Shown here piece by piece: positions 1 through 64,000 of a stretch of 64,000 bases of DNA (positions within the stretch are counted from its first letter, which is position 1; each line of letters starts with the position of its first letter). Source of the DNA: an uncultured Candidatus Saccharibacteria bacterium. Lineage in GTDB: Bacteria; Patescibacteriota; Minisyncoccia; Phycocordibacterales; SBAW01. Where the stretch lies: NCBI GenBank assembly GCA_964482995.1, contig CAYZZC010000002.1, positions 1,074 to 65,073 of the forward strand. Reading direction: 5' to 3'. Made by a program: the position numbers and the translations under genes. Under the pieces are notes generated by a model. The model did no database searches. It had not been told where the DNA came from and saw nothing but the letters and a program-made list of their open reading frames with translations.

Positions 1-135
1 GTCTTCCTCCACATGGAGATAGTCCGCAAGGGCCATATGGACACACCAGAGCCCGACCAGGTGCTTTGGGTAAAATGTGCAGAGAGTCCGAAAGGCCTCC
101 AGGCAACAGATGTATGTCTGGAGCCGCCAGGAGGG
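1..135 (+). CDS. Possible 3' end of an upstream gene (partial, product unknown)
   Basis: Frame +1 reads open from the window edge to TAG at 133-135, and a strong intrinsic terminator follows at 159-192. Too short to assign. Confidence 0.25.
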
Positions 136-158
136 TAGTGGTGTACAACAAAAAGACT

Positions 159-192
159 GGGCCGGAGTAATCTCCGGCCCTCTTAATTTTTT
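159..192. terminator. Rho-independent terminator
   Basis: Perfect 9-bp GC-rich stem GGGCCGGAG/CTCCGGCCC with a 4-nt loop, followed by TCTTAATTTTTT. An A-run upstream makes it potentially bidirectional. Confidence 0.7.
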
Positions 193-268
193 ATATTTGA
201 TATAGTTATCCCGAGTTCGTTTGCCGTGGTGGCGGAATTGGACTTATTTATATTTTCCTGGTTTGAGT

Positions 269-350
269 GGGCGCGTGGCGGAACTGGTATACGCGTACGT
301 CTCAGAAGCGTATCCCGCAAGGGTTGGGAGTTCGAGTCTCCCCGCGCCCA
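269..350 (+). tRNA. tRNA-Leu (anticodon CAG), type II with long variable arm; CCA not encoded
   Basis: Acceptor stem GGGCGCG/CGCGCCC; 3-bp D stem with a GG loop; anticodon stem TACGT/GCGTA with loop CTCAGAA (anticodon CAG); variable-arm hairpin CCC-GCAA-GGG; T arm GGGAG-TTCGAGT-CTCCC; discriminator A. Confidence 0.85.
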
Positions 351-444
351 CTCAGCCCAGGAAGGGGCCCCTGTGCACAGAGTATTTGTGCTTTCCTAGG
401 CGCGAGCTACTATAACCGCTAGGAGTTGTTAAGGAGGATGTGCC

Positions 445-948
445 ATGAAGAAGCTCTTTGTAAGTGCATTCGTTGTGTGTGCGTTGTTGTTAGGAGCGCC
501 CGCGTTTGCTGGTGGAGGCTCTTGCGTTTCGAAAATAGAGGAAGCTTTGCGGGCAGCAAAGAACCACCTGGGGAACCAGGCGGCCCTCAAGAAGGATGCG
601 GAGCGGTATTTCAGCGAAGATCTTTTCTTGCGCCCGATCGCTCTCGATTTGAAGCGCGGCAGGGCATCAGCTGCCGACCGTAGAGACCAGATCGCTTATG
701 CGCATAGTTTTATAGCGAGCATTGCAAGCAGGCTTGCAAAATATGCGGATGTGCAAATCACCTGGACAGGCTCAGGTGGCACTGTGTCTGGCATATGGTT
801 TGAGTTGGTAAACGGCAAAAAGGCCATTCGTCGCATTATTGTCACTGTGGTTGGTGGTTGTCAGGTCCGTAACGTTAATGCAGGTGGGTATCAGCTCTCT
901 AGCATGATTGGCGATTATCGCAAACTCTCCAAAAATGGTTCTCGCTAA
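445..948 (+). CDS. Secreted hypothetical protein with N-terminal signal peptide
   Basis: AAGGAGG RBS 7 nt upstream of the ATG. N-terminus MKKLFVSAFVVCALLLGAPAFAGG has a classic n/h/c signal-peptide layout. No recognisable domain. Confidence 0.6.
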   Translation: MKKLFVSAFVVCALLLGAPAFAGGGSCVSKIEEALRAAKNHLGNQAALKKDAERYFSEDLFLRPIALDLKRGRASAADRRDQIAYAHSFIASIASRLAKYADVQITWTGSGGTVSGIWFELVNGKKAIRRIIVTVVGGCQVRNVNAGGYQLSSMIGDYRKLSKNGSR

Positions 949-957
949 CTGCCTCTC

Positions 958-996
958 TGGCCCGCTACCCCTCAAAAGGTTGCGGGTTTGTTTTTT
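958..996 (+). terminator. Putative intrinsic terminator between convergent genes
   Basis: CCCGC...GCGGG stem with a long loop followed by TTTGTTTTTT. The stem is weak. Confidence 0.35.
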
Positions 997-1744
997 AAAA
1001 TAAATCTTGGCTTTTTTTCCATTTGTCCGCAGCAGCAATTGAGCGCTCAATGTCGGTGCGGGTATATGTTTTAAGGAGCTCGAAGTTGCTGCTCCACTCC
1101 TCTCCGCTCCACCACTCTAGGGGCTCAAAATTTGTTTTATACAAAGCTTTTTCTCCATACACGGTGCCTAAATAATAGTGGGCGAGGCCCTGAGCTTTTG
1201 CATCACGCATACAATCGAGCATGAGCCACAGCCCTAGCGATTGCTTCGTGAGCGACAAATCGTAAAAAGAAAACCAAAAATGCGCCATGGTTTCATCGCC
1301 CGCTTCGAGCACGTAAGCAATTACTGCAGTGTCTTTTGCATAAACAACAACGGTAGAGATTATCCCGCTCGCAAGTATTGTCTCCAAACGCTCGCGCGGC
1401 ATCACCGCGGCGCCATGCCGACTCCCGAAGTAGTCGAGGCAAAAGACAAGAAAAGTTTCCGTGATCTCAAAATCTTTAAACGGGATTCTTTTTTTAGTGA
1501 ACACGCCGTCAAATTTCTTTGCGATACGGCGGTTTTCGCTGGTTGGCTCAAAATCTGCAAGCGCCACTCGTGCACTGCGCGCCATATAAAAAACATCTTT
1601 AGTGCCTCGCGCCCCAGAGTAGGGCAGGAACCCGGCTTTGTAGATGTCTGCGAGCGTATCTCCCGCCTCGCGCACGCAATAATTAGCATACGCAAATGTA
1701 TACGAACCATACTCATGTGCCGCTTCGCTCGAAAATAGCCTCAT
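995..1744 (-). CDS. Arginyl-tRNA-protein transferase family protein (bacterial Bpt-like aminoacyl-tRNA protein transferase)
   Basis: C-terminal half carries ATE_C-like motifs: SLG, YYLGTVYGEKALYKTNFEPLE resembling the YLGYW...MxYKxxFxPxE signature. Confidence 0.55.
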   Translation of the reverse strand: MRLFSSEAAHEYGSYTFAYANYCVREAGDTLADIYKAGFLPYSGARGTKDVFYMARSARVALADFEPTSENRRIAKKFDGVFTKKRIPFKDFEITETFLVFCLDYFGSRHGAAVMPRERLETILASGIISTVVVYAKDTAVIAYVLEAGDETMAHFWFSFYDLSLTKQSLGLWLMLDCMRDAKAQGLAHYYLGTVYGEKALYKTNFEPLEWWSGEEWSSNFELLKTYTRTDIERSIAAADKWKKSQDLF

Positions 1745-3156
1745 TGTGGAAATTTTTCTTCTGCCATTTGGGGGATGGTCTTGATAAGTCCGCCTAAATC
1801 ACCAGAGGTAAGAAGCAAGATTGCATCGGCTGGTAGGAGCTCTTCTTTTATTTTTGTGAGTGCCTCGCTCGTATCAGTGATCGCTTCAGCAAAGAACCCG
1901 GCGCTGCTTACTCGCTCGACGATCTCTTCTTGTGTTAACTGCGCGTGTGTCGAGGCGCCTTGGGACGCAGGCTCGTAGATGTATATTTTTTCTGCGCCGC
2001 CGAACACGTCGTCGTAGTTGTGGAGCGCTGCGCGGTTGCGCCAAGTAAAAGTGTGCGGCTCAAACACCACTATAAGCCTCCGAGCGGGGAAGTGGAGCTT
2101 CATTGCTGCTACCGCGCTTTTTGCTTTTTCATATGAAGAGCCAAAGCCTTCAAAAACGGGGACAATTGAGGCGGGAGAGAGGAGTTCCATGCGGCGCTTT
2201 ACCCCAAGGAAGGTAGCAACGCCTTTTGTGATTTCCTCAAGCGTAAGCAGCTTTTTCTCCAAGAGCAGGGCGCACACTCCTACAATATTCTCTATATTAT
2301 GGGCGCCAAGAAGTGTGGTTGATAGGGTAGCCATTTTTGTCTCACCGTTATACAAGTCAAAGGTGGTTGGCATACCATACTGGATATTTTTAGGATGCCA
2401 CGACTGTGTTTCGCTCATACTGTAAAAAACTTTCCTTCCTGGGTAAGCATCTGCGATTTTTTTTGCGTGTGTTTCTTGGCTGTTTGCTACCACGAGCCCG
2501 TCTTCTGGGAGTGCCTGTATGAGAGTCTGAAATGGAGTGAGATACTCTGCATGTGTAGGGAATACATTTACATGGTCGTGCGTAGCTGAAGTAAGAAGAA
2601 TGTTCTTTGGGTTGTAATGGAGGAACTTCGCTGTTGAGTCCCAGTTAGACGAGGGGTACTCATCGCCTTCAAGTACAAAAGTCTCTCCTTTGCCGATATG
2701 AGCATAGGCCTCGAACCCCTTAGTCACTTCGCCAATAAAATAGCTCGGGTCTTTACTTGCTTCTTTTAAACACCAAGCGAGTAGTGCAGTAGATGTTGAT
2801 TTACCATAGCTGCCCACCACGACAATGTTGTCTGTGTCTTTGGTTAGCTCCTCTAAAATGTCGGGGAATGATTTTACTGGTTTTCCACTCTGAAATGCGG
2901 CACGCACCTCCTCGTTGCTCTCAGACACCAGTTTTGCGTTTTTGCCTATCACAATAATATCTGTGTCGGCGGGGATGTTCTCTTTCTTATAGCCTTGAGC
3001 AAAAGGGATTTGCGCTTTAGCTAAATAATCGGAGACTGGTGGGTAGAAGCCCTCGTCTGAGCCGCTTATTTGCCAGCCAAGCTCGCGCAAAAGAAGCGCA
3101 GTGGCGCTCATACCCTTGCCCGCGATGCCTATAAAATGGGCTTTTTTACCGTTCAT
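1741..3156 (-). CDS. Mur ligase family protein, MurC/Mpl-like (UDP-N-acetylmuramate-L-alanine ligase or murein peptide ligase)
   Basis: N-terminus HFIGIAGKGMSATALLL...FYPPVSDYL and a GSYGKSTSTALLAW P-loop region are typical of MurC/Mpl. 471 aa. Confidence 0.75.
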   Translation of the reverse strand: MNGKKAHFIGIAGKGMSATALLLRELGWQISGSDEGFYPPVSDYLAKAQIPFAQGYKKENIPADTDIIVIGKNAKLVSESNEEVRAAFQSGKPVKSFPDILEELTKDTDNIVVVGSYGKSTSTALLAWCLKEASKDPSYFIGEVTKGFEAYAHIGKGETFVLEGDEYPSSNWDSTAKFLHYNPKNILLTSATHDHVNVFPTHAEYLTPFQTLIQALPEDGLVVANSQETHAKKIADAYPGRKVFYSMSETQSWHPKNIQYGMPTTFDLYNGETKMATLSTTLLGAHNIENIVGVCALLLEKKLLTLEEITKGVATFLGVKRRMELLSPASIVPVFEGFGSSYEKAKSAVAAMKLHFPARRLIVVFEPHTFTWRNRAALHNYDDVFGGAEKIYIYEPASQGASTHAQLTQEEIVERVSSAGFFAEAITDTSEALTKIKEELLPADAILLLTSGDLGGLIKTIPQMAEEKFPQ

Positions 3157-3202
3157 GGTGGGTGTTGAAACTATCCTAACATTTACTAGGTTTAAAAGGT
3201 AA

Positions 3203-3228
3203 AGCGGCCGCCTGGAATACCGGCGGCC
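3203..3228. promoter_or_regulatory. GC-rich inverted repeat in divergent intergenic region (possible operator/attenuator)
   Basis: GCGGCCGCC-tggaatac-CGGCGGCCG forms an 8-9 bp perfect stem in otherwise AT-rich intergenic DNA. No T-run follows. Confidence 0.3.
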
Positions 3229-3266
3229 GAGTCAATTTATATAAGTATTTACATTGTTTATAAATA

Positions 3267-3992
3267 GTGGTATTTTATTACCTATCTATGGCCTCGTCTC
3301 TCCTCCCCGCTCAGGGCAAACTTTCTGTCGTTGCGACACCAATAGGTAACCTTGAGGACATCACGCTCAGGGCCTTACACGTGCTTAAAGAAGCTGATGT
3401 TATTGCTTGCGAGGACACTCGAGTGACTAAAAAGCTTCTCTCACATTTTGATATACATACTCCAACCATCACCTTTAATGCCAACAGCGGAGAAAGAGGT
3501 TTTGAAAAGATTGTCGAGCTACTGCGAGCAGGCAAGCATGTAGCACTCGTGTCAGACGCTGGCACGCCAGGAGTGTCCGACCCGGGGCTCCAGCTGGTGT
3601 CGATAGTACGCGAGAAGCTACCAGGGCTTACCATCGAGGCAATCGCTGGTGCCTCAGCGCTCACCGCAGCTCTTTCTATTGCAGGTTTGCGTGCAGCTTC
3701 CTTTACTTTTTACGGCTTTTTGCCTCTTAAAAAGGGGAGGGAGACTTTGTTTAAAGAGATACATGCTTCAAAGCGCGCCAGTGTCATGTACGAGTCCCCA
3801 CACCGCATTATGAAGACGCTTGAGGCTCTTGCAGCCATCTTGCCGGTGGAGCGCCGTGTAGGGGTCTTCCGTGAGCTTACTAAGATGTATGAAGAGGCGA
3901 TGGTTGGCTCTGCGCAGGAGGTACTAAAACATTTTAGTGACAACCCAGGGAAACAGCGTGGAGAATTTGTCGTGATAGTTGAGTCTTTGTGA
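3267..3992 (+). CDS. rsmI: 16S rRNA (cytidine1402-2'-O)-methyltransferase RsmI
   Basis: LSVVATPIGNLEDITLRALHVLKEADVIACEDTR plus ALVSDAGTPGVSDPG tetrapyrrole-methylase-fold motifs. Alternative ATG at 3288 (MASS...) sits behind TTTACA-17-TATTTT promoter-like hexamers. Confidence 0.85.
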   Translation: MVFYYLSMASSLLPAQGKLSVVATPIGNLEDITLRALHVLKEADVIACEDTRVTKKLLSHFDIHTPTITFNANSGERGFEKIVELLRAGKHVALVSDAGTPGVSDPGLQLVSIVREKLPGLTIEAIAGASALTAALSIAGLRAASFTFYGFLPLKKGRETLFKEIHASKRASVMYESPHRIMKTLEALAAILPVERRVGVFRELTKMYEEAMVGSAQEVLKHFSDNPGKQRGEFVVIVESL

Positions 3993-4004
3993 TAGTATTT
4001 CTCT

Positions 4005-4301
4005 ATGTCTAAAGAGACCATAGTTGCAGTGCTCGGCATATGGGTGATAGTTGTCCCTTATTTAGGCTTCCCGAGCTCGTGGAAAACAGTTATTTTTGTT
4101 CTCTCCGGTTTTGCTGTTATGATAGTCGGTTTCTTTTTGAGAGCAGAGGCTCTCGCGCGCTTGTCTGGCCAAGGCAAGGAAGCATCTTTCGCTCGTAGAA
4201 CATTCGTAGAAAACCAGCCCGCTGTCCAGGCAGGCTCTGCACCCTCTCTGTCGGATCAGCAAGGCCATGAGCGAAAAGAAAAAATCAACTCACTTAATTA
4301 A
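4005..4301 (+). CDS. Small membrane protein (2 predicted TM helices), hypothetical
   Basis: Hydrophobic segments IVAVLGIWVIVVPYLGF and VIFVLSGFAVMIVGFFL. Overlaps the next gene start by 35 nt. Confidence 0.4.
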   Translation: MSKETIVAVLGIWVIVVPYLGFPSSWKTVIFVLSGFAVMIVGFFLRAEALARLSGQGKEASFARRTFVENQPAVQAGSAPSLSDQQGHERKEKINSLN

Positions 4302-5544
4302 GCAATCTGCCTCCTACGGTGCGGCATTAGTGCTTGGAGTGGGTGGGATGTTTGTGGCCGCCTACTCTGGCCTGCCGGCGCTTTTTTCTGTTTCTTATTC
4401 TGAGTCGGCATTAGTCGCAAGTTCAGCGACCACCACTCTAGCAGAAGTGCACAAGGAGCCATCAGTGGTGCATATTGCTACTCCACGTGCGGTAAAGGGC
4501 ATATACCTTTCTCAATGCGTTGCGGGGACCCCCTCGTTTCGCGATAAACTGGTGTCATTTATTGACGACACTGAGCTCAATACAGTTATTATCGATATAC
4601 GCGATTACACTGGCAAGATTGCATTCCCTACAGAAAATCCCGCGCTTGCAGACGCTGTTTCAGACGCTTGTGGCGCGAGCGACATGAAGAGCTTTATAAA
4701 AAAACTTCATGAAAAAGATATTTATGTGATCGGGCGTATCACGACATTTCAAAATCCCTACTGGAGCTTGCTGTATCCAGACCAGGCAGTGCAAAAAAAA
4801 GGCGGTGGTGTGTGGAAGGACCATAAGGGCCTCGCCTTTGTTGATGTGGGCGCTAAGCCTTATTGGGACAATGTTGTCGAGCTTGGGAAGGTTTCCTATG
4901 AGATAGGGTTTGATGAGCTCAACTTCGATTATCTTCGATATCCTTCAGACGGCCCCATGTTGGAAGCCGATTACACCTGGAGCAACGGCAAGCCAAAAGC
5001 GGTTGTCCTTGAAGAGTTTTATGTATATCTCACCAACGCTTTGAGGCCAACTGGCGCAGTGCTCTCCGCAGACCTCTTTGGTATGGTGGCGACAAACCAA
5101 GATGATTTAAACATCGGCCAAGTGCTTGAGCGCGCGCTCCCATACTTTGATTATATTTCTCCCATGGTGTATCCCTCGCATTACCCATCTGGCTACAACG
5201 GATATAAAAATGTAAACGAGCATTCATACGATATAGTTAAGCTTGCAATGGACACTGCAACAGCTCGCGCCGTGGCCACTAGTACAAAGATTGCTTCGTT
5301 TGCCTACACGCCTATCGCGTCGACCACACCGCAGATTTATAAAAAACCGTCATACTCACCTTCAAAAATCCGCCCATGGCTCCAAAGCTTTGATTACCCG
5401 ATTGCTTACACTCCTGCGATGGTAGAGGAGCAGATCAAAGCAAGCAATGATGCAGGCCTCGATTCATGGCTCTTTTGGGACGCAGCAAATAAATATACAT
5501 CGTTGCGGCAGGTACTTTCTTCGTCTGCTGTTCCACAATTATGA
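4267..5544 (+). CDS. Putative glycoside-hydrolase-like protein (DUF4015/GHL-type TIM barrel), membrane-anchored
   Basis: N-terminal TM anchor, then a region (IIDIRDYTG...GFDELNFDYLRYP) resembling the putative glycosyl hydrolase-like family. No tool confirmation. Confidence 0.45.
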   Translation: MSEKKKSTHLIKQSASYGAALVLGVGGMFVAAYSGLPALFSVSYSESALVASSATTTLAEVHKEPSVVHIATPRAVKGIYLSQCVAGTPSFRDKLVSFIDDTELNTVIIDIRDYTGKIAFPTENPALADAVSDACGASDMKSFIKKLHEKDIYVIGRITTFQNPYWSLLYPDQAVQKKGGGVWKDHKGLAFVDVGAKPYWDNVVELGKVSYEIGFDELNFDYLRYPSDGPMLEADYTWSNGKPKAVVLEEFYVYLTNALRPTGAVLSADLFGMVATNQDDLNIGQVLERALPYFDYISPMVYPSHYPSGYNGYKNVNEHSYDIVKLAMDTATARAVATSTKIASFAYTPIASTTPQIYKKPSYSPSKIRPWLQSFDYPIAYTPAMVEEQIKASNDAGLDSWLFWDAANKYTSLRQVLSSSAVPQL

Positions 5545-6539
5545 GAAAAGATTGGCTAATCCTTGGGGGAGTTACTTTTGTCGCGTTGCTTATTGTTGTC
5601 GCACCGCTTCTCCCGGGGAGTGTCCGCGTTCCTTCTCTTGGTAATTTTATTCCTTCGCCAGCTTCATCGGTGAGCATACTCTTTGTGGGCGACATTATGC
5701 TAGACCGTGGTGTAGCCTCGCACGCTGGTAAGGTAGGAGACCAAGTGTTATTTGCAGGAGTAAAAAAACTTTTTTCTGGGCATGACCTGGTGGTTGCTAA
5801 CCTGGAGGGGGCCATTACCTCAAACGCATCAGTCTCGCGACAAGACAACTCTATATTGCGTTTCACCTTTGACCCACGTTTTGCAAACATACTTGCACGA
5901 GCGGGGGTTAAGGTGGTGAGTCTTGCCAACAACCACTCGCTCGACTTCGGTGAGTTTGGGTATGAAGACACTCGCAGTTTCCTAGACAAGGCAGGCTTGG
6001 CTTCTTTTGGTTCGCCATTTAACGACCGACATACTGCAACGTCTGTAGTTATTAAAGATAAAAAGATTTGTTTAGTGGGATACCATGAGCTGTTTCGTGC
6101 TGAAACAACTTCAACGCTATTAAAAATTGAAACTATCCGACCACTGTGTGATTACGTAATAGTCTTTTCACATTGGGGGGAAGAATATACACATGAGCCC
6201 ACAGCCAGGCAACGCGAATCTGCGCACGCGTTTATCGATGCTGGAGCCGATGTGGTTATTGGCGCGCACCCGCACGTAGTGCAGCCGCTTGAGATCTATA
6301 AAAACAAGGCAATTTTTTACTCGCTCGGCAATTTTCTCTTTGACCAGGGGTTTTCTCCAGAAGTAAAGCGCGGTGTAGCTGTGGAAATAGAGTTTTTTGC
6401 CTCCTCAGTCAAATTTACTTTGACCCCAGTCAATACTTTTAAAGAAGTCTCGGTTGCAGACGACGAGGTGGCACAGGCCGTGTTCGACGACCTTGGGGTT
6501 GCTACATCAGAACCATTCTTTTTAAACTTGGTATACTAA
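5541..6539 (+). CDS. CapA/PgsA-family metallophosphatase (poly-gamma-glutamate capsule synthesis protein homolog)
   Basis: FVGDIMLDRGV, NLEGAIT, ANNHSLDFG, HWGEEY, GADVVIGAHPHVVQP and YSLGNFLFDQ motifs; N-terminal TM anchor. Confidence 0.75.
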   Translation: MRKDWLILGGVTFVALLIVVAPLLPGSVRVPSLGNFIPSPASSVSILFVGDIMLDRGVASHAGKVGDQVLFAGVKKLFSGHDLVVANLEGAITSNASVSRQDNSILRFTFDPRFANILARAGVKVVSLANNHSLDFGEFGYEDTRSFLDKAGLASFGSPFNDRHTATSVVIKDKKICLVGYHELFRAETTSTLLKIETIRPLCDYVIVFSHWGEEYTHEPTARQRESAHAFIDAGADVVIGAHPHVVQPLEIYKNKAIFYSLGNFLFDQGFSPEVKRGVAVEIEFFASSVKFTLTPVNTFKEVSVADDEVAQAVFDDLGVATSEPFFLNLVY

Positions 6540-6541
6540 GA

Positions 6542-8275
6542 GTGATGCGAGAAGACCCTTCTGTCGTTACCTACTTTGCAGAAACCAATTCCCGCGGCAA
6601 GCAGGTGCCTTTTGGTATCAAGCGCGCCGACCGTGCGCGCCACATGTATATAATCGGCAAGACAGGCATGGGCAAGTCGACCTTGCTTGAGAACCTGGCG
6701 ATCCAAGATATCCGCAACGGCGAGGGTATGGCGTTTATAGACCCGCACGGCTCTACAGCCGACAGGATCCTCGAGTATGTCCCCGAACATCGCATTAAAG
6801 ACGTAGTCTACTTTGCGCCGTTTGATATGGAGCACCCTGTTGCGTTTAACGTCATGGAGGATGTCGGCTACGACAAACGCCACTTGGTGGTCTCCGGGCT
6901 CCTCTCAGCCTTTCGCAAGATCTGGGTAGACGCATGGAGTGCCCGCATGGAGTACATCCTCTCCAACACACTGCTCGCTCTTTTGGAGTACGAAGGTTCG
7001 ACGCTCCTGGATGTAAACCGCATGCTTATCAACAAAGCCTTCCGCAAAAAAGTGGTGGAGAATGTCACCGACCCGATTGTAAAAAGTTTTTGGGTCGACG
7101 AGTTTGCAAACTATACCGACCGATACACCCAAGACGCCACCCCTGCGATCCAAAACAAGATTGGCCAGTTTACCAGCAACCCCCTGATCCGCAATATTGT
7201 GGGGCAGCCAAAATCTTCTTTCGACATCCGCAAAATAATGGATGACAAAAAGATCCTCATTATCAACCTCTCCAAGGGGCGGGTGGGGGAGGTAAACGCG
7301 ACACTGCTTGGCTCGATGCTTGTCACCAAGATTTATCTTGCTGCTATGTCGCGTGCCGATGTTGCTGCGGAAGAGCTTAATGAGCTGCCCAGTTTTTATT
7401 TTTATGTGGACGAGTTCCAAAACTTTGCTAACGAGAGCTTCTCGGACATACTCTCCGAGGCGCGTAAATATAAATTACGGCTCATTATTGCGCACCAGTA
7501 TGTCGAGCAAATGGAGGAGGAGGTACGAGATGCAGTGTTTGGTAACGTGGGTACCACTATCGCGTTTCGTGTCGGGCCTTTTGACGCAGAAACACTAGAG
7601 ACTATTTTTAGCCCACAGTTTGAGGCTACCGACCTGGTCAACTTAGGTTTTGCGCAGATTTATCTGACTCTCATGATCGACGGTGTCGGCTCACCACCCT
7701 TTAGCGCAACCACGATGAAGCCGTTTGACCCACCACCGCAAAAGTTTGTTGATGCGGTGATCGCCAACTCGCGCGCGCAGTTTGCAAAACCGCGCGCCAC
7801 AGTGGAAGAAGATATACGAAAATGGAATGAGCTTGAGCCGGTAGAGACCACTGCCAACAAAGCAAAACCAAAAAGCGATTATGCGCCGGCTCGCAAGGCC
7901 GAGCCTCTTGCACAGAGGCCAGCTCCAGCAAAACCTGCTGTGCAGCCGAAACATGCTGCGCCTATAGAGCATAAAGTGCCCACGCCGGTAGTAGAAAAAA
8001 AGATCGAGCCAAAAGCGCCACCAGCACCCCCACTTGATGGTGCAAAGAGTTTGCGTGAGGCTCTCGCGCAAGTAACTGGTAATAAATCTATACCTCCATC
8101 ACCACCTTCGCAGCACGCCCCGGATCTAAAAGAGACTTTGCACACTATTGCTCCTAAAGCAGAGGCTCCAAAACCACAAGAACCGGCTGGGTTGCCAGAA
8201 AATGTCTTGCGTGAGATGCTATCGGTCGATGAAGTCGATGACACAGAGTCGCCGTTTGAGCGGCCGGATAAGTAA
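6542..8275 (+). CDS. TraD/TraG/VirD4-like AAA ATPase (type IV secretion DNA-binding-domain family) with ~170-aa Pro/Ala/Lys-rich C-terminal tail
   Basis: Walker A IIGKTGMGKST, then FIDPHG. Walker B region ILIINLSKG...YVDEFQNF. Low-complexity tail AKPKSDYAPARKAEPLAQRPAPAKPAVQPK... Confidence 0.6.
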   Translation: MMREDPSVVTYFAETNSRGKQVPFGIKRADRARHMYIIGKTGMGKSTLLENLAIQDIRNGEGMAFIDPHGSTADRILEYVPEHRIKDVVYFAPFDMEHPVAFNVMEDVGYDKRHLVVSGLLSAFRKIWVDAWSARMEYILSNTLLALLEYEGSTLLDVNRMLINKAFRKKVVENVTDPIVKSFWVDEFANYTDRYTQDATPAIQNKIGQFTSNPLIRNIVGQPKSSFDIRKIMDDKKILIINLSKGRVGEVNATLLGSMLVTKIYLAAMSRADVAAEELNELPSFYFYVDEFQNFANESFSDILSEARKYKLRLIIAHQYVEQMEEEVRDAVFGNVGTTIAFRVGPFDAETLETIFSPQFEATDLVNLGFAQIYLTLMIDGVGSPPFSATTMKPFDPPPQKFVDAVIANSRAQFAKPRATVEEDIRKWNELEPVETTANKAKPKSDYAPARKAEPLAQRPAPAKPAVQPKHAAPIEHKVPTPVVEKKIEPKAPPAPPLDGAKSLREALAQVTGNKSIPPSPPSQHAPDLKETLHTIAPKAEAPKPQEPAGLPENVLREMLSVDEVDDTESPFERPDK

Positions 8276-9074
8276 AAATCTATTTATTGGTGCTATTTTG
8301 TGTGCCTCCTGTGTTGGTGTGCCTGGGTCTGTACAAGCCTCAATACAAATAACCGAGATTATGTACGACCTGCCGGGTGGCGACACCGGCCGTGAGTGGG
8401 TTGAGGTCACCAACACAGGGAGCGCCACCGTTAACCTAACGACTTATCGGCTTTTTGAGGCAGACACTAACCACAAAATATCCATTGCTTTAGGTGGAGC
8501 GGTGCTGGCGTCAGGAGCATCGGCAGTCATTGCAGATAATGCAGCAAAATTTAAAACAGACTGGCCCACGTACACCGGGGTTCTTTTTGAAAGCGCATTC
8601 TCTCTTTCAAATACAGGCGAAACTTTTTCGCTTAAAAATGGCACATCAACTACTGAAGACTCTGTTTCTTATACCTCGAGCTGGGGCGGGGCGGGGGATA
8701 GCGGCTCGCTCCATCGAGAGGGAAATTCTTTTGTTTCTGCACTGCCTACCCCGGGAGTATTTCCTGGGGTTCTTGCACCAGTACCGAAGGCAGAAAAGCC
8801 CGCACCGATAGTAAAAGACACTTCTGCAGCTACAAAAAATAAAACAACAAAAACAATCGTTACCGCTTCGTCGAAACAAGTAGCTGCTGTGCAAAACTCT
8901 GATGTAGACACTACCCCAACCAACCCCTTGCTGTTTTGGATATTGGGCCTTGCAGGCATTGTCGCACTAGGTGTTGCAGGAGTGGTATATGCAGGTAGCG
9001 GGCTGTCGCCACGTACTCCTTTTTCTCAAGTGACTAAAGGCACTAAAGACGAGTTTAAAATCATTGAAGATTAG
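8229..9074 (+). CDS. Lamin-tail-domain (LTD) secreted protein with C-terminal TM anchor
   Basis: Signal peptide MKSMTQSRRLSGRISKNLFIGAILCASCVGVPGSVQA. LTD signature ITEIMYDLPGGDTGREWVEVTNTGSATVNL...SLSNTGETFSLKNG. C-terminal helix LLFWILGLAGIVALGVAGVVYA. Start chosen inside the 3' end of the upstream gene; a TTG at 8298 is an alternative. Confidence 0.55.
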   Translation: MKSMTQSRRLSGRISKNLFIGAILCASCVGVPGSVQASIQITEIMYDLPGGDTGREWVEVTNTGSATVNLTTYRLFEADTNHKISIALGGAVLASGASAVIADNAAKFKTDWPTYTGVLFESAFSLSNTGETFSLKNGTSTTEDSVSYTSSWGGAGDSGSLHREGNSFVSALPTPGVFPGVLAPVPKAEKPAPIVKDTSAATKNKTTKTIVTASSKQVAAVQNSDVDTTPTNPLLFWILGLAGIVALGVAGVVYAGSGLSPRTPFSQVTKGTKDEFKIIED

Positions 9075-9104
9075 GCAAAAAAAAGATAGAGTAGGGTCAC
9101 ATAT

Positions 9105-10001
9105 ATGTCGGACACTGGTGGTAAAAAGCTTGTTTTGGTAACCGGCGGAGCTGGGTTTATAGGCTCGCACCTCTGCGAGCGGCTTGTTAAAGACGGTCAT
9201 AGAGTTATTTCGCTCGACAATTACTTTACCGGTTCAAAAGACAACCACGTTGCAGGTGTAGATTATCGCGAAGGGCACACTAAAGATATAGAGAAATATA
9301 TATCGGAAAAGCCTGATATTATTTACCACCTCGGTGAATACTCGCGTGTGGCCAAAGCCATCGAGGAACCAGCGGTTGTATGGGACCTCAACATGGTTGG
9401 TACTTTTGCAGTACTCGAGTTTTGGCGCAAACGAGGTGGCAAACTCGTATATGCCGGTTCCTCAACCAAAATGGCGACACCACGGCCGGAAGGTATCGCG
9501 GGCCGCGACCTTTCTCCCTACACCTGGGCCAAAGCCTCTAACACTGAGCTGGTGCACAATTACAGCCTCTGGTATAAGCTGCCTTACGCGGTCGTATATT
9601 TTTATAACGTGTATGGTCCGCGGGAGCGCGCTGGCGAGTATGGCACAGTGATAGAAATATTTAAACAAAAATATTTACAAGGGGAGCCCCTCACGGTCCG
9701 AAGTCCTGGCACACAGACACGTATCTACACCCACGTAGAGGACAGTGTTGCTGGTATTGTCCTTGCAGGAGAAAAGGGGGAAGGAGACGAGTATAGTATT
9801 GCTGCCGAGAAAAGTTACCCGATCCTTGAGGTCGCAAAGATGTTTAGCGATAACATAGAGATGCTTCCCGTTAGAGCAACTAGCAGACCCTCTGCTGATG
9901 TAGATACAAACACAGAAAAATTAAAAGCATTGGGGTGGAAGCAACAATACACACTTGAGGAATATATCAAAGCAATTAAGAGAGAAAAGCTAGCACAATG
10001 A
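9105..10001 (+). CDS. NAD-dependent epimerase/dehydratase, UDP-glucuronate decarboxylase (UXS)-like extended SDR
   Basis: KKLVLVTGGAGFIGSHLCERLVKDGHRVISLDNYFTGSKDNH closely follows the UXS N-terminus. YTWAK (YxxxK) and VYGPRE motifs present. Confidence 0.75.
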   Translation: MSDTGGKKLVLVTGGAGFIGSHLCERLVKDGHRVISLDNYFTGSKDNHVAGVDYREGHTKDIEKYISEKPDIIYHLGEYSRVAKAIEEPAVVWDLNMVGTFAVLEFWRKRGGKLVYAGSSTKMATPRPEGIAGRDLSPYTWAKASNTELVHNYSLWYKLPYAVVYFYNVYGPRERAGEYGTVIEIFKQKYLQGEPLTVRSPGTQTRIYTHVEDSVAGIVLAGEKGEGDEYSIAAEKSYPILEVAKMFSDNIEMLPVRATSRPSADVDTNTEKLKALGWKQQYTLEEYIKAIKREKLAQ

Positions 10002-11188
10002 AACGCATCCTTATCTTTAGTCTCGCATATTATCCGAGCAACGTAAGCGGAGCTGAAGTTGCGATAAAAGAAATAACCGACCGTATACCGCGAGAGGAAA
10101 TTGCTTTTGATGTGATTACTCTGCGCTTTGAAAAAAGCGCGCCACTTGTTGAGCAAATAGGAAATGCGCAGGTGTATCGTGTTGTGGGAGGACCTTCCTA
10201 TGTAGCCAAAACATTTTTTCCATTTTTTGCCGCAATAAAGGCCTATCGCTTGCATCGCGCATTCCACTACGACGGTTGGTGGGCCATGATGAGCTATATG
10301 TTGTTCCCGATTGTGTTGTTGCGTTTGTTTGGTGTGCGGTTGCCCTATGCACTGGCTATCCAAGAAGGCGACACGTTTGAGTACATGTTTGGTCGGCCTC
10401 ATATACGATTTTTGCTTCCACTTTTGCGTATAGGGTTTAAAAACGCTTCCGTTATCCAAACTATTTCAAAATATTTAGCAGGGTGGCCGAAGCGCTTCGG
10501 GTATAAAGGCCCACTTGAGGTTATACCAAATGGGTTTAACCCCTCGTTTCTTACTCGTGAGTATCCCCCGCACGAACTCGACGCGCTTAAAAAGAAACTT
10601 GGTATCAAACAAGACGAAGCAGTGCTTGTTACTGTTTCTCGTTTGGTAAAAAAGAACGCAGTCGACGATTGTATCCGCGCACTTGCGCTACTTTCGCGCA
10701 GGACAAAACTTTTAGTAGTAGGCAGTGGGCCAGACGAGGCGATGCTTAAACAACTCGCCCTCGATTTAAAAGTCTCTGAGCAAGTGATATTTGTTGGGAA
10801 TGTCGACACCAGCGAGACAACTAAGTATAGAAAGATCTCAAATATTTTTGTGAGACCCTCGCGCTCAGAGGGTATGGGCAATTCGTTTGTCTCCTCGATG
10901 GCGCTCGGGCTCCCTGTTATCGCAACTCAAGAGGGGGGCATTGCCGATTTTCTTTTTGATGCAAAACGCAATCCAGAAAAACAGACGACTGGTTGGGCAG
11001 TAGACAAAGACTCGCCAGAGCAGATCGCGCAAGCGGTAGAGGACATACTTGGTAATCCTGAACATACAAAAAAAGTGGTCGAAGTGGCACGTAATCTTGC
11101 ACTCACTAAATTTGATTGGGACACTATCGCAAAAGATATGCAAAATAAGGTCTTTTCAAGGCTTTTTGATAAAGACCTTGCAAAATAA
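9998..11188 (+). CDS. Glycosyltransferase family 4 (GT-B, retaining)
   Basis: C-terminal EGMGNSFVSSMALGLPVIATQEGGIADFL (the EX7E region of GT4). ATGA overlap with the upstream gene. Confidence 0.8.
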   Translation: MKRILIFSLAYYPSNVSGAEVAIKEITDRIPREEIAFDVITLRFEKSAPLVEQIGNAQVYRVVGGPSYVAKTFFPFFAAIKAYRLHRAFHYDGWWAMMSYMLFPIVLLRLFGVRLPYALAIQEGDTFEYMFGRPHIRFLLPLLRIGFKNASVIQTISKYLAGWPKRFGYKGPLEVIPNGFNPSFLTREYPPHELDALKKKLGIKQDEAVLVTVSRLVKKNAVDDCIRALALLSRRTKLLVVGSGPDEAMLKQLALDLKVSEQVIFVGNVDTSETTKYRKISNIFVRPSRSEGMGNSFVSSMALGLPVIATQEGGIADFLFDAKRNPEKQTTGWAVDKDSPEQIAQAVEDILGNPEHTKKVVEVARNLALTKFDWDTIAKDMQNKVFSRLFDKDLAK

Positions 11189-11206
11189 CCAGGTTTGTGA
11201 TATAAT
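11178..11206 (+). promoter_or_regulatory. Strong sigma70-type promoter (TTGCAA-17 nt-TGaTATAAT, extended -10)
   Basis: -35 TTGCAA at 11178-11183, 17-nt spacer, TG at -15/-14, -10 TATAAT at 11201-11206. AAGGAAGGTGG RBS precedes the ATG at 11273. Confidence 0.6.
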
Positions 11207-11272
11207 ATACGATAGTAAATCATAGGAATAAACCTCTGATTTTTTGTTTGAAAAAAGAAAGGAAGGTGGCCA

Positions 11273-12100
11273 ATGGCCGCAAAACAATCAAAGTTCCCTC
11301 GTGTGGGGCTCCTTATCCGCGCCTACAACAAGAAGGGCAAACCGCAGGAAGATATCGACAAGGATATCGCCCGGGCGGTCAAAAATGCTCAAAAGGCTCT
11401 CAACGTTACAGTTGGTGGCCACCCTGTATTTACCCGTATTATTTTTTTGGTTCCAATCGACCATGATTACGGCGGCACATACTCGCTGTTGCGCACAGGT
11501 TTTGCGCAGGCTGGGATTGGTGAGGAAGTAGACGTGATTGAGGTCCATGGCCATCATTCGCGCGAAGCCCTCAACCAGGGCTTGCGTGAACTTGCGATGG
11601 GTGGTGTCGAGTATCGCGAAGTGGCTTTGGAGGATTGCGAACAATATGGCGTCGTTGTTTCTGGCAAGGCAATCGACTACGTCAAGCCAGCGACCATGAA
11701 GGCAATGTTTGAGGCATTTGCCTTGGGCGCCAAGGTCGTCGGCGTTGCAACCGACGAACTTGCCGAAATTGTTGGCAAAGGCCGGATCCAGAACACTTTT
11801 GCTGGGTGGGATCTGGGCGCACTCTTCGCACTTGAACCTTCAGGGTTTGACTCATTGGACGGTGTCGAAGAATACGCTCCAGCCGCGCGGCTTGTCCGCA
11901 AGCACGGTAGATGTATCGCAGTGCTTGAACCTTCTAATCTGCCTAAGCTCGATATCCGGAACAATCCTGATGGCAAGGCGCGGCATGCTGAGGTCATGAA
12001 TACCAAATCTGCACGGCAATTGGCAGAAGCAGAGCGCACTGGCATTTCTTTTGCCGAAACCGAAGCGGGCATGATGCCCGGATATCCGAAGCAAGTTTGA
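11273..12100 (+). CDS. Hypothetical protein (275 aa), stand-alone transcription unit
   Basis: Own consensus promoter, strong RBS and a perfect terminator. GC3-rich codon usage differs from its neighbours. No recognisable motif. Confidence 0.5.
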   Translation: MAAKQSKFPRVGLLIRAYNKKGKPQEDIDKDIARAVKNAQKALNVTVGGHPVFTRIIFLVPIDHDYGGTYSLLRTGFAQAGIGEEVDVIEVHGHHSREALNQGLRELAMGGVEYREVALEDCEQYGVVVSGKAIDYVKPATMKAMFEAFALGAKVVGVATDELAEIVGKGRIQNTFAGWDLGALFALEPSGFDSLDGVEEYAPAARLVRKHGRCIAVLEPSNLPKLDIRNNPDGKARHAEVMNTKSARQLAEAERTGISFAETEAGMMPGYPKQV

Positions 12101-12124
12101 AAACTTGCTTCTACACTACAACGA

Positions 12125-12158
12125 CCCGCTGGGTAAAACCAGCGGGCCTTTTTGTTTG
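12125..12158 (+). terminator. Rho-independent terminator
   Basis: Perfect 8-bp stem CCCGCTGG/CCAGCGGG with loop GTAAAA, followed by CCTTTTTGTTTGTT. Confidence 0.8.
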
Positions 12159-12172
12159 TTATAGTCTTTTAT

Positions 12173-13081
12173 ATGCGGGTTTTAATGATAACGGGCGACA
12201 AAAGCATTTCAGTGCCCGGGACCCCGGGCTTTGCGCGTTTTGAGCTCCAGCGCTCACAAGTCGAGGATCTCGCCCTCGTGTATTGGGGGCGAGGCAACCT
12301 TTGGCCTAAACTACCAAAAGGGCATTTCGACATTGTGACAGCACAGGACCCGTTTTGGCGCGGGCTTTTTGCTTGGTATGTCTCGCGGTTGCTTCATGCA
12401 CGGCTTAACATACAAGTGCATGCCGATCTCGATGCGCAAAGTTTTATAAAAAAGATTGTGGCGCGTTTTGTTTTAAATCGTGCCAGCTCAGTGCGTGTTG
12501 TGTCTGAGAGAGTAAAAAAGCAAGTCGAGGTTTTTGGTGTGCGAGCGCCAATACAAGTGTTGCCCGTGTATCTCGATATAGAGCGTTTTCGTGGTTTACA
12601 GCGGCAACCAGGCCTGCAGAAAACGATATTGTGGGTGGGGAGGTTTGAGACAGAAAAAGACCCTTTGCGGGCAATTTCTGTTTTGAAAGAAGTCCGCGAG
12701 AGTGGGGTTGATGCAAAACTTATTATGCTTGGTTCTGGCAGCATGGAACATAAATTAAAGCAAAGGGCACAAAGACTCCCTGTTGAGTTCCCTGGGTGGC
12801 AGGACTCTGCGGCGTATCTGGGGAGGGCAGATGTAGTGCTCTCTACCTCTTTACACGAGAGTTGGGGGGCAAGTATTGTTGAAGCACTTGCAGCTGGGGT
12901 GCCAACAGTGGCACCAGATGTTGGTATAGCGCATGAAGCAGGAGCCATAGTAGTGTCTCGCCAGGAGCTTGCGCAAGCGCTCACAGGGGCGCTACGATCA
13001 GACACAAAAGTGGAATTAAAGTTACAATTGCTCACACGAGAAGAATGGGGGCATGCATGGAAAGAATCATTACTACTATGA
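12173..13081 (+). CDS. Glycosyltransferase, GT1/GT4-like (GT-B)
   Basis: C-terminal STSLHESWGASIVEALAAGVPTVAPDVG (E-x7-E-like nucleotide-sugar binding region). Start MRVLMITGDK chosen downstream of the terminator T-run. Confidence 0.7.
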   Translation: MRVLMITGDKSISVPGTPGFARFELQRSQVEDLALVYWGRGNLWPKLPKGHFDIVTAQDPFWRGLFAWYVSRLLHARLNIQVHADLDAQSFIKKIVARFVLNRASSVRVVSERVKKQVEVFGVRAPIQVLPVYLDIERFRGLQRQPGLQKTILWVGRFETEKDPLRAISVLKEVRESGVDAKLIMLGSGSMEHKLKQRAQRLPVEFPGWQDSAAYLGRADVVLSTSLHESWGASIVEALAAGVPTVAPDVGIAHEAGAIVVSRQELAQALTGALRSDTKVELKLQLLTREEWGHAWKESLLL

Positions 13082-13986
13082 AAATTGGATTTATAGGACA
13101 AGGTTTTATAGGCAAGAGTTACGCCGACGACTTCGAAGGGCGGGGGTTAAGTGTCGTGCGCTACGGTTTGCAGCCAGAGTATGTTGGTAATAAAGAAATA
13201 ATTAAGGGGTGTGATCTTGTGCTTATTGCGGTTCCTGCGCCGACGCTACCAACTAGCGAGCTGCGCAACGATAGTCACCCAAAGGTGAGATTTGAGGATA
13301 AAAATATCCGCGAGGGGGTGGGGCTCACAAAACAGGGAGCAGTTGTAGTTATTAAGTCGACTATGCCACCAGGTACAACAGAGTCTATACAAGAACAATA
13401 TCCGGACAGAATTATTTTGCACAGCCCGGAGTTTTTACTTGAGACAACTGCCGCAAAAGACGCCTCAAGCCCCGAGCGCAACATTGTAGGTATACCAAAA
13501 GAGACCTCCGCACATCGTGTTGCTGCAGAACAATTTTTGTCATTGTTGCCAAAAGCGCCCTACACACTTATATGTGACGCAAAGACAGCGGAACTTATTA
13601 AATATGGCAGTAATGCATATTTGTTTACCAAGATAGTTTTTTCAAACATGTTCTTCCAACTGGTCGAAAAGTACGGAGCAGATTGGGAAGTAGTGCGTGA
13701 GGCTATTGGCCGTGACCCGCGTATTGGCCCCGCACACATGGACCTCCACCTTAAGGACGAACCAGAGGGTGTCTACCGCCGCCGTGGTGCCGGCAGAAGC
13801 TGTTTTATAAAAGACTGGGCCCAGCTCTCTGAGCTGTATGCGCAAGAGCTACCCGAGGATACCAATACTATCCAAGCACTACGCGGGTTCGAGTATAAAA
13901 ATGCAGAGCTTTTGCGCGAGTTTGATCGCTACGTTAATTTGCTCGAGGGAGTGTACGGGCCTGACGCTGGCAAAAAAAATATATGA
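13078..13986 (+). CDS. UDP-glucose/GDP-mannose dehydrogenase-family protein, short form (NAD-binding and central domains only)
   Basis: MKIGFIGQGFIGKSYADDF Rossmann motif, HSPEFLLETTAAKDASSPERNIVG (compare NPEFLREGxAxxDxxxPDRIVIG) and LIKYGSNAYLFTKIVFSNMF (compare ELxKYxxNAFLATKISF). About 300 aa, so the usual C-terminal UDP-binding domain appears absent. Confidence 0.5.
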   Translation: MKIGFIGQGFIGKSYADDFEGRGLSVVRYGLQPEYVGNKEIIKGCDLVLIAVPAPTLPTSELRNDSHPKVRFEDKNIREGVGLTKQGAVVVIKSTMPPGTTESIQEQYPDRIILHSPEFLLETTAAKDASSPERNIVGIPKETSAHRVAAEQFLSLLPKAPYTLICDAKTAELIKYGSNAYLFTKIVFSNMFFQLVEKYGADWEVVREAIGRDPRIGPAHMDLHLKDEPEGVYRRRGAGRSCFIKDWAQLSELYAQELPEDTNTIQALRGFEYKNAELLREFDRYVNLLEGVYGPDAGKKNI

Positions 13987-14783
13987 AACACTACGATTTT
14001 GCTGTTGGCTTGGTCAAAGAAGCTGGGGAGTTTATCAAACAATCACGCCTAGGAAACATACAAGTATTTCATAAGGGAACTGATGAGCGCGACGTGGTAA
14101 CTAAAATTGATTTAGAGGTCAGTGGGCTCTTAATCTCGCGTATACAACAAAACTTTCCCGAGCATCGTATTTATTCTGAAGAAGGCGCTGGTGGAGAAGA
14201 GTCGTCTACCCAGGAGTATGAATGGGTGCTCGACCCTGTCGACGGTACAGCAAACTTTTCTCGCGGGATTCCGCATTTTGCAGTGTGCGTGGGCCTTCTC
14301 CACAAAGGTGTGCCTATGGTGGGGGCGATTTATAATCCTATCACAGGTGAATTATTTAGTTTTGAAAAGGGGCGTGGTGCGTTTTTAAATGATCAGCCTA
14401 TCCATGTGTCCTCCACTACCGACCCCGCACAGGCGCAAGGTATCTTAGTAATCGGACACAAGGCGCCACTTTGGGATTGGGGGGTCGCTTTGTATAGAGC
14501 ATTTCTTGAACACTTAAAAAAGTTAAAAGCGTTTGGATCTTCCTCACTTGACCTCTGCTTTGTGGCAGCAGGACGTGCTGAGGTAGTGGTGTATGGAACC
14601 TTTAGCGCAAAGGATTCTGCCGCTGCAGTGGGGCTTCTCAGAGAAGCAGGGGGAGAGATCTACACACCGCAAGGCGAGCCAATACTTCTTTCGAAAAAGG
14701 CTCAGCCGATAGTCGTAACAAATAACAAAGAGATGTTTAAAAATCTGGAGCAGCATCTTAGTGTCGACCTATTGCCTTCCTAA
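13983..14783 (+). CDS. Inositol monophosphatase family protein (SuhB/CysQ-like sugar phosphatase)
   Basis: EEGAGG...WVLDPVDGTANFSRGIPHFAV metal-binding motifs. Confidence 0.75.
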   Translation: MKHYDFAVGLVKEAGEFIKQSRLGNIQVFHKGTDERDVVTKIDLEVSGLLISRIQQNFPEHRIYSEEGAGGEESSTQEYEWVLDPVDGTANFSRGIPHFAVCVGLLHKGVPMVGAIYNPITGELFSFEKGRGAFLNDQPIHVSSTTDPAQAQGILVIGHKAPLWDWGVALYRAFLEHLKKLKAFGSSSLDLCFVAAGRAEVVVYGTFSAKDSAAAVGLLREAGGEIYTPQGEPILLSKKAQPIVVTNNKEMFKNLEQHLSVDLLPS

Positions 14784-15890
14784 AATCTCTTGCTGTCGAG
14801 CCTTTTCATCCTCTGTGCGCAACATATCTATTTTTGTCACATAGGCGGACACAACAGATTCCGGTACAGGCATGTCTTGCAGAACTGCATTCATCGCTTC
14901 TCTCCATAATATCAAACGCTCCTCAGTGAGAGTACGCAGGTTGCCAGAGGTTTTAGAAAGTGCTTGTGCATAAAAGGCAAGAAGGAAACCTATTTTATAG
15001 ATACGCATAAGTCGGAGCACCAAATATTCTTCCTCGCCGCGGTTTGTGCGGACATACTCAGCCAACGTACGCTCAAGCGCTGCATTGTGGTGGATCATAA
15101 AGTTGAGGAACCTAGCCCACCCCTCATATTTGTTGCCGAAATGGATCGAGGCGTAATCAAGCAAAAAAATATCTCGGTTTGCAACGCGTAAGTTGTTAGG
15201 CACAAAGTCTGCATGTGTTAGGAAACCGCAATATCTAGCGATGGTGGTTTTATTGGCGTGCAAAAAATCTCGCGCTTTCTTGAAAAGGTCTTTAAACTCT
15301 GGTCGCTCAGGCAGATGTGTAAATACTTTCTCCTGGTAGGTGTCAAACGCACGCAGATAATCTTCTGCGGTCTCCATGCCGAATGTCTTTTTGATTATCT
15401 GCGCGTGCTCGTTTGTTGTCGCGTGCACACCCTCTTGTGTTTCAAAAGCGCGCAGTGCGAGAAAAAACTGTTCGTCGAGTGTATGCTCAATAAAAGCACG
15501 TTCTTGCTCTATATAAGAGGTGATCGAAAATACGAACTCACCGTGGCGAGTATGTAAAAGCTCTTCCGGTGTGCGGAAAGCTCTCACCGCAAATTTGATC
15601 CGGTGGAGTACTTCTCTGCACTCACGTTCACGCTCTATCTCCTTTATGCCCTGGGGGTTGTTGCTTGCTTTGATAATGACACGCGTCCCGTCGCTTATGC
15701 GTCTCCCAGTGAGCACAAGCTTGAGGCCTCCACCTCCTACATCGCGCGCTGTGTTTGTGAGGTAGCGCTCGCCTCCCGTGTGCACCTGGCGTTCATCAAG
15801 TGAGAAACCGAGTGTAGTAAGTATTGGTTTTATCTTCTCGAGCACTTGGTCGCGGTAAGCTTCCCACGCGGCTTGGTCGTTTGCGGACAT
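14769..15890 (-). CDS. Phosphotransferase (APH/choline-kinase-like protein-kinase fold)
   Basis: LTHADFVPNNLRV (Brenner HxDxxxxN) and LLDYASIHFGNKYEGWARFLNFM (D-x-E region) are typical of the aminoglycoside-phosphotransferase-like kinase family. Confidence 0.55.
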   Translation of the reverse strand: MSANDQAAWEAYRDQVLEKIKPILTTLGFSLDERQVHTGGERYLTNTARDVGGGGLKLVLTGRRISDGTRVIIKASNNPQGIKEIERERECREVLHRIKFAVRAFRTPEELLHTRHGEFVFSITSYIEQERAFIEHTLDEQFFLALRAFETQEGVHATTNEHAQIIKKTFGMETAEDYLRAFDTYQEKVFTHLPERPEFKDLFKKARDFLHANKTTIARYCGFLTHADFVPNNLRVANRDIFLLDYASIHFGNKYEGWARFLNFMIHHNAALERTLAEYVRTNRGEEEYLVLRLMRIYKIGFLLAFYAQALSKTSGNLRTLTEERLILWREAMNAVLQDMPVPESVVSAYVTKIDMLRTEDEKARQQEILGRQ

Positions 15891-15932
15891 TGTATTTTTA
15901 TTTTATAATAATTGTTACATAATTACAACTAT

Positions 15933-16889
15933 ATGGAGACAGTACTTGTTACAGGTGGTGCGGGGTTCATAGGATCAAACTTAGTCCACGCTTTGCTTAA
16001 AAAAGGTTATCGTGTTGTTTGTGTCGACAATTTTGATGACACTTATGATCCGCTTTATAAAGAAGAGCATATTGCTCCGTTTATAAACGACCAGCAATTT
16101 GTGTTATACAGGGTTGATATCCGCAATGCACAAGCACTGTATGAAGTGTTTGAAAAAGAGAAACCAATATTGGTTGCACATCTCGCTGCAAAAGCAGACA
16201 CGCGCCACGCAGTTGAGAACCCACACACATATCTTTCAGTAAACATGGACGGCACGCTCAACATCTTGGAACTGTGCAGGAAGTTTGGTGTGCGTATGAC
16301 TGTTGTAGCCTCCTCAGGTTCGGTCTATGGTAACAACCCACACACGCCCTGGAAAGAGGATACACAGACAGACTTGCCACTCTCTGCATACGGTGTCACC
16401 AAAAAGGCCACTGAGATGCTCGCGTACACATACAACCATAATTTTGGAATGAATATTGTTTGTCTTCGCTATTTTAATGTCTACGGGGAAAACAATCGCC
16501 CTTCTATGGTCCCGTACAAATGGGCAAAGGCGTTCCTTGCTGGTGAAGAAATTGAGTTGTCGGGAGAGGGAACTCGCAAAAGAGACTTCACTTATGTGGG
16601 TGATGTGGTCGATGCCACTATCCTTGCGCTTGAGTCTAACTTATCGTATGAGGTCATCAACATCGCCGACAGCAAACCATGCTCGCTCACCGACCTATTT
16701 GCAGTATTTGAAAAAGTAGTTGGGAACACTCCGCCGGTGCGCAAACGCGAGAGCAACAAGGCAAGTGTTAATGAGATGTACGCAGATAGTACGAAGGCCA
16801 AAAAACTATTGGGTTGGGAGCCAAAGGTGTTTCTTGAAGAGGGGATAGAGCGGTTAGTTGCGTGGTACCGTGCGAACCGACTCAAATAA
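15933..16889 (+). CDS. NAD-dependent epimerase/dehydratase (GalE-like UDP-sugar 4-epimerase)
   Basis: METVLVTGGAGFIGSNLVHALLKKGYRVVCVDNF; SAYGVTK (YxxxK). 325 aa. Confidence 0.8.
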   Translation: METVLVTGGAGFIGSNLVHALLKKGYRVVCVDNFDDTYDPLYKEEHIAPFINDQQFVLYRVDIRNAQALYEVFEKEKPILVAHLAAKADTRHAVENPHTYLSVNMDGTLNILELCRKFGVRMTVVASSGSVYGNNPHTPWKEDTQTDLPLSAYGVTKKATEMLAYTYNHNFGMNIVCLRYFNVYGENNRPSMVPYKWAKAFLAGEEIELSGEGTRKRDFTYVGDVVDATILALESNLSYEVINIADSKPCSLTDLFAVFEKVVGNTPPVRKRESNKASVNEMYADSTKAKKLLGWEPKVFLEEGIERLVAWYRANRLK

Positions 16890-18005
16890 AGTGGTTAGTA
16901 TTTTGATGTGGGCCTCCCAAGAAAATTTTTCTGTGAGAAGTTTTTTCCCTCCAGCCACTAACTTTTCCTTAAGCGGCTGGTCTTTAAAAAGGCGCTTGAT
17001 TGCTTCTGCAAGTGCTTGGTCATCGTGCGGCTGAACTAAAAGACCTGTTTTCTCGTGATAGACCGCTTCGTTTGTTCCGGGGATATCGGTAGCAACCATG
17101 GGAATACCCGCAGCAAAACTCGTGAGTGCTGTGTGGGGTAACCCTTCGTAATATGAGTTAAGCACATATACTTCTGATATTTTGCGGATGTGCCATGTCT
17201 CTGCGCGGGATATCCGACCGAGAAATACCACATGTGTTTTGAGTCCAAGTTCTTCAGCAAGTCTTTTTAGCGATTCTTCCTCTGGTCCATCCCCAGCAAC
17301 AAGGAGTTTTGTGTCAGGAAATTCTCCTACAATGTGAGTCATGGCGCGGATAATGCCGTCAACACCTTTCCACTCGACAAGACGGGCGGTAACCACCAAT
17401 TGATGCGGAATTATCTTTTGGTCAAAAGGCAGGGCATCAGGTTTTTGTGCTGCATTGTAATTAACAACAACTCTTTCTGGTTTTATGTGATAGGTGCGGA
17501 TTATTGCGTTACGCAAGTAACTTGAGGGGGTCGCCACTCTGTTTGCCCGGCGCAATACAAACCCCTGCAATTTCAATATGAGGCGGATTTTAAGCGAACC
17601 TTCTGGGCGGAGTAAAAACTCCTCTAATTGAAGGCTAGTTTGACGTAATTGTGTTGCGCGCTCCCACGCCTCATCGCCGACAAACTTAAGTACTACCGGG
17701 ACTCCGGTTAGCATACCTACTAGTACTGCCGGGAGACCTGCAGCAACCGCATTCTGAACATAGATAACATTGGATTCTCTCGCCTCTCTCCACAATACCC
17801 ACGTGAATTTAAAAAGCCTTAGTGGGAGGGAACGACGCTTACTAACAGTGACAAGTTTAACCCCGGGTATTTTTTCAGACGTTGAGGCAAACGCTACTAC
17901 AGTTATCTCATGAGAGTCTTTTAAAAGTAGGGCGAGCTCTTTGGCATAGGTGGCTGGGCCCCCTATTTCGGGCGGGTAGAGAGGTGTAGCGAGTACTATT
18001 TTCAT
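16854..18005 (-). CDS. Glycosyltransferase family 4
   Basis: MKIVLATPLYPPEIGGPATYAKELA N-terminus plus a C-terminal EGLPHTALTSFAAGIPMVATDIPG motif. Confidence 0.8.
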   Translation of the reverse strand: MKIVLATPLYPPEIGGPATYAKELALLLKDSHEITVVAFASTSEKIPGVKLVTVSKRRSLPLRLFKFTWVLWREARESNVIYVQNAVAAGLPAVLVGMLTGVPVVLKFVGDEAWERATQLRQTSLQLEEFLLRPEGSLKIRLILKLQGFVLRRANRVATPSSYLRNAIIRTYHIKPERVVVNYNAAQKPDALPFDQKIIPHQLVVTARLVEWKGVDGIIRAMTHIVGEFPDTKLLVAGDGPEEESLKRLAEELGLKTHVVFLGRISRAETWHIRKISEVYVLNSYYEGLPHTALTSFAAGIPMVATDIPGTNEAVYHEKTGLLVQPHDDQALAEAIKRLFKDQPLKEKLVAGGKKLLTEKFSWEAHIKILTTLFESVRTVPRN

Positions 18006-18043
18006 CGATAGCAGTCTATCATGGAGTTTGTTACAGTGGCGAT

Positions 18044-19093
18044 ATGAAGCTTTTGATTTGCACTCAAGCCGTAGATCGAAACGACCCTACTCTCGGCTTT
18101 TTCCATAGGTGGATCGAGGAGTTCGCAAAACAGTGCGACCAGGTAACTGTTGTATGTCTCCAAAAAGGCGATTACGAACTCCCTCATAATGTCACTGTCT
18201 ACTCGCTTGGTAAAGAGCGTGGGCGGGTATCGCGTGCGAGGTACGCCATACGATTTTGGAGAATATTGTTGAGGTTGGGGAGGTCCTATGACGGGGTATT
18301 TGTACACATGAATCCTGAGTACATCATACTCGGTGGCTTGTGGTGGAAGTTTTTTAGAAAAAAGATTGGGTTATGGTATGTGCATAAAAGTGTCAATACA
18401 AAATTACGTATAGCAGTCTTGTTTAGTAATTACGTTTTTACTGCATCAAAAGAAAGTTTTAGACTTGTCTCACAAAAAGTAATGATTATGGGGCACGGTA
18501 TTGATATCACGCGCGCCAAGGCGCGCATTCCTCGTGCAAGCAATGTGCGCCTCATTACTTCCGGCCGTGTGACCGTAATCAAACATCTTGAAGTAATAGT
18601 GGGGGCATTTCTTTTACTCAAGCAAAAAGGCTTAGAAGTAACCTGCACAATTCTTGGCGCTCCTGTTACGGAGGATGATTTTAGATATCAGAAAACACTT
18701 TTTAAAATCCTCACAGATGCTAACGAGAAGCCCGAGACAGTGTTTGTCGGTGCCGTCCCGCACGACCAGGTGCCCGAGTTTCGTGCAACAGCAGATTATT
18801 TTCTCCATGCTAGCGATACTGGTTCGCTCGACAAGTCGGTCCTGGATGCTGTGATTAGTGGAGTTGTGCCGCTTTCTCCAAGTGAAGCATATGTAGAATT
18901 TTTTGGAGCATACAAGCCTGTGTTAGCGTACCCCAAGGGTGACAGCCAAGCTCTCGCCGATAAAATTATTGCTCTTGAAGCAATGACAGAGGAAAAGCGA
19001 GAAGAGATACGGAAAGCACTGTACGCACGTGTGACAGAAAAATATAGTTTGACTGCGCTTATACCCAGAATCCTCGCTGTATATAAGCGCTAG
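18044..19093 (+). CDS. Glycosyltransferase (GT-B, GT1/GT4-like)
   Basis: N-terminus VDRNDPTLGFFHRWIEEFAKQ; C-terminal DTGSLDKSVLDAVISGVVPL region. Confidence 0.6.
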   Translation: MKLLICTQAVDRNDPTLGFFHRWIEEFAKQCDQVTVVCLQKGDYELPHNVTVYSLGKERGRVSRARYAIRFWRILLRLGRSYDGVFVHMNPEYIILGGLWWKFFRKKIGLWYVHKSVNTKLRIAVLFSNYVFTASKESFRLVSQKVMIMGHGIDITRAKARIPRASNVRLITSGRVTVIKHLEVIVGAFLLLKQKGLEVTCTILGAPVTEDDFRYQKTLFKILTDANEKPETVFVGAVPHDQVPEFRATADYFLHASDTGSLDKSVLDAVISGVVPLSPSEAYVEFFGAYKPVLAYPKGDSQALADKIIALEAMTEEKREEIRKALYARVTEKYSLTALIPRILAVYKR

Positions 19094-19098
19094 TTGTT

Positions 19099-20130
19099 AT
19101 GCAAAAAAATTCTCAATCGAAATATATGTTTTTGTATGGAGGGGCTATTGGCGATACGCTTTTAGGTATCCATATTGGCCGCGTCCTTTCGGAAAATAGA
19201 CCGGGTATACAGCTGGTAATGCTCTCTACACGCAAGAGCACATTTGCTCGCGAGTTGACTCAAAACATACCGTTTGTTATGTACCGCGAACTTAACAGAA
19301 ACAACCCAATTTCCTGGATCCAATTATTAGGACTCATGTTTACAAGGTGGAACTCGGTAGTGTTTGATCCGTTTGCTTCGCCAGTATCAACGTGGTGGAA
19401 GATTATTTTATGGTGCACCTCCCGCTATCCCGGCGGTATACACATACGAGCTCAAATACATGAGCAAAAGGTGCCTTCATATTCGCGAGTATTTTTATAT
19501 GATTCGCGGAAAACCAATCTTTTTGATACACCTTCTTCAATACTTGAGCAGTGGGGTATACAAACAGAAAAGGTTCCTAACCCAAGTTTACCAATGCCCG
19601 CTTGCATCCCACCACACTCGAAGCCGTATATTGTTTTTCATTTTTTTGCAGGCTCAATCCGCCGCTCGGTCGCTCCATCTCATGCGCGAGAATTGCTTGT
19701 AGCCGCAAGGAGCCGTTTCCCACACCACACATTTATAGTCACTTGTGCACGAGGCGAGGAAGAGCTGGCTAAGCAGATTGGAGATATCACCAACAATGTA
19801 ATCATAAAGGTTGGGCTCTCTGCGCAAGAAATAGTGTGTCTCTTGTCCCATGCGAGTATGTGTGTAGGTGCCGCCTCTGGTATCACGCATATCGCCGCAC
19901 ATCTGCCAACCCCGTCTGTAGTGTTGTGCAACCTTTCTGATCCTTGCTGGTTACCTCTATATAACCTCCGAGTGGCTTTGCTTTTTGAGCGCGACCGATG
20001 CGGATGCAATGGGGACAAGACAGGGGAGTGTAGCGAAGTCACAGAGGAAGGAGTCTTTTATCGCTGTTTGTATGATATTAAAACTGAAACTGTTATAAAA
20101 GCTATGGAAGAAAAAATTGAACATTCTTAA
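19099..20130 (+). CDS. Glycosyltransferase family 9 (ADP-heptose:LPS heptosyltransferase-like)
   Basis: YGGAIGDTLLGIHIGRVL, FHFFAGSIRRS and VGAASGITHIAAHLPTPSVVL correspond to GT9 signatures. Confidence 0.7.
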   Translation: MQKNSQSKYMFLYGGAIGDTLLGIHIGRVLSENRPGIQLVMLSTRKSTFARELTQNIPFVMYRELNRNNPISWIQLLGLMFTRWNSVVFDPFASPVSTWWKIILWCTSRYPGGIHIRAQIHEQKVPSYSRVFLYDSRKTNLFDTPSSILEQWGIQTEKVPNPSLPMPACIPPHSKPYIVFHFFAGSIRRSVAPSHARELLVAARSRFPHHTFIVTCARGEEELAKQIGDITNNVIIKVGLSAQEIVCLLSHASMCVGAASGITHIAAHLPTPSVVLCNLSDPCWLPLYNLRVALLFERDRCGCNGDKTGECSEVTEEGVFYRCLYDIKTETVIKAMEEKIEHS

Positions 20131-20135
20131 TACAC

Positions 20136-21158
20136 ATGTCTAAACTCGCACTTTATATACCAGAACCACTCAAACGTTTATCGGCACCATGGTTTGCGCC
20201 AGTATCTGAAAAACATTTGTTTACCAAGGACCTTCCTCCCAATTTTTTTGAAACGTTGGTAGAAAAAGTCTCTGACCCTGCATCTGCACGGGCGATAGTC
20301 CTACCTAACAATTTTAAAACACTCGACGCAGAAGCAGCTTCCTATATCCGCACCTATGCTGACCTGGGAGAAAAGCTCAATATCCCCGTGTTTGTTTTTT
20401 CTCTCGGTGATTTTACTCATGATGTACGTTTTGACAGAAGGGTGTACGTATTTCGGTTTTCAACCTATCGTTCAGAGATAGGGTCCCATGATATTGTTAT
20501 GCCAACTTCCACCGAAGACCCGCCCGAGGAACTCCTACACACACGAACGAAGAAAACAAAGCCCACAGTATCCTTTTGCGGCATGGGCGGGTTTCCATCT
20601 ACAAAAGATTGGGTTAAGTACTACATAAAAAACTTTATCTGGGACATAAAAGCCCTTTTTAGGGAGAGCGCGAAGGCAAAAAAAATTGGTGTGTATTGGC
20701 GTCGCAAGATGATGCGGGTTTGCGAGAGATCTAATCTTGTAGAGACACATTTTATTGTGAGACGTACGTTTTCGGGCTTACGCAAAACTATAGAGGTTGA
20801 CCCAAAGCTAGCGCGGAAAGAATATCTCAACAGCATCGCAGAGGCCGATTTTGTATTGGCCCCTAAGGGGGACGGCAACTATTCAAACCGGTTTCTAAAA
20901 ACACTCGCATTCGGACGTATCCCAGTGTTAGTAGACACAGAGGTGGTGTTGCCACTTGAAAATGTGATCGATTACTCGAAAATAGTCGTGCGTGTGCCAA
21001 TGGATCGTGTGCACAACACACCGCGTTATATACGCGAGTTTTATGATGCGCTGAGCGAAGAGGAGTGGGCTTCGCGCCAGCGCCTGGCGCGGAATGTGTT
21101 TGAAGAGTATCTTAGACAGGACTCGTTTTTCCGATACTTTTTCAGCCACGCATTATAA
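20136..21158 (+). CDS. Exostosin-like (GT47-type) glycosyltransferase
   Basis: C-terminal ADFVLAPKGDGNYSNRFLKTLAFGRIPVLVD...IDYSKIVVRV resembles the exostosin-family pattern. Confidence 0.5.
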   Translation: MSKLALYIPEPLKRLSAPWFAPVSEKHLFTKDLPPNFFETLVEKVSDPASARAIVLPNNFKTLDAEAASYIRTYADLGEKLNIPVFVFSLGDFTHDVRFDRRVYVFRFSTYRSEIGSHDIVMPTSTEDPPEELLHTRTKKTKPTVSFCGMGGFPSTKDWVKYYIKNFIWDIKALFRESAKAKKIGVYWRRKMMRVCERSNLVETHFIVRRTFSGLRKTIEVDPKLARKEYLNSIAEADFVLAPKGDGNYSNRFLKTLAFGRIPVLVDTEVVLPLENVIDYSKIVVRVPMDRVHNTPRYIREFYDALSEEEWASRQRLARNVFEEYLRQDSFFRYFFSHAL

Positions 21159-21163
21159 TCCTC

Positions 21164-22588
21164 ATGCTCAAGTCTCTTACAACCACGGACCGCGCGCTCC
21201 TTATTATAGGATTCGCACTGGTGATATTCTTTTCTTCCTACAGATTATTTGCAAGCCCGGAAACCTGGATGGACGAAGGGCTCATTATTCAGACCGCAAA
21301 AGGTATCCTCGAGACAGGCAAAGCCTCATTGCCTGTAGCGCCTGGCGTGTATGAGCCGCTTGGGTATATCAGCACAGGATTCCCGGTTACCTTGCCGCTT
21401 GCGGGTGTGTTTGGAGTATTTGGTGTTTCAATCGAAGCGGCGCGTCTTATAATGCTCGCGTTTCTACTTTCTTTCTACGTTGTACTTTGGTTTTATACGC
21501 GCAGGACAATTGGCGGGGTTGCTGCATGGCTAGGATTTTTTCTTCTTGTTTTCTTTGGCCCTCTTTACGGTAATGGACGCAATGTGCTTGGTGAGATCCC
21601 CGGCCTTCTATTTATACTTTTAGCACTTTTGCCTCTCCTAGAGTCTGGAGTACTAACGCGCAACAAGGCTTTGTTAGTTGGGATAGGGGCTGGGCTTGCA
21701 GTTGCCACCAAACCAATATTCATTCTTTTTTTACCGGCACTCTTGCTAGCCCTTTTATTGCGGCATCAGGAACTTGAACTGAAAAAAGTTTTCTTCTTTG
21801 GTGTAGTCGGCGTCTTGGTGCCTCTCTTTGTGTGGGCATTATTTCAATTTGACCACGTGTCGATCTTGCGTGTGCTTGAAGTGTATGTCAACCCACACGA
21901 TCTTAATATACAGAATGCACTGGCGGCCAATGTTAAAAGGTTTTTTACTGAGCTGCAGCCGCTATATTTCCTCTTTGCACTAGGTATCTGGACTGTAAGT
22001 TACGCACTACGAAAACTGAGGCGGGAGTCTATACCGCTTGCCGAAGAAGCTCTACTCTTCTTCTCTATACTTGTATTTCTTGCTTATCTGCGTACTGCCG
22101 GCTACTATCGCTACTTTTTCCCTGCTCAAGTTTTTGCGTTGCTATATCTACCACAGTCTCTGTGGTATCTCGTAGGAAAGCGCAGCCAACTTTTCTCACG
22201 GGTGGTTATTGTCGGTCTGTGTGGACTCATCTTGTTTCAAGCTTACGAAACAGCGTTTCGCTCGTGGACTGCCACACATTATAATTCTACTCGCACAGAA
22301 GCACTACAGAAGTACTTTGCTTCTGTGCCCGCAGAAGAAGAAATTTTTGTATACCAAGCGCCAGAAGTTGTTCCTTTTTTGGATGGACGTCCAGTATATC
22401 AATATGTGGAGATCACCCCTTCGATCCGTGCTGGTAGCCAACAAGCACGCCTTGTCCAATCGGGAGGGGTACAGTGGGTGTTTACCCCGGAAGATTTTTT
22501 TATAGCTCACCGTGATACTCTGTTTGAGAGGTATACAATCATGGAAAAAATAGACAGCTACGTGGCGGCTGAGCTTAAGGCTCGTTAG
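21164..22588 (+). CDS. GT-C fold membrane glycosyltransferase (ArnT/PMT family, GT39/GT83-like), polytopic
   Basis: More than 10 predicted TM helices. N-terminal PETWMDEGLIIQTAKGILE loop resembles the DE/DD motif loop of ArnT/PMT enzymes. Confidence 0.6.
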   Translation: MLKSLTTTDRALLIIGFALVIFFSSYRLFASPETWMDEGLIIQTAKGILETGKASLPVAPGVYEPLGYISTGFPVTLPLAGVFGVFGVSIEAARLIMLAFLLSFYVVLWFYTRRTIGGVAAWLGFFLLVFFGPLYGNGRNVLGEIPGLLFILLALLPLLESGVLTRNKALLVGIGAGLAVATKPIFILFLPALLLALLLRHQELELKKVFFFGVVGVLVPLFVWALFQFDHVSILRVLEVYVNPHDLNIQNALAANVKRFFTELQPLYFLFALGIWTVSYALRKLRRESIPLAEEALLFFSILVFLAYLRTAGYYRYFFPAQVFALLYLPQSLWYLVGKRSQLFSRVVIVGLCGLILFQAYETAFRSWTATHYNSTRTEALQKYFASVPAEEEIFVYQAPEVVPFLDGRPVYQYVEITPSIRAGSQQARLVQSGGVQWVFTPEDFFIAHRDTLFERYTIMEKIDSYVAAELKAR

Positions 22589-22599
22589 GGTAAGATAAT

Positions 22600-23031
22600 A
22601 TGATCTCATTTTCAAATTATTGGTTTCTTTTGCGTTATGCCTTAGTGGGTATCTCTGGTGGGGTGCTGCAAACCGCGACGCTGTATGTTTGGGTGGAAAT
22701 TTTACATCTCCAGGCGTATTACCTTTCTGGTTCGGCGGTTGGTTTTTGTTTAGCTCTCATGCTTACATTTACGCTTCAAAAATATTGGACTTTTAAAGAT
22801 TATGAGCAGACATTATTTGAGAGACAATTCATTTGGTATACACTTTTTGCCCTCATAAACCTAGGCGCTAATATATTACTCTTACGTACAAGCAAGCTCG
22901 CACTTGAGGCCTTGGGGCTCGATTTCTTCCACGTCTGGTATCTTATGGCGCAAATAGGTATTATCGTAACTCTTGCGCTATTGAGTTTTGTAGCAAACTA
23001 TTTTATAACCTTTCGTAAAAGACATGCCTAA
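22600..23031 (+). CDS. GtrA-family membrane protein (polyprenyl-phosphate-sugar flippase-like)
   Basis: 143 aa with 4 TM helices and LRYALVGISGGVLQTATLYVWVE at the N-terminus. Confidence 0.7.
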   Translation: MISFSNYWFLLRYALVGISGGVLQTATLYVWVEILHLQAYYLSGSAVGFCLALMLTFTLQKYWTFKDYEQTLFERQFIWYTLFALINLGANILLLRTSKLALEALGLDFFHVWYLMAQIGIIVTLALLSFVANYFITFRKRHA

Positions 23032-23749
23032 GACCATTATACTCCTACCAACCTACAATGAGCGAGAAAATGTCTTGCGTATTATTCCTGAAATATTTCA
23101 GACCGACGCGAGGCTCGGGATATTAGTTATAGATGACAATTCTCCTGATGGTACCGCAGAAGTAATCCGCTCGTTGATGACACAATATCCTAACTTGAGA
23201 CTTCTTTCTCGCCCAGAGAAAGAAGGGCTTGGCGAGGCATACAAGGCGGGGATAGCACAAGTGCTCGCCGATTCCTCGATAGAGAGGATCATTACCATGG
23301 ATGCAGATGGTTCACATGCCGTAGAGTATTTACCTGCGCTTATTTCTGCGAGCGAGACATACGACATGGTCATAGGTTCTCGCTATGTGCTGGGTGGCGG
23401 AATAGAAAATTGGGAGAGATGGCGGTACGCGCTTTCTCAGGGTGGTAATTGGTACACGCGTACCATTATCGGACTACCTATTAAAGATATAACCGCAGGC
23501 TTTGTTTGTTACCGGACAGATATATTGCGAAGGGTAGATTTTTCTCGCGTGAAAGCTTCAGGATATGCTTTCCAAATGGAATTAAAGTTCTGTATCGCCT
23601 ATACACTTGGGGGCAGTGTTGCGGAAATCCCCATTGTATTCAGAGCACGTCGAGAGGGGGAGTCAAAAATCTCGCGGCATATAATTACTGAAGGGCTCAA
23701 AACACCATGGCGATTGTTTTATCGGAAATGGATCAACTATGAGCACTAA
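23024..23749 (+). CDS. GT2 polyprenyl-phosphate glycosyltransferase (DPM1/ArnC/GtrB-like)
   Basis: ILLPTYNERENV, VIDDNSPDGT and TMDADGSH motifs. ATGA overlap with gtrA. Confidence 0.8.
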   Translation: MPKTIILLPTYNERENVLRIIPEIFQTDARLGILVIDDNSPDGTAEVIRSLMTQYPNLRLLSRPEKEGLGEAYKAGIAQVLADSSIERIITMDADGSHAVEYLPALISASETYDMVIGSRYVLGGGIENWERWRYALSQGGNWYTRTIIGLPIKDITAGFVCYRTDILRRVDFSRVKASGYAFQMELKFCIAYTLGGSVAEIPIVFRARREGESKISRHIITEGLKTPWRLFYRKWINYEH

Positions 23750-24596
23750 CCCTTACTGTTTGCTGTGCGGCTCACCCTCACATTTTTTTGGAAATAAAAG
23801 CAGTTATACGCTTTATACTTGTGACAACTGTACTTTCACCTTTGTGCATCCCATACCGAATTCTAGAGATGTATATACAGAGGGTTATTTTACCGGGGCG
23901 TCAGCTCACTCCGGATACGCAAACTATGACGCTGACAAAGAGGCTATGGTGCCTACGTTTGAAAAATATCTCAAACGTATAGCGCTGCTCGTACCTGGCA
24001 AAAGAATGCTCGACGTAGGAGCTGCTACAGGTTTTTTCTTACAGATTGCGAAGCGTTTTGGTTTTAATGTCTACGGAGTCGAGATATCCTCCTATGCTTC
24101 CGGGCAAGCCACAAAGAAGGGGATACTTATGATAACTGGGACACTTAATGATGTGCCAAAGTCACCCTTGTTTGACGTGATAACAATTCTTGATGTTATA
24201 GAACATGTCGGCGACCCATATGCTGAGTGTCTGCGTGCTCACGCATTGCTTGAGAGGGGCGGGTTATTAGTGATCAACACCCCCGACATCGGGAGTCTCT
24301 ACGCACGGCTCATGGGGGAAAAATGGCATCTCATAATCCCACCAGAGCATCTTTTTTATTTTAATCGCAAAAACATGCGCATAATGCTTGAAAAAATAGG
24401 TTTTGAGGTAGTGTCTATCACAACGATAGGAAAACGCTTCACACCTCAACTTGTTTTTAAGACGCTGTATGTATGGCAAAAGTTATCTCTATGGAAATAC
24501 CTTTCTGATTTTTGTGAACGCACGCCGCTACGACATGTAGCGATCCCTATAAATTTATACGACAATATGTTTGTTATTGCGCGCAAGAAAAAATAA
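23739..24596 (+). CDS. Class I SAM-dependent methyltransferase with N-terminal Cys4 zinc ribbon
   Basis: CLLCGS...CDNC zinc ribbon, then MLDVGAATGFF motif I. Confidence 0.7.
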   Translation: MSTNPYCLLCGSPSHFFGNKSSYTLYTCDNCTFTFVHPIPNSRDVYTEGYFTGASAHSGYANYDADKEAMVPTFEKYLKRIALLVPGKRMLDVGAATGFFLQIAKRFGFNVYGVEISSYASGQATKKGILMITGTLNDVPKSPLFDVITILDVIEHVGDPYAECLRAHALLERGGLLVINTPDIGSLYARLMGEKWHLIIPPEHLFYFNRKNMRIMLEKIGFEVVSITTIGKRFTPQLVFKTLYVWQKLSLWKYLSDFCERTPLRHVAIPINLYDNMFVIARKKK

Positions 24597-24604
24597 ACAT
24601 CTAT

Positions 24605-25438
24605 ATGTCACTTACCAAAATAGCAATGTTCGTATACACAGTCATATTAAAGCCGTGGCCTTTGCGATGGATTACTAATAAAATGCTCCTTCTAGTAATC
24701 CCTAGTCGTGTCTCTCTGCCAGAGGGCGTAGTAAACCTACATCCAAAGGACCCAGTCATCTCAGGCGCTTTGGCTCTTGGTGTATACGAGACTTACCAGC
24801 TTGATTTGTTTCGCTCACTAATACGCAAGGGTATGACCGTGCTAGACATAGGTGCAAACGTAGGGCTCTATACAGTTATTGCTGCGCGGCTTGTGGGGGA
24901 GGAGGGAAGAATTATCTCTTTTGAGCCAGAAGCACAAAACTTTGGGATACTTAAAAAAAATATATCGGACAATAATTTCAAAAATGTACAACCAATTCAA
25001 GTGGCGGTGGCAGACACAGAGGGTGAACTCACTCTTTTTCTATCAAAAGGAAACAAGGGCAAACATTCTTTATTTAGACCTTCTGACACAGGGGGAGAAC
25101 AGGTAGTAAAAACTATTGTATTAGACAAGTGGTTGGAGAAACATACCATTGGCAAAGTGGATATCATAAAGATCGACATACAGGGAGCAGAACCTCTTGC
25201 TTTCTCCGGTATGCAAAAGACGCTCAGCACAAAACCGGTACTACTTATGGAGTACGATCCAAAATCGATACGCGAGAGTGGACATAACCCAATCGAAACC
25301 CTCGAGATGCTTCTTGGGTATGGATATGTGTTGTATAGCGTAGACGAAGGCAAAAAAAGCAAAAAGAAAATTAATGACATTCGGCTGTTCACTGATGCTC
25401 TGCGTAAAGAACAATATGCGAACCTGCTTTGCATCTAA
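24605..25438 (+). CDS. FkbM-family methyltransferase
   Basis: VLDIGANVGLYTVIAARLVGEEGRIISFEPEAQNFGILKKNI and EGELTLF motifs. Confidence 0.7.
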   Translation: MSLTKIAMFVYTVILKPWPLRWITNKMLLLVIPSRVSLPEGVVNLHPKDPVISGALALGVYETYQLDLFRSLIRKGMTVLDIGANVGLYTVIAARLVGEEGRIISFEPEAQNFGILKKNISDNNFKNVQPIQVAVADTEGELTLFLSKGNKGKHSLFRPSDTGGEQVVKTIVLDKWLEKHTIGKVDIIKIDIQGAEPLAFSGMQKTLSTKPVLLMEYDPKSIRESGHNPIETLEMLLGYGYVLYSVDEGKKSKKKINDIRLFTDALRKEQYANLLCI

Positions 25439-25441
25439 CTT

Positions 25442-26590
25442 ATGAAAAAACAAACACTCTACTATATTGCTAATGCGCGCATGCCAACCGAAAAGGCGCA
25501 CGGCATCCAGATCGCCAAAATGTGCGAGGCTTTTCTTGAAGCGGGCATCAATTTGGTGCTGGTGTTGCCACGCCGTGGCAAGCCAGAAAAATCTATAAAA
25601 GATTTTTACGGGCTGCGTAAAGATGTCCCGGTGGTGATGCTCTGGGGCGTAGACCGACACAATAAAGGGCCGTTCTGGTATTACCTGAGCTCGTATTCGT
25701 TCATCATTTCCTACTTTTTATATGTTCTTTTGTATGTGGATAAGAAACACTCGGTGATTTATACTGTTGACCTAGACCACTTTTCGTACAAAGCACTTTC
25801 ATATCTTAGCGTCCCGTTTTTCTCTGAGATGCATGGTGGGAAGCCGAACAATGCCCTCCACCGAAAGTTTTTCTCCAAAATTGCAGGGGTTATTCCTACC
25901 AACCACATTACCAAACAAGAGCTTCTGGAAAAATTTCATATCTCTGAGAAGAAATTTTTGGTTGAGCCAAATGGTGTCGATCTTTCAAACTTTGCGCAGC
26001 TTGAGGTGCAAAAAGCTCGAACACAGCTTGGCCTATCCATAGATAAAAAATTAGTTTTGTATGTTGGGCGTTTTTTTGAGTGGAAAGGCCTCGACATCCT
26101 CACTGAAGCAGCGCCGCTTTTGCCGGATACGATACAGCTTGGTATGGTGGGAGGCACCGTTGAAGAGTTTAAAAGGATTACTGGTAAGAGCCCTCACCCA
26201 TGCATGCACTTTTATGGGAGCCAGCCGTATGCACAGATACCGCTCTGGATTTCTGCGGCTGATGCACTGTTGGTGTTAGGCACCAAACAAGACGTGCAGT
26301 CGTACCACTACACCTCGCCGATGAAGGTGTTTGAGTATATGGCTATGAAGCGGCCAATTATCGCGAGCAAGACGCCAGCGCTTCAGGATATCTTGTCTGA
26401 TAAATCATGTTATTTTTATGAGCCGGACAATGCCAAAGACTTAGTGCGTGCAATGGAGCAAGCAGTCGAAGGCTCTTCAGAATATAAGCTTACCGAAGCG
26501 TATAACACCGTATTGAAATATACTTGGGGTATGCGCGCAGAGCGCATCCGCGCGTTTATGAATCGTTTGCTCAACGACAGAGCAGTATGA
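25442..26590 (+). CDS. Glycosyltransferase family 4
   Basis: GT-B layout, LVLYVGRFFEWKGLDIL, and YTSPMKVFEYMAMKRPIIASKTPALQDIL (EX7E-like). Confidence 0.75.
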   Translation: MKKQTLYYIANARMPTEKAHGIQIAKMCEAFLEAGINLVLVLPRRGKPEKSIKDFYGLRKDVPVVMLWGVDRHNKGPFWYYLSSYSFIISYFLYVLLYVDKKHSVIYTVDLDHFSYKALSYLSVPFFSEMHGGKPNNALHRKFFSKIAGVIPTNHITKQELLEKFHISEKKFLVEPNGVDLSNFAQLEVQKARTQLGLSIDKKLVLYVGRFFEWKGLDILTEAAPLLPDTIQLGMVGGTVEEFKRITGKSPHPCMHFYGSQPYAQIPLWISAADALLVLGTKQDVQSYHYTSPMKVFEYMAMKRPIIASKTPALQDILSDKSCYFYEPDNAKDLVRAMEQAVEGSSEYKLTEAYNTVLKYTWGMRAERIRAFMNRLLNDRAV

Positions 26591-27465
26591 CACAACCACC
26601 ACTAAAAGAGTTTCGTGCCAATATAACCTCGCGTCAGGGCGAGGATGGCATTATTGCTGAAATTTTTCGGCGTATCGGCACCAAAAACAAATGGTGCGTG
26701 GAGTTTGGTGCGCTCAACGGTGTGCACGACAGCAACGTATGGACGCTGATAAAAAACGAAGGCTGGTCTGGTGTGCTTATTGAGGCTGACCGGACCTACT
26801 TTGAAACGTTAGTCGAAAACTATAAGGATACTCCGCGCGCCATATGTTTAAATCTCTTTCTTTCTTTTGAGGGGGAGAACAGCCTTGACGCAGTGTTTGC
26901 CCGCACGCCGCTCCCCAAAGATGTTGACCTTGTTTCGATAGACATAGACGGCAACGATTATCATGTATGGGAGTCGCTCAAAGAATATCGGCCTCGAGTG
27001 GTGGTTATAGAGTTTAACCCTACTATCCCAAACGACATCGTGTTTGTACAACCGCGCGACATGGCTGTGCAACAAGGCTCCTCACTCCTCGCTCTCGTAG
27101 AGCTTGCAAAGAAAAAGGGCTACGAGCTTGTAGAGGTTACTGGTGCAAATGCTTTTTTTGTAGAAGCGTCGCTGATGTCAGAGCTCCAGCTAGACAACCT
27201 CTCGATAAGCGCGCTGCATCCGGAAGTTGAGTACTATACACGCGTATATCAGCTCTACGATGGCACGCTAAAGCTCGATGGCTATAAAGAGCTTTTATGG
27301 CACCGCAAACCAATTAGTGAAGAGGACATACAAGTTTTACCAGCGCATGAGCGGGTGTACCCTGCGGGCCTCAGCTCTGCGCCTGCAATACGGAACCTCA
27401 AATACTGGGTGCGAAAATCTCCTCTGTATCCGCTTATAAGACGCTTGCGGGGGCAAGATAAATAA
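26587..27465 (+). CDS. Putative FkbM-like SAM methyltransferase / hypothetical
   Basis: QGEDGIIAEIF...WCVEFGALNGVHDSN resembles the Methyltransf_21 N-terminus. ATGA overlap with the upstream GT4. Confidence 0.45.
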   Translation: MTQPPLKEFRANITSRQGEDGIIAEIFRRIGTKNKWCVEFGALNGVHDSNVWTLIKNEGWSGVLIEADRTYFETLVENYKDTPRAICLNLFLSFEGENSLDAVFARTPLPKDVDLVSIDIDGNDYHVWESLKEYRPRVVVIEFNPTIPNDIVFVQPRDMAVQQGSSLLALVELAKKKGYELVEVTGANAFFVEASLMSELQLDNLSISALHPEVEYYTRVYQLYDGTLKLDGYKELLWHRKPISEEDIQVLPAHERVYPAGLSSAPAIRNLKYWVRKSPLYPLIRRLRGQDK

Positions 27466-27466
27466 T

Positions 27467-29350
27467 ATGTCAGAGGGGTCAAACATACGCACTATAGAAA
27501 CTGCGCACGGACGCTTTAGTGTTGATATGTTGCGCGACAAAAAGATAGGCACGAACTTACAAGAGGGGAGCTACCACCAAGAAGATACACTTGAGCTTCT
27601 AAAAAATTTTATTACGCCGGACAGTGTAGTTGTTGATATTGGCGCACATATAGGCACTTTGGCAGTCCCTCTCGCAAAACTTGCCGGGAAGGTTATTGCG
27701 TTTGAGCCAGCGCCAAGCACCTTTGCACTTCTTAAAAAAAATATCGAACAGAATAATCTCACCATTGATGCACGCAACAAAGGGCTGGGGAGCCGCTCTG
27801 GCTACGCATCACTCCAAACAGAACATTTTGCAAATGCCGGAGCAAATACATTAGAGCTTGGTCAAGGTTCAATAGAGGTGAGCACACTTGATGACGAGGT
27901 CGAGTATGCCGATGTTATAAAGATAGACGTAGAGGGTATGGAACTCGCAGTATTTGAAGGTGGGGTGGAGCTTATAGAAAAAGTGCGCCCCATTATTTTT
28001 AGCGAGGTTAATTTATCCGCGCTGCGTGCGCATGGCTCTTTGCCGCAAAAGATCGAGCAGTTTTTGTACAAACGCGGATATGACCTCTACGTGCCTCTGG
28101 GGGACAAAAAGCTTGGCAAAATAGGGAGCCTTAGCCTCGTGTCTCTTTTAAAGGCCCCTCGTGCATATTTATTGAGGAGCCAAAGCGCCCCCTTTGATAT
28201 CTTGGCTATCCCACGGGGAAAATCCATACCAATACCGCACATTTCAGCATCAGCAACCTACTGGTATTTAGGAGCAGATTATTTTAAAAAACAAACAAAG
28301 AGACTAAGACAATTCTTTTTTGATAAAAAAAATAACAGCACATTGCTCGTTCGTAAGGCGGTGACGTTTCGCGCCTCCTCAATAGGAGACTCTCTTATGG
28401 GGAAATATCTACTTGAGAATATCCACGCAGCTTTTCCTGAGGCACGCTGTTCGATATTAGTTGCAGGAAAGGCGGGTATGATCCGCGACCTCCTCGCGGC
28501 GTATCCGTGGATCGAGATTATAGAGGCAAATAAAAGCCAACCCCTCAGTATTATTACTGCTTTTAGAAAGCTTTTTTTGAGCGATGCAACTGTTACCCAA
28601 TACTCGGGGCGTGGGCAGTTTGCAACCGCTACAAAGCTTTTTGCACGAGCAATTACGCGCCGTGGCCGCTTTGCGGGGTTTACTGATGCGTGGCCACTCA
28701 ACACATACTTATATGACCGTCTTATCCCGTTTAGTATGCGCAGAGCGATGCGGCTGCATGAGTGTGACGCACTCGAGGCTTTAGGTATTGAAGTGAGCAT
28801 CAAAGACATTACTCTCCTCGCAAAAGAATGGAATCCTGTGCTCGAGCGCCTTCATCTTGAAGAAAAGAAATATATTATTTTGAATCTTTTTTCAAGCACG
28901 CCTGCGCGCGGGCTCTCGCTTGCGCGGCAAATAGATATTGCGCGTGGTTTGTATGACATATTTGGTAAAGATAAAAAAATTATTCTCACCGGCGGGAGCT
29001 TTGACGCGCCGATAGTGGAGAAAATAAAAGAAGCCGTGCCCGAAATCCTTGATGCGCCAGGCCTTTCAATGCAAGAACTCATAACGCTTGTCGCAAAAAG
29101 TGCCGGGAGCGTGAGCTTAGACACGGGTGTCGGGCATATCGGGGCGCAGGTGGGTGTGCCGCTTGTGATAATGCGCACGTGCTGGGGCTACAACTGGTGG
29201 AACAAAGATAACTACGGCCGCGAGGGGATAGAGGTACTTTCTCGTGAGGACTTATGTGTTAATGGCCACGTAAGCAAAAACTTCCCCGACTGTCTCGACC
29301 AAATCGCAACGAGCAATATCGTAGCCGCCGCAAAGGAACTCTTTATTTGA
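27467..29350 (+). CDS. Bifunctional protein: N-terminal FkbM-family methyltransferase fused to C-terminal GT9 (heptosyltransferase-like) glycosyltransferase
   Basis: Residues 1-200 have VVDIGAHIGTLAVPLAKLAGKVIAFEPAPSTFALLKKNI (FkbM). Residues ~280-627 have GVGHIGAQVGVPLVIM and GT9-like organisation. Confidence 0.6.
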   Translation: MSEGSNIRTIETAHGRFSVDMLRDKKIGTNLQEGSYHQEDTLELLKNFITPDSVVVDIGAHIGTLAVPLAKLAGKVIAFEPAPSTFALLKKNIEQNNLTIDARNKGLGSRSGYASLQTEHFANAGANTLELGQGSIEVSTLDDEVEYADVIKIDVEGMELAVFEGGVELIEKVRPIIFSEVNLSALRAHGSLPQKIEQFLYKRGYDLYVPLGDKKLGKIGSLSLVSLLKAPRAYLLRSQSAPFDILAIPRGKSIPIPHISASATYWYLGADYFKKQTKRLRQFFFDKKNNSTLLVRKAVTFRASSIGDSLMGKYLLENIHAAFPEARCSILVAGKAGMIRDLLAAYPWIEIIEANKSQPLSIITAFRKLFLSDATVTQYSGRGQFATATKLFARAITRRGRFAGFTDAWPLNTYLYDRLIPFSMRRAMRLHECDALEALGIEVSIKDITLLAKEWNPVLERLHLEEKKYIILNLFSSTPARGLSLARQIDIARGLYDIFGKDKKIILTGGSFDAPIVEKIKEAVPEILDAPGLSMQELITLVAKSAGSVSLDTGVGHIGAQVGVPLVIMRTCWGYNWWNKDNYGREGIEVLSREDLCVNGHVSKNFPDCLDQIATSNIVAAAKELFI

Positions 29351-29414
29351 CATAACCTATAAAGTGTAATACTCTGTTCATGGAACTAGAAACCGGGAAC
29401 TAGAGGAGTATCCC

Positions 29415-30239
29415 ATGTCCTATGAGCTCTTTGTTATCGACCACAAGCCTGAACTCGATGAGCAGGAGAAAGGCCGTGTAGCGGCTCTGAAAAACAAGCT
29501 CGCAACCGCCAAGAGTCTTGGTCTGAAAGCGCAAGCTGGTTCGATCAAGACTGACATTACTACCATTGAGCGCGGTCCTCTTATAATGACCCCGCCCATG
29601 ACCGACAGCGAGCTGACCATCTGGCGTGCCTGGCTGCCAACGGCCTACACCGACATCAAAGATGATCAAAATTACGGGCTGGCAGACTACAACTTCGACC
29701 GCATCCCGAGCCCTGTGCTCAAGATGTGGCAGAAGCACAGAGAATCCGGTCTGTTTGAGCGGTTCGAAATCTGGACACCAGAAATTGTTCAACCAGATCC
29801 GATCCTCGTTGGCGTCGTTGGCCGCGTTCGGTATTTGCTTGCCCGCTGGGGCGAGTCCGATGCCAACCTGGTCTCCTTCGACGACATCAAGCGCGAGCTG
29901 GTGCGCCGTTGGCACAACAATGAATCCCTCGGCAATGAATCGACCAGTGAAAGGTGTGCCCGTTACGATCGAGTCGGTGACGCGTTCTCCTCGGCGGTTA
30001 TCTACATGTTATGCGTGGGCATTCCTGTCTGTATAACTCTTCTTGTGTTGTTGGAAGCTCTTCTGTACCCGGCAGGCGCCACGATCAGCGGTCTCTTGGC
30101 TGCTGTTTCGATTGGAGTCGCCAGATTCTTCTATGCTCGCAAGAGTATGACGAAGAAAGTACTGCAATCGAGCACCATCATGCAGGCGATTGCAAAGGAC
30201 GATTCGGTTTCGCGCGAACTGTATCCAGCTTCGGCCTGA
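29415..30239 (+). CDS. Hypothetical protein with C-terminal double TM anchor, stand-alone unit
   Basis: AGAGGAG RBS 6 nt upstream of the ATG, terminator downstream, GC3-rich codons unlike its neighbours. Hydrophobic C-terminus VIYMLCVGIPVCITLLVLL...ISGLLAAVSIGVA. Confidence 0.45.
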   Translation: MSYELFVIDHKPELDEQEKGRVAALKNKLATAKSLGLKAQAGSIKTDITTIERGPLIMTPPMTDSELTIWRAWLPTAYTDIKDDQNYGLADYNFDRIPSPVLKMWQKHRESGLFERFEIWTPEIVQPDPILVGVVGRVRYLLARWGESDANLVSFDDIKRELVRRWHNNESLGNESTSERCARYDRVGDAFSSAVIYMLCVGIPVCITLLVLLEALLYPAGATISGLLAAVSIGVARFFYARKSMTKKVLQSSTIMQAIAKDDSVSRELYPASA

Positions 30240-30264
30240 AATCGTTCTGATATGCAGAAACCAT

Positions 30265-30309
30265 AGCCCTCGCTCTAACCTTATGGTTGGTGCGGGGGCT
30301 TTTATTTTG
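30265..30309 (+). terminator. Rho-independent terminator (long imperfect hairpin plus T-run)
   Basis: AGCCCTCGCTCTAACC-ttat-GGTTGGTGCGGGGGCT followed by TTTATTTTG. Confidence 0.6.
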
Positions 30310-30946
30310 CAACGGTAAAGAGGAAAAAGAGGTGAGCGGGGTCGTTGGCAAAAGACTTTTTTTCAACCAAATGCAGGCCTGCTTCGCGCGCGTGATTTAA
30401 AAACCACGAGACAGGAGTTCCTTTTTTACCTAACTCCCAATAATGTTCGCCATTAAAGACATGCGTTTTCCAAAAGAAGGGGATTTTGAAAAGTAGTGAA
30501 AAACGTTTTATAAGCGGGACTTTAATAATTGCAGAGAACACATACCCCGGCTGCGGGACTGAGATAACTACCGAGTGTTTTGCTACACGCGTAATTTCTC
30601 TAAGTGCCTGAGGTAGGTCGCTCGTCTCTATGTGCTCGAGAATTTCTGCTGCTATAACGACATCAAACGATTTATCAGGAAGCGGGATATTGGTGACGGA
30701 GCCGAGTATGTCTGGCTTTAAATCCTCTGCGATATCGAGCGTTGTAACTTCAAAACCTCTACGGGTGAGCTCCTGGGCCACCACGCCGCTCCCAACACCC
30801 ACCTCAAGCACTGAGCGGCCTTTTGTCTTTGCAATAAGATCTAGTTGATGAAAATACGAATTCCATCGCTCGAGCGATGTATATGCAAGCCCCAAGTAGT
30901 GAGCCTTGTCTACCTGCGTTTTATAATTTGTTTTTTGATCGTGCAT
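30302..30946 (-). CDS. Class I SAM-dependent methyltransferase
   Basis: VLEVGVGSGVVAQEL (motif I) and DVVIAAEILEHI (motif II/III). Confidence 0.7.
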   Translation of the reverse strand: MHDQKTNYKTQVDKAHYLGLAYTSLERWNSYFHQLDLIAKTKGRSVLEVGVGSGVVAQELTRRGFEVTTLDIAEDLKPDILGSVTNIPLPDKSFDVVIAAEILEHIETSDLPQALREITRVAKHSVVISVPQPGYVFSAIIKVPLIKRFSLLFKIPFFWKTHVFNGEHYWELGKKGTPVSWFLNHAREAGLHLVEKKSFANDPAHLFFLFTVAK

Positions 30947-30985
30947 ATATAGACACCACCTATTTTTACTATATAATGCAGCCTT

Positions 30986-32026
30986 ATGAAAGCCGCTATT
31001 TTGGAGCAGATCGATGCGCCACTTACTGTGGGCGAAGTAGGGCTAACTGAGCTTTTGCGCGGCCAGGTTTTGGTCAAGATTTTAGTGAGCGGTATTTGTG
31101 GCTCGCAACTCCAAGAAATCGCAGGCAACAAAGGTAACGCAAAGTTTCTGCCACACCTGATGGGGCACGAGGGCTGCGGTATTGTCGAGGAGGTGGGTGA
31201 GGGCGTCACCAAGGTAAAAAAAGGAGACAAGGTGGTGATGCACTGGCGTAAAGGTGAAGGAGTCGAAGCAGATTTCCCCACATACACATTCAACGGCAAG
31301 ACAATGAAGAGCGGCAAAGTAACCACTTTTAGTGAACACTCGATTGTTTCAGAAAATCGGGTGACACCGGTGCCCAACGACACACCAAACGACCTATGTG
31401 CACTTTTGGGCTGCTCGCTCTCTACAGCGCTCGGCACTATAAACACCGAGGCAAAAGTACAGCGTGGAGAAAGCGTCATGATTGTGGGGGCGGGAGGTCT
31501 TGGTGCTAATTTAATCAAAGCGGCAAAAATGGCAGGCGCCTCGCCTATTATCTCTGTCGATATTCACGAGCATAAGCGAGAGTCTGCACTTCTACTTGGT
31601 GCAACGCATTTTATAAACGCCGCGACAGAAGGTATTGCAGACGCACTTCTAACACAAACAGGCCTCAAGAGTGTCAGTGTTATTGTCGACACCTCAGGCG
31701 CTAAGAAAAGTTTAGAGAGCACTATCCCGCTCCTTTCTGGTGGCGGGCGCTATATTCTTGTCGGCCAACCAAAACCTGGCGAGACTATTGAGCTTACAAA
31801 CGCGTATCATTTTTTTGACGGAGAAGGGAAGACACTTAAAGCAACACAAGGAGGTGGTTTTATGCCAAGCACGGATATCCCGCGCTACCTCGAGCTGTTT
31901 GCATCTGGCGCGCTCAACATAGACGGCATAATCACGCACCGAATTTCACTCGACCAAATAAATGAAGCAATTGATTTAGTACGAAAGGGGATGGCTGGTC
32001 GGGTTATTATAGACATATCATCATGA
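30986..32026 (+). CDS. Zinc-dependent alcohol dehydrogenase (MDR family)
   Basis: GICGSQLQ, HLMGHEGCGIVEEVGEGV and the GAGGLG Rossmann segment. Confidence 0.8.
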   Translation: MKAAILEQIDAPLTVGEVGLTELLRGQVLVKILVSGICGSQLQEIAGNKGNAKFLPHLMGHEGCGIVEEVGEGVTKVKKGDKVVMHWRKGEGVEADFPTYTFNGKTMKSGKVTTFSEHSIVSENRVTPVPNDTPNDLCALLGCSLSTALGTINTEAKVQRGESVMIVGAGGLGANLIKAAKMAGASPIISVDIHEHKRESALLLGATHFINAATEGIADALLTQTGLKSVSVIVDTSGAKKSLESTIPLLSGGGRYILVGQPKPGETIELTNAYHFFDGEGKTLKATQGGGFMPSTDIPRYLELFASGALNIDGIITHRISLDQINEAIDLVRKGMAGRVIIDISS

Positions 32027-32976
32027 ACAAACTTTTAGAAGCATATAAGCGGATGCTTTTCATACGAGTTGCCGAGCAAGAGCTTGTACAACTGTATCTC
32101 GACAAAAAGTTATTTAGTATGGTGCACTTTTATGTCGGCCAAGAGGCTGTGGCGGTTGGTGTATGCGACGCACTAAAACCCGAGGACAAAGTGATGGGCA
32201 ATCATCGCTCGCACGGGCACTACCTCGCCAAGGGCGGCAACTTCCGCAGGATGGCGTGCGAGCTCCTCGGCCGTGCAAACGGCCTGGCGCACGGCAAGGG
32301 CGGCTCGATGCACATGATCGACAAGTCGGTTAACTTTGTCGGCTCAACCCCGCTTTTGGGGAGCGTTGCGCCGCTTGCAGCCGGTGTTGCGTTTGAACAA
32401 AAGTTTAATAATCGAGACACTATCACTACTGCCTTTTATGGCGACGGCGCCTCAGAAGAGGGCGTGGTGTACGAGACATACAACTTGGCGGCGCTGTACC
32501 AAGTGCCGCTGCTCCTGATTGTTGAAAATAATCTCTTTGCTATCAACTCAAAACTAAAAGACCGCCGCGCGCCCGGCCATACTCTTGAAAAAATTGTATC
32601 AGGGTTCGGTGTCGAGTATAGAAAAGCAGACGGGAACGATTACAAAGACGTGCATGCAAAAGCAAAAGAACTAGCCGACCTTGTCCGCCGAGAAAAGCGG
32701 CCAGCCGTGCTTGAGTGTGTTACCTACCGCCACATGGCGCACTCAACACCCCTTATGGATGAAAAACATCGTGAGGCAGATACGCTTGAAGAGCGCACCA
32801 AGCAAGACCCCCTTACTAAGCTTAAGGCTGAGCTTCTTGCGAGCGGCATTACAGAAGGAGAGCTTGCTACTTTAGAAAAAACATTTAAAGAGGAAGTGCA
32901 GGCTGATATCAATTTCGCGCTCGAGTCGCCGTTCCCCACAAAGGAAGAAATGTATACCGACATGTATGCAGAATAA
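32023..32976 (+). CDS. ThDP-dependent 2-oxoacid dehydrogenase E1 component, alpha subunit (PdhA/AcoA-like)
   Basis: FYVGQEAVAVGV, HRSHGHYLAKG, ThDP motif region YGDGASEEGVVYETYNLAAL. ATGA overlap with the ADH. Confidence 0.85.
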   Translation: MNKLLEAYKRMLFIRVAEQELVQLYLDKKLFSMVHFYVGQEAVAVGVCDALKPEDKVMGNHRSHGHYLAKGGNFRRMACELLGRANGLAHGKGGSMHMIDKSVNFVGSTPLLGSVAPLAAGVAFEQKFNNRDTITTAFYGDGASEEGVVYETYNLAALYQVPLLLIVENNLFAINSKLKDRRAPGHTLEKIVSGFGVEYRKADGNDYKDVHAKAKELADLVRREKRPAVLECVTYRHMAHSTPLMDEKHREADTLEERTKQDPLTKLKAELLASGITEGELATLEKTFKEEVQADINFALESPFPTKEEMYTDMYAE

Positions 32977-34015
32977 TTACAATATGGAACCAAGGATTAT
33001 CAAATACGCCGAGGCGATTAAAGAGGCCACCAAGCAGATACTCGAAAGCGACAAAACCGCTTTTCTTATGGGCCTTGGTGTCCCGCAGGGTGCCGCAGGC
33101 ACTGTCGTGGGGCTTAAAGAGCTCTTCCCCACCCAAGTGCTTGATACACCGACCTCTGAGGCGGCGCTCACCGGGCTAGCGGTCGGGGCGGCTATCAGCG
33201 GCCTGCGCCCCATGGTCTACCATGAGCGCGTTGAGTTTAGCTTGCTCGCCAGCGACGCTATCTTTACCCAGGCTGCAAAATGGAACTACATGTTTGGCGG
33301 CAACAACCCAGTGCCGGTAGTGCTGCGTATTGCCGTTGGCCGACAGTGGGGCAATGGCCCACAGCACTCCCAGGCGCTCTACGGCCTCTTTGGAGCGGTG
33401 CGGGGGCTTAAAGTGGTTATACCCTCGACCCCCCACATGATGAAGGGCCTGCTAATATCCGCTATCCGCGATAACAACCCTGTCGTGATTCTAGAGCCCC
33501 GTTGGCTCTACCAGGTAAAGGGGCATGTGCCAACTGAGATGTTTACTGAGCCGCTCGACCGCGCACGCGTGGTTAAAGAAGGGACTGATCTCACGGTGGT
33601 TGCCTACGGCGACGGTTTTGTAGACACACTTGCTGCGCTCAAGCTCTTGCCGGAGGATATCAGTGTTGAGATGATCGACCTCGTGAGCATCAACCCGATT
33701 GACCACCAAACGATCGCGAAGTCGGTTGAGAAAACAGGCCGGCTTCTGTGTGTCGACAGCACCAACAGCGCATTTAGCATTGGCTCAGAGATAATCGCTA
33801 AAGTAGCGCAAAATCCGGTGGGCTTAACTCAAGCGCCCGTTGGAGTCGCGGCGCCCGATGTGCCGGTGCCCACCTCGCCCGCCTTAAGCGAGTTTTGGTA
33901 CCCAACTAAAATCGACATCGCAAACGCGATTTTGAAAATGTTTGGGAAACCCGAGCTCGATATAAAACTCCCGTTCGAAGAGCTCCACCTTGCCCCGACC
34001 ACCACGCTCGAGTAA
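32966..34015 (+). CDS. 2-oxoacid dehydrogenase E1 component, beta subunit (transketolase-like)
   Basis: Transketolase pyrimidine-binding and C-terminal domain pattern (LMGLGV..., VVIPSTPHMMKGLL, DLTVVAYG). Confidence 0.85.
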   Translation: MQNNYNMEPRIIKYAEAIKEATKQILESDKTAFLMGLGVPQGAAGTVVGLKELFPTQVLDTPTSEAALTGLAVGAAISGLRPMVYHERVEFSLLASDAIFTQAAKWNYMFGGNNPVPVVLRIAVGRQWGNGPQHSQALYGLFGAVRGLKVVIPSTPHMMKGLLISAIRDNNPVVILEPRWLYQVKGHVPTEMFTEPLDRARVVKEGTDLTVVAYGDGFVDTLAALKLLPEDISVEMIDLVSINPIDHQTIAKSVEKTGRLLCVDSTNSAFSIGSEIIAKVAQNPVGLTQAPVGVAAPDVPVPTSPALSEFWYPTKIDIANAILKMFGKPELDIKLPFEELHLAPTTTLE

Positions 34016-34197
34016 ATACAGATTATTTTACTAAAGTGACGACTATATCGCTTGCAGGGAAAAGATAACAAAATCCTGTCATTTCATATACTACTTGGCG
34101 GCGGAGTGACGAGTTTACATACCATTCAATAAGTTTGTTGTAAAAAAAGAAGCGCGATGATTTTTTATCAAAGTTTATTTTTAAGTTCTCAAGCCTG

Positions 34198-34602
34198 CTA
34201 AAGACGAATTCCATAAAAAAAATCTCCGCTTCGGTGGTTCCATATATACGTGCCTTTTGCAAAATAATCGAAAGTAGTAACTGCAAAACGTTTTTTATGT
34301 GTCGGGTCAGTAAAGTTATTACGTGAGGTAAAGTGCGGGACACGGATATGCACCTTGCCGCCTGAGGCGAGGATGCGATGAATATCCTTTAATACAGGGA
34401 TATACTCAACGTGTTCTAAAATATCCTGGCACAAGATTTCATCGAAACTATTATCTGCAAAGGGGAGCGGCAGTTTTTCGATATCGTGTACAACATCAAC
34501 TCCTGGGAGCTGCACTATATTAAGGTTTACCCAGCCTTCTTTAATGTCTGTGCCACAACCAAGGTTGAGTTTGCGTGGAGAGACGGCATTCTTTTTATCC
34601 AT
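34198..34602 (-). CDS. Class I SAM-dependent methyltransferase (Methyltransf_11-like), apparently truncated; remainder continues in another frame to 34023
   Basis: LNLGCGTDIKEGWVNLN, DEILCQDILEHV and GGKVHIRVPH. The ORF stops just after an A8/T8 homopolymer (34215-34222). A -strand ORF in a different frame (34023-34343) then runs on for ~60 codons past the tract. Confidence 0.5.
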   Translation of the reverse strand: MDKKNAVSPRKLNLGCGTDIKEGWVNLNIVQLPGVDVVHDIEKLPLPFADNSFDEILCQDILEHVEYIPVLKDIHRILASGGKVHIRVPHFTSRNNFTDPTHKKRFAVTTFDYFAKGTYIWNHRSGDFFYGIRL

Positions 34603-34625
34603 GGAGGCAGTATATCAACTTTCTG

Positions 34626-35441
34626 TTACTGAGCGAAGTTGGCGTATTTGTTTTCAAAATACGTTTCTTTGCCAAAGTAATATGGCCAGTCGATACTGTT
34701 GTTTTTGGTGACAATGTGCGGCACGTTAGCAAACCACGCTGCGGTGTTGCTTAAAGTTGTGTTTGTACCAATGACGACACTGCAGGTGGAGAGTAAAAAC
34801 AGGTTAGTCTCGGCGTTCTCAAGGTAGACATGTGTCGTGTACCCTTCAAATATTTTTGCTGCAGGAGCTCGGTCTGAGGCGATCAAAAGCTCTACGTCCC
34901 CTTTATGGAGTTGTTTCTCGCGCATATATTCATCGATAATCTCTCGCACGCGCGTGGATGAGACCAAGAACTCACCGTCCTCGAAGCCCCCAAATGGTAT
35001 GAGTCGTAGATGGACGCCAATTTTTATACGGCCGGTTTTTAGCGGTGCCACAAGACTTTCGATCTTTCTTTGCAGACGAGGTGATGACCCGAATTTTTCT
35101 ATTATCTGCTTTCTGTAGCGCTCGAGCCCAAGTGGGTTTCTAAACATCCAGCCAAAAAAGTAGAGAGTCTCTTGTGCCTCAAGTGCGGGGGGCAAGGCTT
35201 CAGTCGGTGAGAGGAATTTCGGCCCGCCCAAGGCCCATATGCCCGCTTTACCGCGCGTTACTTTGTCTACCATCCATGCATAAAGCGCATACGGCCTACG
35301 CAGTACGCGGTCCTGTTCAAAAAAACTTATATTGACAACCTCTCTACCGCTTTCAATGCCATAGGCATAGATACTCATATCGTTTAGCAGCCGGTTGGCG
35401 TACTCGTGCGCACGATGTTCGATGATAAAAAGCTTTTTCAT
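34626..35441 (-). CDS. Putative glycosyltransferase (fucosyltransferase/GT11-like), low confidence
   Basis: Start MKKLFII abuts the stop of the upstream gene. FFG-W and HLRLIPFGG segments weakly recall GT11. No firm motif. Confidence 0.35.
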   Translation of the reverse strand: MKKLFIIEHRAHEYANRLLNDMSIYAYGIESGREVVNISFFEQDRVLRRPYALYAWMVDKVTRGKAGIWALGGPKFLSPTEALPPALEAQETLYFFGWMFRNPLGLERYRKQIIEKFGSSPRLQRKIESLVAPLKTGRIKIGVHLRLIPFGGFEDGEFLVSSTRVREIIDEYMREKQLHKGDVELLIASDRAPAAKIFEGYTTHVYLENAETNLFLLSTCSVVIGTNTTLSNTAAWFANVPHIVTKNNSIDWPYYFGKETYFENKYANFAQ

Positions 35442-36142
35442 TCTAGTATTGTCCAATTCTTTTTGAGTATGGGGAGCCGCCATGGGGGGTTACTGCGCGC
35501 ATACCGATGTACAAAAAGTTTTTGTTTTGGGTTTTGATAGGGAAGGCAGTCGACTAAAAACATAAATACGGAGTCTACCACGTGTATCTCCTCTGCACGC
35601 TCCATGACCGTGCAATAGTCAAAGATATTATCTGTTAAACTCTTTTCGGCGCGTACTGCAAGGAGGTGTGCCGGCAGTCTTTGAGGCGACATACGCGAAC
35701 CGTAGATAGCGTCGTCGTGGATAAATATATAGGGCTCTTTGGATGTGACACGTGCAAAAAAATCTTGTTCCCGCGTTTGGTCGCGCTGTACATAAAAACT
35801 GCTCCACTTTTTTTCGTGCGGCACGTTTGCCAGCGCGTAAAATTGTCGCTCCGCTGGGATGCCAAGCTCTGTGTCGTCGTAGAGTATTTTGATCTCGTCG
35901 TAGCGCGCGCTACCAAGCTTGAATTTGTTGTAGAAGCGAAAGAATTGCTTATCTCGGTGGTTGTTTGATTTTTCTATTTTGAGATTCTCCAAATCACGAT
36001 ACATAAAGGAGACTGAAGCAAAATAACGGGGGATACAGAAGATCCCGACACGGTCATATTTTTTGCAATATTCACGCACTAAACCGTTGACGATTATGTT
36101 GTCGCCCAGCTTGTTGTGGTGGTCAAGGAGTATGCTAGACAC
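35438..36142 (-). CDS. Hypothetical protein in glycan locus
   Basis: Long ORF co-directional with and abutting the downstream gene. No recognisable motif. Confidence 0.4.
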   Translation of the reverse strand: MSSILLDHHNKLGDNIIVNGLVREYCKKYDRVGIFCIPRYFASVSFMYRDLENLKIEKSNNHRDKQFFRFYNKFKLGSARYDEIKILYDDTELGIPAERQFYALANVPHEKKWSSFYVQRDQTREQDFFARVTSKEPYIFIHDDAIYGSRMSPQRLPAHLLAVRAEKSLTDNIFDYCTVMERAEEIHVVDSVFMFLVDCLPYQNPKQKLFVHRYARSNPPWRLPILKKNWTILE

Positions 36143-36180
36143 GAGCCGATTTTACTATACAATCGGGCAGATACAAACGT

Positions 36181-36954
36181 ATGAAAAAGATACTCGTTAT
36201 AGGCGAAACGTGCCTGGACCGCTTTGTGTATTGCCACGCGGAGCGTCTTGCCCCCGACCTACCTGTGCCAGTTTTGAACGTGATCGAGGAGACGAAGAAC
36301 CCCGGTATGGCCAAAAATGTCGAGCGCAACATCAAGGCGATCTACGAGCATTGCGATCTTATCACCAACCCCGGTTGGGAGGAGGTTACCAAAACGCGCT
36401 ACGTCCACCGCAACTCAAACCACACGTTTATACGCATTGATGCGAACACACACATCGACCGTATCGCTATGCGCGACATGCCGCTCGACGAGTATGAGAT
36501 TGTTGCAATTTCAGACTATAACAAAGGGTTTTTAAAAGAGGAGGACATTCAGGCAATCTGCGAACGGCATGACAAAGTTTTTATTGATACAAAAAAGGTG
36601 CTCGGCGACTGGGCTGCCAAAGCAAAGATAATTAAAATAAACAATTTCGAATACGAGCGCTCCAAACCAAACATTACTCCCGAACTCGCTGAGAAGATTA
36701 TTTGCACCAAAGGTGAGTTTGGGGCGCAGTTTCAGGGCAGATTATATTCTGTTACACCAGCCGAGGTTAAAGACTCCAGTGGTGCCGGAGACTCCTTCTT
36801 TGCGGCGCTTCTGGTACGATACATAGAGACAGGCGACATCGACGAGTCTATCCGTTTTGCTAACGAGTGCGCCTCAAAGGTAGTGGCGCAAAAAGGTATC
36901 ACTGTTATTGAACGACCAAAAAAAGTTACACATGAACAAGGTCAAAACGCTTAA
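36181..36954 (+). CDS. PfkB-family carbohydrate kinase, HldA/RfaE-domain-I-like (D-glycero-beta-D-manno-heptose-7-phosphate kinase)
   Basis: N-terminal MKKILVIGETCLDRF and a C-terminal DSSGAGDSFFAALL anion-hole motif. Immediately followed by an HldC-like gene. Confidence 0.65.
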   Translation: MKKILVIGETCLDRFVYCHAERLAPDLPVPVLNVIEETKNPGMAKNVERNIKAIYEHCDLITNPGWEEVTKTRYVHRNSNHTFIRIDANTHIDRIAMRDMPLDEYEIVAISDYNKGFLKEEDIQAICERHDKVFIDTKKVLGDWAAKAKIIKINNFEYERSKPNITPELAEKIICTKGEFGAQFQGRLYSVTPAEVKDSSGAGDSFFAALLVRYIETGDIDESIRFANECASKVVAQKGITVIERPKKVTHEQGQNA

Positions 36955-37420
36955 AGAGGTCCTGCGTGCAACTAACGCTGCGCGCAAAGAAGGTAAAAAA
37001 ATAGTCGCTACAAACGGCTGTTTTGACATCATGCATGTGGGCCACGTACAAAGCTTTACTCAAGCAAAAAAACTGGGGGATATTTTGGTAGTGGGTATAA
37101 ACTCAGACGCCTCAGTCCGCACCAATAAGGGCGACCTGAGGCCGATAGTCCCCGAGCGCGACCGAGCCACGGTGGTAGCGGCTCTTGCGGTGGTAGACTA
37201 TGTATTTATTTTTCCTGAAAAAACTCCTTTCTCCTGGATAAAAAAGATGCGCCCAGATATCCAGGTGAAGGGTGTTGATACAAAAAACCATCCTGACTTC
37301 GCCGCTCAAAAGCGCACACTCGAAAAAATCGGCGCCAAGTTCGTACTGCTCCCGTTGGTTAAAGGCAAATCAACGACAAAAATTATTGAAAAGATAACCC
37401 GCGCGTACAACAAAAATTAG
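36932..37420 (+). CDS. Cytidylyltransferase-fold adenylyltransferase, HldC/RfaE-domain-II-like (D-beta-D-heptose-1-phosphate adenylyltransferase)
   Basis: IVATNGCFDIMHVGHVQ (HxGH motif) and VVGINSDASVR. Confidence 0.75.
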   Translation: MNKVKTLKEVLRATNAARKEGKKIVATNGCFDIMHVGHVQSFTQAKKLGDILVVGINSDASVRTNKGDLRPIVPERDRATVVAALAVVDYVFIFPEKTPFSWIKKMRPDIQVKGVDTKNHPDFAAQKRTLEKIGAKFVLLPLVKGKSTTKIIEKITRAYNKN

Positions 37421-37794
37421 CTCTTTTTCTGGCTGTCACCCTTGCCGATGCGGTAGGAGTCGCTCTCTTCGTGGGTGGTAGAAACCTCTACAATGACCGA
37501 AGGCTCAAGTGCCACAAGCTGGTGGGGGGTTGAGGGCGGGATATGCACTACGCTGCCAGGCCCAAGCTCGGTTATGATGCGGTCTGCGTTGGCGAGGTTG
37601 TAGTACCTTAGCTCTAGTTTGCCATCGAGCACATACCAAGCCTCATCTTTTTTCTTGTGGTAGTGGTCGCTAAACGTGGCTCCCTTGTTAAACTTAAGGA
37701 GCTTGCCGCAGTACTTCTCGGTATTGATGATCCATATCTCGGCCCCCCAGCCCTTGGGGTGTATCTCCGCCTGTAGTATCTCTAAGTCGCTCAT
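37417..37794 (-). CDS. Cupin-domain protein (possible sugar isomerase/epimerase)
   Basis: GKLELRYY...GPGSVVHIPPSTPHQL is a two-motif cupin signature. 125 aa. Confidence 0.55.
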   Translation of the reverse strand: MSDLEILQAEIHPKGWGAEIWIINTEKYCGKLLKFNKGATFSDHYHKKKDEAWYVLDGKLELRYYNLANADRIITELGPGSVVHIPPSTPHQLVALEPSVIVEVSTTHEESDSYRIGKGDSQKKS

Positions 37795-37880
37795 ATTGTG
37801 CGCTTACCCTACCATAACCAATTATTTCTTCCATAGGTTGCCCGGTTGCCCTTCAATTTTGAAAACAGTACTATACGGCC

Positions 37881-38243
37881 ATGCAAGGCGCGGCTATTAT
37901 TATAGGTGTTGGTGTCGATGTGGTGGAAATTGACAATATACAAAAAGCTCGGTTTAAAAAGAGGCTTGCCGAATATTTTTTAACCCCGCAGGAGATTAAA
38001 CTTATGCCCAAGGGGTCAAAAGTATCTCAGTATATTGCCTCCCGCTTTGCGCTAAAGGAGGCGGTCATCAAAGCATTTCCCGAAAGTCTTTCGCCTTTTG
38101 ATTTTAGGATTGAGAAGAGAGGTGGGCGGCCTGTGGTGGTATTTATTGACTCGCACCAGAATAAAAAATATAAAATATTTGCGAGCTTGACGCACACTGC
38201 GCACATTGCTGCCGCGGTCGCGATCGTACATACAAAGAAATAG
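37881..38243 (+). CDS. acpS: Holo-[acyl-carrier-protein] synthase (4'-phosphopantetheinyl transferase)
   Basis: IIGVGVDVVEIDNI, FALKEAVIKAF and SLTHTAHIAAAVAIV are typical AcpS motifs. 120 aa. Confidence 0.75.
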   Translation: MQGAAIIIGVGVDVVEIDNIQKARFKKRLAEYFLTPQEIKLMPKGSKVSQYIASRFALKEAVIKAFPESLSPFDFRIEKRGGRPVVVFIDSHQNKKYKIFASLTHTAHIAAAVAIVHTKK

Positions 38244-38245
38244 AT

Positions 38246-39949
38246 ATGCACCCACTCTCCTATATCAGTTCCTATATGCGCCGCCCCAAGCTTGCCCCAA
38301 AGGGCATGCGGGCTGTCTCGATCAACCTCATCACCAACTTTACAGACGATGTGCTCGAACGTGTACTCGGCGGGATGTGTCTCGCAGAAGACGTCTACCC
38401 AAATATTACCCGCGCACCATATAAACAGTATGCCCTTGCATTTAAAAATAAAAAAAGTGAAATCAATACGTCAAAACCAGACATATCCTACATTTTTTTT
38501 GACGCAAGCCCGTACAAACAGTCCGAATTTTTAGATCCCGCGCATAGAAAAGAGATACTCGCAGACATTGAACGCTATGCACGGGCGACAGGCGGAGCTA
38601 CTATTGTCTGCCTATTTGCTTTGCCGTACCATGGCGCATACGGCCATCATTTTGCCGAGGAGCCGCTTTTTGTTGCGCTATCCGATCTTAATACAAAACT
38701 AAAAGTACTAGCGAAGAAAAACGCTAGTATCCATATTTTTGACACAAATAAAGTGATAGCCCAGGTGGGAGAAACTCATGCGCGTGACTTACGTGGCCAT
38801 CATGCGTTTGATATGCCCTTTACTACCGACTTTCTTACAGCACTCGCTGCATCCTGGCTCACATATGCGCGCGCAATTCTTGGGCTTTCGCGCAAATGTA
38901 TTGTGTTAGACCTCGACAATACCATTTGGGGCGGGATTGTTGGCGAAGAAGGAGCGCTTGGTGTAATACTCGGGCACGAGTATCCTGGCATCGCGTATCA
39001 GAACTTCCAGCGAGCGCTTCTCTCTATGTGGGAGCGCGGAGTAATCCTAGCTATAAACAGCAAAAACAATGAGGCAGACGTTGATGAAGTGTTTAAGAAA
39101 AACCCGCACATGATTTTAAAAAAAGAGCATATCGCCGTTATTCGGGCAAACTGGGAGGACAAAACCCAAAATATCAGAGAGATAGCGCAGGAGCTCAATA
39201 TAGGCCTCGATAGCCTCGTGTTTATCGATGACTCACCACTTGAGCGGGAGCGTATGCGCACAGAGGTTCCCGAGGTTATGACACCTGAGTGGAGTTTGGA
39301 GCCTGAGCACTACGCGAGAGAGCTTTTTTCGCTAAATGTATTTCACCAGATGTCTCTCACCACAGAGGATAAGAAAAAAGGTCAAATGTATGTTGAGGAA
39401 AACAAGCGAAAAAAAATACAGACAACTGCAAAAAACGTCGATGAGTACATTAAAAAGCTCAAAATTACTGTAACAGTTGCGCAGGGGCATGAGGTGGATA
39501 TTGCACGTGCGGCTCAACTGACTCAAAAAACAAACCAATTTAACCTCACCACCAAACGTTACTCTGAGGCCGATATTAGTCATATGATTAAAAAGGGCGA
39601 TATGGTAATCACTGGCGATGTCAGAGACATATTCGGTGGGTATGGTGTCGTTATCCTGGCGATCATAAAAATCGAAAAGAAACGTGCAACCCTTGATACA
39701 TTTTTAATGAGCTGTCGGGTTATGGGTCGAGGAGTGGAAGAGGTATTTTTTGAACATATAATTAAGCAGCTCCACGCAAAAGGCATGGAGACACTCAAAG
39801 CTTCTTTTATACCGACTCCCAAAAACAAACCCGCCTCGAAGTTCCTCTCCTCTGTTAGTATACACTCAGCTTCGCCCACGAAACTTGAGCCCTATATAAA
39901 AAAGATTGCCAAGCATAAGCAGAAACCTATTATCAGTATCACTTCTTAA
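38246..39949 (+). CDS. FkbH-like protein (HAD-IIIC family phosphatase/acyl-ACP loader)
   Basis: Central HAD motif I CIVLDLDNTIWGG, then INSKNNEADV and VFIDDSPLE. The 567-aa domain order matches FkbH/OzmB-type glyceryl-ACP loaders. Confidence 0.7.
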   Translation: MHPLSYISSYMRRPKLAPKGMRAVSINLITNFTDDVLERVLGGMCLAEDVYPNITRAPYKQYALAFKNKKSEINTSKPDISYIFFDASPYKQSEFLDPAHRKEILADIERYARATGGATIVCLFALPYHGAYGHHFAEEPLFVALSDLNTKLKVLAKKNASIHIFDTNKVIAQVGETHARDLRGHHAFDMPFTTDFLTALAASWLTYARAILGLSRKCIVLDLDNTIWGGIVGEEGALGVILGHEYPGIAYQNFQRALLSMWERGVILAINSKNNEADVDEVFKKNPHMILKKEHIAVIRANWEDKTQNIREIAQELNIGLDSLVFIDDSPLERERMRTEVPEVMTPEWSLEPEHYARELFSLNVFHQMSLTTEDKKKGQMYVEENKRKKIQTTAKNVDEYIKKLKITVTVAQGHEVDIARAAQLTQKTNQFNLTTKRYSEADISHMIKKGDMVITGDVRDIFGGYGVVILAIIKIEKKRATLDTFLMSCRVMGRGVEEVFFEHIIKQLHAKGMETLKASFIPTPKNKPASKFLSSVSIHSASPTKLEPYIKKIAKHKQKPIISITS

Positions 39950-39950
39950 T

Positions 39951-40181
39951 ATGGACACCCTCAAACACATTTTCTCCTCAATTCTTGGTGTGCCTGAGGC
40001 GCGCGTTGTGGACTCGCTCTCGCCAGAGAACACCGCAACTTGGGATTCGCTCAATGCGATTATTTTACTCACCGAGATAGAGAAGGCCTTTAACGTGAAG
40101 TTTACGTTCGACGAGGCGATGGCAGTAAAGAATTTTGGCGGGGCCGTGGCACTTATCCGCTCTAAAGGTGGCAAAGTATAA
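39951..40181 (+). CDS. Acyl carrier protein (discrete, 76 aa)
   Basis: TWDSLNAIILLTEIEKAF contains the DSL phosphopantetheine-attachment serine; ATG 2 nt after the fkbH-like stop. Confidence 0.75.
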   Translation: MDTLKHIFSSILGVPEARVVDSLSPENTATWDSLNAIILLTEIEKAFNVKFTFDEAMAVKNFGGAVALIRSKGGKV

Positions 40182-40187
40182 ACTTAT

Positions 40188-40610
40188 ATGCCCGCCGTAT
40201 CTAAAAAATTTTCAGATATTATGGTTGGGGAGCGTGCCCAGTTTGAAATTAATATTACGGAAAAGTTAGTGGATGAGTTTGCAAAAGTCTCTGGCGACTA
40301 TAATCCGCTCCATACCGACGAAGCATATGCAAAAAACTCTCCGCTTGGTGGGCGTATTGCGCACGGCATGATCGCAGGCGCGCTGTTTTCTCGCCTACTC
40401 GGTATGTATCTCCCTGGAGAGAAATGCCTTTATTTATCACAGTCACTTTTTTTTAGAAAACCGATCAGGATAGGCACAGAGGTGATTGTGTTAGGGGAGG
40501 TCCAGCATAAAACAGACTCACTCCAAGCGCTCACTATAAGAACGTGCGTATCCAACAAACAAACAAGCGAAGCACTCGTCGACGGTGAAGCTATAGTCAA
40601 AATGTTATGA
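40188..40610 (+). CDS. MaoC-like hotdog-fold dehydratase
   Basis: DYNPLHTDEAYA matches the (R)-hydratase DxNPxHxD motif. 140 aa. Confidence 0.75.
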   Translation: MPAVSKKFSDIMVGERAQFEINITEKLVDEFAKVSGDYNPLHTDEAYAKNSPLGGRIAHGMIAGALFSRLLGMYLPGEKCLYLSQSLFFRKPIRIGTEVIVLGEVQHKTDSLQALTIRTCVSNKQTSEALVDGEAIVKML

Positions 40611-41353
40611 CCAAAAAAAACGGAAAAGTAGTCTTGTTGAGCGGCGGGATGGGTGGTGTGGGGAGTGCCATAGCAACGCTGCTTATAGAAAGTGGCTATC
40701 AGGTAGCTCTTTTATACAGGAGCTCCTCGGAGGGTGAGGTGTTGGAGAAAAAAGGAACACTTGGGGAGCTGTCTTTTTTTGTTCAATGTGATGTTGCAAA
40801 TTTTAGAGAGACTGAGTTTGCGGTCAAAAAAGTCCTCGATCATTTCGGATCTATTGATATATGCATCCATGCTGCGGTTGGGAAGATTACCAGAAAGCCG
40901 ATACTCGACATGAAGGCGGAGGAATTTAGGGATGAGTTTGAAGCGGGTTTGTTTGGAGCCTTTAATCTTTTTTCTTCCGCTCTGCCTTCAATGAAAAAGC
41001 ATGGTGGGGGTATGCTTATCGGTATCACTTCCTCAACTATCGAGATTGGTAGCGGAGCTCGTATGGGGGCCTACAGCACGGCAAAATATGCTTTGCGCGG
41101 TTTACTCCGCGAACTCTATAAAGAACTTAAGGCTGAAAATATTGATGTGTATGCCGTAGCGCCTGACCTTCTCAAAACCGATCTCACTGCAGATTTGCCA
41201 GAGAAATATTTTGAGTTTGCAGAGGCAAAAACACACCAAAAGAAATTAATGATCCCAGAAGATGTGGCAAAAGTTGTTCTTTCTGTATGCCAGGGCGCAG
41301 TAAAGAGCGGGAGCTCAATACTTGTCTCGACAGGTGTGGCGACTGCGTTATAA
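40607..41353 (+). CDS. SDR-family oxidoreductase (ketoreductase, FabG-like)
   Basis: LLSGGMGGVGSAIA glycine-rich motif, YSTAKYALRGL (YxxxK). ATGA overlap with maoC. Confidence 0.8.
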   Translation: MTKKNGKVVLLSGGMGGVGSAIATLLIESGYQVALLYRSSSEGEVLEKKGTLGELSFFVQCDVANFRETEFAVKKVLDHFGSIDICIHAAVGKITRKPILDMKAEEFRDEFEAGLFGAFNLFSSALPSMKKHGGGMLIGITSSTIEIGSGARMGAYSTAKYALRGLLRELYKELKAENIDVYAVAPDLLKTDLTADLPEKYFEFAEAKTHQKKLMIPEDVAKVVLSVCQGAVKSGSSILVSTGVATAL

Positions 41354-41362
41354 TCCCGACAC

Positions 41363-42823
41363 ATGCTTTTTAACTCGATTCCTTTTCTTGTATTTTTTCC
41401 CGTTGTCTTCTTTTTGTATTGGGCCTTACCAGGCAAGGTACGCCCTTTTCTTCTGCTTCTTGCGAGCTGCTATTTCTACATGGCATTTGTGCCGTACTAC
41501 ATTCTCGTCTTATTTTTTCTTATCACCGTTGATTATGTTCTGGCATTTTATATCGAAAGAGGAGGTGCCTATAAAAAATTATATCTCTACGTAGCGATCC
41601 TATCCAATGTAGGCCTCCTGTTTGTATTTAAATACTTCAACTTTTTCGATGACAATATAACAGCTCTTGCACAAACACTTCATTGGAACTATTCACTTGG
41701 TGCGCTCTCGCTTATTCTGCCGCTTGGTCTCTCGTTTCATATCTTTCAAAGCCTGGCCTATATTATTGAGGTCTATAAGGGTCGATACAATCCTGAGCGC
41801 AACTACCTCACCTATGCGCTCTATGTGATGTTCTTCCCGCAACTAGTGGCCGGCCCGATTGAGCGTCCTGCACAACTTCTCCCACAGCTTAAAACAACAC
41901 AGCAGTTCAGGTACAGCCAGGTCGTATCGGGCTTGCGTTTAATGATGTGGGGATTCTTTAAGAAAATTGTCATTGCTAATAACCTCGCGATTCTTGTTAC
42001 TTTTGTATATGCACGCTCGGGCACCGCAGACGCCTCAGTATTGTTGGTAGCCGTTTTCGCATTCTCGATCCAGCTCTATGCCGATTTTTCGGGGTACTCC
42101 GATATAGCAGTTGGCTCGGCTCGGATGCTTGGTATCGAGCTCGTACAGAACTTTAAACAACCTTACTTTTCGCGCTCGATTGCAGAGTTTTGGCGGCGCT
42201 GGCATATTTCGCTCTCCTCCTGGTTTCGCGACTATGTATATCTCCCGCTTGCATGGAAATACTCTGCTCGCCCGTGGGGCCTGTACGGCGCAGTCGTTTT
42301 TACTTTTGTGTTGACAGGTGTTTGGCACGGTGCGGGATGGAACTATGCCGCAATGGGCTTATTGTTTGGACTCTATATCTGTGTAGGTATGTGGACGAAA
42401 AATTGGCGTGACTCAGTTGCAAAAAAAATAGGATTAGGAGAAGGGCTGCGAGCGATTTTTCAGATAGGCACCACATTTATTTTGACCACGTTTGCATGGA
42501 TATTTTTTAGGTCAGCAAACCTGCAAGAAGCGCTGATGATCATTCGCCGTTTGTTAACAGAGTGGGGAAGCGACGCATTCCATTTTCTCCTTTGCGGTGA
42601 CTACTGCTCTTTTTATATGCTAGGTGTAGGTAAGAAGACTCTTCTTATGATAGGTCTTTCGGTCGCGATACTTTTTATTGTTGAATACGTACAACAATCA
42701 GCTACTACGCCGCGCCTCTGGCAGTATCGCGCGGTTAGATGGGGTTCTTATTACCTGCTCCTCGTGTGGACTCTTCTTATAGGCTACTTTGCACCGACAA
42801 TATTTATCTACTTCCAATTTTAA
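41363..42823 (+). CDS. MBOAT-family membrane O-acyltransferase (DltB/AlgI-like)
   Basis: Polytopic, with FWRRWHISLSSWFRDYVYLPL containing the conserved MBOAT histidine. Confidence 0.85.
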   Translation: MLFNSIPFLVFFPVVFFLYWALPGKVRPFLLLLASCYFYMAFVPYYILVLFFLITVDYVLAFYIERGGAYKKLYLYVAILSNVGLLFVFKYFNFFDDNITALAQTLHWNYSLGALSLILPLGLSFHIFQSLAYIIEVYKGRYNPERNYLTYALYVMFFPQLVAGPIERPAQLLPQLKTTQQFRYSQVVSGLRLMMWGFFKKIVIANNLAILVTFVYARSGTADASVLLVAVFAFSIQLYADFSGYSDIAVGSARMLGIELVQNFKQPYFSRSIAEFWRRWHISLSSWFRDYVYLPLAWKYSARPWGLYGAVVFTFVLTGVWHGAGWNYAAMGLLFGLYICVGMWTKNWRDSVAKKIGLGEGLRAIFQIGTTFILTTFAWIFFRSANLQEALMIIRRLLTEWGSDAFHFLLCGDYCSFYMLGVGKKTLLMIGLSVAILFIVEYVQQSATTPRLWQYRAVRWGSYYLLLVWTLLIGYFAPTIFIYFQF

Positions 42824-42827
42824 CTAT

Positions 42828-43985
42828 ATGCCTCTATTTATAAAAAATATCCTCATGTTTCTTACACCAATCGCGCTGGTGTTTGCGCCGGCAGTTATCG
42901 TCCTTACTGCTTCCGGTGAGTTTTATTCAACACAAAAGGTGGGAGAGTTGGCGCGCAGCAGGGAAACAATTGTTGTTGGTGCCGCCTACAGCAACACGAG
43001 GGGTGACTACCAATTGCAAGAGACCTTCATTCGTAAACCAGAAGTCATTGCCCTTGGCACCTCGCGGGTAGGAGGCTTCCGCGCAGTCTTTTTTAAAGAC
43101 CCTGCTGTTTTTTATAATGACACTGGCACAGGAGGAGTACTCAGCAACTTCAGATATTTCTTGGAGAAGGTTTCTGACAACTCGCCGAAGATTATCATCG
43201 CAGGCATGGACCCTTATTTTTTTAGCCCTGAAGAAGTCGCACGAAACAGTGTGGTCACAAGGCCCGACCCTTTTGTTGCTTATATCTCACCCCACCGCCC
43301 ATTTTTTGAGGGCCTCTTTTTGGGAGGCGGGTGGTGGAGGATATATCCCGATTACTTCTCAGATAAATTTTCTTTGAGTGATGTATTTGGTGCGCAGTAT
43401 GCGAATACAACATACATTGGCTTGCGCGCAGTTGCCGACGGTAACGGGTTCTTAAACGACGGCAGCAATTACTTTGGTGATGTTATTAGCAGCAAAGAGA
43501 AGCAACAAAATGCACGTGCGAGTATCGAGGCTCTAGCAGCAAGTATCTCTGAAACGAGCGGCGACGAGTACGGGAGTGGCATTTCACCAGAAGCCCTTGC
43601 TGAAGTACGCAGGTTCTTAGATACTACAAAAAAACAGGGGAGTTACGTAATTGGCTTTATACCGCCGCTTTCGCACGCGCAGTATGAGCGGCTAAAAGAA
43701 TTCCCTAATGCGCCCTATGCCTACGCTTTTAAAAATCTAGGACCAGTATTAACTAACCTCTATAAGGAATATGGCTACGATTTCTATGATTTTACGGACA
43801 TTACTGCCTTTGGTGGCTCGGACAGCGAGATGGTAGAGTCTAAGCACGGGTCAGAAAAGCTGTATCTGCGGATGTTTATAAAGATGGCGCAGATAAATAA
43901 ACAGCTTGGCGCTTTAGTGGACACGAGGTACCTTACAAAGAGGCTGCAAAGCGCAGAAAGCAATCTCGTTGTATTTCCTCTATGA
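42828..43985 (+). CDS. DltD/AlgJ-like membrane-anchored partner of the MBOAT (SGNH-like extracytoplasmic acyltransferase)
   Basis: N-terminal TM anchor, then IALGTSRVGG with a candidate catalytic Ser. Size (385 aa) and position immediately after the MBOAT mirror dltB-dltD. Confidence 0.5.
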   Translation: MPLFIKNILMFLTPIALVFAPAVIVLTASGEFYSTQKVGELARSRETIVVGAAYSNTRGDYQLQETFIRKPEVIALGTSRVGGFRAVFFKDPAVFYNDTGTGGVLSNFRYFLEKVSDNSPKIIIAGMDPYFFSPEEVARNSVVTRPDPFVAYISPHRPFFEGLFLGGGWWRIYPDYFSDKFSLSDVFGAQYANTTYIGLRAVADGNGFLNDGSNYFGDVISSKEKQQNARASIEALAASISETSGDEYGSGISPEALAEVRRFLDTTKKQGSYVIGFIPPLSHAQYERLKEFPNAPYAYAFKNLGPVLTNLYKEYGYDFYDFTDITAFGGSDSEMVESKHGSEKLYLRMFIKMAQINKQLGALVDTRYLTKRLQSAESNLVVFPL

Positions 43986-45055
43986 CAATCCATTACTTTA
44001 CCTTTAGCAATGTGCAGGGCGGCTCCTCCCGGCAGCGCGCATTTCGAGTCGTAGATGAGCTGCGCGCGCGCGGGCTCTCAGTCGTTATTCATACACCTCC
44101 CGTACTCGATATATCGCGCACGCGTTGGCCAAAAAAATTCTTGCTTATATTGCAGGTAGTCCGCTCACTCTTTTCGATCAAAAAGGGTGACATTATTTAC
44201 CTACAGCGCACGATCTCAAACAAATATTTTTTTGTGATTATGGTTGCGTATATTTGGTTTTTTAGACGGAAAATGATTTTTGACCTTGACGACCCGGTCT
44301 GGCTCCATAGCTTTTTTAAGACAAAAATGTTTACTAAGATGGCTGATGTTGTTGTCACTTGCTCACATGCACAAGCTGAGTGGGCGAGACAGTTTAATAA
44401 AAACGTACACATAATCCACATCGCCCTTGACCTTGCGGCCTACAAAAAATTCACCAAAGACTATACTACCAAATCGACTCCTGTGGTAATTGGGTGGGTA
44501 GGGACTGGGCCCGAGCACCTTTATAACCTCCAAGATCTCGCAGCTGTTTTTGAACAACTTTTAAAAAAGAGCCCCATCCCGTTTAAGTTTGTGCTTATCG
44601 GAGCGCTCAAAAACAAAAAGGTGTATGAGGTATTTCAAACTATTCCTGGCCTCAATGTCGAGTTTATAGACGCGCTTGACTGGAACAACCCCGAGAGCGT
44701 GCCGCGAGAGATCCAAAAATTTGATATTGGTGTCCTACCGCACAAAGCGGAGGGTGAGTGGAACAAGGCTAAAACCTCTTTCAAGATCCTTGAGTACATG
44801 GCGTGCGGGGTTGCCTCAGTGGTGAGCGATTTTGGCGAGATGCCGTACATTGTCACTGACGGCACAAACGGCTTTCTCTCTTCTTCTCAAGAGGAGTGGG
44901 CAGAGAAGTTGGAGCAGCTCATTGCAGACAAAGATTTGCGTGCGCGGCTTGGGAAGGCTGGGCAAGAGCGAGTGCGAGAAGAATATTCTTTTGACGCAAT
45001 TATCCCGCGGCTTATAGAAATTTTTAAGACTCTCGAGCGTGTGCCCAATCGATAA
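43982..45055 (+). CDS. Glycosyltransferase family 4/1
   Basis: C-terminal FKILEYMACGVASVVSDFGEMPYIVTDGTNGFL (EX7E region). Confidence 0.7.
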   Translation: MTIHYFTFSNVQGGSSRQRAFRVVDELRARGLSVVIHTPPVLDISRTRWPKKFLLILQVVRSLFSIKKGDIIYLQRTISNKYFFVIMVAYIWFFRRKMIFDLDDPVWLHSFFKTKMFTKMADVVVTCSHAQAEWARQFNKNVHIIHIALDLAAYKKFTKDYTTKSTPVVIGWVGTGPEHLYNLQDLAAVFEQLLKKSPIPFKFVLIGALKNKKVYEVFQTIPGLNVEFIDALDWNNPESVPREIQKFDIGVLPHKAEGEWNKAKTSFKILEYMACGVASVVSDFGEMPYIVTDGTNGFLSSSQEEWAEKLEQLIADKDLRARLGKAGQERVREEYSFDAIIPRLIEIFKTLERVPNR

Positions 45056-45740
45056 CCTCTTTGAGTGAGTTGCGCGTTCCTGCGTCAGACCAAAACCCAG
45101 TGTGTATATGGTGTGCACAGCGACCGTTGGTGACGTACCAGTTGTTTACGTCGGTAAGCTCTAACTCGCCACGAGCAGATGGTTTGAGGGTAGGGATAAT
45201 ATCAAATACGTTTGGCGGGTAGATGTAGAAACCGGTGACCGCGTAGTTGCTCTTAGGCTCTTTCGGCTTTTCTTCTATGCCGACAATCTTTCCATCCTTA
45301 AGTTCCGGTACGCCAAAGCGCGAGGCGTCCGGCACGAGCGATAAAAATAGCATCGCGTCTGTAGAACCGACGCTCGGTGGCAAGGTGGCAGGGAAGGCAG
45401 TGTAATCAAATATATTGTCACCAAGAATAACCGCGACAGAGTCTGACCCCACAAAGTCTTTGGCCAAGCTCAGCGCTTGTGCGATGCCGCCGGCCTCTTT
45501 TTGAACACGGTAGGTGAGCTGCACTCCGTAGTCGGAGCCGTCGCCTAGAAACTCCGCAATAGAGCCTATATGGTCGCCACCAGTTACGATCATGATATCC
45601 GTGATGCCCGCATATTTGAGCGTCTCAAGCGGGTAGAGGATCATGGGGCGGTTAAGGATGGGCACCATGTGCTTGTTTATAGTAAAAGTCGCCGGCTGAA
45701 GCCGAGTCCCTTTACCCCCCGCTAATATGAGACCTTTCAT
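45024..45740 (-). CDS. rmlA: Glucose-1-phosphate thymidylyltransferase-like nucleotidyltransferase (short RmlA-type)
   Basis: MKGLILAGGKGTRLQP...PMI signature and AVILGDNIF. Confidence 0.75.
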   Translation of the reverse strand: MKGLILAGGKGTRLQPATFTINKHMVPILNRPMILYPLETLKYAGITDIMIVTGGDHIGSIAEFLGDGSDYGVQLTYRVQKEAGGIAQALSLAKDFVGSDSVAVILGDNIFDYTAFPATLPPSVGSTDAMLFLSLVPDASRFGVPELKDGKIVGIEEKPKEPKSNYAVTGFYIYPPNVFDIIPTLKPSARGELELTDVNNWYVTNGRCAHHIHTGFWSDAGTRNSLKEVIDWAHARES

Positions 45741-45805
45741 AACGCTCAGAGTTATAACAGATAACAAGAGACAAGTACACAGGTTTCTGGTATTGTCGAT
45801 CCATT

Positions 45806-46816
45806 ATGAAAGGCACCATTTTTGTCACTGGCGGAGCTGGGTTCATTGGCTCTAATTTCATTAGATATGTGTTGTCTAGGCACCCATTAGCAAAAGTCGT
45901 TTGTCTTGACGCTCTTACGTACGCCGGCAATAAGGATAACCTAAAGGGTCTGCCTGCTAAGCGCTTCATATTTGTAAAAGGCGATATTGCCGATAAGGCA
46001 GTAGTAGCTCGTATCTTAAAAAAACATAAACCCGTTTATGTAGTACATTTTGCCGCAGAGTCGCATGTCGACCGTAGTATCCACGGCGGCGCAGAGGCAT
46101 TTTTCCATACCAATGTGCTTGGTACTGCGGCGCTCCTAGGCGTACTTAAAGGTGTTCCTTCTATTAAAAAAATAGTACATGTCTCGACCGACGAGGTGTA
46201 TGGTGCTCTGCCGCTCAAAGGTGGCAATAAATTTACCGAAGAGTCGCCCCTGCTCCCCAACTCTCCCTATGCAGCATCCAAAGCGGCATCTGACCTAGTG
46301 GCACGCTCATATTTTAAAACCTATGGTCTCCCAGTTGTTATCACGCGTTGTTCCAACAACTACGGCCCGTATCAGTATCCGGAAAAACTGATCCCTTTCT
46401 CAATTACTCGGCTTATGGAGGGGAAATCAATCACAATATATGGTGATGGACAGTATGTCCGGGACTGGATCCATGTTGAGGATCATTCCAGCGCAATCCT
46501 ACTCGCTTTAGAAAAAGGGGCTCCTGGTGAGATATATAACATAGGCGCGGATGATGAGTTTAGTAATCTTACTCTCGCACGACGTTTGCTCAAATATTTT
46601 AAAAAAGGTGAGTCTGCAATTACTTATGTCAAAGACCGGCCTGGGCATGACCGCCGCTACGCTATCGATGCTTCGAAGATTAAACGCGAACTCGGGTGGA
46701 AGCCAAAACACACGTTTAACAAGTCATTTGAAACAACGGTAGCGTGGTATGTTGAACATAAGGACTGGATGAAAAAAGCTCTCCTGCGTACAGGCAGAGC
46801 TAATACCCACCTATAA
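45806..46816 (+). CDS. rmlB: dTDP-glucose 4,6-dehydratase
   Basis: IFVTGGAGFIGSNF, HFAAESHVDRS, STDEVYG, YAASKAASD. Confidence 0.85.
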   Translation: MKGTIFVTGGAGFIGSNFIRYVLSRHPLAKVVCLDALTYAGNKDNLKGLPAKRFIFVKGDIADKAVVARILKKHKPVYVVHFAAESHVDRSIHGGAEAFFHTNVLGTAALLGVLKGVPSIKKIVHVSTDEVYGALPLKGGNKFTEESPLLPNSPYAASKAASDLVARSYFKTYGLPVVITRCSNNYGPYQYPEKLIPFSITRLMEGKSITIYGDGQYVRDWIHVEDHSSAILLALEKGAPGEIYNIGADDEFSNLTLARRLLKYFKKGESAITYVKDRPGHDRRYAIDASKIKRELGWKPKHTFNKSFETTVAWYVEHKDWMKKALLRTGRANTHL

Positions 46817-46817
46817 T

Positions 46818-47360
46818 ATGTCTTCCCTTACTAAAACAGTACTTGCATTTCCTGATGTATTTCTCATAACAACTGCTGTGCGGGAGGATGTGCGGGGCAA
46901 TTCTCTCACTATGTATGATGAAGAAGAGTTCGCTAAGCTTGGTATTACAGCATGCTTTGTACAGGACTATGTATCATTCTCAAAAAAAGGAGTTATCCGC
47001 GGTCTTCATTATCAAAAGCCTCCGCATGCGCAAGATAAATTAATCCGCCCCGCGACAGGCAAAGTGCTCGACGTAGTAGCTGTATACGACCAAGCATCAC
47101 CTGATTTCGGCAAATATATTTCTGTAGAGCTCGATGCAAAAAAAGGTGAGATGCTTTTTGTACCTGGTACCTATGCACACGGTTTTTGTGTGCTCAGTGA
47201 TGAGGGGGCACTCGTTGAGTATAAATTAAGTGATGGATATCATCCCGAGTTGGCGGGTGGAGTCAGATGGGACGATCCTTTATTTATGGTTGCGTGGCCT
47301 ACCTCTGATCCGCTATTGTCTCCCCAGGATGTTGCGTGGCCCCTTCTCATCAAAGCATAA
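46818..47360 (+). CDS. rmlC: dTDP-4-dehydrorhamnose 3,5-epimerase
   Basis: DVRGNSL, RGLHYQKPPHAQDKLIR and GFCVLSDEGALVEYK motifs. 180 aa. Confidence 0.85.
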   Translation: MSSLTKTVLAFPDVFLITTAVREDVRGNSLTMYDEEEFAKLGITACFVQDYVSFSKKGVIRGLHYQKPPHAQDKLIRPATGKVLDVVAVYDQASPDFGKYISVELDAKKGEMLFVPGTYAHGFCVLSDEGALVEYKLSDGYHPELAGGVRWDDPLFMVAWPTSDPLLSPQDVAWPLLIKA

Positions 47361-47362
47361 TT

Positions 47363-48211
47363 ATGACTGTATCGCGCGATAAAATTCTCACTACAGGGGC
47401 AGGAGGTATGTTGGGCAGCTATGCCAATTTTGGTATAAAAACTACCCGCGATATGCTCAACGTAGAAGACCTCTCTCAAGTGCGCGCTTTGTTTATGCAA
47501 AGCAGGCCCTCAGTGATTTTTCATTTTGCTGCAGCGACAAATTTGGTTGAGTGTGAAAAAGACCCTACAGGAACATACAGAGCAAATGCTGTCGGTACCT
47601 ATAACATTGCTCTTGCCGCACGTGAAATAGGAGCAAAACTGGTGTATGTATCTACCTCTGCAATCTTTGACGGCAAAAAAGAGGCTCCGTATCTGGAGAA
47701 TGATATACCCAGCCCTCAGAACCATTATGGTCATTCTAAATATATGGGAGAGCTAGTTGTAGAGAGTATGTTGCCCGATGCTGTTATTGCTCGCACCTGT
47801 TGGATGTTTGGCGGCGGCCCCGACAAGGATCACAAATTTGTTGCGAATATTTTAAAACAATTGGAAAAACCAAAAATTGAAGTCATCGGTGGCAAGCGCG
47901 GCTCCCCCACCTACGGCAAGGATTTTGTCGAAGCACTCATTACTCTTGTTGAGGAAGAGAAGGGAGGTATATTTCATGTGGTGAACGAAGGATCACCTAC
48001 ACGAGTTGAAATTGCTCGCGAAATTGTAAAGATCGCTAGAGCCTCGTCCAAGGTCGTTGAAGCAGATTCAGCAGTGTTTGAAAAACAATACCCTGGAGCG
48101 GGTGCACGTGGTAATGAGAGTATTGCTTCAACAAAAATCACTTTGCGTCCATGGCAGGAAGCATTGGCAGAATATATCAACACAGAGTGGAAGAGGAAGA
48201 TTATTTCCTAA
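47363..48211 (+). CDS. rmlD: dTDP-4-dehydrorhamnose reductase
   Basis: ILTTGAGGMLGS, FHFAAAT, YGHSKYMGE (YxxxK), GIFHVVNEG. Confidence 0.8.
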   Translation: MTVSRDKILTTGAGGMLGSYANFGIKTTRDMLNVEDLSQVRALFMQSRPSVIFHFAAATNLVECEKDPTGTYRANAVGTYNIALAAREIGAKLVYVSTSAIFDGKKEAPYLENDIPSPQNHYGHSKYMGELVVESMLPDAVIARTCWMFGGGPDKDHKFVANILKQLEKPKIEVIGGKRGSPTYGKDFVEALITLVEEEKGGIFHVVNEGSPTRVEIAREIVKIARASSKVVEADSAVFEKQYPGAGARGNESIASTKITLRPWQEALAEYINTEWKRKIIS

Positions 48212-48215
48212 GATC

Positions 48216-49100
48216 ATGAAAGAAACCCCAGACATTTCTATAGTGGTTTTAAATTGGAATACTTCATACCTGCTTACAAGAGCACTTGAGTCTATTATTT
48301 CTGCAGCAGGCGATATCAACTATGAAGTTATTGTGATCGACAACGCCTCGACCGACGGGGGGTTTAAGCATGTGCCAGAAAATATCCGTCATAATCCTCG
48401 TTTTACTTTCATACAGAACGAAAAGAATTTAGGATGGGCGGCTATCAATATCATGCTTGAGCAATCGCATACAAAATACATTGCGACCATAGATCCTGAT
48501 GCACTTCTTCGTCCAGGCGCACTCCAATCTCTCTATAGGTTTATGGAAGAGCACCCAGAAGCGGGAGCAGCAACAGCGTCACTTTTTAATCCAGATGGTT
48601 CCCCTCAGCTCTATTATCGTCGTATCATGACGCCCTCGATATATTTCTTCACTACGATTATCGGGAGAGTTATCGATAAATACCTGCTTAACCTCAGGCG
48701 TTGGAAACAATATCGTTATGAAGACCTTAATATTAATGTCCTTTCAGAAGTAGAGCAGCCAGCATGGCCATGCCTTATGTGGCGGCGCGAAGCACTTGGC
48801 ACATATATCGTTGATGAACAAATCCCTTTTTATTTTCTTGACGTTGAGATGAGTAGGAGCTTGTATAACCGAGGATATAAAATATATCTTGTACCCGACG
48901 CTACGATTACCCACCTCAAGTCGACCTCCTATAATAAGAAAGAAAGCTCATGGCGTCGGAAGGAGTATAACCGCAGCCTTATGGTATATTTTAAAAAGCA
49001 CTATCCATTTTCTGCTCCATTGGTATGGGTTGCAGCATGGATCGACCGAGCACTCAGAGCCTTGTCCCGAGCTTTTCTTGGCCGAGAACCGTTGCGATGA
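48216..49100 (+). CDS. Glycosyltransferase family 2
   Basis: ISIVVLNWN...VIVIDNASTDG and IDPDAL (DxD) motifs. Confidence 0.75.
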   Translation: MKETPDISIVVLNWNTSYLLTRALESIISAAGDINYEVIVIDNASTDGGFKHVPENIRHNPRFTFIQNEKNLGWAAINIMLEQSHTKYIATIDPDALLRPGALQSLYRFMEEHPEAGAATASLFNPDGSPQLYYRRIMTPSIYFFTTIIGRVIDKYLLNLRRWKQYRYEDLNINVLSEVEQPAWPCLMWRREALGTYIVDEQIPFYFLDVEMSRSLYNRGYKIYLVPDATITHLKSTSYNKKESSWRRKEYNRSLMVYFKKHYPFSAPLVWVAAWIDRALRALSRAFLGREPLR

Positions 49101-50332
49101 ATATGGAAGATTGTATTTATAAGACAACCTGTCGGGTGTGCGAAGGAAGCGGCCTTGTTGAGGTGCTTAACTTAGGTTCAACTCCGCCTGCAAACGCATA
49201 TCTTAGCCAAGAAGATTTGGATAAGCCAGAAAAATATTTTCCTTTGGTTCTATATTTTTGTCGGACTTGCTCACTCCTTCAGTTACGCCATGTGGTGAAC
49301 CCTGAGATCCTCTTTAAGGATTATCATTTTTTAACTGGCGCAAGCTCACCCTCAGTCGCACATTTTAAGGAGTATGCCGAAAAAGTGATATTGCCACTTA
49401 TTACTTCGCCTAACGATCTTTTAATAGATATCGGCGGCAATGACGGCGTTCTGCTCAGTTATATAAAGGATAAAGCTCGCGTACTCAATGTTGACCCGGC
49501 TGACAACCTCGCCTCCATTTCAGAAGAGAGGGGTGTGCCATTTTATCCGGCGTTTTTTACATCACAAACAGCGGACGAGCTGCTAGAGAAATTTGGTGAA
49601 GCAAAAGTGGTGACCGCAAACAACGTGTTTGCTCACACGGACCCTATTCGAAATGTGTTCGAGGGAGTAGCAAAACTTATTGGTGAAAATGGTACGTTTA
49701 TATTTGAAGTTCATTGGGCGAAGCATCTTGTAGATGAAAGCGCTTTCGACCAGATATATCACGAGCATCTTTGTTTTTACTCGCTGCACGCACTAAAAAT
49801 GTTAGTAGAAGGGGCGGGTATGCAGATATTTGATGTTGAGATAGTCCCGGCACAAGGCAAGTCGCTGCGTGTCTATACTGCGAAGAGCCGCGCGCCAAGC
49901 GAAAACGTTACTCGCGTTCTTGCTGAGGAAAAAGCTGCAGGGCTCACAAACGAAGCAACTTACCACGCGTTTGCACAACATGTGGAAGAAAATAAAAAGA
50001 AGGTTGTCTCACTACTCAAAGAGCTAAAAAGCAAAGGTAAAAAAATAGTGGGCTATGGCGCCCCAGCAAAGAGCAACACACTCCTTAATTATTATGGTGT
50101 CGGCAAAGAAACACTCGACTATTTAACTGACACGACAACTCTCAAGCAAGGGCTCTTTAGTCCTGGGACACACATACCAATCGTCTCTCCAGATAGGCTT
50201 TTGACTGATACTCCAGATTACATACTACTTCTCGCATGGAACTTTAAAGACGCTATTTTAGAGAAAGAAAAAGCGCTTCGAGCAAAGGGCGTAAAATTTA
50301 TTGTCACTGTGCCTAGAGTAGAAATTATATAA
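49097..50332 (+). CDS. NDP-hexose C-methyltransferase family (TylC3/EvaC-like) with N-terminal zinc-binding domain
   Basis: CRVCEGS...CRTC Cys4 motif, LIDIGGNDGVLL SAM motif, and a C-terminal HLCFYSLHAL...VYT block of the C-methyltransferase family. ATGA overlap with the GT2. Confidence 0.7.
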   Translation: MNMEDCIYKTTCRVCEGSGLVEVLNLGSTPPANAYLSQEDLDKPEKYFPLVLYFCRTCSLLQLRHVVNPEILFKDYHFLTGASSPSVAHFKEYAEKVILPLITSPNDLLIDIGGNDGVLLSYIKDKARVLNVDPADNLASISEERGVPFYPAFFTSQTADELLEKFGEAKVVTANNVFAHTDPIRNVFEGVAKLIGENGTFIFEVHWAKHLVDESAFDQIYHEHLCFYSLHALKMLVEGAGMQIFDVEIVPAQGKSLRVYTAKSRAPSENVTRVLAEEKAAGLTNEATYHAFAQHVEENKKKVVSLLKELKSKGKKIVGYGAPAKSNTLLNYYGVGKETLDYLTDTTTLKQGLFSPGTHIPIVSPDRLLTDTPDYILLLAWNFKDAILEKEKALRAKGVKFIVTVPRVEII

Positions 50333-50381
50333 TGTTCGCTAGTTGTGTTACAACAATTGTTCTGACACAGTTGTAATATCT

Positions 50382-52268
50382 ATGCCTCTCCAAAACGAGA
50401 AAAATATTATTCTGCTTTCTGAGATAGGGCAGCTACCGGCCCTTGAGCATTTTTTGGGAGAGCACCCAGAGATCGTCTCAGAAGGCTATACGTTAATTCC
50501 GATTGATATTGAGATCGAGAATGTGCTAATGGAAAAAGGCATTCCTTTTGTCTCTGGACGAGAGTATCGCACGCGAGACGCCGACTTTATGGTGCTCGCC
50601 GAAGAGTGGCCACGAGCCCTGTTTGAGAGCAAAGACTGGTTGTTCTTCTCGTATCGCGGTGTGTCACTTTCTCAACTGTACTTTCTTTCAGTGCAATGGT
50701 ATCTCTCCCATCTTCTATACTACGCAGATATTGTTGCAAATGTGATTCATAAACATATTGGATTGAAGCGACTAGTTGTATTTCCTGCTCCAGACGGTAC
50801 ACCCCCAATGGGAAGTGTCCTCGTTGCGCGTCAAATTCATGCTTTTGTAGACGCAGCGGAATGTATAGGGCGAGCTGGTGGCGTAGAAGTGATTGTTCAG
50901 AATATTGATTCAGCACTCAAAAATGAAATTCGCTCCGCATCATTTACTTTAAAACGAGGCCTTTTTAGTGTTGGAATATTGCTTCTTAATATCATTGTTG
51001 CCTCGATGCGTTCAAAACGAGAGATCAGTATTCTTGCAAGTGACTATTGGAAAAATCTAGAACCGTATATAAAAAACCTGCCTGCCGAGATTATGCTTAT
51101 CGATCGGCAGGAAGCTTTTAAAGCAGGGATAAAAAATATATGGAAGTACCGGATGCGCTTCGTGCATCCTGACTCGTTTAGAGAATCAGTCCAGGAGGAA
51201 CAAAGCACGGCTAGAGAAAATATTGCAAGACAGTGGAGTTTGCTTAAACAGCAAGGCACAATGCCCACTTTTGAGTTTAGAGGGTTTTCTCTTCGACCAC
51301 TTTTTGTGCAGGCGCTTGAGGCTATTATTAGAGACGTTCTAGAAGAACGGCTTGAAGATATCGATGACACACACGCAATGCTCAAGCGTTTGAAACCACA
51401 AGTTGTAGCTTTGCGCGCGACAGTCAGTACCCAGACACACTTTGTTATTTTGGCACAAGTGGCACGCGCACAAGGCATACCATCGATAGAGATGCAGCAT
51501 GGTTTTGAGTACTACGGCCCCGGTTCGGTGAGTAAACGTCACCGTAGCGAATACACAGGTGTATATGGCCCACTCACCGCGCGGCAACTTGCTGAGGTTG
51601 GTGACAACGACACTACTCCAGTAATAATCGGCTCCCCACGTTTTGATGTATATGCGTCGCTCAGAGACGCTGGCGCAAACAAAAAATCAACAGGACGAGT
51701 CACTGTGCTGTGTGTTGCCCCTGCGGTAGACCCGGGCGGAGACTTTGACACATATGAGACAGAGGAATTTTTTAAGACGATTGCCAATGCAGCAACGCAC
51801 ATTCCTAACATTCATGTAATCGTCAAGCGTCGCCCGGGACCCAACAGAGATGAATGGTATCTTTCAATGATTGCCTCGTTATTCTCAACTATTTCTCATG
51901 AGGTTGCACAGTTTGAACCATTTGCAGAGCTCTACCCATGCGCCGACATCGTAATCTCTTGCTACTCAACTGCAGCCATCGAAGCAATGCAATGCGGTAA
52001 GCCACTTATCTATCTCGGTGTCTCTCCAGAGCAGGCAATGATGGGGGTGCATCATTTCTCATACTACGCTAGTCAAGGCGCAATGATGATCGCCACCACT
52101 GAGGCAGAACTAAGCACCGCTCTCGTATTTCTTGTAAGAGACCAACATGCACGCGCAGAAGTATCAAAACACGCGGTGGCGTTTCTGGACCGGGAGTATG
52201 CATTCGACGGGCGCGCCAATGAGCGTGCGGCCGAATTAGTTCGCTCACTCGCTGCGAGCAAAAGGTAG
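50382..52268 (+). CDS. Large capsule/teichoic-acid-type polymerase-like protein (CDP-glycerol glycerophosphotransferase/Capsule_synth-like C-terminal domain)
   Basis: C-terminal ADIVISCYSTAAIEAMQCGKPLIYL resembles the TagB/TagF pattern ADxLITDYSSvxFDFLLLDKPIIFY. N-terminal 300 aa unassigned. Confidence 0.45.
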   Translation: MPLQNEKNIILLSEIGQLPALEHFLGEHPEIVSEGYTLIPIDIEIENVLMEKGIPFVSGREYRTRDADFMVLAEEWPRALFESKDWLFFSYRGVSLSQLYFLSVQWYLSHLLYYADIVANVIHKHIGLKRLVVFPAPDGTPPMGSVLVARQIHAFVDAAECIGRAGGVEVIVQNIDSALKNEIRSASFTLKRGLFSVGILLLNIIVASMRSKREISILASDYWKNLEPYIKNLPAEIMLIDRQEAFKAGIKNIWKYRMRFVHPDSFRESVQEEQSTARENIARQWSLLKQQGTMPTFEFRGFSLRPLFVQALEAIIRDVLEERLEDIDDTHAMLKRLKPQVVALRATVSTQTHFVILAQVARAQGIPSIEMQHGFEYYGPGSVSKRHRSEYTGVYGPLTARQLAEVGDNDTTPVIIGSPRFDVYASLRDAGANKKSTGRVTVLCVAPAVDPGGDFDTYETEEFFKTIANAATHIPNIHVIVKRRPGPNRDEWYLSMIASLFSTISHEVAQFEPFAELYPCADIVISCYSTAAIEAMQCGKPLIYLGVSPEQAMMGVHHFSYYASQGAMMIATTEAELSTALVFLVRDQHARAEVSKHAVAFLDREYAFDGRANERAAELVRSLAASKR

Positions 52269-52322
52269 CAGAGCCCTTGCAAAGATAGCATTTTGTTGTA
52301 AAATCACATCCTCATAAAAGGT

Positions 52323-53087
52323 ATGCTAAATAGCTATAATTTAAAGCGAAAAACAGTCCTTGTGACTGGCGCATGCGGGCAAATTGGCCAGGCATTGGTG
52401 CTAGCGCTCCTTAAAAACGGTGCATATGTCTATGGCGTTGATGTGGTGCCCGCGGTTGACTCCAAGTTTAAAAAGCTCTTAGCGCCCTACGCTCGTCGCT
52501 TTTCATACATTGCAGCAGATATTACCAGCGAGCGCAAAATTAAAGCAATGCTACGCGCTCTCAAGCGCCCAGTAGATGTGCTTATCAACTGTGCCGGGGT
52601 CGGTGTCTATACACCGTTTGAGAAGCGCACCGAGGAAGAACTCGACCGCGTCATAAACCTCAACCTAAAAGGCACGATCTTTATGTCCAAGGCCATTTCA
52701 AAAGACATGGCAAAGAGAAAGAAGGGCACTATCATAAATTTCGGTTCGGTTTATGGTGTGGCAGTGCCGGACTTTCGCATCTACGGCGACTCTGGCAGAA
52801 ACAGTTCTGAGATTTATAGCGCAACAAAAGCAGGCATTATACATCTGACAAAATATCTGGCTGTCTATTTGGCGAAGCATGGGGTTAGGGTTAACGCTAT
52901 TTCCCCTGGAGGTGTATTTAACAACCAGGCAGACTTTTTTGTGAAAAATTACGAATATAAGACGCCGATTGGTCGTATGGCTACGCCGGATGATCTTGTG
53001 GGAGCCATACTGTTTTTAGCCTCAGACGATGCTCGTTACATAACCGGGCAAAATATTGTTGTAGATGGAGGATTCACCTTATGGTAA
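52323..53087 (+). CDS. SDR-family oxidoreductase
   Basis: VLVTGACGQIGQAL, NCAGVG, YSATKAGI. Confidence 0.8.
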   Translation: MLNSYNLKRKTVLVTGACGQIGQALVLALLKNGAYVYGVDVVPAVDSKFKKLLAPYARRFSYIAADITSERKIKAMLRALKRPVDVLINCAGVGVYTPFEKRTEEELDRVINLNLKGTIFMSKAISKDMAKRKKGTIINFGSVYGVAVPDFRIYGDSGRNSSEIYSATKAGIIHLTKYLAVYLAKHGVRVNAISPGGVFNNQADFFVKNYEYKTPIGRMATPDDLVGAILFLASDDARYITGQNIVVDGGFTLW

Positions 53088-55501
53088 AACGAGCGAAGGA
53101 AAAAACAGATAAAAGACGCAAAGCGTTTGTCATTGGAGCCGGCATGAGCGGGCTCTCTTCTGCTTTGCGTATGGCTGAGCTCGGGCTCGATGTCACGCTG
53201 TTTGAGAAGGACGGAGTTGTGGGTGGGATGGCAGGTTCATTTGCCTGGGGGGAGTTTCCTCATATGGACCACGGCCCACACATCTTTCATACCCCAGACG
53301 AACGTCAGGCAAAGATTTGGGACACTGAGTACGGCGATTTATTTTATAAAAACGAATTCTGGGGCAAGAACGTCAAGGGGGAAAGGTTCGATGAATACTA
53401 CGATTATCCGCTTTCGCTCGAGTCGCTCAAGAGTTTTCCTGCCAAGCTTCGTACACAGGTTTTGGAGGAGATAGGGAAGCTCGACGAAACCCGCAAAGCA
53501 GAGGCAAAGAGTTATCGCGAGTATGTGCTCGAGCTTGTGGGCCCAACACTCACAGAGATGTTTTTTATCCGTTACCCTGAAAAACTATGGGGAGTCTCGG
53601 TTGACGATATGACTCCCAATTGGGCACCTAAGCGAGTTAATTTCCGCAGAGCGAAAGGGCACTTTCACGCAGGGCAGTGGAGCGCGGTAGGTAAATATGG
53701 CGCGGGCAGGGTCTTGGAGCGTATGGCAGAGAAATTTACTGCGGTTGGTGGCACCTTGCGTCTCAATACTGCACTTACTGGGATTGAAAAGAAAGACAAC
53801 ATCATTACTTCTCTCGTGTTTGGTAAAGAGAAGATCGTAGTAGGGCCAAATGATCACGTTGTTTCTACCATGCCACTTCCCGTGCTTGGCGAACTCTTGG
53901 GTGTGCACAATAAGCTTAAATATCGTGGGGCAAAGCTTATTTTTATTGCCGCAAAGAAAAGCCAAGCCATAAAGGGCAAGCCGAGTTTCTTGTACTATGA
54001 TGATCCTAATATCATCTTCCACCGCGTCAGCGAGCAGAAAAAGTTTTGTCCGGTTGGATTCCCTAAAAACAAGACCGTGTTGACGGTTGAAGTTGCTTTT
54101 ACCCTCGGGGACGAACGCGACAAGACTTCTGAAAAAGCGTTTATCGAACGCGTAACCAAAGACCTTATAAAAGTAGGTCTGCTTAAGAAAGGCGAGGCTT
54201 GTGATGGCAAAATGGTCTCGCTGCCGTATGTGTACCCCCTTATGGTAAAAGGTGTTGAAGATGAACTAGCTCAAGTACGCTCAAAAATAGCGGCGTTTAA
54301 GCAGCTCCACCTTATTGGCACCGGCGGCGACTACCACTATGCAGACCTGCAGATCCTTGCGGTAAAGGGGCGCGACTTAGGAGAGCGGCTTGCAGGAAAA
54401 AATGAGCTGGAAAGTAAAGAACTCCGCAAAGATATACAAACACACTCTTTTAATACAGAAGTGCAGCTTGGTGCACACACAGTCAAATATGGTGCACCAG
54501 CGTTTATTATCGCCGAAGTCGGTCTCAACCATAACGGGTCAGTAGTGCTTGCAAAGAAGCTGATAGACGCGGCTAAAGAAGCCGGAGCATCGGCAGTCAA
54601 ATTTCAGAGTTATCGCGCAGAGAGCCGACTCTCTAAAAAAGTAAAAGAGAATCGTTATGCTGAGGAGTTGGTGGACACCGAGGAGTCGACCTTCAAGATG
54701 TTGAAGCGCCTCGAGTTTGGACTTAAAGAACATAAGGAGCTTTTTGCCTATGCACGTAAAGTGGGTATTCCTATTTTTTCTACCCCGTTTGATATTGAGA
54801 ATGTTGAATTACTTGAGTCTCTCGGTACGCCCTTTTATAAAATCGCCTCGATGGACGTAGTTAATTTGCCGCTCATTAAGCGAGTAGCCCTGACAGGGAA
54901 GCCGATCATTATGTCGACCGGTATGTCGACGCTCTCGCAGATCGACGACGCGGTCGGCACAGTGCGCGGCGCAGGGAACAAAAATCTTGTACTACTCCAA
55001 TGTGTTTCCTCCTACCCAGCTGCAGCAGAGGACATGAACTTGCGCGCAATGAAAACGCTTCATAAAACATTTGGTGTGCCTGCCGGCTTCTCTGACCATG
55101 CTATTGGCCTTACCGCCTCTGTGGTCGCGCTCTCGCTTGGGGCTGTGGTAATCGAGCGGCACTTTACGCTCGATAGGTTTATGGAAGGGCCCGACCATAT
55201 ACTTTCTTCTGATCCAAAAGAGTTGAAAGAGCTTGTGCGATTGAGCCGCACTATACCGCTTATAAAAGGTAAAGGACAAAAGATTATTGTGGGGAGCGAG
55301 GTTGAGACGATAAATAAATTTAAAAAAGGTCTCTACGCAAAAGTAAATATAAAAAAAGGGCAGAAGATTACAACTGAGATGCTTACGATCAAAGGTCCAG
55401 GTGGAGCGATTCTACCTAAATTTATGGACATGGTAGTGGGTAAAACCGCTCACGAAGCGATCTCTGCAGATTATCCGATCCTTTGGGACCATGTTGTATG
55501 A
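53081..55501 (+). CDS. Fusion protein: N-terminal UDP-galactopyranose-mutase-like FAD oxidoreductase domain plus C-terminal NeuB-family synthase (N-acetylneuraminate/pseudaminate synthase-like) with SAF domain
   Basis: N-terminus AFVIGAGMSGLSSA...GGMAGSF...HGPHIFHTPD matches the Glf dinucleotide and HIFHT motifs. C-terminus has PAFIIAEVGLNHNGS, LLQCVSSYPAAAEDMNLRAM, GFSDHAIGL and a SAF-type tail. 806 aa. Confidence 0.7.
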   Translation: MVKRAKEKTDKRRKAFVIGAGMSGLSSALRMAELGLDVTLFEKDGVVGGMAGSFAWGEFPHMDHGPHIFHTPDERQAKIWDTEYGDLFYKNEFWGKNVKGERFDEYYDYPLSLESLKSFPAKLRTQVLEEIGKLDETRKAEAKSYREYVLELVGPTLTEMFFIRYPEKLWGVSVDDMTPNWAPKRVNFRRAKGHFHAGQWSAVGKYGAGRVLERMAEKFTAVGGTLRLNTALTGIEKKDNIITSLVFGKEKIVVGPNDHVVSTMPLPVLGELLGVHNKLKYRGAKLIFIAAKKSQAIKGKPSFLYYDDPNIIFHRVSEQKKFCPVGFPKNKTVLTVEVAFTLGDERDKTSEKAFIERVTKDLIKVGLLKKGEACDGKMVSLPYVYPLMVKGVEDELAQVRSKIAAFKQLHLIGTGGDYHYADLQILAVKGRDLGERLAGKNELESKELRKDIQTHSFNTEVQLGAHTVKYGAPAFIIAEVGLNHNGSVVLAKKLIDAAKEAGASAVKFQSYRAESRLSKKVKENRYAEELVDTEESTFKMLKRLEFGLKEHKELFAYARKVGIPIFSTPFDIENVELLESLGTPFYKIASMDVVNLPLIKRVALTGKPIIMSTGMSTLSQIDDAVGTVRGAGNKNLVLLQCVSSYPAAAEDMNLRAMKTLHKTFGVPAGFSDHAIGLTASVVALSLGAVVIERHFTLDRFMEGPDHILSSDPKELKELVRLSRTIPLIKGKGQKIIVGSEVETINKFKKGLYAKVNIKKGQKITTEMLTIKGPGGAILPKFMDMVVGKTAHEAISADYPILWDHVV

Positions 55502-56529
55502 AAAAGGCCATTGAAGCAGCCCTTAAAAAAATAAAGAAAAATGCGCGTGGCCGAACCACTGCGTTTGTGATAGGCAACACCTCCGATCTTTTTTTGCAGG
55601 ATCGATTTTATGAGACGCCGATGCGCGAAACACCAGAGCTAATTTATAGTGGCGTTATTGTACGCGATGTTGTCACAGCCTGCGCTGTTGCGCGGCTAGT
55701 TGATGACAAGGTCGACTATGTTTTTGTCGACGATGAAAAAAAGGTACGTAAAATGTATTACGGAGCGAATGATGTTGGCAATATAGAGAAGGCTGTGCGG
55801 AATATTGTTGCACAATCGACCCTCCTTACCTACAAGGGCAATGACATCACGGTTGAAGCAGTCGATGCTCTGGTGTGTAACTTGGTGTCAGAGGTTAGTG
55901 GGACCCGAATTGCGATAATCGGCATGGGGAACTTTGGCTCAAAAGTGGCACTTAAATTAGTTGAGCGTGGTGTCCATATCAATGCGTATCGTCGCGACCA
56001 AAACAAACTTCGTACAATATGTACTGGGCTCAACCAGATCAAATCGAAAGATACTATTTCAAAAATTATTCCTGCAAAAAGTATTGTCGCAGCATGCAGG
56101 GGTGCCGAGATTGTAATTGGTATCACAAATGAAAAAGGTGTCATCAAAAAAGCGATGCTCAAACATGCAGCGCCTGGGGTTATTTTAATTGACGCAGGTA
56201 AGGGGTGTTTTGCTGAGGAAGTGGCGCAAGATCTATCACATCTTATCTACCGAGTTGATGTATCGATTATACAGAAACACATATTTCTCGGGCTTATCCA
56301 TGCGCGCGAGCATATGCAGAAATCTCTTGGGCGACGGCATATCCAAAAATTAGGAGGCACTATTATTTCAACAGGTCTTCTTGCACAACGGGGAGAAATT
56401 GTTGTTAATGATATTAAACGCCCCACTGTGGTTGTGGGTATAGCAGCCAAGGGTGGCGTGCTAGAGAGAAACACTCCGCACATACAAAAACAGATTGCAG
56501 AGATAAAGAAGTTTTTTAAGATAAAATAA
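55498..56529 (+). CDS. NAD(P)-binding Rossmann-fold protein, function unknown
   Basis: RIAIIGMGNFGSKVALKLVERGVHI dinucleotide-binding motif. ATGA overlap with the neuB fusion. Confidence 0.45.
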   Translation: MKKAIEAALKKIKKNARGRTTAFVIGNTSDLFLQDRFYETPMRETPELIYSGVIVRDVVTACAVARLVDDKVDYVFVDDEKKVRKMYYGANDVGNIEKAVRNIVAQSTLLTYKGNDITVEAVDALVCNLVSEVSGTRIAIIGMGNFGSKVALKLVERGVHINAYRRDQNKLRTICTGLNQIKSKDTISKIIPAKSIVAACRGAEIVIGITNEKGVIKKAMLKHAAPGVILIDAGKGCFAEEVAQDLSHLIYRVDVSIIQKHIFLGLIHAREHMQKSLGRRHIQKLGGTIISTGLLAQRGEIVVNDIKRPTVVVGIAAKGGVLERNTPHIQKQIAEIKKFFKIK

Positions 56530-56533
56530 GCAC

Positions 56534-57289
56534 ATGGCAACCATCGCTATTATCCAGGCGCGCATGAGCTCGACCCGGCTCCCCGGCAAAATACTTTTTG
56601 AAATTGCACCAGAAAAAACGATACTCTCGTGTATGCTTGAGCGCGTTGCTGCCAGTAAAGAAATCGACAAAACGATTATCGCCACTACGACGAATCCTAA
56701 AGACCAGGTGCTTGTTGATTATTTAGAGAAGGCAGGCCAGCCGTATTATGTCGGGAATGAGAATGACGTGCTCGACCGCTACTACCAAGCAGCGCTTGTT
56801 CATGGCGCAAAGCAGGGAGACATTATTGTGCGCATGACATCAGACTGCCCGATAATCGACCCCAAGGTTATCGACGAGACAATACAATTTTTTAAATCAG
56901 GCGACTTTGATTACGCCTCCAACAACCTTGAGCCATACACCTACGCAGACGGCATGGATACAGAAGTTTTTTCTTTTAATACTTTAGAAAAAACATGGAA
57001 GGAGGCGACGATCCCCGCACACCGTGAACACGTAACGTTTTATATGTGGAAGAATCCGAACATCTTTAAAATTGGTCAATATAAAAACCATAAGCCCAAC
57101 CAAGCTGGGTATCGTCTCACGATCGATTACTCTGTCGATTACGAATTGCTCAAAGAGGTGTATAAAAATCTGTATCCAAAAGACCCGCTTTTTAGTAACG
57201 ACATGATTGTGGAGTTTTTGAATCAGCATCCCGAAGTAAAAAACCTCAATAGCGAAACCGAGCGCAACAAGTCCTGGAAGGCCGCATAA
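56534..57289 (+). CDS. CMP-sugar synthetase, acylneuraminate/pseudaminate cytidylyltransferase family (NeuA/PseF/SpsF-like)
   Basis: IAIIQARMSSTRLPGKIL is the family N-terminal signature; MTSDCPIID follows. Confidence 0.8.
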   Translation: MATIAIIQARMSSTRLPGKILFEIAPEKTILSCMLERVAASKEIDKTIIATTTNPKDQVLVDYLEKAGQPYYVGNENDVLDRYYQAALVHGAKQGDIIVRMTSDCPIIDPKVIDETIQFFKSGDFDYASNNLEPYTYADGMDTEVFSFNTLEKTWKEATIPAHREHVTFYMWKNPNIFKIGQYKNHKPNQAGYRLTIDYSVDYELLKEVYKNLYPKDPLFSNDMIVEFLNQHPEVKNLNSETERNKSWKAA

Positions 57290-57306
57290 TGTAAGACAAA
57301 GAAAAT

Positions 57307-57343
57307 GGCCGGAGTCTGGGACTCCGGCCGGTTATACAATTCA
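57307..57343 (-). terminator. Intrinsic terminator (perfect 10-bp stem), mainly serving the minus-strand gene
   Basis: GGCCGGAGTC-tgg-GACTCCGGCC. On the minus transcript it is followed by AUUUUCUUUGUCUU; on the plus side the T-run is poor. Confidence 0.65.
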
Positions 57344-57349
57344 GCTCAC

Positions 57350-57859
57350 TTAGGTTGCAGAGGCGGGAGTTACGTTTAACCGTCGCAGTAGATCGCGAAC
57401 GATCCTATCGTAGGCCGGGCGGAAGACCGAGGCCTCTTGATCGTTAGGACTGCTGATCACTCTCACCATCGTAGCGAGTTGATCCCACTCAGGTCCTATA
57501 CCGAGATGGCTGAAGGCCATCTCTACTTCGTTGTACCGAGCTTCCGGCTGTAAAGGGAGCAGCTTGATTTGTGTGGCGAAACGGCTAACGTCTCCACCAG
57601 ACATAGTAACCCACTTCTCTTCATGTGGACCATTGAAGAGTCTGCTAATGCGGCCCTGCTTTTGTAGGTAGGCTGGTGTCGCATAATAGCCACGCATCCG
57701 CATAAAAGTGTTTTCAGCTGTTGCAACCCCACAAGGTAGCGCATAGCTGTGCACCTCCCATTTTCGCTCAGGTGTTTCCTGGAAAGTTGCCGCAGCGCGG
57801 AACGCATCCAGAATCTCTCGGCCCGTACATGTACGGGGCAGAGTTAATTTGATCGACAT
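57350..57859 (-). CDS. Hypothetical protein (169 aa), stand-alone unit
   Basis: GGAG RBS 9 nt upstream of the ATG on the minus strand, terminator downstream, GC3-rich codons. No recognisable motif. Confidence 0.45.
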   Translation of the reverse strand: MSIKLTLPRTCTGREILDAFRAAATFQETPERKWEVHSYALPCGVATAENTFMRMRGYYATPAYLQKQGRISRLFNGPHEEKWVTMSGGDVSRFATQIKLLPLQPEARYNEVEMAFSHLGIGPEWDQLATMVRVISSPNDQEASVFRPAYDRIVRDLLRRLNVTPASAT

Positions 57860-57992
57860 GGCTTATCTCCAAGGTTCTTTTCATACGCATGTTTGGGTGC
57901 GTACTCCCAAAAATATAATACTGTATTTATAAAGTAGTGTCAAGTTTTGGTAAGGACAGAAACTTAAAAGCTGTTATAGTGTTGTATATTCT

Positions 57993-59309
57993 ATGCAACA
58001 CAAGGGCCAAAAGCTGTGGAAGCGGGCTAAGAAGCTGATCCCTGGTGGCAATCAACTTCTTTCAAAACGTGCGGAGATGTTTTTACCTGAGCAATGGCCG
58101 GCGTACTTTTCTAAAGTAAAAGGACCCTATATTTGGGACCTTGACGGTAAAAAATATCTCGATATGTCGATCATGGGTATCGGCGCATGCCCGCTTGGCT
58201 ATGCTGACCCCGACGTAAATAAAGCGGTAAAAAAAGTGGTTGAGCGCGGCTCCATGGCGACGTGGAACACGCCAGACGAAGTAGAGCTCGCAGAGGTGCT
58301 CATCAAGATCCACCCATGGGCAAGCATGGTGCGCTACGCACGCACGGGCGGCGAGTCGATGGCTATCGCCTCGCGCATCGCACGTGCTTACACTGGCCGC
58401 GACGTGATCGCCTTTTGCGGCTACCACGGCTGGAGCGACTGGTATCTTGCGACCAATCTTAAAGACCCGAAGGGTCTCAACGAGCATTTACTTGCAGGGC
58501 TCGAGCCGAGAGGTGTGCCAAAAGGGCTACGTGGCTCGATCCTTCCGTTTCGATATAATCGCATTGAAGAGTTAGAACAAATTGTAAAACATACCAAAGG
58601 TAAACTCGCTGCAATAATCATGGAGCCGATACATGGCGATGAGCCAAAAGATGATTTTCTTAAAAAAGTTCGCGCAATCGCAGATAAGGCCAGTGCGGTA
58701 CTTATTTTTGACGAAATCTCAATCGGTTTTAAAGAAACTATTGGCGGCTCGCATCTTCTTTATAAAGTTACTCCTGACATCGCGGTGTTCAGCAAGGGTA
58801 TGAGCAACGGCTACCCGATGGCGGCTATTATCGGCAAAAAAGAGGTGATGCAAGCTGCACAAGACACGTTTATCTCAAGCACCTACTGGACCGAGAGTAT
58901 TGGGCCCGCAGCTGCGCTTGCAACGATTAAAAAAATGCAGAAATATAATGTGCCAAAACATCTGGTTTCAATAGGGGAAGCTGCGAACAAAGGGCTAGAA
59001 AGACTCGCAAAGAAGCACGGTATTGCTATAAAAATAGGGGGTACTTCGACCATGGGATATTTCTCGTTTGATTACGGCAAAGAGAGCAGTGCAGTGCGCA
59101 CGCTCTTTACCCAGGAGATGCTCAAGCGAAAGATTCTTGCGGCAAACCGCTTTTATCCGTCATACGCACACACAAAAAAACATCTCGATATCTATTTTAA
59201 GGCGCTTGACCAGGTATTCTCCATTATGAAAAAAGCGATCGATAAAGGTACAATCGAGAAACAACTTAACGGGCCAGTTGCGCACTCAGGCTTTGAGCGG
59301 CTTAACTAA
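57993..59309 (+). CDS. Class-III PLP-dependent aminotransferase (glutamate-1-semialdehyde aminomutase-like)
   Basis: LIPGGNQLLSKR, DLDGKKYLDM, FDEISIGF and a VFSKGMSNGYP PLP-lysine region. Confidence 0.8.
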   Translation: MQHKGQKLWKRAKKLIPGGNQLLSKRAEMFLPEQWPAYFSKVKGPYIWDLDGKKYLDMSIMGIGACPLGYADPDVNKAVKKVVERGSMATWNTPDEVELAEVLIKIHPWASMVRYARTGGESMAIASRIARAYTGRDVIAFCGYHGWSDWYLATNLKDPKGLNEHLLAGLEPRGVPKGLRGSILPFRYNRIEELEQIVKHTKGKLAAIIMEPIHGDEPKDDFLKKVRAIADKASAVLIFDEISIGFKETIGGSHLLYKVTPDIAVFSKGMSNGYPMAAIIGKKEVMQAAQDTFISSTYWTESIGPAAALATIKKMQKYNVPKHLVSIGEAANKGLERLAKKHGIAIKIGGTSTMGYFSFDYGKESSAVRTLFTQEMLKRKILAANRFYPSYAHTKKHLDIYFKALDQVFSIMKKAIDKGTIEKQLNGPVAHSGFERLN

Positions 59310-59369
59310 ACACCTAATTTATTGACCAGCAGTCCTTAAAAAGGTAGTTTTATACATACATACCTCTCT

Positions 59370-60254
59370 ATGGAACTTGATAATAGTGTCGGCAATCTAA
59401 AATATTTTTCAAAATATTTTATACCCGCAACCGCGTGTAATTTGTGTGGCTCGACAAAAAGAGTTGAGTGGGCAAAGAGCGATCCAATAACCGCTTATCA
59501 ATGTGACAATTGCGGCCTAATTTATCACGATCCTCAGATGACTAGAGAGGGGCGAGATGCTTTTTATGCGAGCGGTTATTTTGAGCTCCAGAACAATTCT
59601 GCTGATGCAGCGGCTCGCGATAAAATGTACGAAGTTGAAATTACCTATCTAGAAAAATATATTAAAGGAGGAAAGATATTAGATGTTGGTTGTGGGGGAG
59701 GATTCCTGCTCAATAAGTTTGGCACTTCATGGGAAAAGCATGGTATTGAGTTTGACCACACCTCTGCAGAACATGCCCGTACTGCGCTGCATCTTAATGT
59801 AAAAGATGGTGAGGTAGATGAGGCATCTTATCCAGAGGGATTTTTTGATGTGATTGTTATGCGTGGTGTTATTGAGCACATGGCAGATCCAAAAACCATG
59901 CTCAAACACATGATGCCATGGCTCAAACCAGGAGGGCTATTGTACATAACCTCTACACCAAATATAGAGAGCCTTTGTGCTGAGTTGTATCGAGAAAAAT
60001 GGAAACTCTTTACTGCGGATCATCAAATACATTTTTCAAAGCGCACCATTGTTGAGTTGGGTAAGGAACTTGGTATGGAGCTTCTCGATTCAGCATATTT
60101 TTATTTGGAAACGCCTTATGCTCATGAGATTGAAGATTATAGAAAGATAATCAAAGACGCCACTCTTTTCGCTCTTGGGGAGGGGGACAAAGTGGTTTCC
60201 TCTCCCGCGTTCTATGGCAATATGCTCAGCATGATTCTTAAAAAAAATCTCTAA
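59370..60254 (+). CDS. Class I SAM-dependent methyltransferase with N-terminal zinc ribbon
   Basis: CNLCGS...CDNCG, then ILDVGCGGGFLL motif I. Confidence 0.7.
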   Translation: MELDNSVGNLKYFSKYFIPATACNLCGSTKRVEWAKSDPITAYQCDNCGLIYHDPQMTREGRDAFYASGYFELQNNSADAAARDKMYEVEITYLEKYIKGGKILDVGCGGGFLLNKFGTSWEKHGIEFDHTSAEHARTALHLNVKDGEVDEASYPEGFFDVIVMRGVIEHMADPKTMLKHMMPWLKPGGLLYITSTPNIESLCAELYREKWKLFTADHQIHFSKRTIVELGKELGMELLDSAYFYLETPYAHEIEDYRKIIKDATLFALGEGDKVVSSPAFYGNMLSMILKKNL

Positions 60255-60264
60255 TTATCTCCAG

Positions 60265-62049
60265 ATGCGAATTCTAGAAACTATACAAGTGCTGTATACA
60301 AGCTTCAGCCGATATCGGTGGCACATGCTTGTGCTTGTAGTGCTTGGGTTTTTGGGTGCTGTTTTGGAGGGTATCGGCGTCAATGCTGTAATTCCGCTCA
60401 TCTCTTTTTTTACAGGCGGAGGAGGTGAGACATCTACTGACCTTATCACGACCACTATTCGCGGTTTTTTTGGTTTTCTATCTATTCCGTTCACTTTTCG
60501 GTATCTACTTGGATTTATCTTGACTCTGTTTATATTGCGCGCAGTAGCGGTCGTTGCGTTTGGCTATATCCGCGGATGGGTCACTACCGATTATCTATGT
60601 GATGAGAGCGAGTCTATGCTGCGCCACACCATGCTTGCTTCGTGGCCGTTTTTACTCAAACAAAAACTCGGCACGCTTCACAGCGTGCTTGTGCGCGACA
60701 TACAACGATCTTCTGCTCTGTTGGAGATTGTGGGGCAAATTATCCAGTCGTTCAGCGGATTTGTCATGTATCTTTTGGTAGCGATCAATATTTCTCCTAT
60801 CACCACGCTTTATACCCTCATCGGGGGGGCGGCACTTGTCCTCTTTGGCCGCCCTTTTCTCATCAGAAACCGTCGCACCGCGGATTTGGTCATACAACAG
60901 GAAAAATCTTTTTCTCAATTTTTAGGCGAGCATATCATAGGGACAAAATCTATAAAGGCCGCTGGGGTAGAGCGTCTCGCGATACGACAGGGTAATACGT
61001 ATCTGCGTGCGCTTCGCACCCTGTCGCTTAGGATGGCACTCATTCGTTCAGGGAGTGCAAGTATGTTCCAACCCTTCAGCCTTATTTTCGTGATTATTCT
61101 TTTTACGGTCTCGTACAAGTCTCCTGGTTTTAGCATCGTCTCTTTTGGCGCAACGTTGTATCTTATACAAAAAATATTCACCTATTTAGAGTCTGGTATA
61201 AACGCGCTCCATAGTGTAAATGAGACCCTGCCGTATGCAAAAAGCCTCACCTCTTATAAAAAGATGTTAGAGGACCACCGTGAAGAAAAAGTGATAGGCA
61301 CAGCGCCCATGGTATTTAAGCAGCAGCTCGCATTTGAAAATGTATCATTTTCATACAATGGCGACACTGCGGTGCTTTCTTCCATCTCATTTGCTCTTCC
61401 ACGCGGGCAGACGGTAGGACTTATCGGGCCCTCGGGAGCTGGCAAGACCACCGTGGCCGACCTTTTGCTGAGGCTTTTCGAACCAACTTCAGGCCAAATC
61501 ACATTGGATGGTGAACCCATTGCAAACATTTCTGTCGACGAGTGGCGTAAGCATGTGGGCTACGTTTCGCAAGATGTCTTTTTGCTTAACGATTCTATTG
61601 CAGAAAACATTCGCTTCTACAGCAAAGACATTTCAAAAGAGGATATTATCACTGCTGCAAAACAGGCGAATATCTACGAGTACATCATGTCTCTACCGGA
61701 AGGGTTTGAGACAACGGTCGGCGACCGCGGGGTGCTGCTCTCCGGCGGCCAGCGCCAGCGCGTGGTTTTAGCGCGCGCTCTGGCGCGTAAACCGGTATTC
61801 CTTATCCTTGACGAAGCAACCTCAGCACTCGACTCGGAGTCGGAAAAGCTTATCCAAGAGTCGATACGCACACTCCACGGCAACGTGACCGTGTTTGTTA
61901 TAGCGCACCGTCTCTCGACTATCGAAAATGCTGACATGCTCCTTGTGCTCGAAAACAAGCAACTAAGCGAGGTCGGTGCGCCCGAGGAGTTGCGCAAAAA
62001 CCCAAACTCCTACTTTGTAAAGCACCACGATCGCCACAAAACACAATAG
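60265..62049 (+). CDS. ABC transporter, fused permease/ATP-binding exporter (MsbA/type I exporter-like)
   Basis: 6-TM N-terminal domain, Walker A GPSGAGKTT, ABC signature LSGGQRQR, Walker B FLILDEATSALD, H-loop AHRLST. Confidence 0.85.
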   Translation: MRILETIQVLYTSFSRYRWHMLVLVVLGFLGAVLEGIGVNAVIPLISFFTGGGGETSTDLITTTIRGFFGFLSIPFTFRYLLGFILTLFILRAVAVVAFGYIRGWVTTDYLCDESESMLRHTMLASWPFLLKQKLGTLHSVLVRDIQRSSALLEIVGQIIQSFSGFVMYLLVAINISPITTLYTLIGGAALVLFGRPFLIRNRRTADLVIQQEKSFSQFLGEHIIGTKSIKAAGVERLAIRQGNTYLRALRTLSLRMALIRSGSASMFQPFSLIFVIILFTVSYKSPGFSIVSFGATLYLIQKIFTYLESGINALHSVNETLPYAKSLTSYKKMLEDHREEKVIGTAPMVFKQQLAFENVSFSYNGDTAVLSSISFALPRGQTVGLIGPSGAGKTTVADLLLRLFEPTSGQITLDGEPIANISVDEWRKHVGYVSQDVFLLNDSIAENIRFYSKDISKEDIITAAKQANIYEYIMSLPEGFETTVGDRGVLLSGGQRQRVVLARALARKPVFLILDEATSALDSESEKLIQESIRTLHGNVTVFVIAHRLSTIENADMLLVLENKQLSEVGAPEELRKNPNSYFVKHHDRHKTQ

Positions 62050-62135
62050 CCCTCAGTGATGGTGCGTGCTACTATCTCCCTAGCTGCTCTTTGTAAGAGC
62101 GCATCAACAACCACAACAAATAACAGGAGGCTTCG

Positions 62136-63953
62136 ATGCCTAAGCGCTTTGTACTTGTGGCTCGCAAGCCACCAATTGAACCGCTCGGACTGCACTATCT
62201 GGATGAAATCCCTCGCCAAGTCGGCTGGGACTCAAACATTGTTCTCATCGAGAACAACAACTTTGAACCTCTCTTTGAGATAATCCGTGCCAAAAAGCCG
62301 GACATGGTTGGTTTTCATGTGTGGGCGGGATATCACCTGCCCATGCTTGCAGCTGCCGACACTGTCCGTGCGCTCGGTATCCCCGTAATTATGGGTGGGC
62401 CTTACCCTACCTATGCTTACGACAAGTGTGTTCCTCATGCAGATTGGGTGATCCGCTCAGGCGGGTTCAGGTTACTCAAGCAAGCGCTTGAGGGCTCGCT
62501 CAAAAAAGGTGTCCACTTTGACATCACTGCCCGGTACGAAGGGTTCCCGATTCCAAGCCGGGAAACTATCTATGGGGCATATCCTGAGTACGGGAAATCT
62601 CCTATCAAGAGCATCTTTGGTTCAGAGGGGTGTCCCTATAAGTGCTCATACTGTCATGCGCCTGAAAAGAATAAGATGCATGGCGGCTTCGATGCTTTCT
62701 TGCGCCCTATCGGCGATATTGTTGCCGAAGCGCAGATTGTCATGCGAGGCTGGCCAGAGACAAAGTTGTTCTATTTTCAGGACGACATTTTTGGCTTCGA
62801 CGAGAAAGTCTGGCTCCCAGAGTTTGCAAAACGCTGGAAGCAGGAAGTTGGCGTCCCGTTCCATTGCCAAATGAGGCTCGAGATGACTCGGCACGCGTCT
62901 GGCGATGCGCGGCTCGACCTCTTTGTCGAGGCGGGTTGTAGCGGCATCACGCTTGCTATCGAGTCTGACAATGAGTTCCTCAGGGATCAAGTGCTCTTCC
63001 GGTCTATGCCGGACCATCTGATCCTAGAGGGTTGCAAGAAGATAATGGATCGCGGGATGACACTGCGCACGGAGCAGATCCTTGCCGTGCCGTTTAGCGA
63101 TATCACGACCGACTTGGGGACACTCGACCTCAACAACCGCATCAACCCGACAATGGCGTGGACTTCTATCCTTTCTCCGTATCCCGGAGTTCCAATCGGC
63201 ACGATCGCCAAGAACTTCGGGTTGTGGGAGGGGACCGATGACGACCTCAAGGAACTCTTCTTTTATGAGAGCGTCCTCAAACACGTTAAGGGAGGACCGC
63301 GAGTTATCGAGCAGATTGTGCGGGCCCTCCCGCACGATCAACAAAAAGACGCCCTGCTTCGGATGACAACCGCAAACCGGACCGGACATACGGCTGACGT
63401 CTATTATCAGCACGTAAAGAAGGAAAAAGTTGGCAAGGCCACGTTTGTGGTCAATGTCGGTAGCCCTGAGCGTGTGGGAGCTATCGAATATTTGTCACCC
63501 GAGGAGAACGACCTATATTGCAAGTCTACAGTCCGCCTCCAGAATTTGTTTATGGGCCTCGCTAAGATGCCCAAAGCAAAAGAGTTGGGAGGCAAGCTCG
63601 TCGCGCTCACCGCGGACGAGTGGGCTTGGAAGCGTATCGGCGAGGTTACCACCGCTCATCTTTTGGAGGTGGTACCCGCTGCTGTGCTTGAGGGCCGATC
63701 ACATGCGCTCGCGCGTGAAATGGGCTTTTCCTCACCAGAGGAGTTTCCCAAATCGATCGCTCAAAACCCGCATTACTTCACCTACTTTCCTTCATCAGGG
63801 ATGTTGGCGAAGAAGATTGTTAAGCAACGTGTGTTTGGTCCTGGGCGTTCCACAAAAGACTCGCTCCACGACCTTGCTACTATTGTGCGGCGGCATCTCT
63901 TTGACCTTGGGCTCTACAAGGTTGTGGAGAGTTTGCCGCCGATCGCGGCCTGA
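62136..63953 (+). CDS. B12-binding-domain radical SAM protein
   Basis: N-terminal cobalamin-binding-like Rossmann segment (VGFHVWAGYHLPMLAAADTVRALGIPVIMGG), CxxxCxxC cluster GCPYKCSYC, and FQDDIF/TLAIESDNE radical-SAM core elements. GC3-rich. Confidence 0.65.
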   Translation: MPKRFVLVARKPPIEPLGLHYLDEIPRQVGWDSNIVLIENNNFEPLFEIIRAKKPDMVGFHVWAGYHLPMLAAADTVRALGIPVIMGGPYPTYAYDKCVPHADWVIRSGGFRLLKQALEGSLKKGVHFDITARYEGFPIPSRETIYGAYPEYGKSPIKSIFGSEGCPYKCSYCHAPEKNKMHGGFDAFLRPIGDIVAEAQIVMRGWPETKLFYFQDDIFGFDEKVWLPEFAKRWKQEVGVPFHCQMRLEMTRHASGDARLDLFVEAGCSGITLAIESDNEFLRDQVLFRSMPDHLILEGCKKIMDRGMTLRTEQILAVPFSDITTDLGTLDLNNRINPTMAWTSILSPYPGVPIGTIAKNFGLWEGTDDDLKELFFYESVLKHVKGGPRVIEQIVRALPHDQQKDALLRMTTANRTGHTADVYYQHVKKEKVGKATFVVNVGSPERVGAIEYLSPEENDLYCKSTVRLQNLFMGLAKMPKAKELGGKLVALTADEWAWKRIGEVTTAHLLEVVPAAVLEGRSHALAREMGFSSPEEFPKSIAQNPHYFTYFPSSGMLAKKIVKQRVFGPGRSTKDSLHDLATIVRRHLFDLGLYKVVESLPPIAA

Positions 63954-64000
63954 TACTCTTAAGCCGCAACGACAGCCGGCCGCTTCGCTTTGCGAGGCGG

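Follow-up and report, generated by a model that had tools for sequence, protein, structure and literature searches.

A fused FkbM methyltransferase and GT9-like glycosyltransferase in a putative surface-glycan locus of Patescibacteria

The window analysed here, a 64-kb stretch of DNA, carries a glycan locus with at least nine methyltransferases and ~12 glycosyltransferases of at least five families (Table 1). Within it lies an uninterrupted open reading frame of 627 codons, whose product is predicted to be soluble, with no transmembrane segments. The N-terminal part of this protein matched PF05050 (Methyltransf_21/FkbM) over residues 57–206 with 64.6 bits (cut-off 22.7) and TIGR01444 with 90.6 bits (cut-off 37.7), and contains the motifs VDIGAHIG (56–63), AFEP (78–81) and IKIDVEGME (151–159). 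Stand-alone FkbM orthologues of 275–295 aa cover its residues 6–280. The match of the C-terminal part to PF01075 (Glyco_transf_9) was marginal and partial (64 residues, 504–567; 23.3 bits, cut-off 22). The initial annotation had proposed a fusion of an FkbM and a GT9-like domain and suggested these two Pfam families as a check; the profile searches, a profile comparison against the PDB and a fold search all agree with it. The methyltransferase domain had been placed at residues 1–200, and its FkbM identity stands, but in the AF2 model it extends over residues ~1–250 plus a C-terminal helix. This model (pLDDT 91.5) suggests that the helix connecting the two domains corresponds to the C-terminal helix of an ancestral stand-alone FkbM protein. 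The relative placement of the two domains is uncertain (pTM 0.59), so substrate channelling between the domains is a conjecture.

Table 1. Genes of the glycan locus and parts of the fusion protein, in window coordinates.
Feature	Position	Strand	Basis
Second GT9-like glycosyltransferase	19099–20130	+	20–27% identical to the fused domain, distant
PMT_2-type GT-C membrane glycosyltransferase	21164–22588	+	Profile match
GtrA	22600–23031	+	Profile match
GT2, polyprenyl-phosphate sugar synthase type	23024–23749	+	Profile match
Class I methyltransferase, Methyltransf_23	23739–24596	+	Profile match
FkbM methyltransferase A (FkbM_A), 277 aa	24605–25438	+	PF05050, 70.4 bits
GT4-type glycosyltransferase	25442–26590	+	Glycos_transf_1, 63 bits
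B protein, 292 aa, divergent FkbM-like, class I methyltransferase fold	26587–27465	+	Marginal profile match; predicted fold
Fusion gene, 627 aa: FkbM domain, helix, GT9-like GT-B domain	27467–29350	+	Profile searches, AF2 model, homologues
FkbM domain (residues ~1–250)	27467–28216	+	PF05050, TIGR01444, motifs, stand-alone orthologues
Inter-domain connector, long α-helix (residues 261–287)	28247–28327	+	AF2 secondary structure; split genes of L005
GT9-like GT-B domain (residues 295–627)	28349–29347	+	Fold search, family profile, residue alignment
Methyltransf_11 methyltransferase	30302–30946	−	Profile match
Methyltransf_11 methyltransferase	34198–34602	−	Profile match
Two conserved proteins, 285 and 234 aa, no family matches	34626–36142	−	Recurrence in relatives
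PfkB kinase, most like heptose-7-phosphate kinase HldA	36181–36954	+	TIGR02198, 114.8 bits (cut-off 345)
HldC/RfaE-domain-II-like adenylyltransferase	36908–37420	+	TIGR02199, 169.6 bits (cut-off 181.5)
Cupin_2 protein	37417–37794	−	Travels with the PfkB gene

The GT4 gene upstream of the fusion had been recognized correctly, and of the two further FkbM-like methyltransferases proposed around it, FkbM_A is a clear member of the family while the B protein is a marginal one. The latter matched PF05050 over residues 99–151 only, with 25.8 bits, and fell under the TIGR01444 cut-off; its predicted fold is that of a class I SAM methyltransferase. These genes had also been described as all linked by 2–4 nt overlaps, but just one of the three junctions overlaps (26587/26590, a 4-nt ATGA), the others being gaps of 3 nt (25438/25442) and 1 nt (27465/27467). 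The genes form a tightly packed run of methyltransferases and glycosyltransferases, whose methyltransferases had been listed incompletely, since the Methyltransf_23 and the two Methyltransf_11 genes belong to it too. In another organism (P0096) a Methyltransf_23-type protein is fused to an FkbM type. The B family is highly conserved, and in 6 related genomes one of its members immediately precedes the GT9-like gene. Orthologues of the GT4 gene were present within the 10-kb flanks of 39 of 47 related loci and almost without exception preceded the methyltransferase/GT9 pair. The GT-C, GtrA and GT2 genes recur alongside this GT4-methyltransferase-GT9 unit in relatives, and in 11 of the 47 related genomes the two conserved proteins without family matches are encoded divergently, right after the GT9-like gene.

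Next to its marginal Pfam match, the C-terminal domain showed clear structural relationships. The top solved folds in a structure search were the GT9 protein 3tov (E = 2.6e-15), WaaF (1psw) and WaaC (2h1h), with TM scores of 0.70–0.74 on the target for the best of them, and a profile of 21 GT9-like family members retrieved WaaF (E = 7e-11) and WaaC (E = 1.6e-8) from the PDB. Against the WaaC and WaaF equivalog models the domain reached 22–24 bits, far under the cut-offs of 185 and 135; because of these scores and the marginal Pfam match, we do not consider it an orthologue of the LPS heptosyltransferases. In WaaC, Asp13 is the base, Lys192 binds the pyrophosphate, Glu222 the ribose, Asp261 and His266 the heptose hydroxyls, and Thr262/Gly263 the α-phosphate (bioRxiv 10.1101/2021.06.16.448588). 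The aligned residues of the fusion are D308 (D13), R481 (K192), D513 (E222), D552-T553-G554 (D261-T262-G263) and H557 (H266). Four of these counterparts are invariant in the family, and D552, T553 and D513 are at least nearly so (D513 in the sequences inspected). On this alignment, the GT-B domain retains equivalents of the WaaC residues for catalysis and ADP-heptose binding, contrary to the loss of GT9 catalytic residues that had been raised as a possible refutation. Thus the domain shares with WaaC (HepI) and WaaF (HepII), both of CAZy GT9, the catalytic Asp, the DTGxxH donor loop and conservative counterparts of the phosphate and ribose ligands. It differs from them in its low identity (13–17%), in the K192 to R and E222 to D changes, in an additional C-lobe cluster of C572, C597, H601 and C609 that is invariant in the GT9-like family, in being fused to or paired with a methyltransferase, and in its CPR host.

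Heptose had been proposed as the transferred sugar, and it is made plausible by the HldA-like and HldC-like genes located 7 kb downstream of the fusion gene. The best PDB match of the PfkB protein is HldA (4e84), although it is short (257 aa) and well under the HldA model cut-off; the accompanying Cupin_2 protein might, speculatively, be a sugar-phosphate isomerase or epimerase. We place the chances of a heptose donor at about even. With approximate E. coli queries, tblastn found neither GmhA (SIS) nor GmhB (HAD), either in the window itself or in the 10-kb flanks of 57 related loci. Their absence, the very low equivalog scores, the substitutions at the K192 and E222 positions, and the small share of genomes (4–6 of 47) with PfkB/HldC genes at most 10 kb from the GT9-like gene would fit a domain of GT9 fold that uses another nucleotide sugar, with the HldA/HldC-like genes serving another step or the second GT9-like protein. 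We regard this as possible but the less probable choice: the residues corresponding to Asp261 and His266, which contact the heptose hydroxyls, are kept, as is the DTG phosphate loop; every one of the closest solved structures is a heptosyltransferase or GT9 protein; and the HldC-like and HldA-like genes share the locus in the window, the JGI contig and several genomes. As for rhamnose, which had been mentioned beside heptose, no rhamnose-specific link to the fusion enzyme was found.

In most relatives the FkbM and GT9-like halves are separate adjoining genes; L005, L010 and ten genome loci show this arrangement. Of the 44 assessable species genomes, all Patescibacteria, 34 encode a methyltransferase, as a gene or as a domain, immediately before the GT9-like sequence, and it belongs to one of several unrelated families (FkbM, B-type, Methyltransf_11/23, TylF). 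Congruently, the earlier idea of coupled glycosylation and O-methylation is strengthened, and since the fusion joins an enzyme pair that is translationally coupled in most relatives, it would place consecutive steps on one polypeptide. The fusion protein is very probably a bifunctional methyltransferase/glycosyltransferase active in glycan assembly. Our overall reading, which we favour with moderate confidence, adds a probable heptose donor, a probable lipid-linked acceptor and a surface-glycan pathway. The gene product would be a soluble tailoring enzyme of an ultra-small Patescibacteria (CPR, Paceibacteria-type) host, whose C-terminal domain would transfer a sugar, most likely heptose supplied as an ADP-sugar by the HldA-like kinase and the HldC-like adenylyltransferase, onto a membrane-anchored acceptor. 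The latter would probably be a polyprenyl-phosphate-linked oligosaccharide partly built by the neighbouring GT2 and GT4 enzymes. With S-adenosylmethionine, the FkbM domain may O-methylate a hydroxyl on the glycan intermediate of the GT9 domain, either on the sugar of the previous step or on the newly added one. The conserved neighbourhood with GT2, GtrA and GT-C genes, together with a GtrA::GT9-like fusion (P0087), points to a membrane or lipid-linked acceptor, for which we see roughly equal odds either way.

A chain-terminating role had also been suggested, in which the FkbM domain would methylate the non-reducing terminal sugar, stop elongation and license export, as with WbdD of E. coli O8/O9a, RfbT of V. 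cholerae and WsaE of Geobacillus stearothermophilus. WsaE, from the S-layer glycan system of strain NRS 2004/3a, is a close precedent: a soluble enzyme of several domains from a Gram-positive-type surface-glycan pathway, encoded among tightly packed genes, in which an N-terminal O-methyltransferase domain fused to two rhamnosyltransferase domains makes a 2-O-methyl cap (PMC2943079). Other methyltransferase terminators are also joined to glycosyltransferase modules, including the Klebsiella pneumoniae O7 ORF6/WbdD type, where a helix links them in one protein (PMC11231755). RfbT (WbeT) shares the PF05050 family with the fused domain, as do other FkbM-family sugar O-methyltransferases, but stands alone and acts on the terminal perosamine of the O-antigen; FkbM_A passes the PF05575 V_cholerae_RfbT threshold (29.2 vs 27.9 bits), and the matches of both FkbM_A and the fused domain to that family are weak to marginal. 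We nevertheless find a cap unlikely. WsaE works with a Wzm/Wzt exporter, whereas the 64-kb window showed no Wzm/Wzt pair of the ABC-2 kind that carries a carbohydrate-binding module, no ABC-2 type membrane protein at all and no evident polymerase, and its sole ABC protein (60265–62049) is a fused TMD-NBD exporter without an additional C-terminal module. The fusion has one GT9-type GT-B domain instead of two rhamnosyltransferase domains, with no evident polymer or cap. The methyltransferase-kinase pair, the long coiled-coil molecular ruler and the CBM-bearing ABC transporters of the O7 ORF6/WbdD type are all absent here; the connector helix has just ~27 residues (AF2), and no long coiled-coil ruler was found in the window. 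An initiating phosphoglycosyltransferase, Wzx and Wzy were likewise not seen in the window, within the part of the longest non-overlapping ORFs of at least 70 aa that was scanned.

Moreover, with many methyltransferases of several families and glycosyltransferases of at least five, a heteroglycan methylated at several sites fits the locus better than an iterative homopolymer such as the mycobacterial MMP/MGLP, to which the initial annotation had likened it. Its O-antigen framing fares no better, since all relatives found are Patescibacteria/CPR genomes, a group generally regarded as lacking LPS and not known to have a Kdo2-lipid A acceptor. A further precedent for a methyltransferase and glycosyltransferase on one chain is A064R of chlorovirus PBCV-1, with two rhamnosyltransferase domains and a C-terminal methyltransferase domain, in which a single polypeptide adds sugars and then methylates the terminal one in vitro (PMC9614988). 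A064R differs in its reverse domain order, other glycosyltransferase families, viral origin and capsid N-glycan substrate.

The presumed lack of LPS in the host lineage would also suit a protein-directed heptosyltransferase of the TibC/AAH (BAHT) type, glycosylating a surface protein, for instance a subunit of an S-layer or pilus, directly in the cytoplasm. These GT-B heptosyltransferases function in settings other than the LPS core, and their C-lobe contains a metal site with Cys ligands (PMC4358343). TibC was among the fold-search matches, and the Cys/His cluster of the GT9-like family lies in the C-lobe, which in TibC carries the four-Cys iron finger. We consider this reading very unlikely: TibC reached a TM score of 0.46 on the target, against 0.70–0.74 for WaaC/WaaF; the N-terminal β-barrel of TibC is replaced by FkbM, or by nothing in the stand-alone forms, and the β-hairpin thumb is missing; the cluster is Cys3His rather than Cys4, with no CxxC; and the GT2, GtrA and GT-C synteny and the GtrA fusion indicate lipid-linked chemistry.

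Finally, it is extremely improbable that the fusion stems from faulty assembly or sequencing, or that it is a decaying pseudo-fusion with one inactive domain, even though in the close relative L005 the halves are out of frame (FkbM stop at 8018–8020, GT9 ATG at 8025) and one indel parts the two states. Both domains have intact catalytic motifs, and a protein identical over all 627 aa is encoded on 8 contigs from at least four samples, with two ENA assemblies and two Logan runs among the sources. Orthologues at 83, 78, 70, 65 and 43% identity are likewise fused, with both domains and the junction conserved at the protein level, and a further fused orthologue has 42% identity. The fusion is thus a genuine single gene, and the sequencing frameshift that could have refuted it does not account for these data. 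Compared with the split genes of L005, almost no linker was added at the junction. At least two independent fusion events were placed on the GT9 tree, and the fusion, specific to its lineage, unites two genes that lie side by side in most relatives and so departs only modestly from a known design.

The gene encoding the 627-aa fusion is a real single gene. An identical protein is encoded on eight contigs, among which are two assemblies from ENA and two from Logan, the latter of different runs; full-length fused homologues share 78, 70 and 65% identity with it, and a more distant fused group lies at 42–43%. The "Parcubacteria group bacterium Gr01-1014_56" genome (locus L017) also carries a fused orthologue. 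Across the junction of the two halves, the alignment is conserved at the protein level without interruption. The fusion described in the initial annotation thus withstood the frameshift check, as a sequencing or assembly error is ruled out by the identical reading frame on the eight contigs and by the fused homologues.

We modelled the protein with AlphaFold2 from a 37-sequence alignment. The model is confident (mean pLDDT 91.5) and has a pTM of 0.59, meaning that each domain is well defined and their mutual orientation is not. It places a methyltransferase at residues ~1–250, one long helix of ~27 residues at 261–287 and a GT-B domain at 295–627, and no transmembrane segment was predicted. 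Since stand-alone FkbM proteins align to residues 6–280, the long helix is part of the FkbM half.

FkbM enzymes are recognized by a glycine-rich SAM-binding motif I and an acidic (I/L)K(I/M)D(V/I)EGxE motif. The N-terminal domain carries VDIGAHIG at residues 56–63 and IKIDVEGME at 151–159, both kept in the aligned orthologues, and scores over the thresholds of PF05050 (residues 57–206, 64.6 bits, cut-off 22.7) and TIGR01444 (90.6 bits, cut-off 37.7). On these scores and motifs it is predicted to be an FkbM-family methyltransferase. Fusions of FkbM to GT2, GT4 or GT7-type domains were common among the database matches.

The C-terminal domain gave a marginal PF01075 match (residues 504–567, 23.3 bits, cut-off 22), and homologues have precomputed PF01075 matches on record. 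A search of the PDB with the single sequence returned generic methyltransferase matches only, leaving the C-terminal domain without a match, so a family profile was needed. When a profile built from 21 family members was searched against the PDB, WaaF (E=7e-11) and WaaC (E=1.6e-8) were recovered by sequence alone. The Foldseek matches in the PDB at ranks 1–3 and 5–10 were GT9 structures (E 1e-15 to 1e-12): the best was the Veillonella GT9 3tov (E=2.6e-15), accompanied by E. coli WaaF 1psw and WaaC 2h1h/2gt1/6dfe, with a TM on target of 0.70–0.74; rank 4 went to a plant NDH-PSI supercomplex chain (9grx, E=5.2e-13). In WaaC, Asp13 is the catalytic base, Lys192 serves the pyrophosphate, Glu222 the ribose, the Asp261-Thr262-Gly263 donor loop the alpha-phosphate and His266 the heptose hydroxyls (bioRxiv 10.1101/2021.06.16.448588). 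Read from the family-profile alignment, their counterparts in the fusion are D308, R481, D513, D552-T553-G554 and H557, respectively; D308, R481, G554 and H557 are invariant in the family, D513 is a conserved Asp, and at least 90% of members retain D552 and T553. The GT9 assignment of the initial annotation is therefore not undone by a loss of catalytic residues. Similarity, nearest folds and catalytic and donor residues all fit a predicted member of GT9/PF01075. The scores against the WaaC/WaaF equivalogs are tiny (TIGR02193, 21.9 bits, cut-off 185.3; TIGR02195, 24.3 bits, cut-off 134.6), which points to a distant GT9 branch and not to an LPS core enzyme, whose acceptor would be Kdo2-lipid A and whose donor ADP-L-glycero-D-manno-heptose.

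Four residues of the C-lobe that follow the DTG donor loop, C572, C597, H601 and C609, are invariant in 21/21 aligned CPR GT9-like members and may form a structural Zn or Fe site. The set recalls the four-Cys iron finger of TibC, yet it differs in being Cys-Cys-His-Cys without a CxxC. A TibC-like protein heptosyltransferase was also considered and ranked low, as the TM on target was ~0.46 against the values for WaaC/WaaF. The BAHT enzymes (TibC/AAH) combine an N-terminal beta-barrel and a beta-hairpin thumb with the iron finger, a combination that the fusion does not display; an FkbM domain replaces the beta-barrel.

The fusion belongs to an unbroken run of same-strand genes with very short spacers, which we assigned with Pfam and NCBIfam.

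Positions of the features discussed in the text
Positions	Feature	Remarks
5541-6539	PGA_cap-type protein	just upstream of the glycan locus
6542-8275	TrwB/TraG-like type IV coupling ATPase	follows the PGA_cap-type protein
18044-30239	same-strand gene run	
18044-19093	GT4	
19099-20130	weak GT9-like	
20136-21158	GT47/exostosin-like	
21164-22588	PMT_2-type GT-C membrane protein	~9 hydrophobic segments
22600-23031	GtrA	
23024-23749	GT2	
23739-24596	Methyltransf_23	
24605-25438	FkbM	70.4 bits; V. cholerae RfbT threshold also narrowly passed
25442-26590	GT4	
26587-27465	'B' protein, 292 aa	marginal, partial FkbM match (25.8 bits, residues 99-151)
27467-29350	fusion, 627 aa	PF05050/FkbM and marginal PF01075/GT9
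29180-29293	Cys-Cys-His-Cys set of the fusion	
29415-30239	protein with 2 TM segments	no family assigned
30986-34015	Zn-ADH, E1 alpha and E1 beta trio	
34626-35483(-)	divergent protein	
35438-36142(-)	divergent protein, 234 aa	
36181-37794	kinase and cupin set	
37881-43985	cluster with phosphopantetheinyl transferase and MBOAT	
49025-50332	sugar C-methyltransferase (Methyltransf_13/14)	
53081-55501	FAD oxidoreductase::NeuB, 806 aa	
56534-57289	CMP-sugar-type cytidylyltransferase	after the NeuB fusion protein
60265-62049	fused TMD-NBD ABC exporter, 594 aa	
62136-63953	B12-binding radical SAM protein, ~600 aa	locus edge

The initial annotation had described the fusion as lying in a run of FkbM-type methyltransferases with a GT4 among them, joined by overlaps of 2–4 nt. 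The run holds, and the observation is largely correct once its junctions are amended: 25438/25442 is a 3-nt gap, 26587/26590 a 4-nt ATGA overlap and 27465/27467 a 1-nt gap. The exostosin-like gene gives a match to the eukaryote-type Exostosin/GT47 domain (54 bits) in a bacterial protein, and recurs in 15/47 related CPR loci.

The 'B' protein, encoded directly upstream of the fusion, had likewise been named FkbM-like. The name is acceptable for the predicted fold, since the model is confident (pLDDT 88) and matches class I SAM methyltransferases exclusively. The FkbM sequence match is only partial: PF05050 (cut-off 22.7) covers profile positions 101–155 only, and TIGR01444 gives 19.6 bits, under its cut-off of 37.7. 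There are 4399 homologues at E<=0.001, the best 120 of which are 56–82% identical, a conservation far above that of the neighbouring GT9-like (~40%) and FkbM (~45%) proteins. The motifs EDG, GAxNG, EAD and DxDG are invariant in 'B', and some records of the family carry the name 'iron ion binding protein'.

Next, we studied the distribution of the two halves. The 47 loci found in species-representative genomes all belong to Patescibacteria (among them Paceibacteria, Kaiserbacteria, Nomurabacteria, Adlerbacteria, Vogelbacteria and "Parcubacteria"), their labels including one Bacteriovoracaceae record and many generic Saccharibacteria. An exhaustive representative search gave 71 clusters in all at E<1e-30, most of them stand-alone GT9-like proteins of ~330–345 aa or stand-alone FkbM proteins of ~275–295 aa. 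At one related locus (L005) the halves are encoded by neighbouring genes that differ in frame, the FkbM stop lying 4 nt ahead of the GT9 ATG, so that the fusion brings essentially no linker.

We then took a census of the gene directly 5' of the GT9-like gene in the 44 assessable genomes. A methyltransferase occupies this position in 34 of them, drawn from unrelated families: a fused FkbM in 3, a separate orthologous FkbM in 10, another FkbM in 5, the 292-aa 'B' type in 6, a Methyltransf_11/23 type in 8 and a TylF type in 2. In a neighbour-joining tree of GT9 domains, the fusion of the window sits amid split forms and that of loci L048/L056 in a distant clade, and these separate positions indicate that fusion arose at least twice. 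Two further proteins, P0034 and P0030, are distant FkbM::GT9-like fusions with a CxxC motif, apparently independent. Other fusions of these families lead in the same direction: Methyltransf_23::FkbM (P0096, 591 aa), whose two genes adjoin in the window, GtrA::GT9-like (P0087, 480 aa), sulfotransferase::FkbM (P0192, 596 aa) and FkbM::FkbM (P0077/P0130). The recurrent pairing and the independent fusions are gene-fusion evidence of the "Rosetta stone" kind for a coupling of the two steps. The glycosylate-and-methylate route of the initial annotation is in this respect well supported by comparative genomics, and the fusion is predicted to be a bifunctional enzyme.

The heptose donor proposed earlier is plausible. 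A PfkB kinase, a cytidylyltransferase-like protein and a cupin lie downstream of the GT9-like gene in 4–6/47 genomes. In the window, the RfaE-domain-II (heptose-1-P adenylyltransferase) model gives the cytidylyltransferase-like protein 169.6 bits (cut-off 181.5), and the PfkB kinase has RfaE-domain-I as its best model (114.8 bits, under cut-off) and the heptose-7-phosphate kinase HldA 4e84 as its nearest PDB relative. These HldA-like and HldC-like genes, together with the counterparts of Asp261 and His266, make an ADP-heptose-type donor the best guess, about an even call in our estimate. A tblastn search of the window and 57 loci with E. coli queries did not find GmhA or GmhB (best E=0.12), which keeps the donor putative. 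Pfam scans of the unassigned ORFs beside PfkB/HldC in five loci yielded methyltransferases, GT4, NUDIX, a DAO oxidoreductase, a lectin-like protein and a 2-hydroxyacid dehydrogenase, and no SIS or HAD domain; model and sequence searches revealed no clear HldD. The HldA-like kinase has a length of only 257 aa and travels with the cupin, joined by a NUDIX hydrolase in two relatives (a JGI contig and L043); the set may represent a non-canonical nucleotide-heptose route.

Also downstream of the GT9-like gene, 8–11/47 genomes carry two proteins of no assigned family and an ADH-E1alpha-E1beta trio. The trio consists of a Zn-ADH with an E1 alpha and an E1 beta of the pyruvate/acetoin-dehydrogenase type, neither E2 nor E3 lying nearby. 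In eight loci (L026, L038, L040, L043, L050, L051, L052 and L057) it stands, at 60–75% identity, next to both the GT9-like gene and the PfkB kinase. It may make a branched or extended sugar, or be an unrelated acetoin/butanediol module. The two divergent minus-strand proteins of the window adjoin the GT9-like gene in 11/47 genomes, and neither gave a Pfam, NCBIfam or PDB sequence match; near the start of the 234-aa protein, the stretch NKLGDNIIVNGL looks like the N-terminal GD motif of GT9.

The unit [GT-C PMT_2]-(GtrA)-GT2-GT4-[MT]-GT9-like recurs in relatives. This synteny with GT2, GtrA and GT-C, like the GtrA fusion, suggests that the acceptor is lipid-linked and located on the membrane's inner face; the CPR host would imply a non-LPS acceptor.

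A methyl group that ends chain extension was offered as a possibility in the initial annotation; such a role, of the WbdD or WsaE type, is unsupported. Systems of that type export through Wzm/Wzt, where Wzt typically bears a carbohydrate-binding module. No Wzm/Wzt or ABC-2 type permease was found in the 64-kb window, nor were Wzx, Wzy or an initiating phosphoglycosyltransferase seen there, and its sole ABC protein is an exporter with TMD and NBD fused. A coiled-coil ruler or terminator ranked low, the connector being the single helix and not a long coiled coil such as holds terminator and polymerase apart in WbdD and ORF6. The O-antigen analogy found no support either, every relative found being in Patescibacteria, and nor did the MMP analogy. 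A methyltransferase and a glycosyltransferase on one polypeptide are conceptually not new: the N-terminal methyltransferase of WsaE makes a 2-O-methyl cap (PMC2943079), chlorovirus A064R carries both modules (PMC9614988), and K. pneumoniae O7 ORF6 joins methyltransferase-kinase, coiled-coil and GT2 modules (PMC11231755). The fusion differs from these in its GT9 family, its CPR host, its pairing with interchangeable methyltransferases and the absence of a terminator/exporter context. A literature search on CPR heptosyltransferases returned nothing relevant.

A broader reading is compatible with these results, though we consider it unlikely as a whole. Paceibacteria-type CPR, monoderm-like and without LPS, would own a separate clade of GT9 'heptosyltransferases' obligatorily paired with interchangeable methyltransferases and at times fused to them. 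The product would be a glycan with O-methyl-heptose, carried on polyprenyl-monophosphate, initiated by a Dpm1-like GT2 with no classical phosphoglycosyltransferase and delivered outside the cell by a PMT_2-type GT-C enzyme, in an archaeal/eukaryote-style lipid-monophosphate route. A non-canonical pathway without GmhA and GmhB would supply the ADP-heptose, perhaps with a cupin isomerase in place of the SIS-type one.

Patescibacteria are not known to make LPS, and hardly any experimental work on their cell-surface glycans is known. Because these bacteria live on host cells, to which they are attached, their surface chemistry is probably important to that attachment, and tens of kilobases of a genome of roughly 1 Mb appear to be given over to a heavily methylated glycan. 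The main value of the locus is the light it may shed on these glycans and on a non-LPS GT9 branch: a family labelled "LPS heptosyltransferase" everywhere would have a CPR-specific branch whose acceptor must be non-LPS, and the methyltransferase-GT9 pairing offers a concrete pair of activities. ADP-heptose is known as an innate-immune agonist, and if it is the donor, this metabolite would also originate from CPR bacteria.

Finally, the window holds further modules. The cluster at 37881-43985 comprises a phosphopantetheinyl transferase, an FkbH-like protein (567 aa, with a weak match to FkbH_N), a MaoC dehydratase, an SDR, an MBOAT membrane acyltransferase and a 398-aa single-TM protein. L005 has this cluster too, with a PP-binding carrier protein, and by analogy with Dlt-type systems it looks like carrier-protein-dependent O-acylation of an extracytoplasmic glycan. 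The NeuB fusion protein joins an N-terminal FAD oxidoreductase (amine-oxidase/GLF-like) to NeuB (sialic/nonulosonic acid synthase) and SAF, an architecture unusual for a nonulosonic-acid module. The B12-binding radical SAM protein may carry out C-methylation or some other radical-based tailoring; in L005 (9140-10939) it lies directly downstream of the GT9-like gene.

Follow-up and report, generated by a model that had tools for sequence, protein, structure and literature searches.

A stand-alone E1 alpha/beta pair and its alcohol dehydrogenase as a putative sugar-tailoring module in surface-glycan loci of Patescibacteria

Introduction

The question raised by the present locus is what both subunits of a ThDP-dependent E1 enzyme, together with an MDR alcohol dehydrogenase (ADH), may do inside a glycan gene cluster of an uncultured Candidatus Saccharibacteria bacterium. 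The window, i.e., the whole stretch of DNA that was analysed, comprises 64,000 nucleotides (GCA_964482995.1, CAYZZC010000002.1:1074-65073), with the module at 30302-34015. The preliminary description of this DNA likened the pair to AviB1/AviB2 and proposed a sugar carrying a two-carbon branch. This enzyme class is indeed established in the literature, where the E1 alpha/beta enzymes termed alpha-KADH2 (AviB1/B2, Pau11/12, the aldgamycin pair and KbDH-alpha/beta) put C2 acetyl branches on keto-sugars, the branch being often reduced later by a separate oxidoreductase, and where the installation of the acetyl branch from pyruvate was shown in vitro for KbDH-alpha/beta (PMC4753412, PMC12247030). 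According to the evidence considered below, the most likely role of the E1/ADH module is to attach a C2 unit to a sugar of the surface glycan and not to catabolise pyruvate.

Gene content and organization of the module

The four open reading frames and their Pfam domains were found as previously described, except that their order is corrected here to a methyltransferase gene on the minus strand followed by ADH, E1 alpha and E1 beta on the plus strand, so that the ADH is the first gene of the operon. The SAM-dependent methyltransferase (30302..30946, minus strand, 214 aa; Methyltransf_11, 3e-15) has as its top NCBIfam match the oligosaccharide methyltransferase MftM, with 50 bits at a far higher cutoff, and is probably a sugar O-methyltransferase; a methyltransferase gene is also placed upstream of, and divergent from, the ADH gene in the loci L004, L006 and L093. 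The MDR Zn-ADH (30986..32026, plus strand, 346 aa; ADH_N and ADH_zinc_N) keeps the candidate catalytic zinc ligands, namely Cys in SGICGS, His in GHEGCG and Cys in LLGCSL, lacks the structural-zinc Cys lobe, and has its nearest solved structures among the class III ADHs (about 150 bits).

The E1 alpha subunit (32023..32976, plus strand, 317 aa; PF00676, 3.9e-61) shows weak matches to DXS_N and transketolase_N besides E1_dh, and the E1 beta subunit (32984..34015, with an alternative start at 32966, plus strand, 343 aa) contains Transket_pyr and Transketolase_C (Pfam, 4.6e-24 and 3.4e-24). Both stay below the NCBIfam equivalog/subfamily thresholds for the pyruvate dehydrogenase (PDH) E1, scoring 298.3 bits for TIGR03182 (cutoff 393.85) and 243.6 bits for PRK09212 (cutoff 321), respectively. 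The pair shares with the E1 of 2-oxoacid dehydrogenases the ThDP/Mg motif (GDG...NN) and the active-site histidines, including the catalytic His residues that serve lipoyl acylation in the classical E1s. The translational coupling by ATGA overlaps, which had been proposed for all three genes, holds for the ADH/E1 alpha junction only (ATG at 32023-25, TGA at 32024-26), while E1 alpha ends with TAA at 32974-76 and E1 beta begins either with an 11-nt overlap (start at 32966) or after a 7-nt gap (start at 32984, the choice of the gene callers). Downstream, a second SAM methyltransferase gene (34023..34602, minus strand; Methyltransf_11, 1.9e-9) is split in two frames, of 134 and about 63 aa, where it runs through an A8 tract; tblastn with the intact homologues from L014 and L058 places the frame change near 34213-34240, and the identical split is present in three assemblies.

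Search for E2/E3 partners

A Pfam search that took in almost every ORF of 150 aa or more not overlapping a longer one revealed no 2-oxoacid_dh, Biotin_lipoyl or E3_binding domains in the window, and phmmer with six E2/E3/lipoyl reference proteins gave nothing at E<=1e-3 in any of the six reading frames over the entire window, in agreement with the earlier statement that E2/E3 genes are missing there. The surroundings of 80 related loci (L001-L085), examined to a distance of about 10 kb, likewise contained no E2, E3 or lipoyl domain, whereas all six control E1 loci of the PDH, Aco and BCKDH types had an E2/E3/lipoyl match within 2 kb. These results support the conclusion that the E1 pair belongs to no nearby 2-oxoacid dehydrogenase complex.

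Phylogeny and conserved synteny

By neighbour joining, the E1 alpha sits in a tight clade (clade A, 199/200 bootstraps) of mostly Patescibacteria, which also takes in some cyanobacterial and other MAGs, and the stand-alone E1 alphas as a whole were split from the E2-linked references in 190 of 200 bootstraps; a phylogenetic comparison with dehydrogenase E1s had been suggested in the preliminary description. The identity of the E1 alpha is about 38% to the alpha-proteobacterial PdhA and 27-35% to the remaining E2-linked references. Moreover, the E1 beta has in common with those of clade A and the more distant clade B the motif 'PTSxAL' and about 20 additional aa at the C terminus, neither of which is found in the five E2-linked references.

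In clade A, ADH-E1 alpha-E1 beta is a fixed module: E1 beta adjoins E1 alpha in 45/45 loci, and the ADH gene lies immediately 5' of E1 alpha in 38 of 44, including six in-frame ADH-E1 alpha fusions. This adjacency and the fusions support a functional tie between the E1 pair and the ADH. The genes that follow are of the heptose type. Thus, a HldE-like kinase gene stands directly after E1 beta in 22/45 clade A loci, and among the 30 fully flanked ones the kinase was linked in 19, a HldE-II-like nucleotidyltransferase in 13 and an SIS gene in nine; over the 80 loci scanned, SIS was present in 11 loci of clade A and 10 of clade B, and HAD in five and one, respectively. L004 and L092 likewise have both genes and L093 has SIS, and the GmhA-like SIS gene is kept in the cluster of the non-CPR carriers with larger genomes (L050, L052, L092 and L093). 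On the contrary, RmlA was encountered in only 2/55 loci of clade A and 1/27 of clade B, and RmlC in none of the 55 clade A loci, whereas 4,6-dehydratase-type SDRs occur in about 21-23 of the 55 and RmlB-like ones in 21 of the 55 and in 19 of the 27 clade B loci. The clade B loci pair the E1 genes with RmlB-like SDRs and C-methyltransferases, and in two of them a DmpG/DmpF-like aldolase and acetaldehyde dehydrogenase stand beside the E1 pair. Relatives of the E1 alpha are independently fused to an NDP-sugar SDR, a GHMP sugar kinase and a CTP_transf_like nucleotidyltransferase. Overall, the E1 module is met in glycan loci of many lineages, and its synteny with heptose and glycosyltransferase genes spans phyla, including a phototrophic Cyanobium.

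Neighbouring sugar genes

Between about 9 and 64 kb of the window, the module is surrounded by glycosyltransferase, methyltransferase and nucleotide-sugar genes, as had been noted for the first two types. Among them is a GT11/NodZ-like glycosyltransferase of the fucosyltransferase superfamily (34626..35441, minus strand, 271 aa), assigned through the Pfam matches of its family members: the copy in the window has no Pfam match, while 4 of the 12 members match Glyco_transf_11 (best 4.6e-5) and one matches NodZ. It was found together with the E1 operon in at least 12 clade A loci. A compact GT-B glycosyltransferase with the GT9 (heptosyltransferase) fold (35438..36142, minus strand, 234 aa, GTG start) represents a family found only in Patescibacteria/CPR or metagenome records.

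The next two genes, both on the plus strand, encode a PfkB-family sugar kinase (36181..36954) nearest to HldE domain I, the heptose-7-phosphate kinase (TIGR02198 rfaE_dom_I, 4.3e-33; 114.8 bits at a cutoff of 345, versus 33 bits for the next family, ribokinase), and a nucleotidyltransferase (36932..37420) nearest to HldE domain II, the heptose-1-phosphate adenylyltransferase (TIGR02199 rfaE_dom_II, 3.1e-50; 169.7 bits at a cutoff of 181.5, versus 44.6 for the glycerol-3-phosphate cytidylyltransferase TagD). They are followed by a small cupin (37417..37794, minus strand, 125 aa; Cupin_2, 7e-11) with a weak WbuC-family match (31 bits), which adjoins the operon again in L006, L007, L009, L015, L034, L040 and L042 and is possibly a sugar isomerase/epimerase accessory. 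RmlA (minus strand), RmlB, RmlC, RmlD and an NDP-hexose C-methyltransferase are encoded at 45024-50332, and SDRs at 9105-10001, 15912-16889 and 45806-46816 lie outside the conserved operon. No GmhA (SIS) or GmhB (HAD) homologues were found in the 64-kb window.

Proposed function and its alternatives

The earlier interpretation is thus supported with regard to a stand-alone, glycan-embedded E1 tied to an ADH, but the conserved partners do not form a dTDP/CDP-6-deoxyhexose pathway; what is new here is that they are of the heptose type (the HldE-like kinase and adenylyltransferase, the GT9-fold and GT11-like transferases and, in related loci, the GmhA-like SIS) and not of the dTDP-sugar type. Since these partners are HldE- and GT9-like and RmlA is so rare in clade A, the likely substrate is a heptose nucleotide rather than the classical NDP-4-keto-6-deoxyhexose. 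We assign a probability of about one half to the reading that the module is an alpha-KADH2-type carboligase moving a pyruvate-derived C2 unit onto a heptose nucleotide, with the ADH performing the coupled redox step. ADH-E1 alpha-E1 beta would then be a self-contained sugar-tailoring module and not a dehydrogenase complex; the alpha2beta2 E1 would generate the hydroxyethyl-ThDP carbanion by decarboxylation of a 2-oxo acid, for which pyruvate is the most likely candidate, and the hydroxyethyl unit would bypass a lipoyl-E2 and be transferred to a sugar carbonyl carbon by an acyloin-type carboligation, yielding a sugar branched or extended by C2 (acetyl or 1-hydroxyethyl). The NAD-dependent MDR dehydrogenase, translationally coupled here and fused in some relatives, might either oxidise a sugar hydroxyl to the acceptor carbonyl or reduce the new acetyl group to 1-hydroxyethyl; because the 4,6-dehydratase-type SDR is outside the conserved clade A operon, the acceptor carbonyl must be assumed to derive from the ADH. 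The sugar would most probably be a heptose, which the HldE-like kinase and adenylyltransferase of the same operon would convert to ADP-heptose or a close analogue. After O-methylation, the product could be built into the cell-surface glycan of this member of the Patescibacteria (CPR) by the neighbouring glycosyltransferases, the GT9-fold and the GT11-like one. In view of the missing GmhA/GmhB and a kinase score far below the HldE cutoff, the sugar that is activated may differ from a canonical heptose. We know of no heptose branched or extended by C2, and none was found in the literature searched. The retention of the histidines that serve lipoyl acylation in classical E1s also tells against this reading, as does the chance that E2/E3 genes lie in other parts of the genome, beyond the 64-kb window.

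The missing GmhA and GmhB also speak for an alternative that we regard as unlikely, in which the substrate of the E1 is a sugar phosphate or a sugar acid not yet activated as a nucleotide, and the outcome a (deoxy)heptose or alditol phosphate of an unusual kind. Either a 2-oxo-acid-derived unit would be condensed with an aldose phosphate in a DXS- or transketolase-like manner, or a 2-keto-3-deoxy sugar acid would be decarboxylated non-oxidatively, and then the ADH would reduce the product for activation by the PfkB kinase and the nucleotidyltransferase. The gene order from the ADH to the nucleotidyltransferase could make up such a complete linear route, and the more frequent linkage of the kinase than of SIS, the weak DXS_N and transketolase_N matches and the fusions of E1 alpha relatives to the GHMP kinase and the nucleotidyltransferase are in its favour. 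However, the GmhA-like SIS of the four non-CPR carriers fits the ordinary sedoheptulose-7-phosphate route, the nucleotidyltransferase scores near the HldE-II equivalog and far from TagD, and we know of no E1-family enzyme that condenses sugar phosphates or decarboxylates 2-keto-3-deoxy acids.

Rather improbable is the action of the same carboligase on a classical acceptor, i.e., the dTDP-4-keto-6-deoxyhexose made by RmlA/RmlB of the island, whose acetyl branch would be reduced by the ADH to 1-hydroxyethyl in a yersiniose- or paulomycose-like octose, the reading nearest to that of the preliminary description. The rml and C-methyltransferase genes of the window speak for it, as does the use of NDP-keto-deoxyhexoses or analogues by every alpha-KADH2 or YerE-type enzyme that has been characterised or proposed (PMC12247030, PMC4753412), but the rml genes are 11 kb off and not conserved with the module, unlike the HldE-like and GT9-fold partners. 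Ordinary energy metabolism, with a pyruvate/acetoin dehydrogenase E1 whose E2/E3 genes lie elsewhere or a decarboxylase-type E1, a fermentative butanediol/ethanol dehydrogenase and a coincidental glycan position, is disfavoured and very improbable. The top family matches are indeed the PDH E1 alpha and beta, some homologues are named acetoin:DCPIP oxidoreductase subunits by JGI, the catalytic histidines are conserved, and the MDR ADHs include butanediol dehydrogenases. Nevertheless, the lack of E2/E3/lipoyl neighbours in the window and the related loci, the sub-cutoff E1 scores, the separate clade, the heptose/glycosyltransferase synteny kept even in a phototroph and the fusions to sugar-pathway enzymes all speak against it.

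Comparison with known systems

By architecture and context, the module is closest to the alpha-KADH2 class (AviB1/AviB2 of avilamycin, Pau11/Pau12 of paulomycin, the aldgamycin pair and KbDH-alpha/beta of kibdelomycin), likewise heteromeric E1 alpha/beta enzymes without E2/E3 in a sugar cluster. However, the known examples belong to actinomycete antibiotic clusters and NDP-keto-deoxyhexoses or pentoses, whereas clade A, which is mainly patescibacterial, sits in surface-glycan loci and is linked with genes for HldE-like activation of a heptose and for transferases of the GT9 fold. The constant companion of its E1 pair is an MDR Zn-ADH, which in some loci is fused to it, while Pau7 is an aldo-keto reductase. 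PdhAB, AcoAB and BkdAB have the same two-subunit domain architecture at 27-38% identity, from which the E1 of the window differs by the absence of an E2/E3/lipoyl partner, the sub-cutoff scores, the separate clade, the E1 beta extension and the glycan instead of catabolic context.

The parallel with YerE, drawn earlier, holds for the mechanism and does not extend to the protein family: YerE-type enzymes belong to the single-chain decarboxylase (acetolactate-synthase-like) superfamily (PMC12247030), and the E1 pair has only E1_dh and transketolase-type domains, without the TPP_enzyme_N/M/C architecture, so that the resemblance is only mechanistic. In the pathways of yersiniose (YerE/YerF) and erwiniose (ErwE/ErwF/ErwI/ErwJ), an acyl anion equivalent is likewise added with ThDP to a sugar destined for a surface glycan, there an NDP-4-keto sugar, before an NAD(P)H-dependent reduction, but their acceptor is a CDP-3,6-dideoxy-4-keto-hexose, unlike the heptose nucleotide proposed for clade A. 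The DmpG/DmpF-like aldolase and dehydrogenase pair of clade B recalls the donor supply by ErwI/ErwJ in erwiniose biosynthesis (PMC9306805). Finally, the kinase and the nucleotidyltransferase of the window best match the two HldE domains of the ADP-heptose pathway (GmhA, HldE, GmhB), and, as in the ADP-heptose systems, GT9-fold and GT9-domain transferases are nearby and SIS and HAD genes are found in related loci; in contrast to the canonical route, each HldE domain has a gene of its own, the kinase has diverged strongly, GmhA/GmhB are missing from the window, and an ADH/E1 module, which the canonical route does not possess, is inserted in the pathway.

Gene content of the E1 locus and its glycan island

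The four genes named in the preliminary description were all found as described there: a SAM methyltransferase (30302-30946, minus strand), an MDR zinc alcohol dehydrogenase, ADH (30986-32026, plus strand), the E1 alpha subunit (32023-32976, plus strand) and the E1 beta subunit (32984-34015, plus strand, with an alternative start at 32966). The ATGA overlaps proposed for them hold at one junction only, as the ADH stop and the E1 alpha start share ATGA at 32023-32026, whereas E1 alpha and E1 beta are joined without such an overlap. The composition of the region is not unusual. According to sequence comparison, the ADH keeps the candidate catalytic zinc ligands but has no structural-zinc cysteine lobe; among solved structures, class III ADHs are nearest to it, at only ~150 bits. 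E1 alpha scores 298 with the TIGR03182-type pyruvate dehydrogenase (PDH) E1 model against a curated NCBIfam cutoff of 394, and E1 beta scores 244 against a curated PDH E1 cutoff of 321. The active-site histidines of classical E1s are kept in the window E1; they do not discriminate between the functional models.

The absence of E2/E3 partners from the window, as claimed earlier, was confirmed by Pfam for nearly all large non-overlapping ORFs of the 64 kb, in which the 2-oxoacid_dh, lipoyl and E3-binding domains are all lacking. In a direct test, six E1 loci on plasmids served as controls: their annotated E2, E3 and lipoyl proteins were searched against the window and each fetched locus, translated in six frames; they matched 6/6 control loci and gave no match in the window or in the related loci L001-L085.

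The E1 pair does lie among sugar genes, in a glycan island extending from ~9 kb to the window end, with transferases of the families GT1, GT2, GT9, GT47 and PMT_2 by Pfam, many methyltransferases, RmlABCD, a NeuB fusion, a CMP-sugar synthetase, an ABC exporter and a B12-radical SAM enzyme. The NeuB fusion (53081-55501, 806 aa) combines an FAD amine-oxidase/UDP-galactopyranose-mutase-like domain with NeuB (nonulosonic acid synthase) and SAF; after it come a 2-hydroxyacid-dehydrogenase-like protein and the CMP-sugar synthetase. Upstream of the island, 4267-9074 encodes a DUF4015 putative glycosyl hydrolase, a PGA_cap capsule-synthesis protein, a TraG/TrwB-like type IV coupling ATPase and a lamin-tail-domain protein.

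Beside the operon, a methyltransferase at 34023-34602 (minus strand) changes reading frame at an A8 homopolymer (~34213-34220) and is thereby split, identically in three independent assemblies; pseudogenization, phase variation or an assembly error common to all three could account for this. A GT11-like transferase (34626-35441) belongs to a family with Glyco_transf_11 matches in 4/12 members. The GT9-fold mini-glycosyltransferase (35438-36142, minus strand, 234 aa) starts from GTG at 36142; public gene calls use 36079 (213 aa), but the N-terminus with the xLGDxI motif, conserved in the homologue alignment, needs the 36142 start. A Dlt-like acylation module (37881-43985) comprises a phosphopantetheinyl transferase, an FkbH-domain loader (TIGR01686, 305 bits), a small ACP (~39951-40181), a MaoC dehydratase, an SDR, an MBOAT and an unknown 398-aa protein, which suggests that a surface polymer receives glyceryl or hydroxyacyl groups in an ACP-dependent way. 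A functional tie of this module to the E1 pair was considered and set aside, because the module follows the operon in only two related loci (L006, L042).

Distribution and conserved neighbourhood of the E1 pair

The closest relatives of the window E1 are very numerous (60-89% identity), and those named are of Patescibacteria/CPR lineages, Kaiserbacteria and Parcubacteria among them. Scanning species-representative genomes gave 561 relatives, of which 80 loci were kept; a 50%-clustered representative search, which collapses the tight clade around the window copy (clade A) into very few representatives, is no gauge of its size. Clade A (54-86% identity) was recovered in 199/200 NJ bootstraps and covers many CPR lineages together with a few Cyanobium, gammaproteobacterial, verrucomicrobial and planctomycete assemblies, while the distant stand-alone relatives of clade B (37-41% identity) belong to Nitrospirota, Planctomycetota, Bdellovibrionota and others. 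Clades A and B together separate from six E2-linked reference E1s in 190/200 NJ bootstraps. In classical E1s, the E2 docks on the C-terminal domain of E1 beta. The E1 beta subunits of both clades share a C-terminal extension and a PTSxAL motif absent from five E2-linked reference E1 beta proteins, and the extension may reflect a loss of E2 docking.

Within clade A, E1 beta follows E1 alpha in 45/45 loci, and the ADH lies directly upstream of E1 alpha on the same strand in 38 of the 44 loci with enough sequence, six of them being in-frame ADH-E1 alpha fusions. Such fusions, of ~660 aa, occur in several CPR lineages (L018, L029, L038, L055 and L058), and the junction in L038 (L038:8957-10942), read residue by residue, is continuous. 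Two other apparent fusions were rejected, as the N-terminus of the E1 beta-SDR candidate in L073 is a wrong-frame, high-GC read-through and the X-ADH candidate in L057 holds, after an unrelated region, no more of an ADH than its C-terminal half. In a sub-branch without the ADH (L043, L044, L046, L051, L053, L054), the E1 pair stands in a different context: the conserved set of genes behind it encodes a 520-aa protein bearing class I aminotransferase-like motifs and two more proteins of roughly 295 and 410 aa.

A PfkB kinase follows E1 beta in 22/45 clade A loci; in the window, the two are separated by three minus-strand genes. The best family for the window kinase is HldE domain I, the heptose-7-phosphate kinase (115 bits), and the nucleotidyltransferase behind it scores 169.7 bits with HldE domain II, the heptose-1-phosphate adenylyltransferase (cutoff 181.5), against 44.6 for glycerol-3-phosphate cytidylyltransferase. 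In a Kaiserbacteria locus, ADH-E1 alpha-E1 beta-PfkB is surrounded by SIS, HAD, nucleotidyltransferase, GT9 and methyltransferase genes; a Cyanobium sp. assembly carries SIS, a nucleotidyltransferase-HAD fusion, ADH-E1 alpha-E1 beta and PfkB; and another related locus contains two GT9 genes, methyltransferases, the five-gene operon, Wzx, SIS and Wzy.

Fusions and sugar clusters of the distant relatives

Among the distant E1 alpha relatives, N-terminal fusion partners include an NDP-sugar epimerase/dehydratase SDR, a GHMP kinase, a CTP_transf_like nucleotidyltransferase and a CoA_binding_3 domain (library entries P0408, P0468, P0452 and P0432, 33-38% identity), and classical lipoyl-E1 alpha fusions are present as well. 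P0408 and P0468, suspected by their length to be ADH-E1 alpha fusions, showed no ADH in BLASTP and are SDR-E1 alpha and GHMP-kinase-E1 alpha by Pfam. The clade B loci are elaborate sugar-modification clusters with SIS, a reversed nucleotidyltransferase-PfkB fusion, several RmlB/GalE-like SDRs, C-methyltransferases, B12-radical SAM enzymes and split transketolase-like pairs, and 8/26 of them hold an ADH orthologue. These fusions and this context independently support a sugar role of the E1 type. One or two extra split transketolase-like pairs beside the clade B E1 pair (L061:1759-3596 and 14981-16932) hint that one sugar may undergo several ThDP-dependent C-C steps. Two loci contain a pair resembling, by eye from sequence only and without Pfam confirmation, the DmpG/DmpF-type 4-hydroxy-2-oxovalerate aldolase and acetaldehyde dehydrogenase (L059:13193-15057, L064:11246-13124); a pair of this type provides the 2-oxo-acid donor in erwiniose biosynthesis (PMC9306805).

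Proposed chemistry and alternative readings

The alpha-KADH2 class of E1 alpha/beta enzymes puts a pyruvate-derived acetyl group on a sugar ketone, with genetic proof for aldgamycin, in vitro proof for KbDH-alpha/beta and a proposed role for AviB1/B2 and Pau11/12, the branch being later reduced, methylated or transaminated; ~120 clusters of this type are known (PMC12247030, PMC4753412). In the simplest interpretation, an analogy from which we infer every chemical step, the window E1 may work as such a carboligase, coupled to the ADH and acting on a heptose-type sugar, with a probability of about 0.5. It would convert pyruvate to hydroxyethyl-ThDP, which would attack the sugar carbonyl, and the ADH would perform the coupled redox step, either making the acceptor carbonyl or reducing the acetyl branch. 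The conserved partner genes point to an ADP-heptose-type donor, with the GT9-fold and GT11-like transferases as its putative consumers. It is a tentative, rather doubtful extension that this is a widespread route to a higher-carbon sugar, in which a dedicated and sometimes fused ADH-E1 would oxidise ADP-heptose and add the pyruvate-derived C2 unit to give a C2-branched or chain-extended heptose (nonose level), placed by the mini GT9-fold transferases; the sugar would then be a signature of Patescibacteria (CPR) surface glycans, also present in some cyanobacteria and other bacteria.

The E1 might instead act on a sugar phosphate or sugar acid before activation. This is favoured by the window, where no SIS (GmhA) or HAD (GmhB) homologue was found in the 64 kb, and opposed by the dedicated SIS genes of the larger-genome carriers; it is considered unlikely. 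The same carboligation on a dTDP-4-keto-6-deoxyhexose supplied by the rml genes of the island is quite unlikely, being opposed by synteny; RmlA is hardly ever nearby (2/55 loci of clade A, 1/27 of clade B). A role in ordinary pyruvate or acetoin metabolism, its E2/E3 being encoded elsewhere, is opposed by every line of context evidence and appears highly improbable. The leftover probability belongs to functions outside the heptose carboligation and these three alternatives.

Implications and relation to known systems

Routine annotation labels the E1 genes of Patescibacteria as subunits of pyruvate or acetoin dehydrogenase, so that they can be mistaken for part of central-carbon or fermentative metabolism. 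The analysis indicates that the E1 clade is a glycan-tailoring enzyme, an assignment that would correct metabolic reconstructions of the reduced Patescibacteria genomes, in which "PDH/acetoin dehydrogenase E1" labels should not be taken as energy metabolism. If heptose carboligation is true, a new sugar is predicted in CPR envelopes, bearing on host attachment and phage recognition. Cyanobium sp. (GCA_024345815.1), a cultured carrier, makes the idea open to experiment.

The E1 pair of a Streptomyces sp. NBC_01384 plasmid (L094), considered as an AviB-like reference, was rejected, as E2-like and FkbH genes adjoin it (E1 alpha-E1 beta-E2-like-FkbH, 9803-14469); it belongs to a different type, apparently feeding an ACP-loading pathway, and represents a third and separate role for E1 pairs beyond central metabolism. 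The searchable literature holds nothing relevant on a link of heptose genes to E1 enzymes or on the E1 genes of CPR; as far as it shows, three features are undescribed: the clade itself, its CPR dominance, and the combination of a fixed, sometimes fused MDR ADH partner with a setting inside a module for heptose-type sugar activation and transfer. The kind of enzyme, a stand-alone E1 alpha/beta for sugar C-C bond formation, is already known, and heptose carboligation, if true, would extend the alpha-KADH2 chemistry from actinomycete antibiotics to environmental surface glycans, with a new class of acceptor.

Follow-up and report, generated by a model that had tools for sequence, protein, structure and literature searches.

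The closest described counterparts of the locus reported here are pathways in which an MBOAT protein and an extracytoplasmic SGNH partner acylate a surface polymer. In teichoic-acid D-alanylation (Dlt: DltA, DltC, DltB, DltX and DltD), the FXYXXF motif, an acyl-tyrosine shuttle, is located on the DltX microprotein, and in acetyl-CoA-using MBOATs such as PatA it is fused to the acyltransferase (PMC12148441). The shuttle mechanism has been experimentally established for Dlt and for PatA/PatB, characterised PatA/AlgI-type MBOATs use acetyl-CoA, and MBOAT/SGNH pathways other than Dlt were described in the same 2025 paper as having no carrier protein (PMC12148441). The PatA/AlgI group includes PatA/PatB (peptidoglycan), AlgI/AlgJ/AlgX (alginate) and PatA1/PatB1 (SCWP).

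FkbH-type loaders of polyketide and nonribosomal peptide assembly lines (FkbH, OzmB and ZmaN), which convert 1,3-bisphosphoglycerate (1,3-BPG) to glyceryl-S-ACP, combine HAD-IIIC and C-terminal Cys domains and have a cognate discrete ACP. A loader-dehydratase-reductase set has been proposed to give lactyl-ACP in the BryA and lankacidin lactyl/pyruvoyl starter logic, and for lankacidin the pyruvoyl- and lactoyl-ACP starter units were proposed to derive from 1,3-BPG (PMC6162330). FkbH-like genes with an ACP are also found in surface-glycan contexts (C. jejuni cj1302, B. fragilis BF1531 and S. meliloti pSymB); no functional characterisation of these genes was found in the literature.

We analyzed a 64,000-nt stretch of the genome of an uncultured Candidatus Saccharibacteria bacterium, an ultra-small CPR organism (GCA_964482995.1, contig CAYZZC010000002.1). 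This stretch, referred to below as the window, contains elements of all these systems in one operon. Judging from the predicted proteins, a three-carbon hydroxy acid, most likely lactate, appears to be built on a dedicated carrier protein and moved by a pair of membrane enzymes to a cell-surface polymer. The reading that we prefer, with a probability of roughly 0.55, is that the operon is a self-contained module acylating an extracytoplasmic polymer.

Organization of the operon

A first-pass annotation had described seven co-directional, tightly packed genes forming a Dlt-like acylation module, and all seven were found on the + strand (Table 1), with intergenic gaps, in gene order, of 2, 1, 6, -4, 9 and 4 nt. 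Their number was correct as far as it went, but an eighth gene, encoding a GT4 glycosyltransferase, belongs to the operon too: its ATG overlaps the stop codon of gene 7, indicating translational coupling, and packing across the eight genes is -4 to +9 nt. GT4 is probably the link between the module and the glycan of the surrounding island, which spans ~9-62 kb of the window (~50 kb). The domain assignments for AcpS, FkbH, ACP, MaoC, SDR and MBOAT all passed curated HMM thresholds.

Table 1. Features of the operon (positions in the window).
Feature	Position	Strand	Evidence
AcpS-type 4'-phosphopantetheinyl transferase, 120 aa	37881..38243	+	PF01648 51.7 bits; TIGR00516 66.7 bits
FkbH-like loader, 567 aa	38246..39949	+	TIGR01686 305.6 bits; TIGR01681 76 bits
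Discrete acyl carrier protein, 76 aa	39951..40181	+	PF00550 28.6 bits
MaoC-type hotdog (R)-hydratase/dehydratase, 140 aa	40188..40610	+	PF01575 66.2 bits
Short-chain dehydrogenase/reductase (SDR), FabG-like, 248 aa	40607..41353	+	adh_short 129 bits; KR 43.9 bits
MBOAT transmembrane acyltransferase, 486 aa	41363..42823	+	PF03062 77.4 bits
MBOAT C-terminal acyl-shuttle hexapeptide F481-I-Y483-F-Q-F486 (FXYXXF)	42803..42820	+	motif in sequence; role of Tyr483 predicted
Gene 7, membrane-anchored SGNH-fold protein, 385 aa	42828..43985	+	fold level
Gene 8, GT4 glycosyltransferase	43982..45055	+	PF00534, PF13692

The intact domains of the module's proteins and the tight packing of its eight genes both count for the surface-acylation explanation, and the MBOAT/SGNH pair is favored as outlet because no second acyltransferase was found in the window's glycan island. 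In the operon and among scanned window ORFs of at least 150 aa, there were no KS or AT genes and no AMP-binding domain of a DltA-type ligase. Only one ACP is present.

Loader, carrier protein and editing enzymes

AcpS exceeds the curated TIGR00516 cutoff (66.7 versus 59.8 bits) and is predicted to be dedicated to the module's ACP, converting it to the holo form. The phosphopantetheine site of the ACP is Ser33, the DSL serine in WDSLN, and the protein scores below every AcpP and DltC equivalog cutoff. With KS and AT missing and a single ACP present, there was no sign that it carries a fatty acyl group. Judging from synteny, this ACP may serve as the acyl donor of the MBOAT.

The FkbH-like protein starts with an SGNH/flavodoxin-like domain (aa 1-215), which matches PDB 3slr (BF1531; E 1.6e-46), followed from aa 216 by a HAD-IIIC phosphatase with a DLDNT motif (D222/D224) and by a C-terminal acyltransferase part holding Cys490 in LMSCRVMGRG. 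The TIGR01686 match (curated cutoff 146.65 bits) extends over aa 216-538 and model positions 3-318 of 323; thus, the C-terminal acyltransferase region, on which the loader assignment hinged, is present. D222, D224 and C490 are invariant across aligned homologues. The best FkbH homologue (81% identity) is from Parcubacteria bacterium Gr01-1014_56. A 359-aa homologue from a B. thuringiensis NRPS/PKS cluster, presumably ZmaN from zwittermicin biosynthesis, is 29% identical over 314 aa and shares the motifs including Cys490. By extrapolation from enzymes of ~29% identity, the module's FkbH may convert 1,3-BPG to glyceryl-S-ACP. It differs from the PKS/NRPS loaders in several respects: the module lacks a downstream KS, PKS or NRPS; its output would go to a membrane acyltransferase pair within a glycan locus; its dehydratase (MaoC hotdog) and reductase (SDR) are free-standing; and the loader has an extra N-terminal domain, as does B. 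fragilis BF1531.

MaoC carries the complete hydratase-2 motif, read from the translation as F-AK-V-S-G-D-Y-N-P-L-H-TDEAY-A (FAKVSGDYNPLHTDEAYA, aa 31-48; pattern tested: [YF]-x(1,2)-[LVIG]-[STGC]-G-D-x-N-P-[LIV]-H-x5-[AS]), with catalytic residues Asp37/His42. SDR has a GGMGGVG cofactor motif at aa 13-19 and candidate active-site residues N120, S142/S143, Y156 and K160, also read from the translation, and thereby shows the Gly-rich motif and Ser-Tyr-Lys residues of classical SDR ketoreductases. It fell below all equivalog cutoffs and scored ~100 bits on acetoacetyl-CoA reductase models. The latter score would agree with an acyl group that is not glycerate-derived, where this FkbH clade loads another unit and MaoC and the FabG/PhaB-like SDR give, for example, (R)-3-hydroxybutyryl-ACP. 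(R)-3-hydroxybutyryl is a common glycan substituent, (R)-3-hydroxyacyl thioesters are products both of MaoC (PhaJ-like) enzymes and of acetoacetyl-CoA-reductase-like SDRs, and the nearest relative found for FkbH that is presumably characterised shares only ~29% identity with it. We nevertheless consider this origin highly improbable: the HAD DxDxT and Cys motifs are fully conserved, implying a phospho-acyl-phosphate substrate such as 1,3-BPG, every SDR match is far below the equivalog cutoffs, and ketosynthase, thiolase and malonyl transferase are absent from the cassettes.

MBOAT and its SGNH partner

The earlier assignment of the MBOAT as a transmembrane O-acyltransferase stands, but its C-terminal FIYFQF had been overlooked. 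His281 and His322 are conserved, and 32 homologues share H281, H322, F481, I482, Y483, F484 and F486 without exception. FIYFQF, whose Tyr483 is predicted to be the acyl-tyrosine carrier, follows two extra C-terminal helices (424-446 and 456-473). Among window ORFs, the MBOAT is the only one that ends in FxYxxF, and none encodes a DltX microprotein with this motif. Nearly all complete, full-length MBOATs paired with gene-7 relatives have FIYFQF, or an FxYxxF sequence close to it, at the C terminus. Architecturally, the MBOAT is PatA/AlgI-type, with a fused acyl-shuttle motif, and not DltB-type. Since characterised members of this type use acetyl-CoA, the architecture counts against a carrier-protein donor. 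In sequence searches of the PDB, only DltB was matched (6bug and 8jem), and for the AF2 model (pLDDT 88) DltB was also the best Foldseek match (TMt 0.72-0.74).

Gene 7 starts here at 42828 (gene callers place its start at 42855) and has an N-terminal TM helix at aa 2-28, a predicted Ser79 (GTSR)/His340/Glu337 triad and a block-III-like NDGS motif at 210-213. It had been called DltD/AlgJ-like. No Pfam or NCBIfam profile matched it, including PF04914 (DltD) and PF16822 (AlgX), so this call could not be confirmed by HMM; it holds at the fold level, where an SGNH fold was found and the longest structural alignment was to DltD, but not as membership in the DltD or AlgJ sequence families. DUF1574 (PF07611, SGNH clan), listed as uncharacterised (PMC9487903), matched 8 of 26 close homologues (best E 2.8e-7) and not gene 7 itself. 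The protein probably belongs to an uncharacterised SGNH family close to DUF1574, and it occupies the DltD/PatB position in the module.

As in Dlt, a dedicated carrier protein, an MBOAT and a membrane-anchored SGNH protein are encoded together and FXYXXF is present. Unlike Dlt, the module has FkbH, MaoC and SDR in place of a DltA-type ligase, its FXYXXF belongs to the MBOAT itself, where two extra helices carry it, and not to a DltX microprotein, its MBOAT, ACP and SGNH protein do not reach the thresholds of the DltB, DltC and DltD models, its predicted acyl group is a hydroxy acid and not an amino acid, and its host is a CPR bacterium. DltB and DltD equivalogs were considered for the pair and rejected (TIGR04091 154 versus 375 bits; 486 aa with extra helices; no PF04914 match). 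With the PatA/AlgI systems, the module shares an MBOAT in the ~480-490 aa range with a conserved His, a C-terminal FXYXXF on two additional TM helices and an extracytoplasmic SGNH partner with a Ser-His-acid triad (predicted in gene 7). Those systems use acetyl-CoA without a carrier protein (PMC12148441), whereas this operon adds a PPTase, a loader, an ACP and two editing enzymes, and its SGNH partner comes from a different family.

Proposed pathway

Based on characterised FkbH enzymes and on the FkbH+DH+KR scheme put forward for lactyl/pyruvoyl PKS starter units, FkbH would remove the 3-phosphate of 1,3-BPG and load glyceryl onto the ACP, MaoC would eliminate the 3-OH to give the enol of pyruvoyl-ACP, and SDR would reduce this to lactyl-ACP, keto- and enoyl-reductase activity of SDR leading to the same product. 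By analogy with Dlt and PatA/PatB, acyl-ACP would then dock at the cytoplasmic face of the MBOAT, where His322 would transfer the acyl group to Tyr483 of FIYFQF at the outer face; Ser79 of the membrane-anchored SGNH protein would take it up and esterify a hydroxyl of the surface polymer, for which a glycan made by the coupled GT4 and the island around it is the probable candidate. Lactyl as product, the ACP as donor and the glycan as acceptor are our inferences. Such a pathway would combine the carrier-protein donor of Dlt with the fused shuttle of PatA/AlgI, without DltX and with FkbH/DH/KR replacing DltA. The claim that FkbH-ACP-DH-KR feeding an MBOAT/DltD pair is undescribed is consistent with the searchable literature, including the statement that no MBOAT/SGNH pathway but Dlt has a carrier protein (PMC12148441). 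If true, this would be only the second known carrier-protein-driven system of its kind after teichoic-acid D-alanylation.

Distribution of FkbH-ACP cassettes and MBOAT/SGNH pairs

We surveyed 56 well-flanked FkbH loci for neighboring genes; clustering retained 66 FkbH loci. In 55 of the 56 loci an ACP gene was found no more than 5 kb away from FkbH, and in 31 an AcpS gene, archaeal loci included. Near FkbH-ACP, the 66 loci contained LbH hexapeptide transferases only (17), AAC(3)-like transferases only (10), an MBOAT without either (12), LbH plus MBOAT (1), gene 7 alone (1) or none of these (25). This near-exclusive distribution is the pattern expected of alternative outlets for FkbH-ACP. FkbH-ACP cassettes and MBOAT/gene-7 pairs were found to co-occur in other genomes: locus L086 has an intact AcpS-FkbH-ACP-MaoC-SDR-MBOAT-gene7 unit (gene 7 and FkbH 30% and 44% identical to those of the window, respectively), flanked by GH26, YceG, pyrF and ATP synthase genes. 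With no other transferase there, acyl-ACP has no outlet available but the MBOAT/SGNH pair. In L009/L010, the MBOAT is short, DltB-like (TIGR04091 197 bits) and without the motif, and the FkbH-ACP-MaoC-SDR cassette encloses two DltX-like microprotein ORFs, one ending in FIYTLF and the other in FIYNNF. At L097, four consecutive genes encode an adenylate-forming ligase, a carrier protein, an MBOAT and a gene-7 relative; the ligase is acetyl-CoA-synthetase-like, not DltA-like, and so could make a CoA thioester. Cassette-linked MBOATs formed one clade in an NJ tree without support values, and in loci lacking gene 7 the MBOAT neighbor was an AlgX/GDSL-type SGNH protein. The original idea of Dlt logic with a swapped loader thus gains independent comparative support from L086, L009/L010, L097 and the outlet pattern, and these gene arrangements support the view that the ACP cassette and the MBOAT/SGNH pair are coupled.

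It is also conceivable, though unlikely, that the co-location is coincidental, with the MBOAT and gene 7 forming an acetyl-CoA O-acetyltransferase of the PatA/PatB or AlgI/AlgJ kind and the cassette feeding an unlinked transferase, such as an N-acyltransferase acting on an amino sugar or nonulosonic acid. A fused FXYXXF is typical of acetyl-CoA users; many distant MBOAT-gene-7 pairs (L104, L115, L120, L124, L129 and others) had no carrier protein within 8-10 kb, implying that the pair can work without one; in other loci, FkbH cassettes are mostly accompanied by LbH or AAC(3)-like N-acyltransferases, DegT and NeuB; and the window has its own NeuB/CMP-transferase pathway at 53-57 kb. However, no LbH, AAC(3)-like or DegT gene was found in the window, nor a second acyltransferase in its island (~9-62 kb). 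In L086 the seven genes stand alone among housekeeping genes, the DltX-like microproteins of L009/L010 are embedded in the cassette, MBOAT is near-exclusive with other transferases at FkbH-ACP loci, and synteny is kept across 30-80% identity.

Cassettes without MaoC/SDR (L083, L110/L111 and S. meliloti) or with MaoC only (L012-L014, L091, L093 and archaeal loci) exist, and glyceroyl decorations of glycans are known: C. jejuni has di-O-methylglyceroyl pseudaminic acid, and the FkbH-domain gene cj1302 is part of its locus for flagellin glycosylation (PMC3068675, PMC7099621). In an alternative that is likewise carrier-protein dependent, glyceryl or pyruvoyl would be exported in place of lactyl, with MaoC and/or SDR acting elsewhere (e.g., on a sugar nucleotide) or with no reduction taking place. 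We regard this as less probable still than a coincidental co-location, because the MaoC and SDR genes, which share 4 nt, are placed between those for ACP and MBOAT, both have intact catalytic motifs, and MaoC adjoins FkbH-ACP in 34 of 56 loci. CPR genomes, to our knowledge, lack fatty-acid synthesis, and no other thioester-hydratase substrate is apparent in this one. The occurrence of loci with no editing genes, with MaoC only and with both fits the order loader, dehydratase, reductase.

More tentatively, and with slightly less than even odds, FkbH-ACP cassettes may represent a widespread, unrecognised supply of glycerate-derived acyl groups (glyceryl, pyruvoyl and lactyl) for surface glycans in Bacteria and Archaea, the Patescibacteria MBOAT/SGNH version included. 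LbH or AAC(3)-like N-acyltransferases and MBOAT/SGNH exporters would then be interchangeable outlets; with the Patescibacteria version, transmembrane acylation that depends on a carrier protein would gain a second class, in which lactyl esters, as hydroxy-acid equivalents of D-alanyl esters, are placed on the envelope via an MBOAT-fused acyl-tyrosine shuttle. The final acyl group may differ between loci, since in several of them MaoC has no SDR next to it or a VOC-family gene replaces both. The latter is found in the VOC-MBOAT-ACP-FkbH cluster of S. meliloti pSymB, which resembles the module in having an MBOAT, ending in FLYQGF, and differs from it in that a 409-aa protein of unassigned family replaces gene 7.

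Organization of the Module and Domain Assignments

The first-pass annotation had described seven co-directional, tightly packed genes, and we found seven plus-strand ORFs with gaps of 2, 1, 6, -4, 9 and 4 nt, encoding in order AcpS, FkbH, ACP, MaoC, SDR, MBOAT and the 385-aa SGNH-fold product of gene 7. An eighth operon gene, for a GT4 glycosyltransferase, starts inside the stop codon of gene 7. A promoter and terminator scan of 36-53 kb gave no signal above shuffled expectation and was uninformative on operon boundaries.

Curated thresholds were passed by six of the seven domain calls. AcpS scored 66.7 bits against TIGR00516 (cutoff 59.8), and FkbH 305.6 bits against TIGR01686 (cutoff 146.65) and 76 bits for HAD-IIIC. 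Since model positions 3-318 of 323 of TIGR01686 are covered, the C-terminal acyltransferase region of FkbH, whose absence had been set beforehand as evidence against the assignment, is present. The ACP (PP-binding, 28.6 bits) carries its DSL serine at Ser33, MaoC (66.2 bits) has the full hydratase-2 motif FAKVSGDYNPLHTDEAYA, and the SDR (adh_short, 129 bits) has GGMGGVG and Y156/K160; the MBOAT was called at 77.4 bits. SDR, ACP and MBOAT scored below every equivalog cutoff (FabG; AcpP/DltC; DltB); each belongs to its family without being an orthologue of the enzyme named.

Characterized FkbH enzymes convert 1,3-BPG to phosphoglyceryl-S-Cys, which is dephosphorylated by the HAD domain before the glyceryl unit passes to ACP. 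The motifs required for this 1,3-BPG to glyceryl-ACP chemistry are intact in the window FkbH, whose closest named homologue was from Parcubacteria bacterium Gr01-1014_56 (81% identity), which places the window in a CPR/Patescibacteria genome. An identical FkbH is encoded on a 78.9-kb metagenome contig that shares this gene order. When plasmids were searched by tblastn, a Bacillus thuringiensis NRPS/PKS cluster turned up that includes a HAD-IIIC gene (359 aa), whose product has 29% identity to the window FkbH core over 314 residues; the gene order around it presumably matches the zwittermicin cluster around ZmaN. The two proteins share DLDxTIW, SKNN, FIDD, TNQxN and LLMSCRVMxRGV, including Cys490.

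Positions of features in the window and in comparison loci (L-numbers; loci with FkbH or gene-7 relatives)
Feature	Position	Content
Coupling ATPase gene, next gene	6542-9074	TrwB/TraG-like; then lamin-tail-domain protein
Glycan island, transferases	~9-62 kb	six GT4, GT2, GT9-like, GT47-like, PMT_2 (GT-C) (Pfam)
Glycan island, other genes		FkbM-type methyltransferases, rmlABCD, sugar C-methyltransferase, ABC exporter (Pfam)
Glycan-island ORFs without Pfam match	50343-52268; 34626-36142 (- strand); 29415-30239	641, 285, 234, 274 aa
Dehydrogenase/E1 genes	30986-34015	Zn-dependent alcohol dehydrogenase; TPP-dependent E1 alpha, beta subunits
Genes directly upstream of module	36181-37794	split HldE-like pair; convergent (opposite-strand) 125-aa cupin gene
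Module	37881-43985 (+)	seven genes
Gene 7	42828-43985 (+)	SGNH-fold protein
Eighth operon gene	43982-45055	GT4 glycosyltransferase
NeuB fusion	53081-55501	806 aa; FAD amine-oxidase/UDP-galactopyranose-mutase-like domain, NeuB, SAF domain
Genes after NeuB fusion	after 53081-55501	dehydrogenase-like gene, then CMP-sugar cytidylyltransferase (CMP-sugar synthetase)
Radical SAM gene	62136-63953	B12-binding; 3' end of window
DltX-like microprotein ORFs	L009 11658-11834 and 13146-13322 (also in L010)	inside FkbH-ACP-MaoC-SDR cassette
Ligase-carrier-MBOAT-gene-7 genes	L097 4548-9181	consecutive
VOC/glyoxalase-family gene beside FkbH-ACP	L110/L111 3229-3618; L144 2444-2839; L141 4834-5301
S. meliloti cluster (L141, one pSymB record)	CP140883.1, 1049937-1055816	VOC-MBOAT-409-aa protein-ACP-FkbH-like

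The MBOAT and Its SGNH Partner

Acyl transfer in bacterial MBOAT-SGNH systems has been reported to run through a conserved hexapeptide at the C-terminus, FXYXXF, whose tyrosine is esterified by the acyl group; Dlt has this hexapeptide on the DltX microprotein, with the carrier protein DltC as donor, and PatA-/AlgI-type MBOATs bear it themselves, by fusion on two additional TM helices, with acetyl-CoA as donor (PMC12148441). We found this hexapeptide, previously missed, at the C-terminus of the window MBOAT (PTIFIYFQF-stop), the only ORF in the window with an FxYxxF ending. Residues H281, H322, F481, I482, Y483, F484 and F486 were invariant in 32 MBOAT homologues, and in an AF2 model (pLDDT 88), whose best structural match was DltB (TMt 0.72-0.74), FIYFQF is preceded by two additional helices (424-446, 456-473). 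By architecture the window MBOAT is PatA/AlgI-type, yet its operon also encodes a PPTase, a loader and an ACP.

Gene 7 had no sequence match in Pfam, NCBIfam or PDB, and a word-based search returned only 26 homologues, eight of which weakly matched DUF1574, an SGNH-clan family without known function (PMC9487903). When 1.84 billion cluster representatives were searched with a profile, 2983 matched at E<=1e-3, including 1057 at E<=1e-30. Among 44 diverse members G77, S79, G198, D211, G212 and H340 were invariant and D/E337 nearly so; loci with gene 7 were found with the 26-sequence alignment, as the 44-sequence alignment was too divergent. The conserved block I serine, block-III-like NDGS motif and [DE]xxH block V identify the product as an SGNH protein that is anchored in the membrane and takes the DltD/PatB position. 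The earlier description as DltD/AlgJ-like therefore holds for fold and position, but not for family, since the protein falls outside the DltD and AlgX sequence families.

Probable Coupling of the Cassette to the MBOAT/SGNH Pair

Relatives of FkbH were found in at least 592 matching stretches of GTDB species genomes, from Patescibacteria, Nitrosopumilales, Woesearchaeota, Omnitrophota, Acidobacteriota, Clostridium and others. Of 56 well-flanked loci, 55 had an ACP at a distance of at most 5 kb from FkbH, 34 a MaoC, 31 an AcpS, 20 an SDR and 10 an MBOAT. Neighbor clustering gave three recurrent candidate outlet enzymes, namely hexapeptide (LbH) acyltransferases, AAC(3)-like N-acyltransferases and MBOATs. 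Among 66 retained FkbH loci, 17 had LbH only, 10 AAC(3)-like only and 12 an MBOAT without either; LbH and MBOAT occurred together in one locus and gene 7 by itself in another, and the other 25 had none of these genes. DegT and NeuB were frequent neighbors. The window contains no LbH, AAC(3)-like or DegT family member. A neighborhood survey had been proposed for co-occurrence of FkbH-like genes with MBOAT-DltD pairs; 10 of the 11 closest FkbH loci (45-81% identity) adjoin an MBOAT, and in loci without gene 7 the MBOAT neighbor is an AlgX/GDSL-type SGNH protein. In a neighbor-joining tree without support values, the cassette-linked Patescibacterial MBOATs formed one clade with a single exception, whose contig extends no more than 718 nt upstream from the MBOAT.

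Gene-7 relatives nearly always follow an MBOAT, and many of the more distant pairs (e.g., L104, L115, L120, L124 and L129) lack a carrier protein or FkbH within 8-10 kb; their MBOATs also end in FIYFQF. The pair can evidently function without a carrier, presumably with acetyl-CoA, so that plain O-acetylation, with the cassette co-located by accident, is the main rival explanation. We consider it unlikely, as it is hard to square with three observations. First, the outlet pattern of LbH, AAC(3)-like and MBOAT enzymes is near-exclusive. Second, in locus L086 the same order, AcpS-FkbH-ACP-MaoC-SDR-MBOAT-gene 7, recurs (FkbH, core only, 44% identical; gene 7, 30%) among GH26, YceG, pyrF and ATP synthase genes, which indicates that the seven genes form a portable unit, complete in itself, in which the acyl-ACP has no other outlet. 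Third, L009/L010 have a short, DltB-like MBOAT (393 aa; DltB model 197 bits) that lacks the FxYxxF motif, and the cassette itself contains two DltX-like microprotein ORFs of ~40-55 aa, one between FkbH and ACP and the other after SDR, each with one hydrophobic (TM) helix and ending in FIYTLF and FIYNNF. This is a split, Dlt-style arrangement in which the cassette is physically tied to acyl-shuttle machinery. It is probable that the MBOAT/SGNH pair is fed by the ACP.

L009 also has two SGNH-like genes upstream. In L097 an adenylate-forming ligase, a 79-aa carrier protein, an MBOAT and a gene-7 relative are consecutive and adjoin a WbuX-type sugar amidotransferase gene. A DltA-like identity of this ligase was rejected, since it is acetyl-CoA-synthetase-like (NF003313, 643 bits, below cutoff); the architecture is ligase, carrier, MBOAT and SGNH, not true Dlt, and may represent a further MBOAT variant that is fed by a carrier but loaded by another enzyme. 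FkbH-ACP-MaoC-AcpS cassettes were common in archaea (L018-L033 and others; Nitrosopumilales, Woesearchaeota), partnered by hexapeptide or AAC(3)-like N-acyltransferases, DegT aminotransferases and NeuB; to our knowledge, archaea generally lack ACP-based metabolism. An FkbH match on an unannotated Ralstonia megaplasmid record had a 1570-aa ORF downstream (simple ORF calling, high GC), which might point to a natural-product cluster.

Proposed Acyl Group and Acceptor

None of the cassettes contains a KS, AT, thiolase or thioesterase, and a C3 unit is therefore the parsimonious product. MaoC would strip the 3-OH from 2,3-dihydroxypropanoyl-ACP to give the enol of pyruvoyl-ACP, and the SDR could reduce the keto or enol form alike to lactyl-ACP. 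For lankacidin, it has been proposed that 1,3-BPG gives rise to starter units in the form of pyruvoyl- or lactoyl-ACP (PMC6162330), and the first-pass annotation had cited the same lactyl starter idea for BryA. Cassettes had no editing genes (L083, L110/L111, S. meliloti), MaoC only, or MaoC plus SDR; such gene content fits an order of loader, dehydratase and reductase, and suggests putative glyceryl, pyruvoyl and lactyl versions. In L110/L111, S. meliloti pSymB and Clostridium perfringens plasmids, a VOC/glyoxalase-family gene takes the place of MaoC/SDR and could encode an epimerase or other editing enzyme acting on the acyl-ACP. The whole statement, that the ACP feeds the MBOAT/SGNH pair with a glycerate-derived C3 acyl group, most likely lactyl, is favored at a probability of roughly 0.55.

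A fatty-acyl or polyketide role of the ACP was rejected for want of KS, AT or thioesterase in any cassette. The hydroxymalonyl/methoxymalonyl-ACP route, which needs FkbK- and FkbI-type dehydrogenases, was rejected because the operon and the annotated recurrent neighbor families yielded no 3-hydroxyacyl-CoA or acyl-CoA dehydrogenase candidate. With regard to the acceptor, a surface glycan is suggested in the window by the translational coupling to the GT4 gene and by the island around the module; a wall polymer is equally possible, given the YceG/MltG neighbor in L086.

Relation to Known Systems

The module resembles Dlt in its predicted use of a carrier-protein donor, but membership tests for Dlt failed: as proposed earlier, an FkbH loader replaces the DltA-type ligase, DltA itself being absent, and scores on the models for DltB, DltC and DltD were below threshold or lacking. 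It resembles PatA/PatB in the shuttle motif fused to its MBOAT, and differs from the PatA/AlgI class in having a dedicated carrier apparatus. Loading by FkbH with a dehydratase and a reductase recalls a polyketide starter module. The wiring had been thought undescribed, and full-text literature searches likewise returned no description; FkbH and MBOAT are co-mentioned for the unrelated cyanobacterial aeruginosin/suomilide clusters. Comparative evidence for the proposed module is consistent. Earlier work had already noted that glycan loci can contain FkbH-domain genes; one of them, cj1302, lies in the Campylobacter jejuni flagellin glycosylation locus (PMC7099621), and di-O-methylglyceroyl pseudaminic acid occurs in this organism (PMC3068675). 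Bacteroides fragilis BF1531 has a structural-genomics entry; the literature searched contained no functional study of cj1302 or BF1531.

Resistance to antibiotics and lysozyme, recognition by phages and interaction with hosts are all affected when MBOAT-SGNH pairs acylate envelope polymers. CPR envelopes are almost unstudied, and the CPR episymbiotic lifestyle relies on surface contacts. The field recognizes one carrier-protein-dependent pathway, Dlt, and acyl-CoA donors are otherwise assumed (PMC12148441). If our reading is correct, the donor side of MBOAT-SGNH machines would be modular, taking a ligase, an FkbH loader or acyl-CoA, and the variants in which DltX is naturally fused or split off would offer a means of dissecting the acyl-tyrosine shuttle. 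Functions would also be assigned to the "HAD-IIIC phosphatase" gene family (at least 592 GTDB species genomes) and the DUF1574-like SGNH family (~3000 50%-identity clusters), and CPR bacteria would be predicted to have a new surface chemistry.

The idea would be testable in a genetic model organism through the S. meliloti pSymB cluster. FkbH matched ~40 Sinorhizobium plasmid records; on pSymB the FkbH-like protein has 628 aa (TIGR01686, 288 bits) and the MBOAT ends in FLYQGF. The 409-aa protein between MBOAT and ACP, annotated "TonB-dependent receptor", had no Pfam or NCBIfam match and was rejected as a gene 7 relative (hhalign probability 0.2%).

The Surrounding Glycan Island

Pfam scans outside the module showed that most of the window is one large glycan island. 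The dehydrogenase and E1 genes in it may serve to add a two-carbon branch to a sugar. In the split HldE-like pair, a PfkB sugar kinase gene overlaps that of a cytidylyl/adenylyltransferase. The NeuB fusion and the genes after it form an unusual nonulosonic-acid pathway arrangement.
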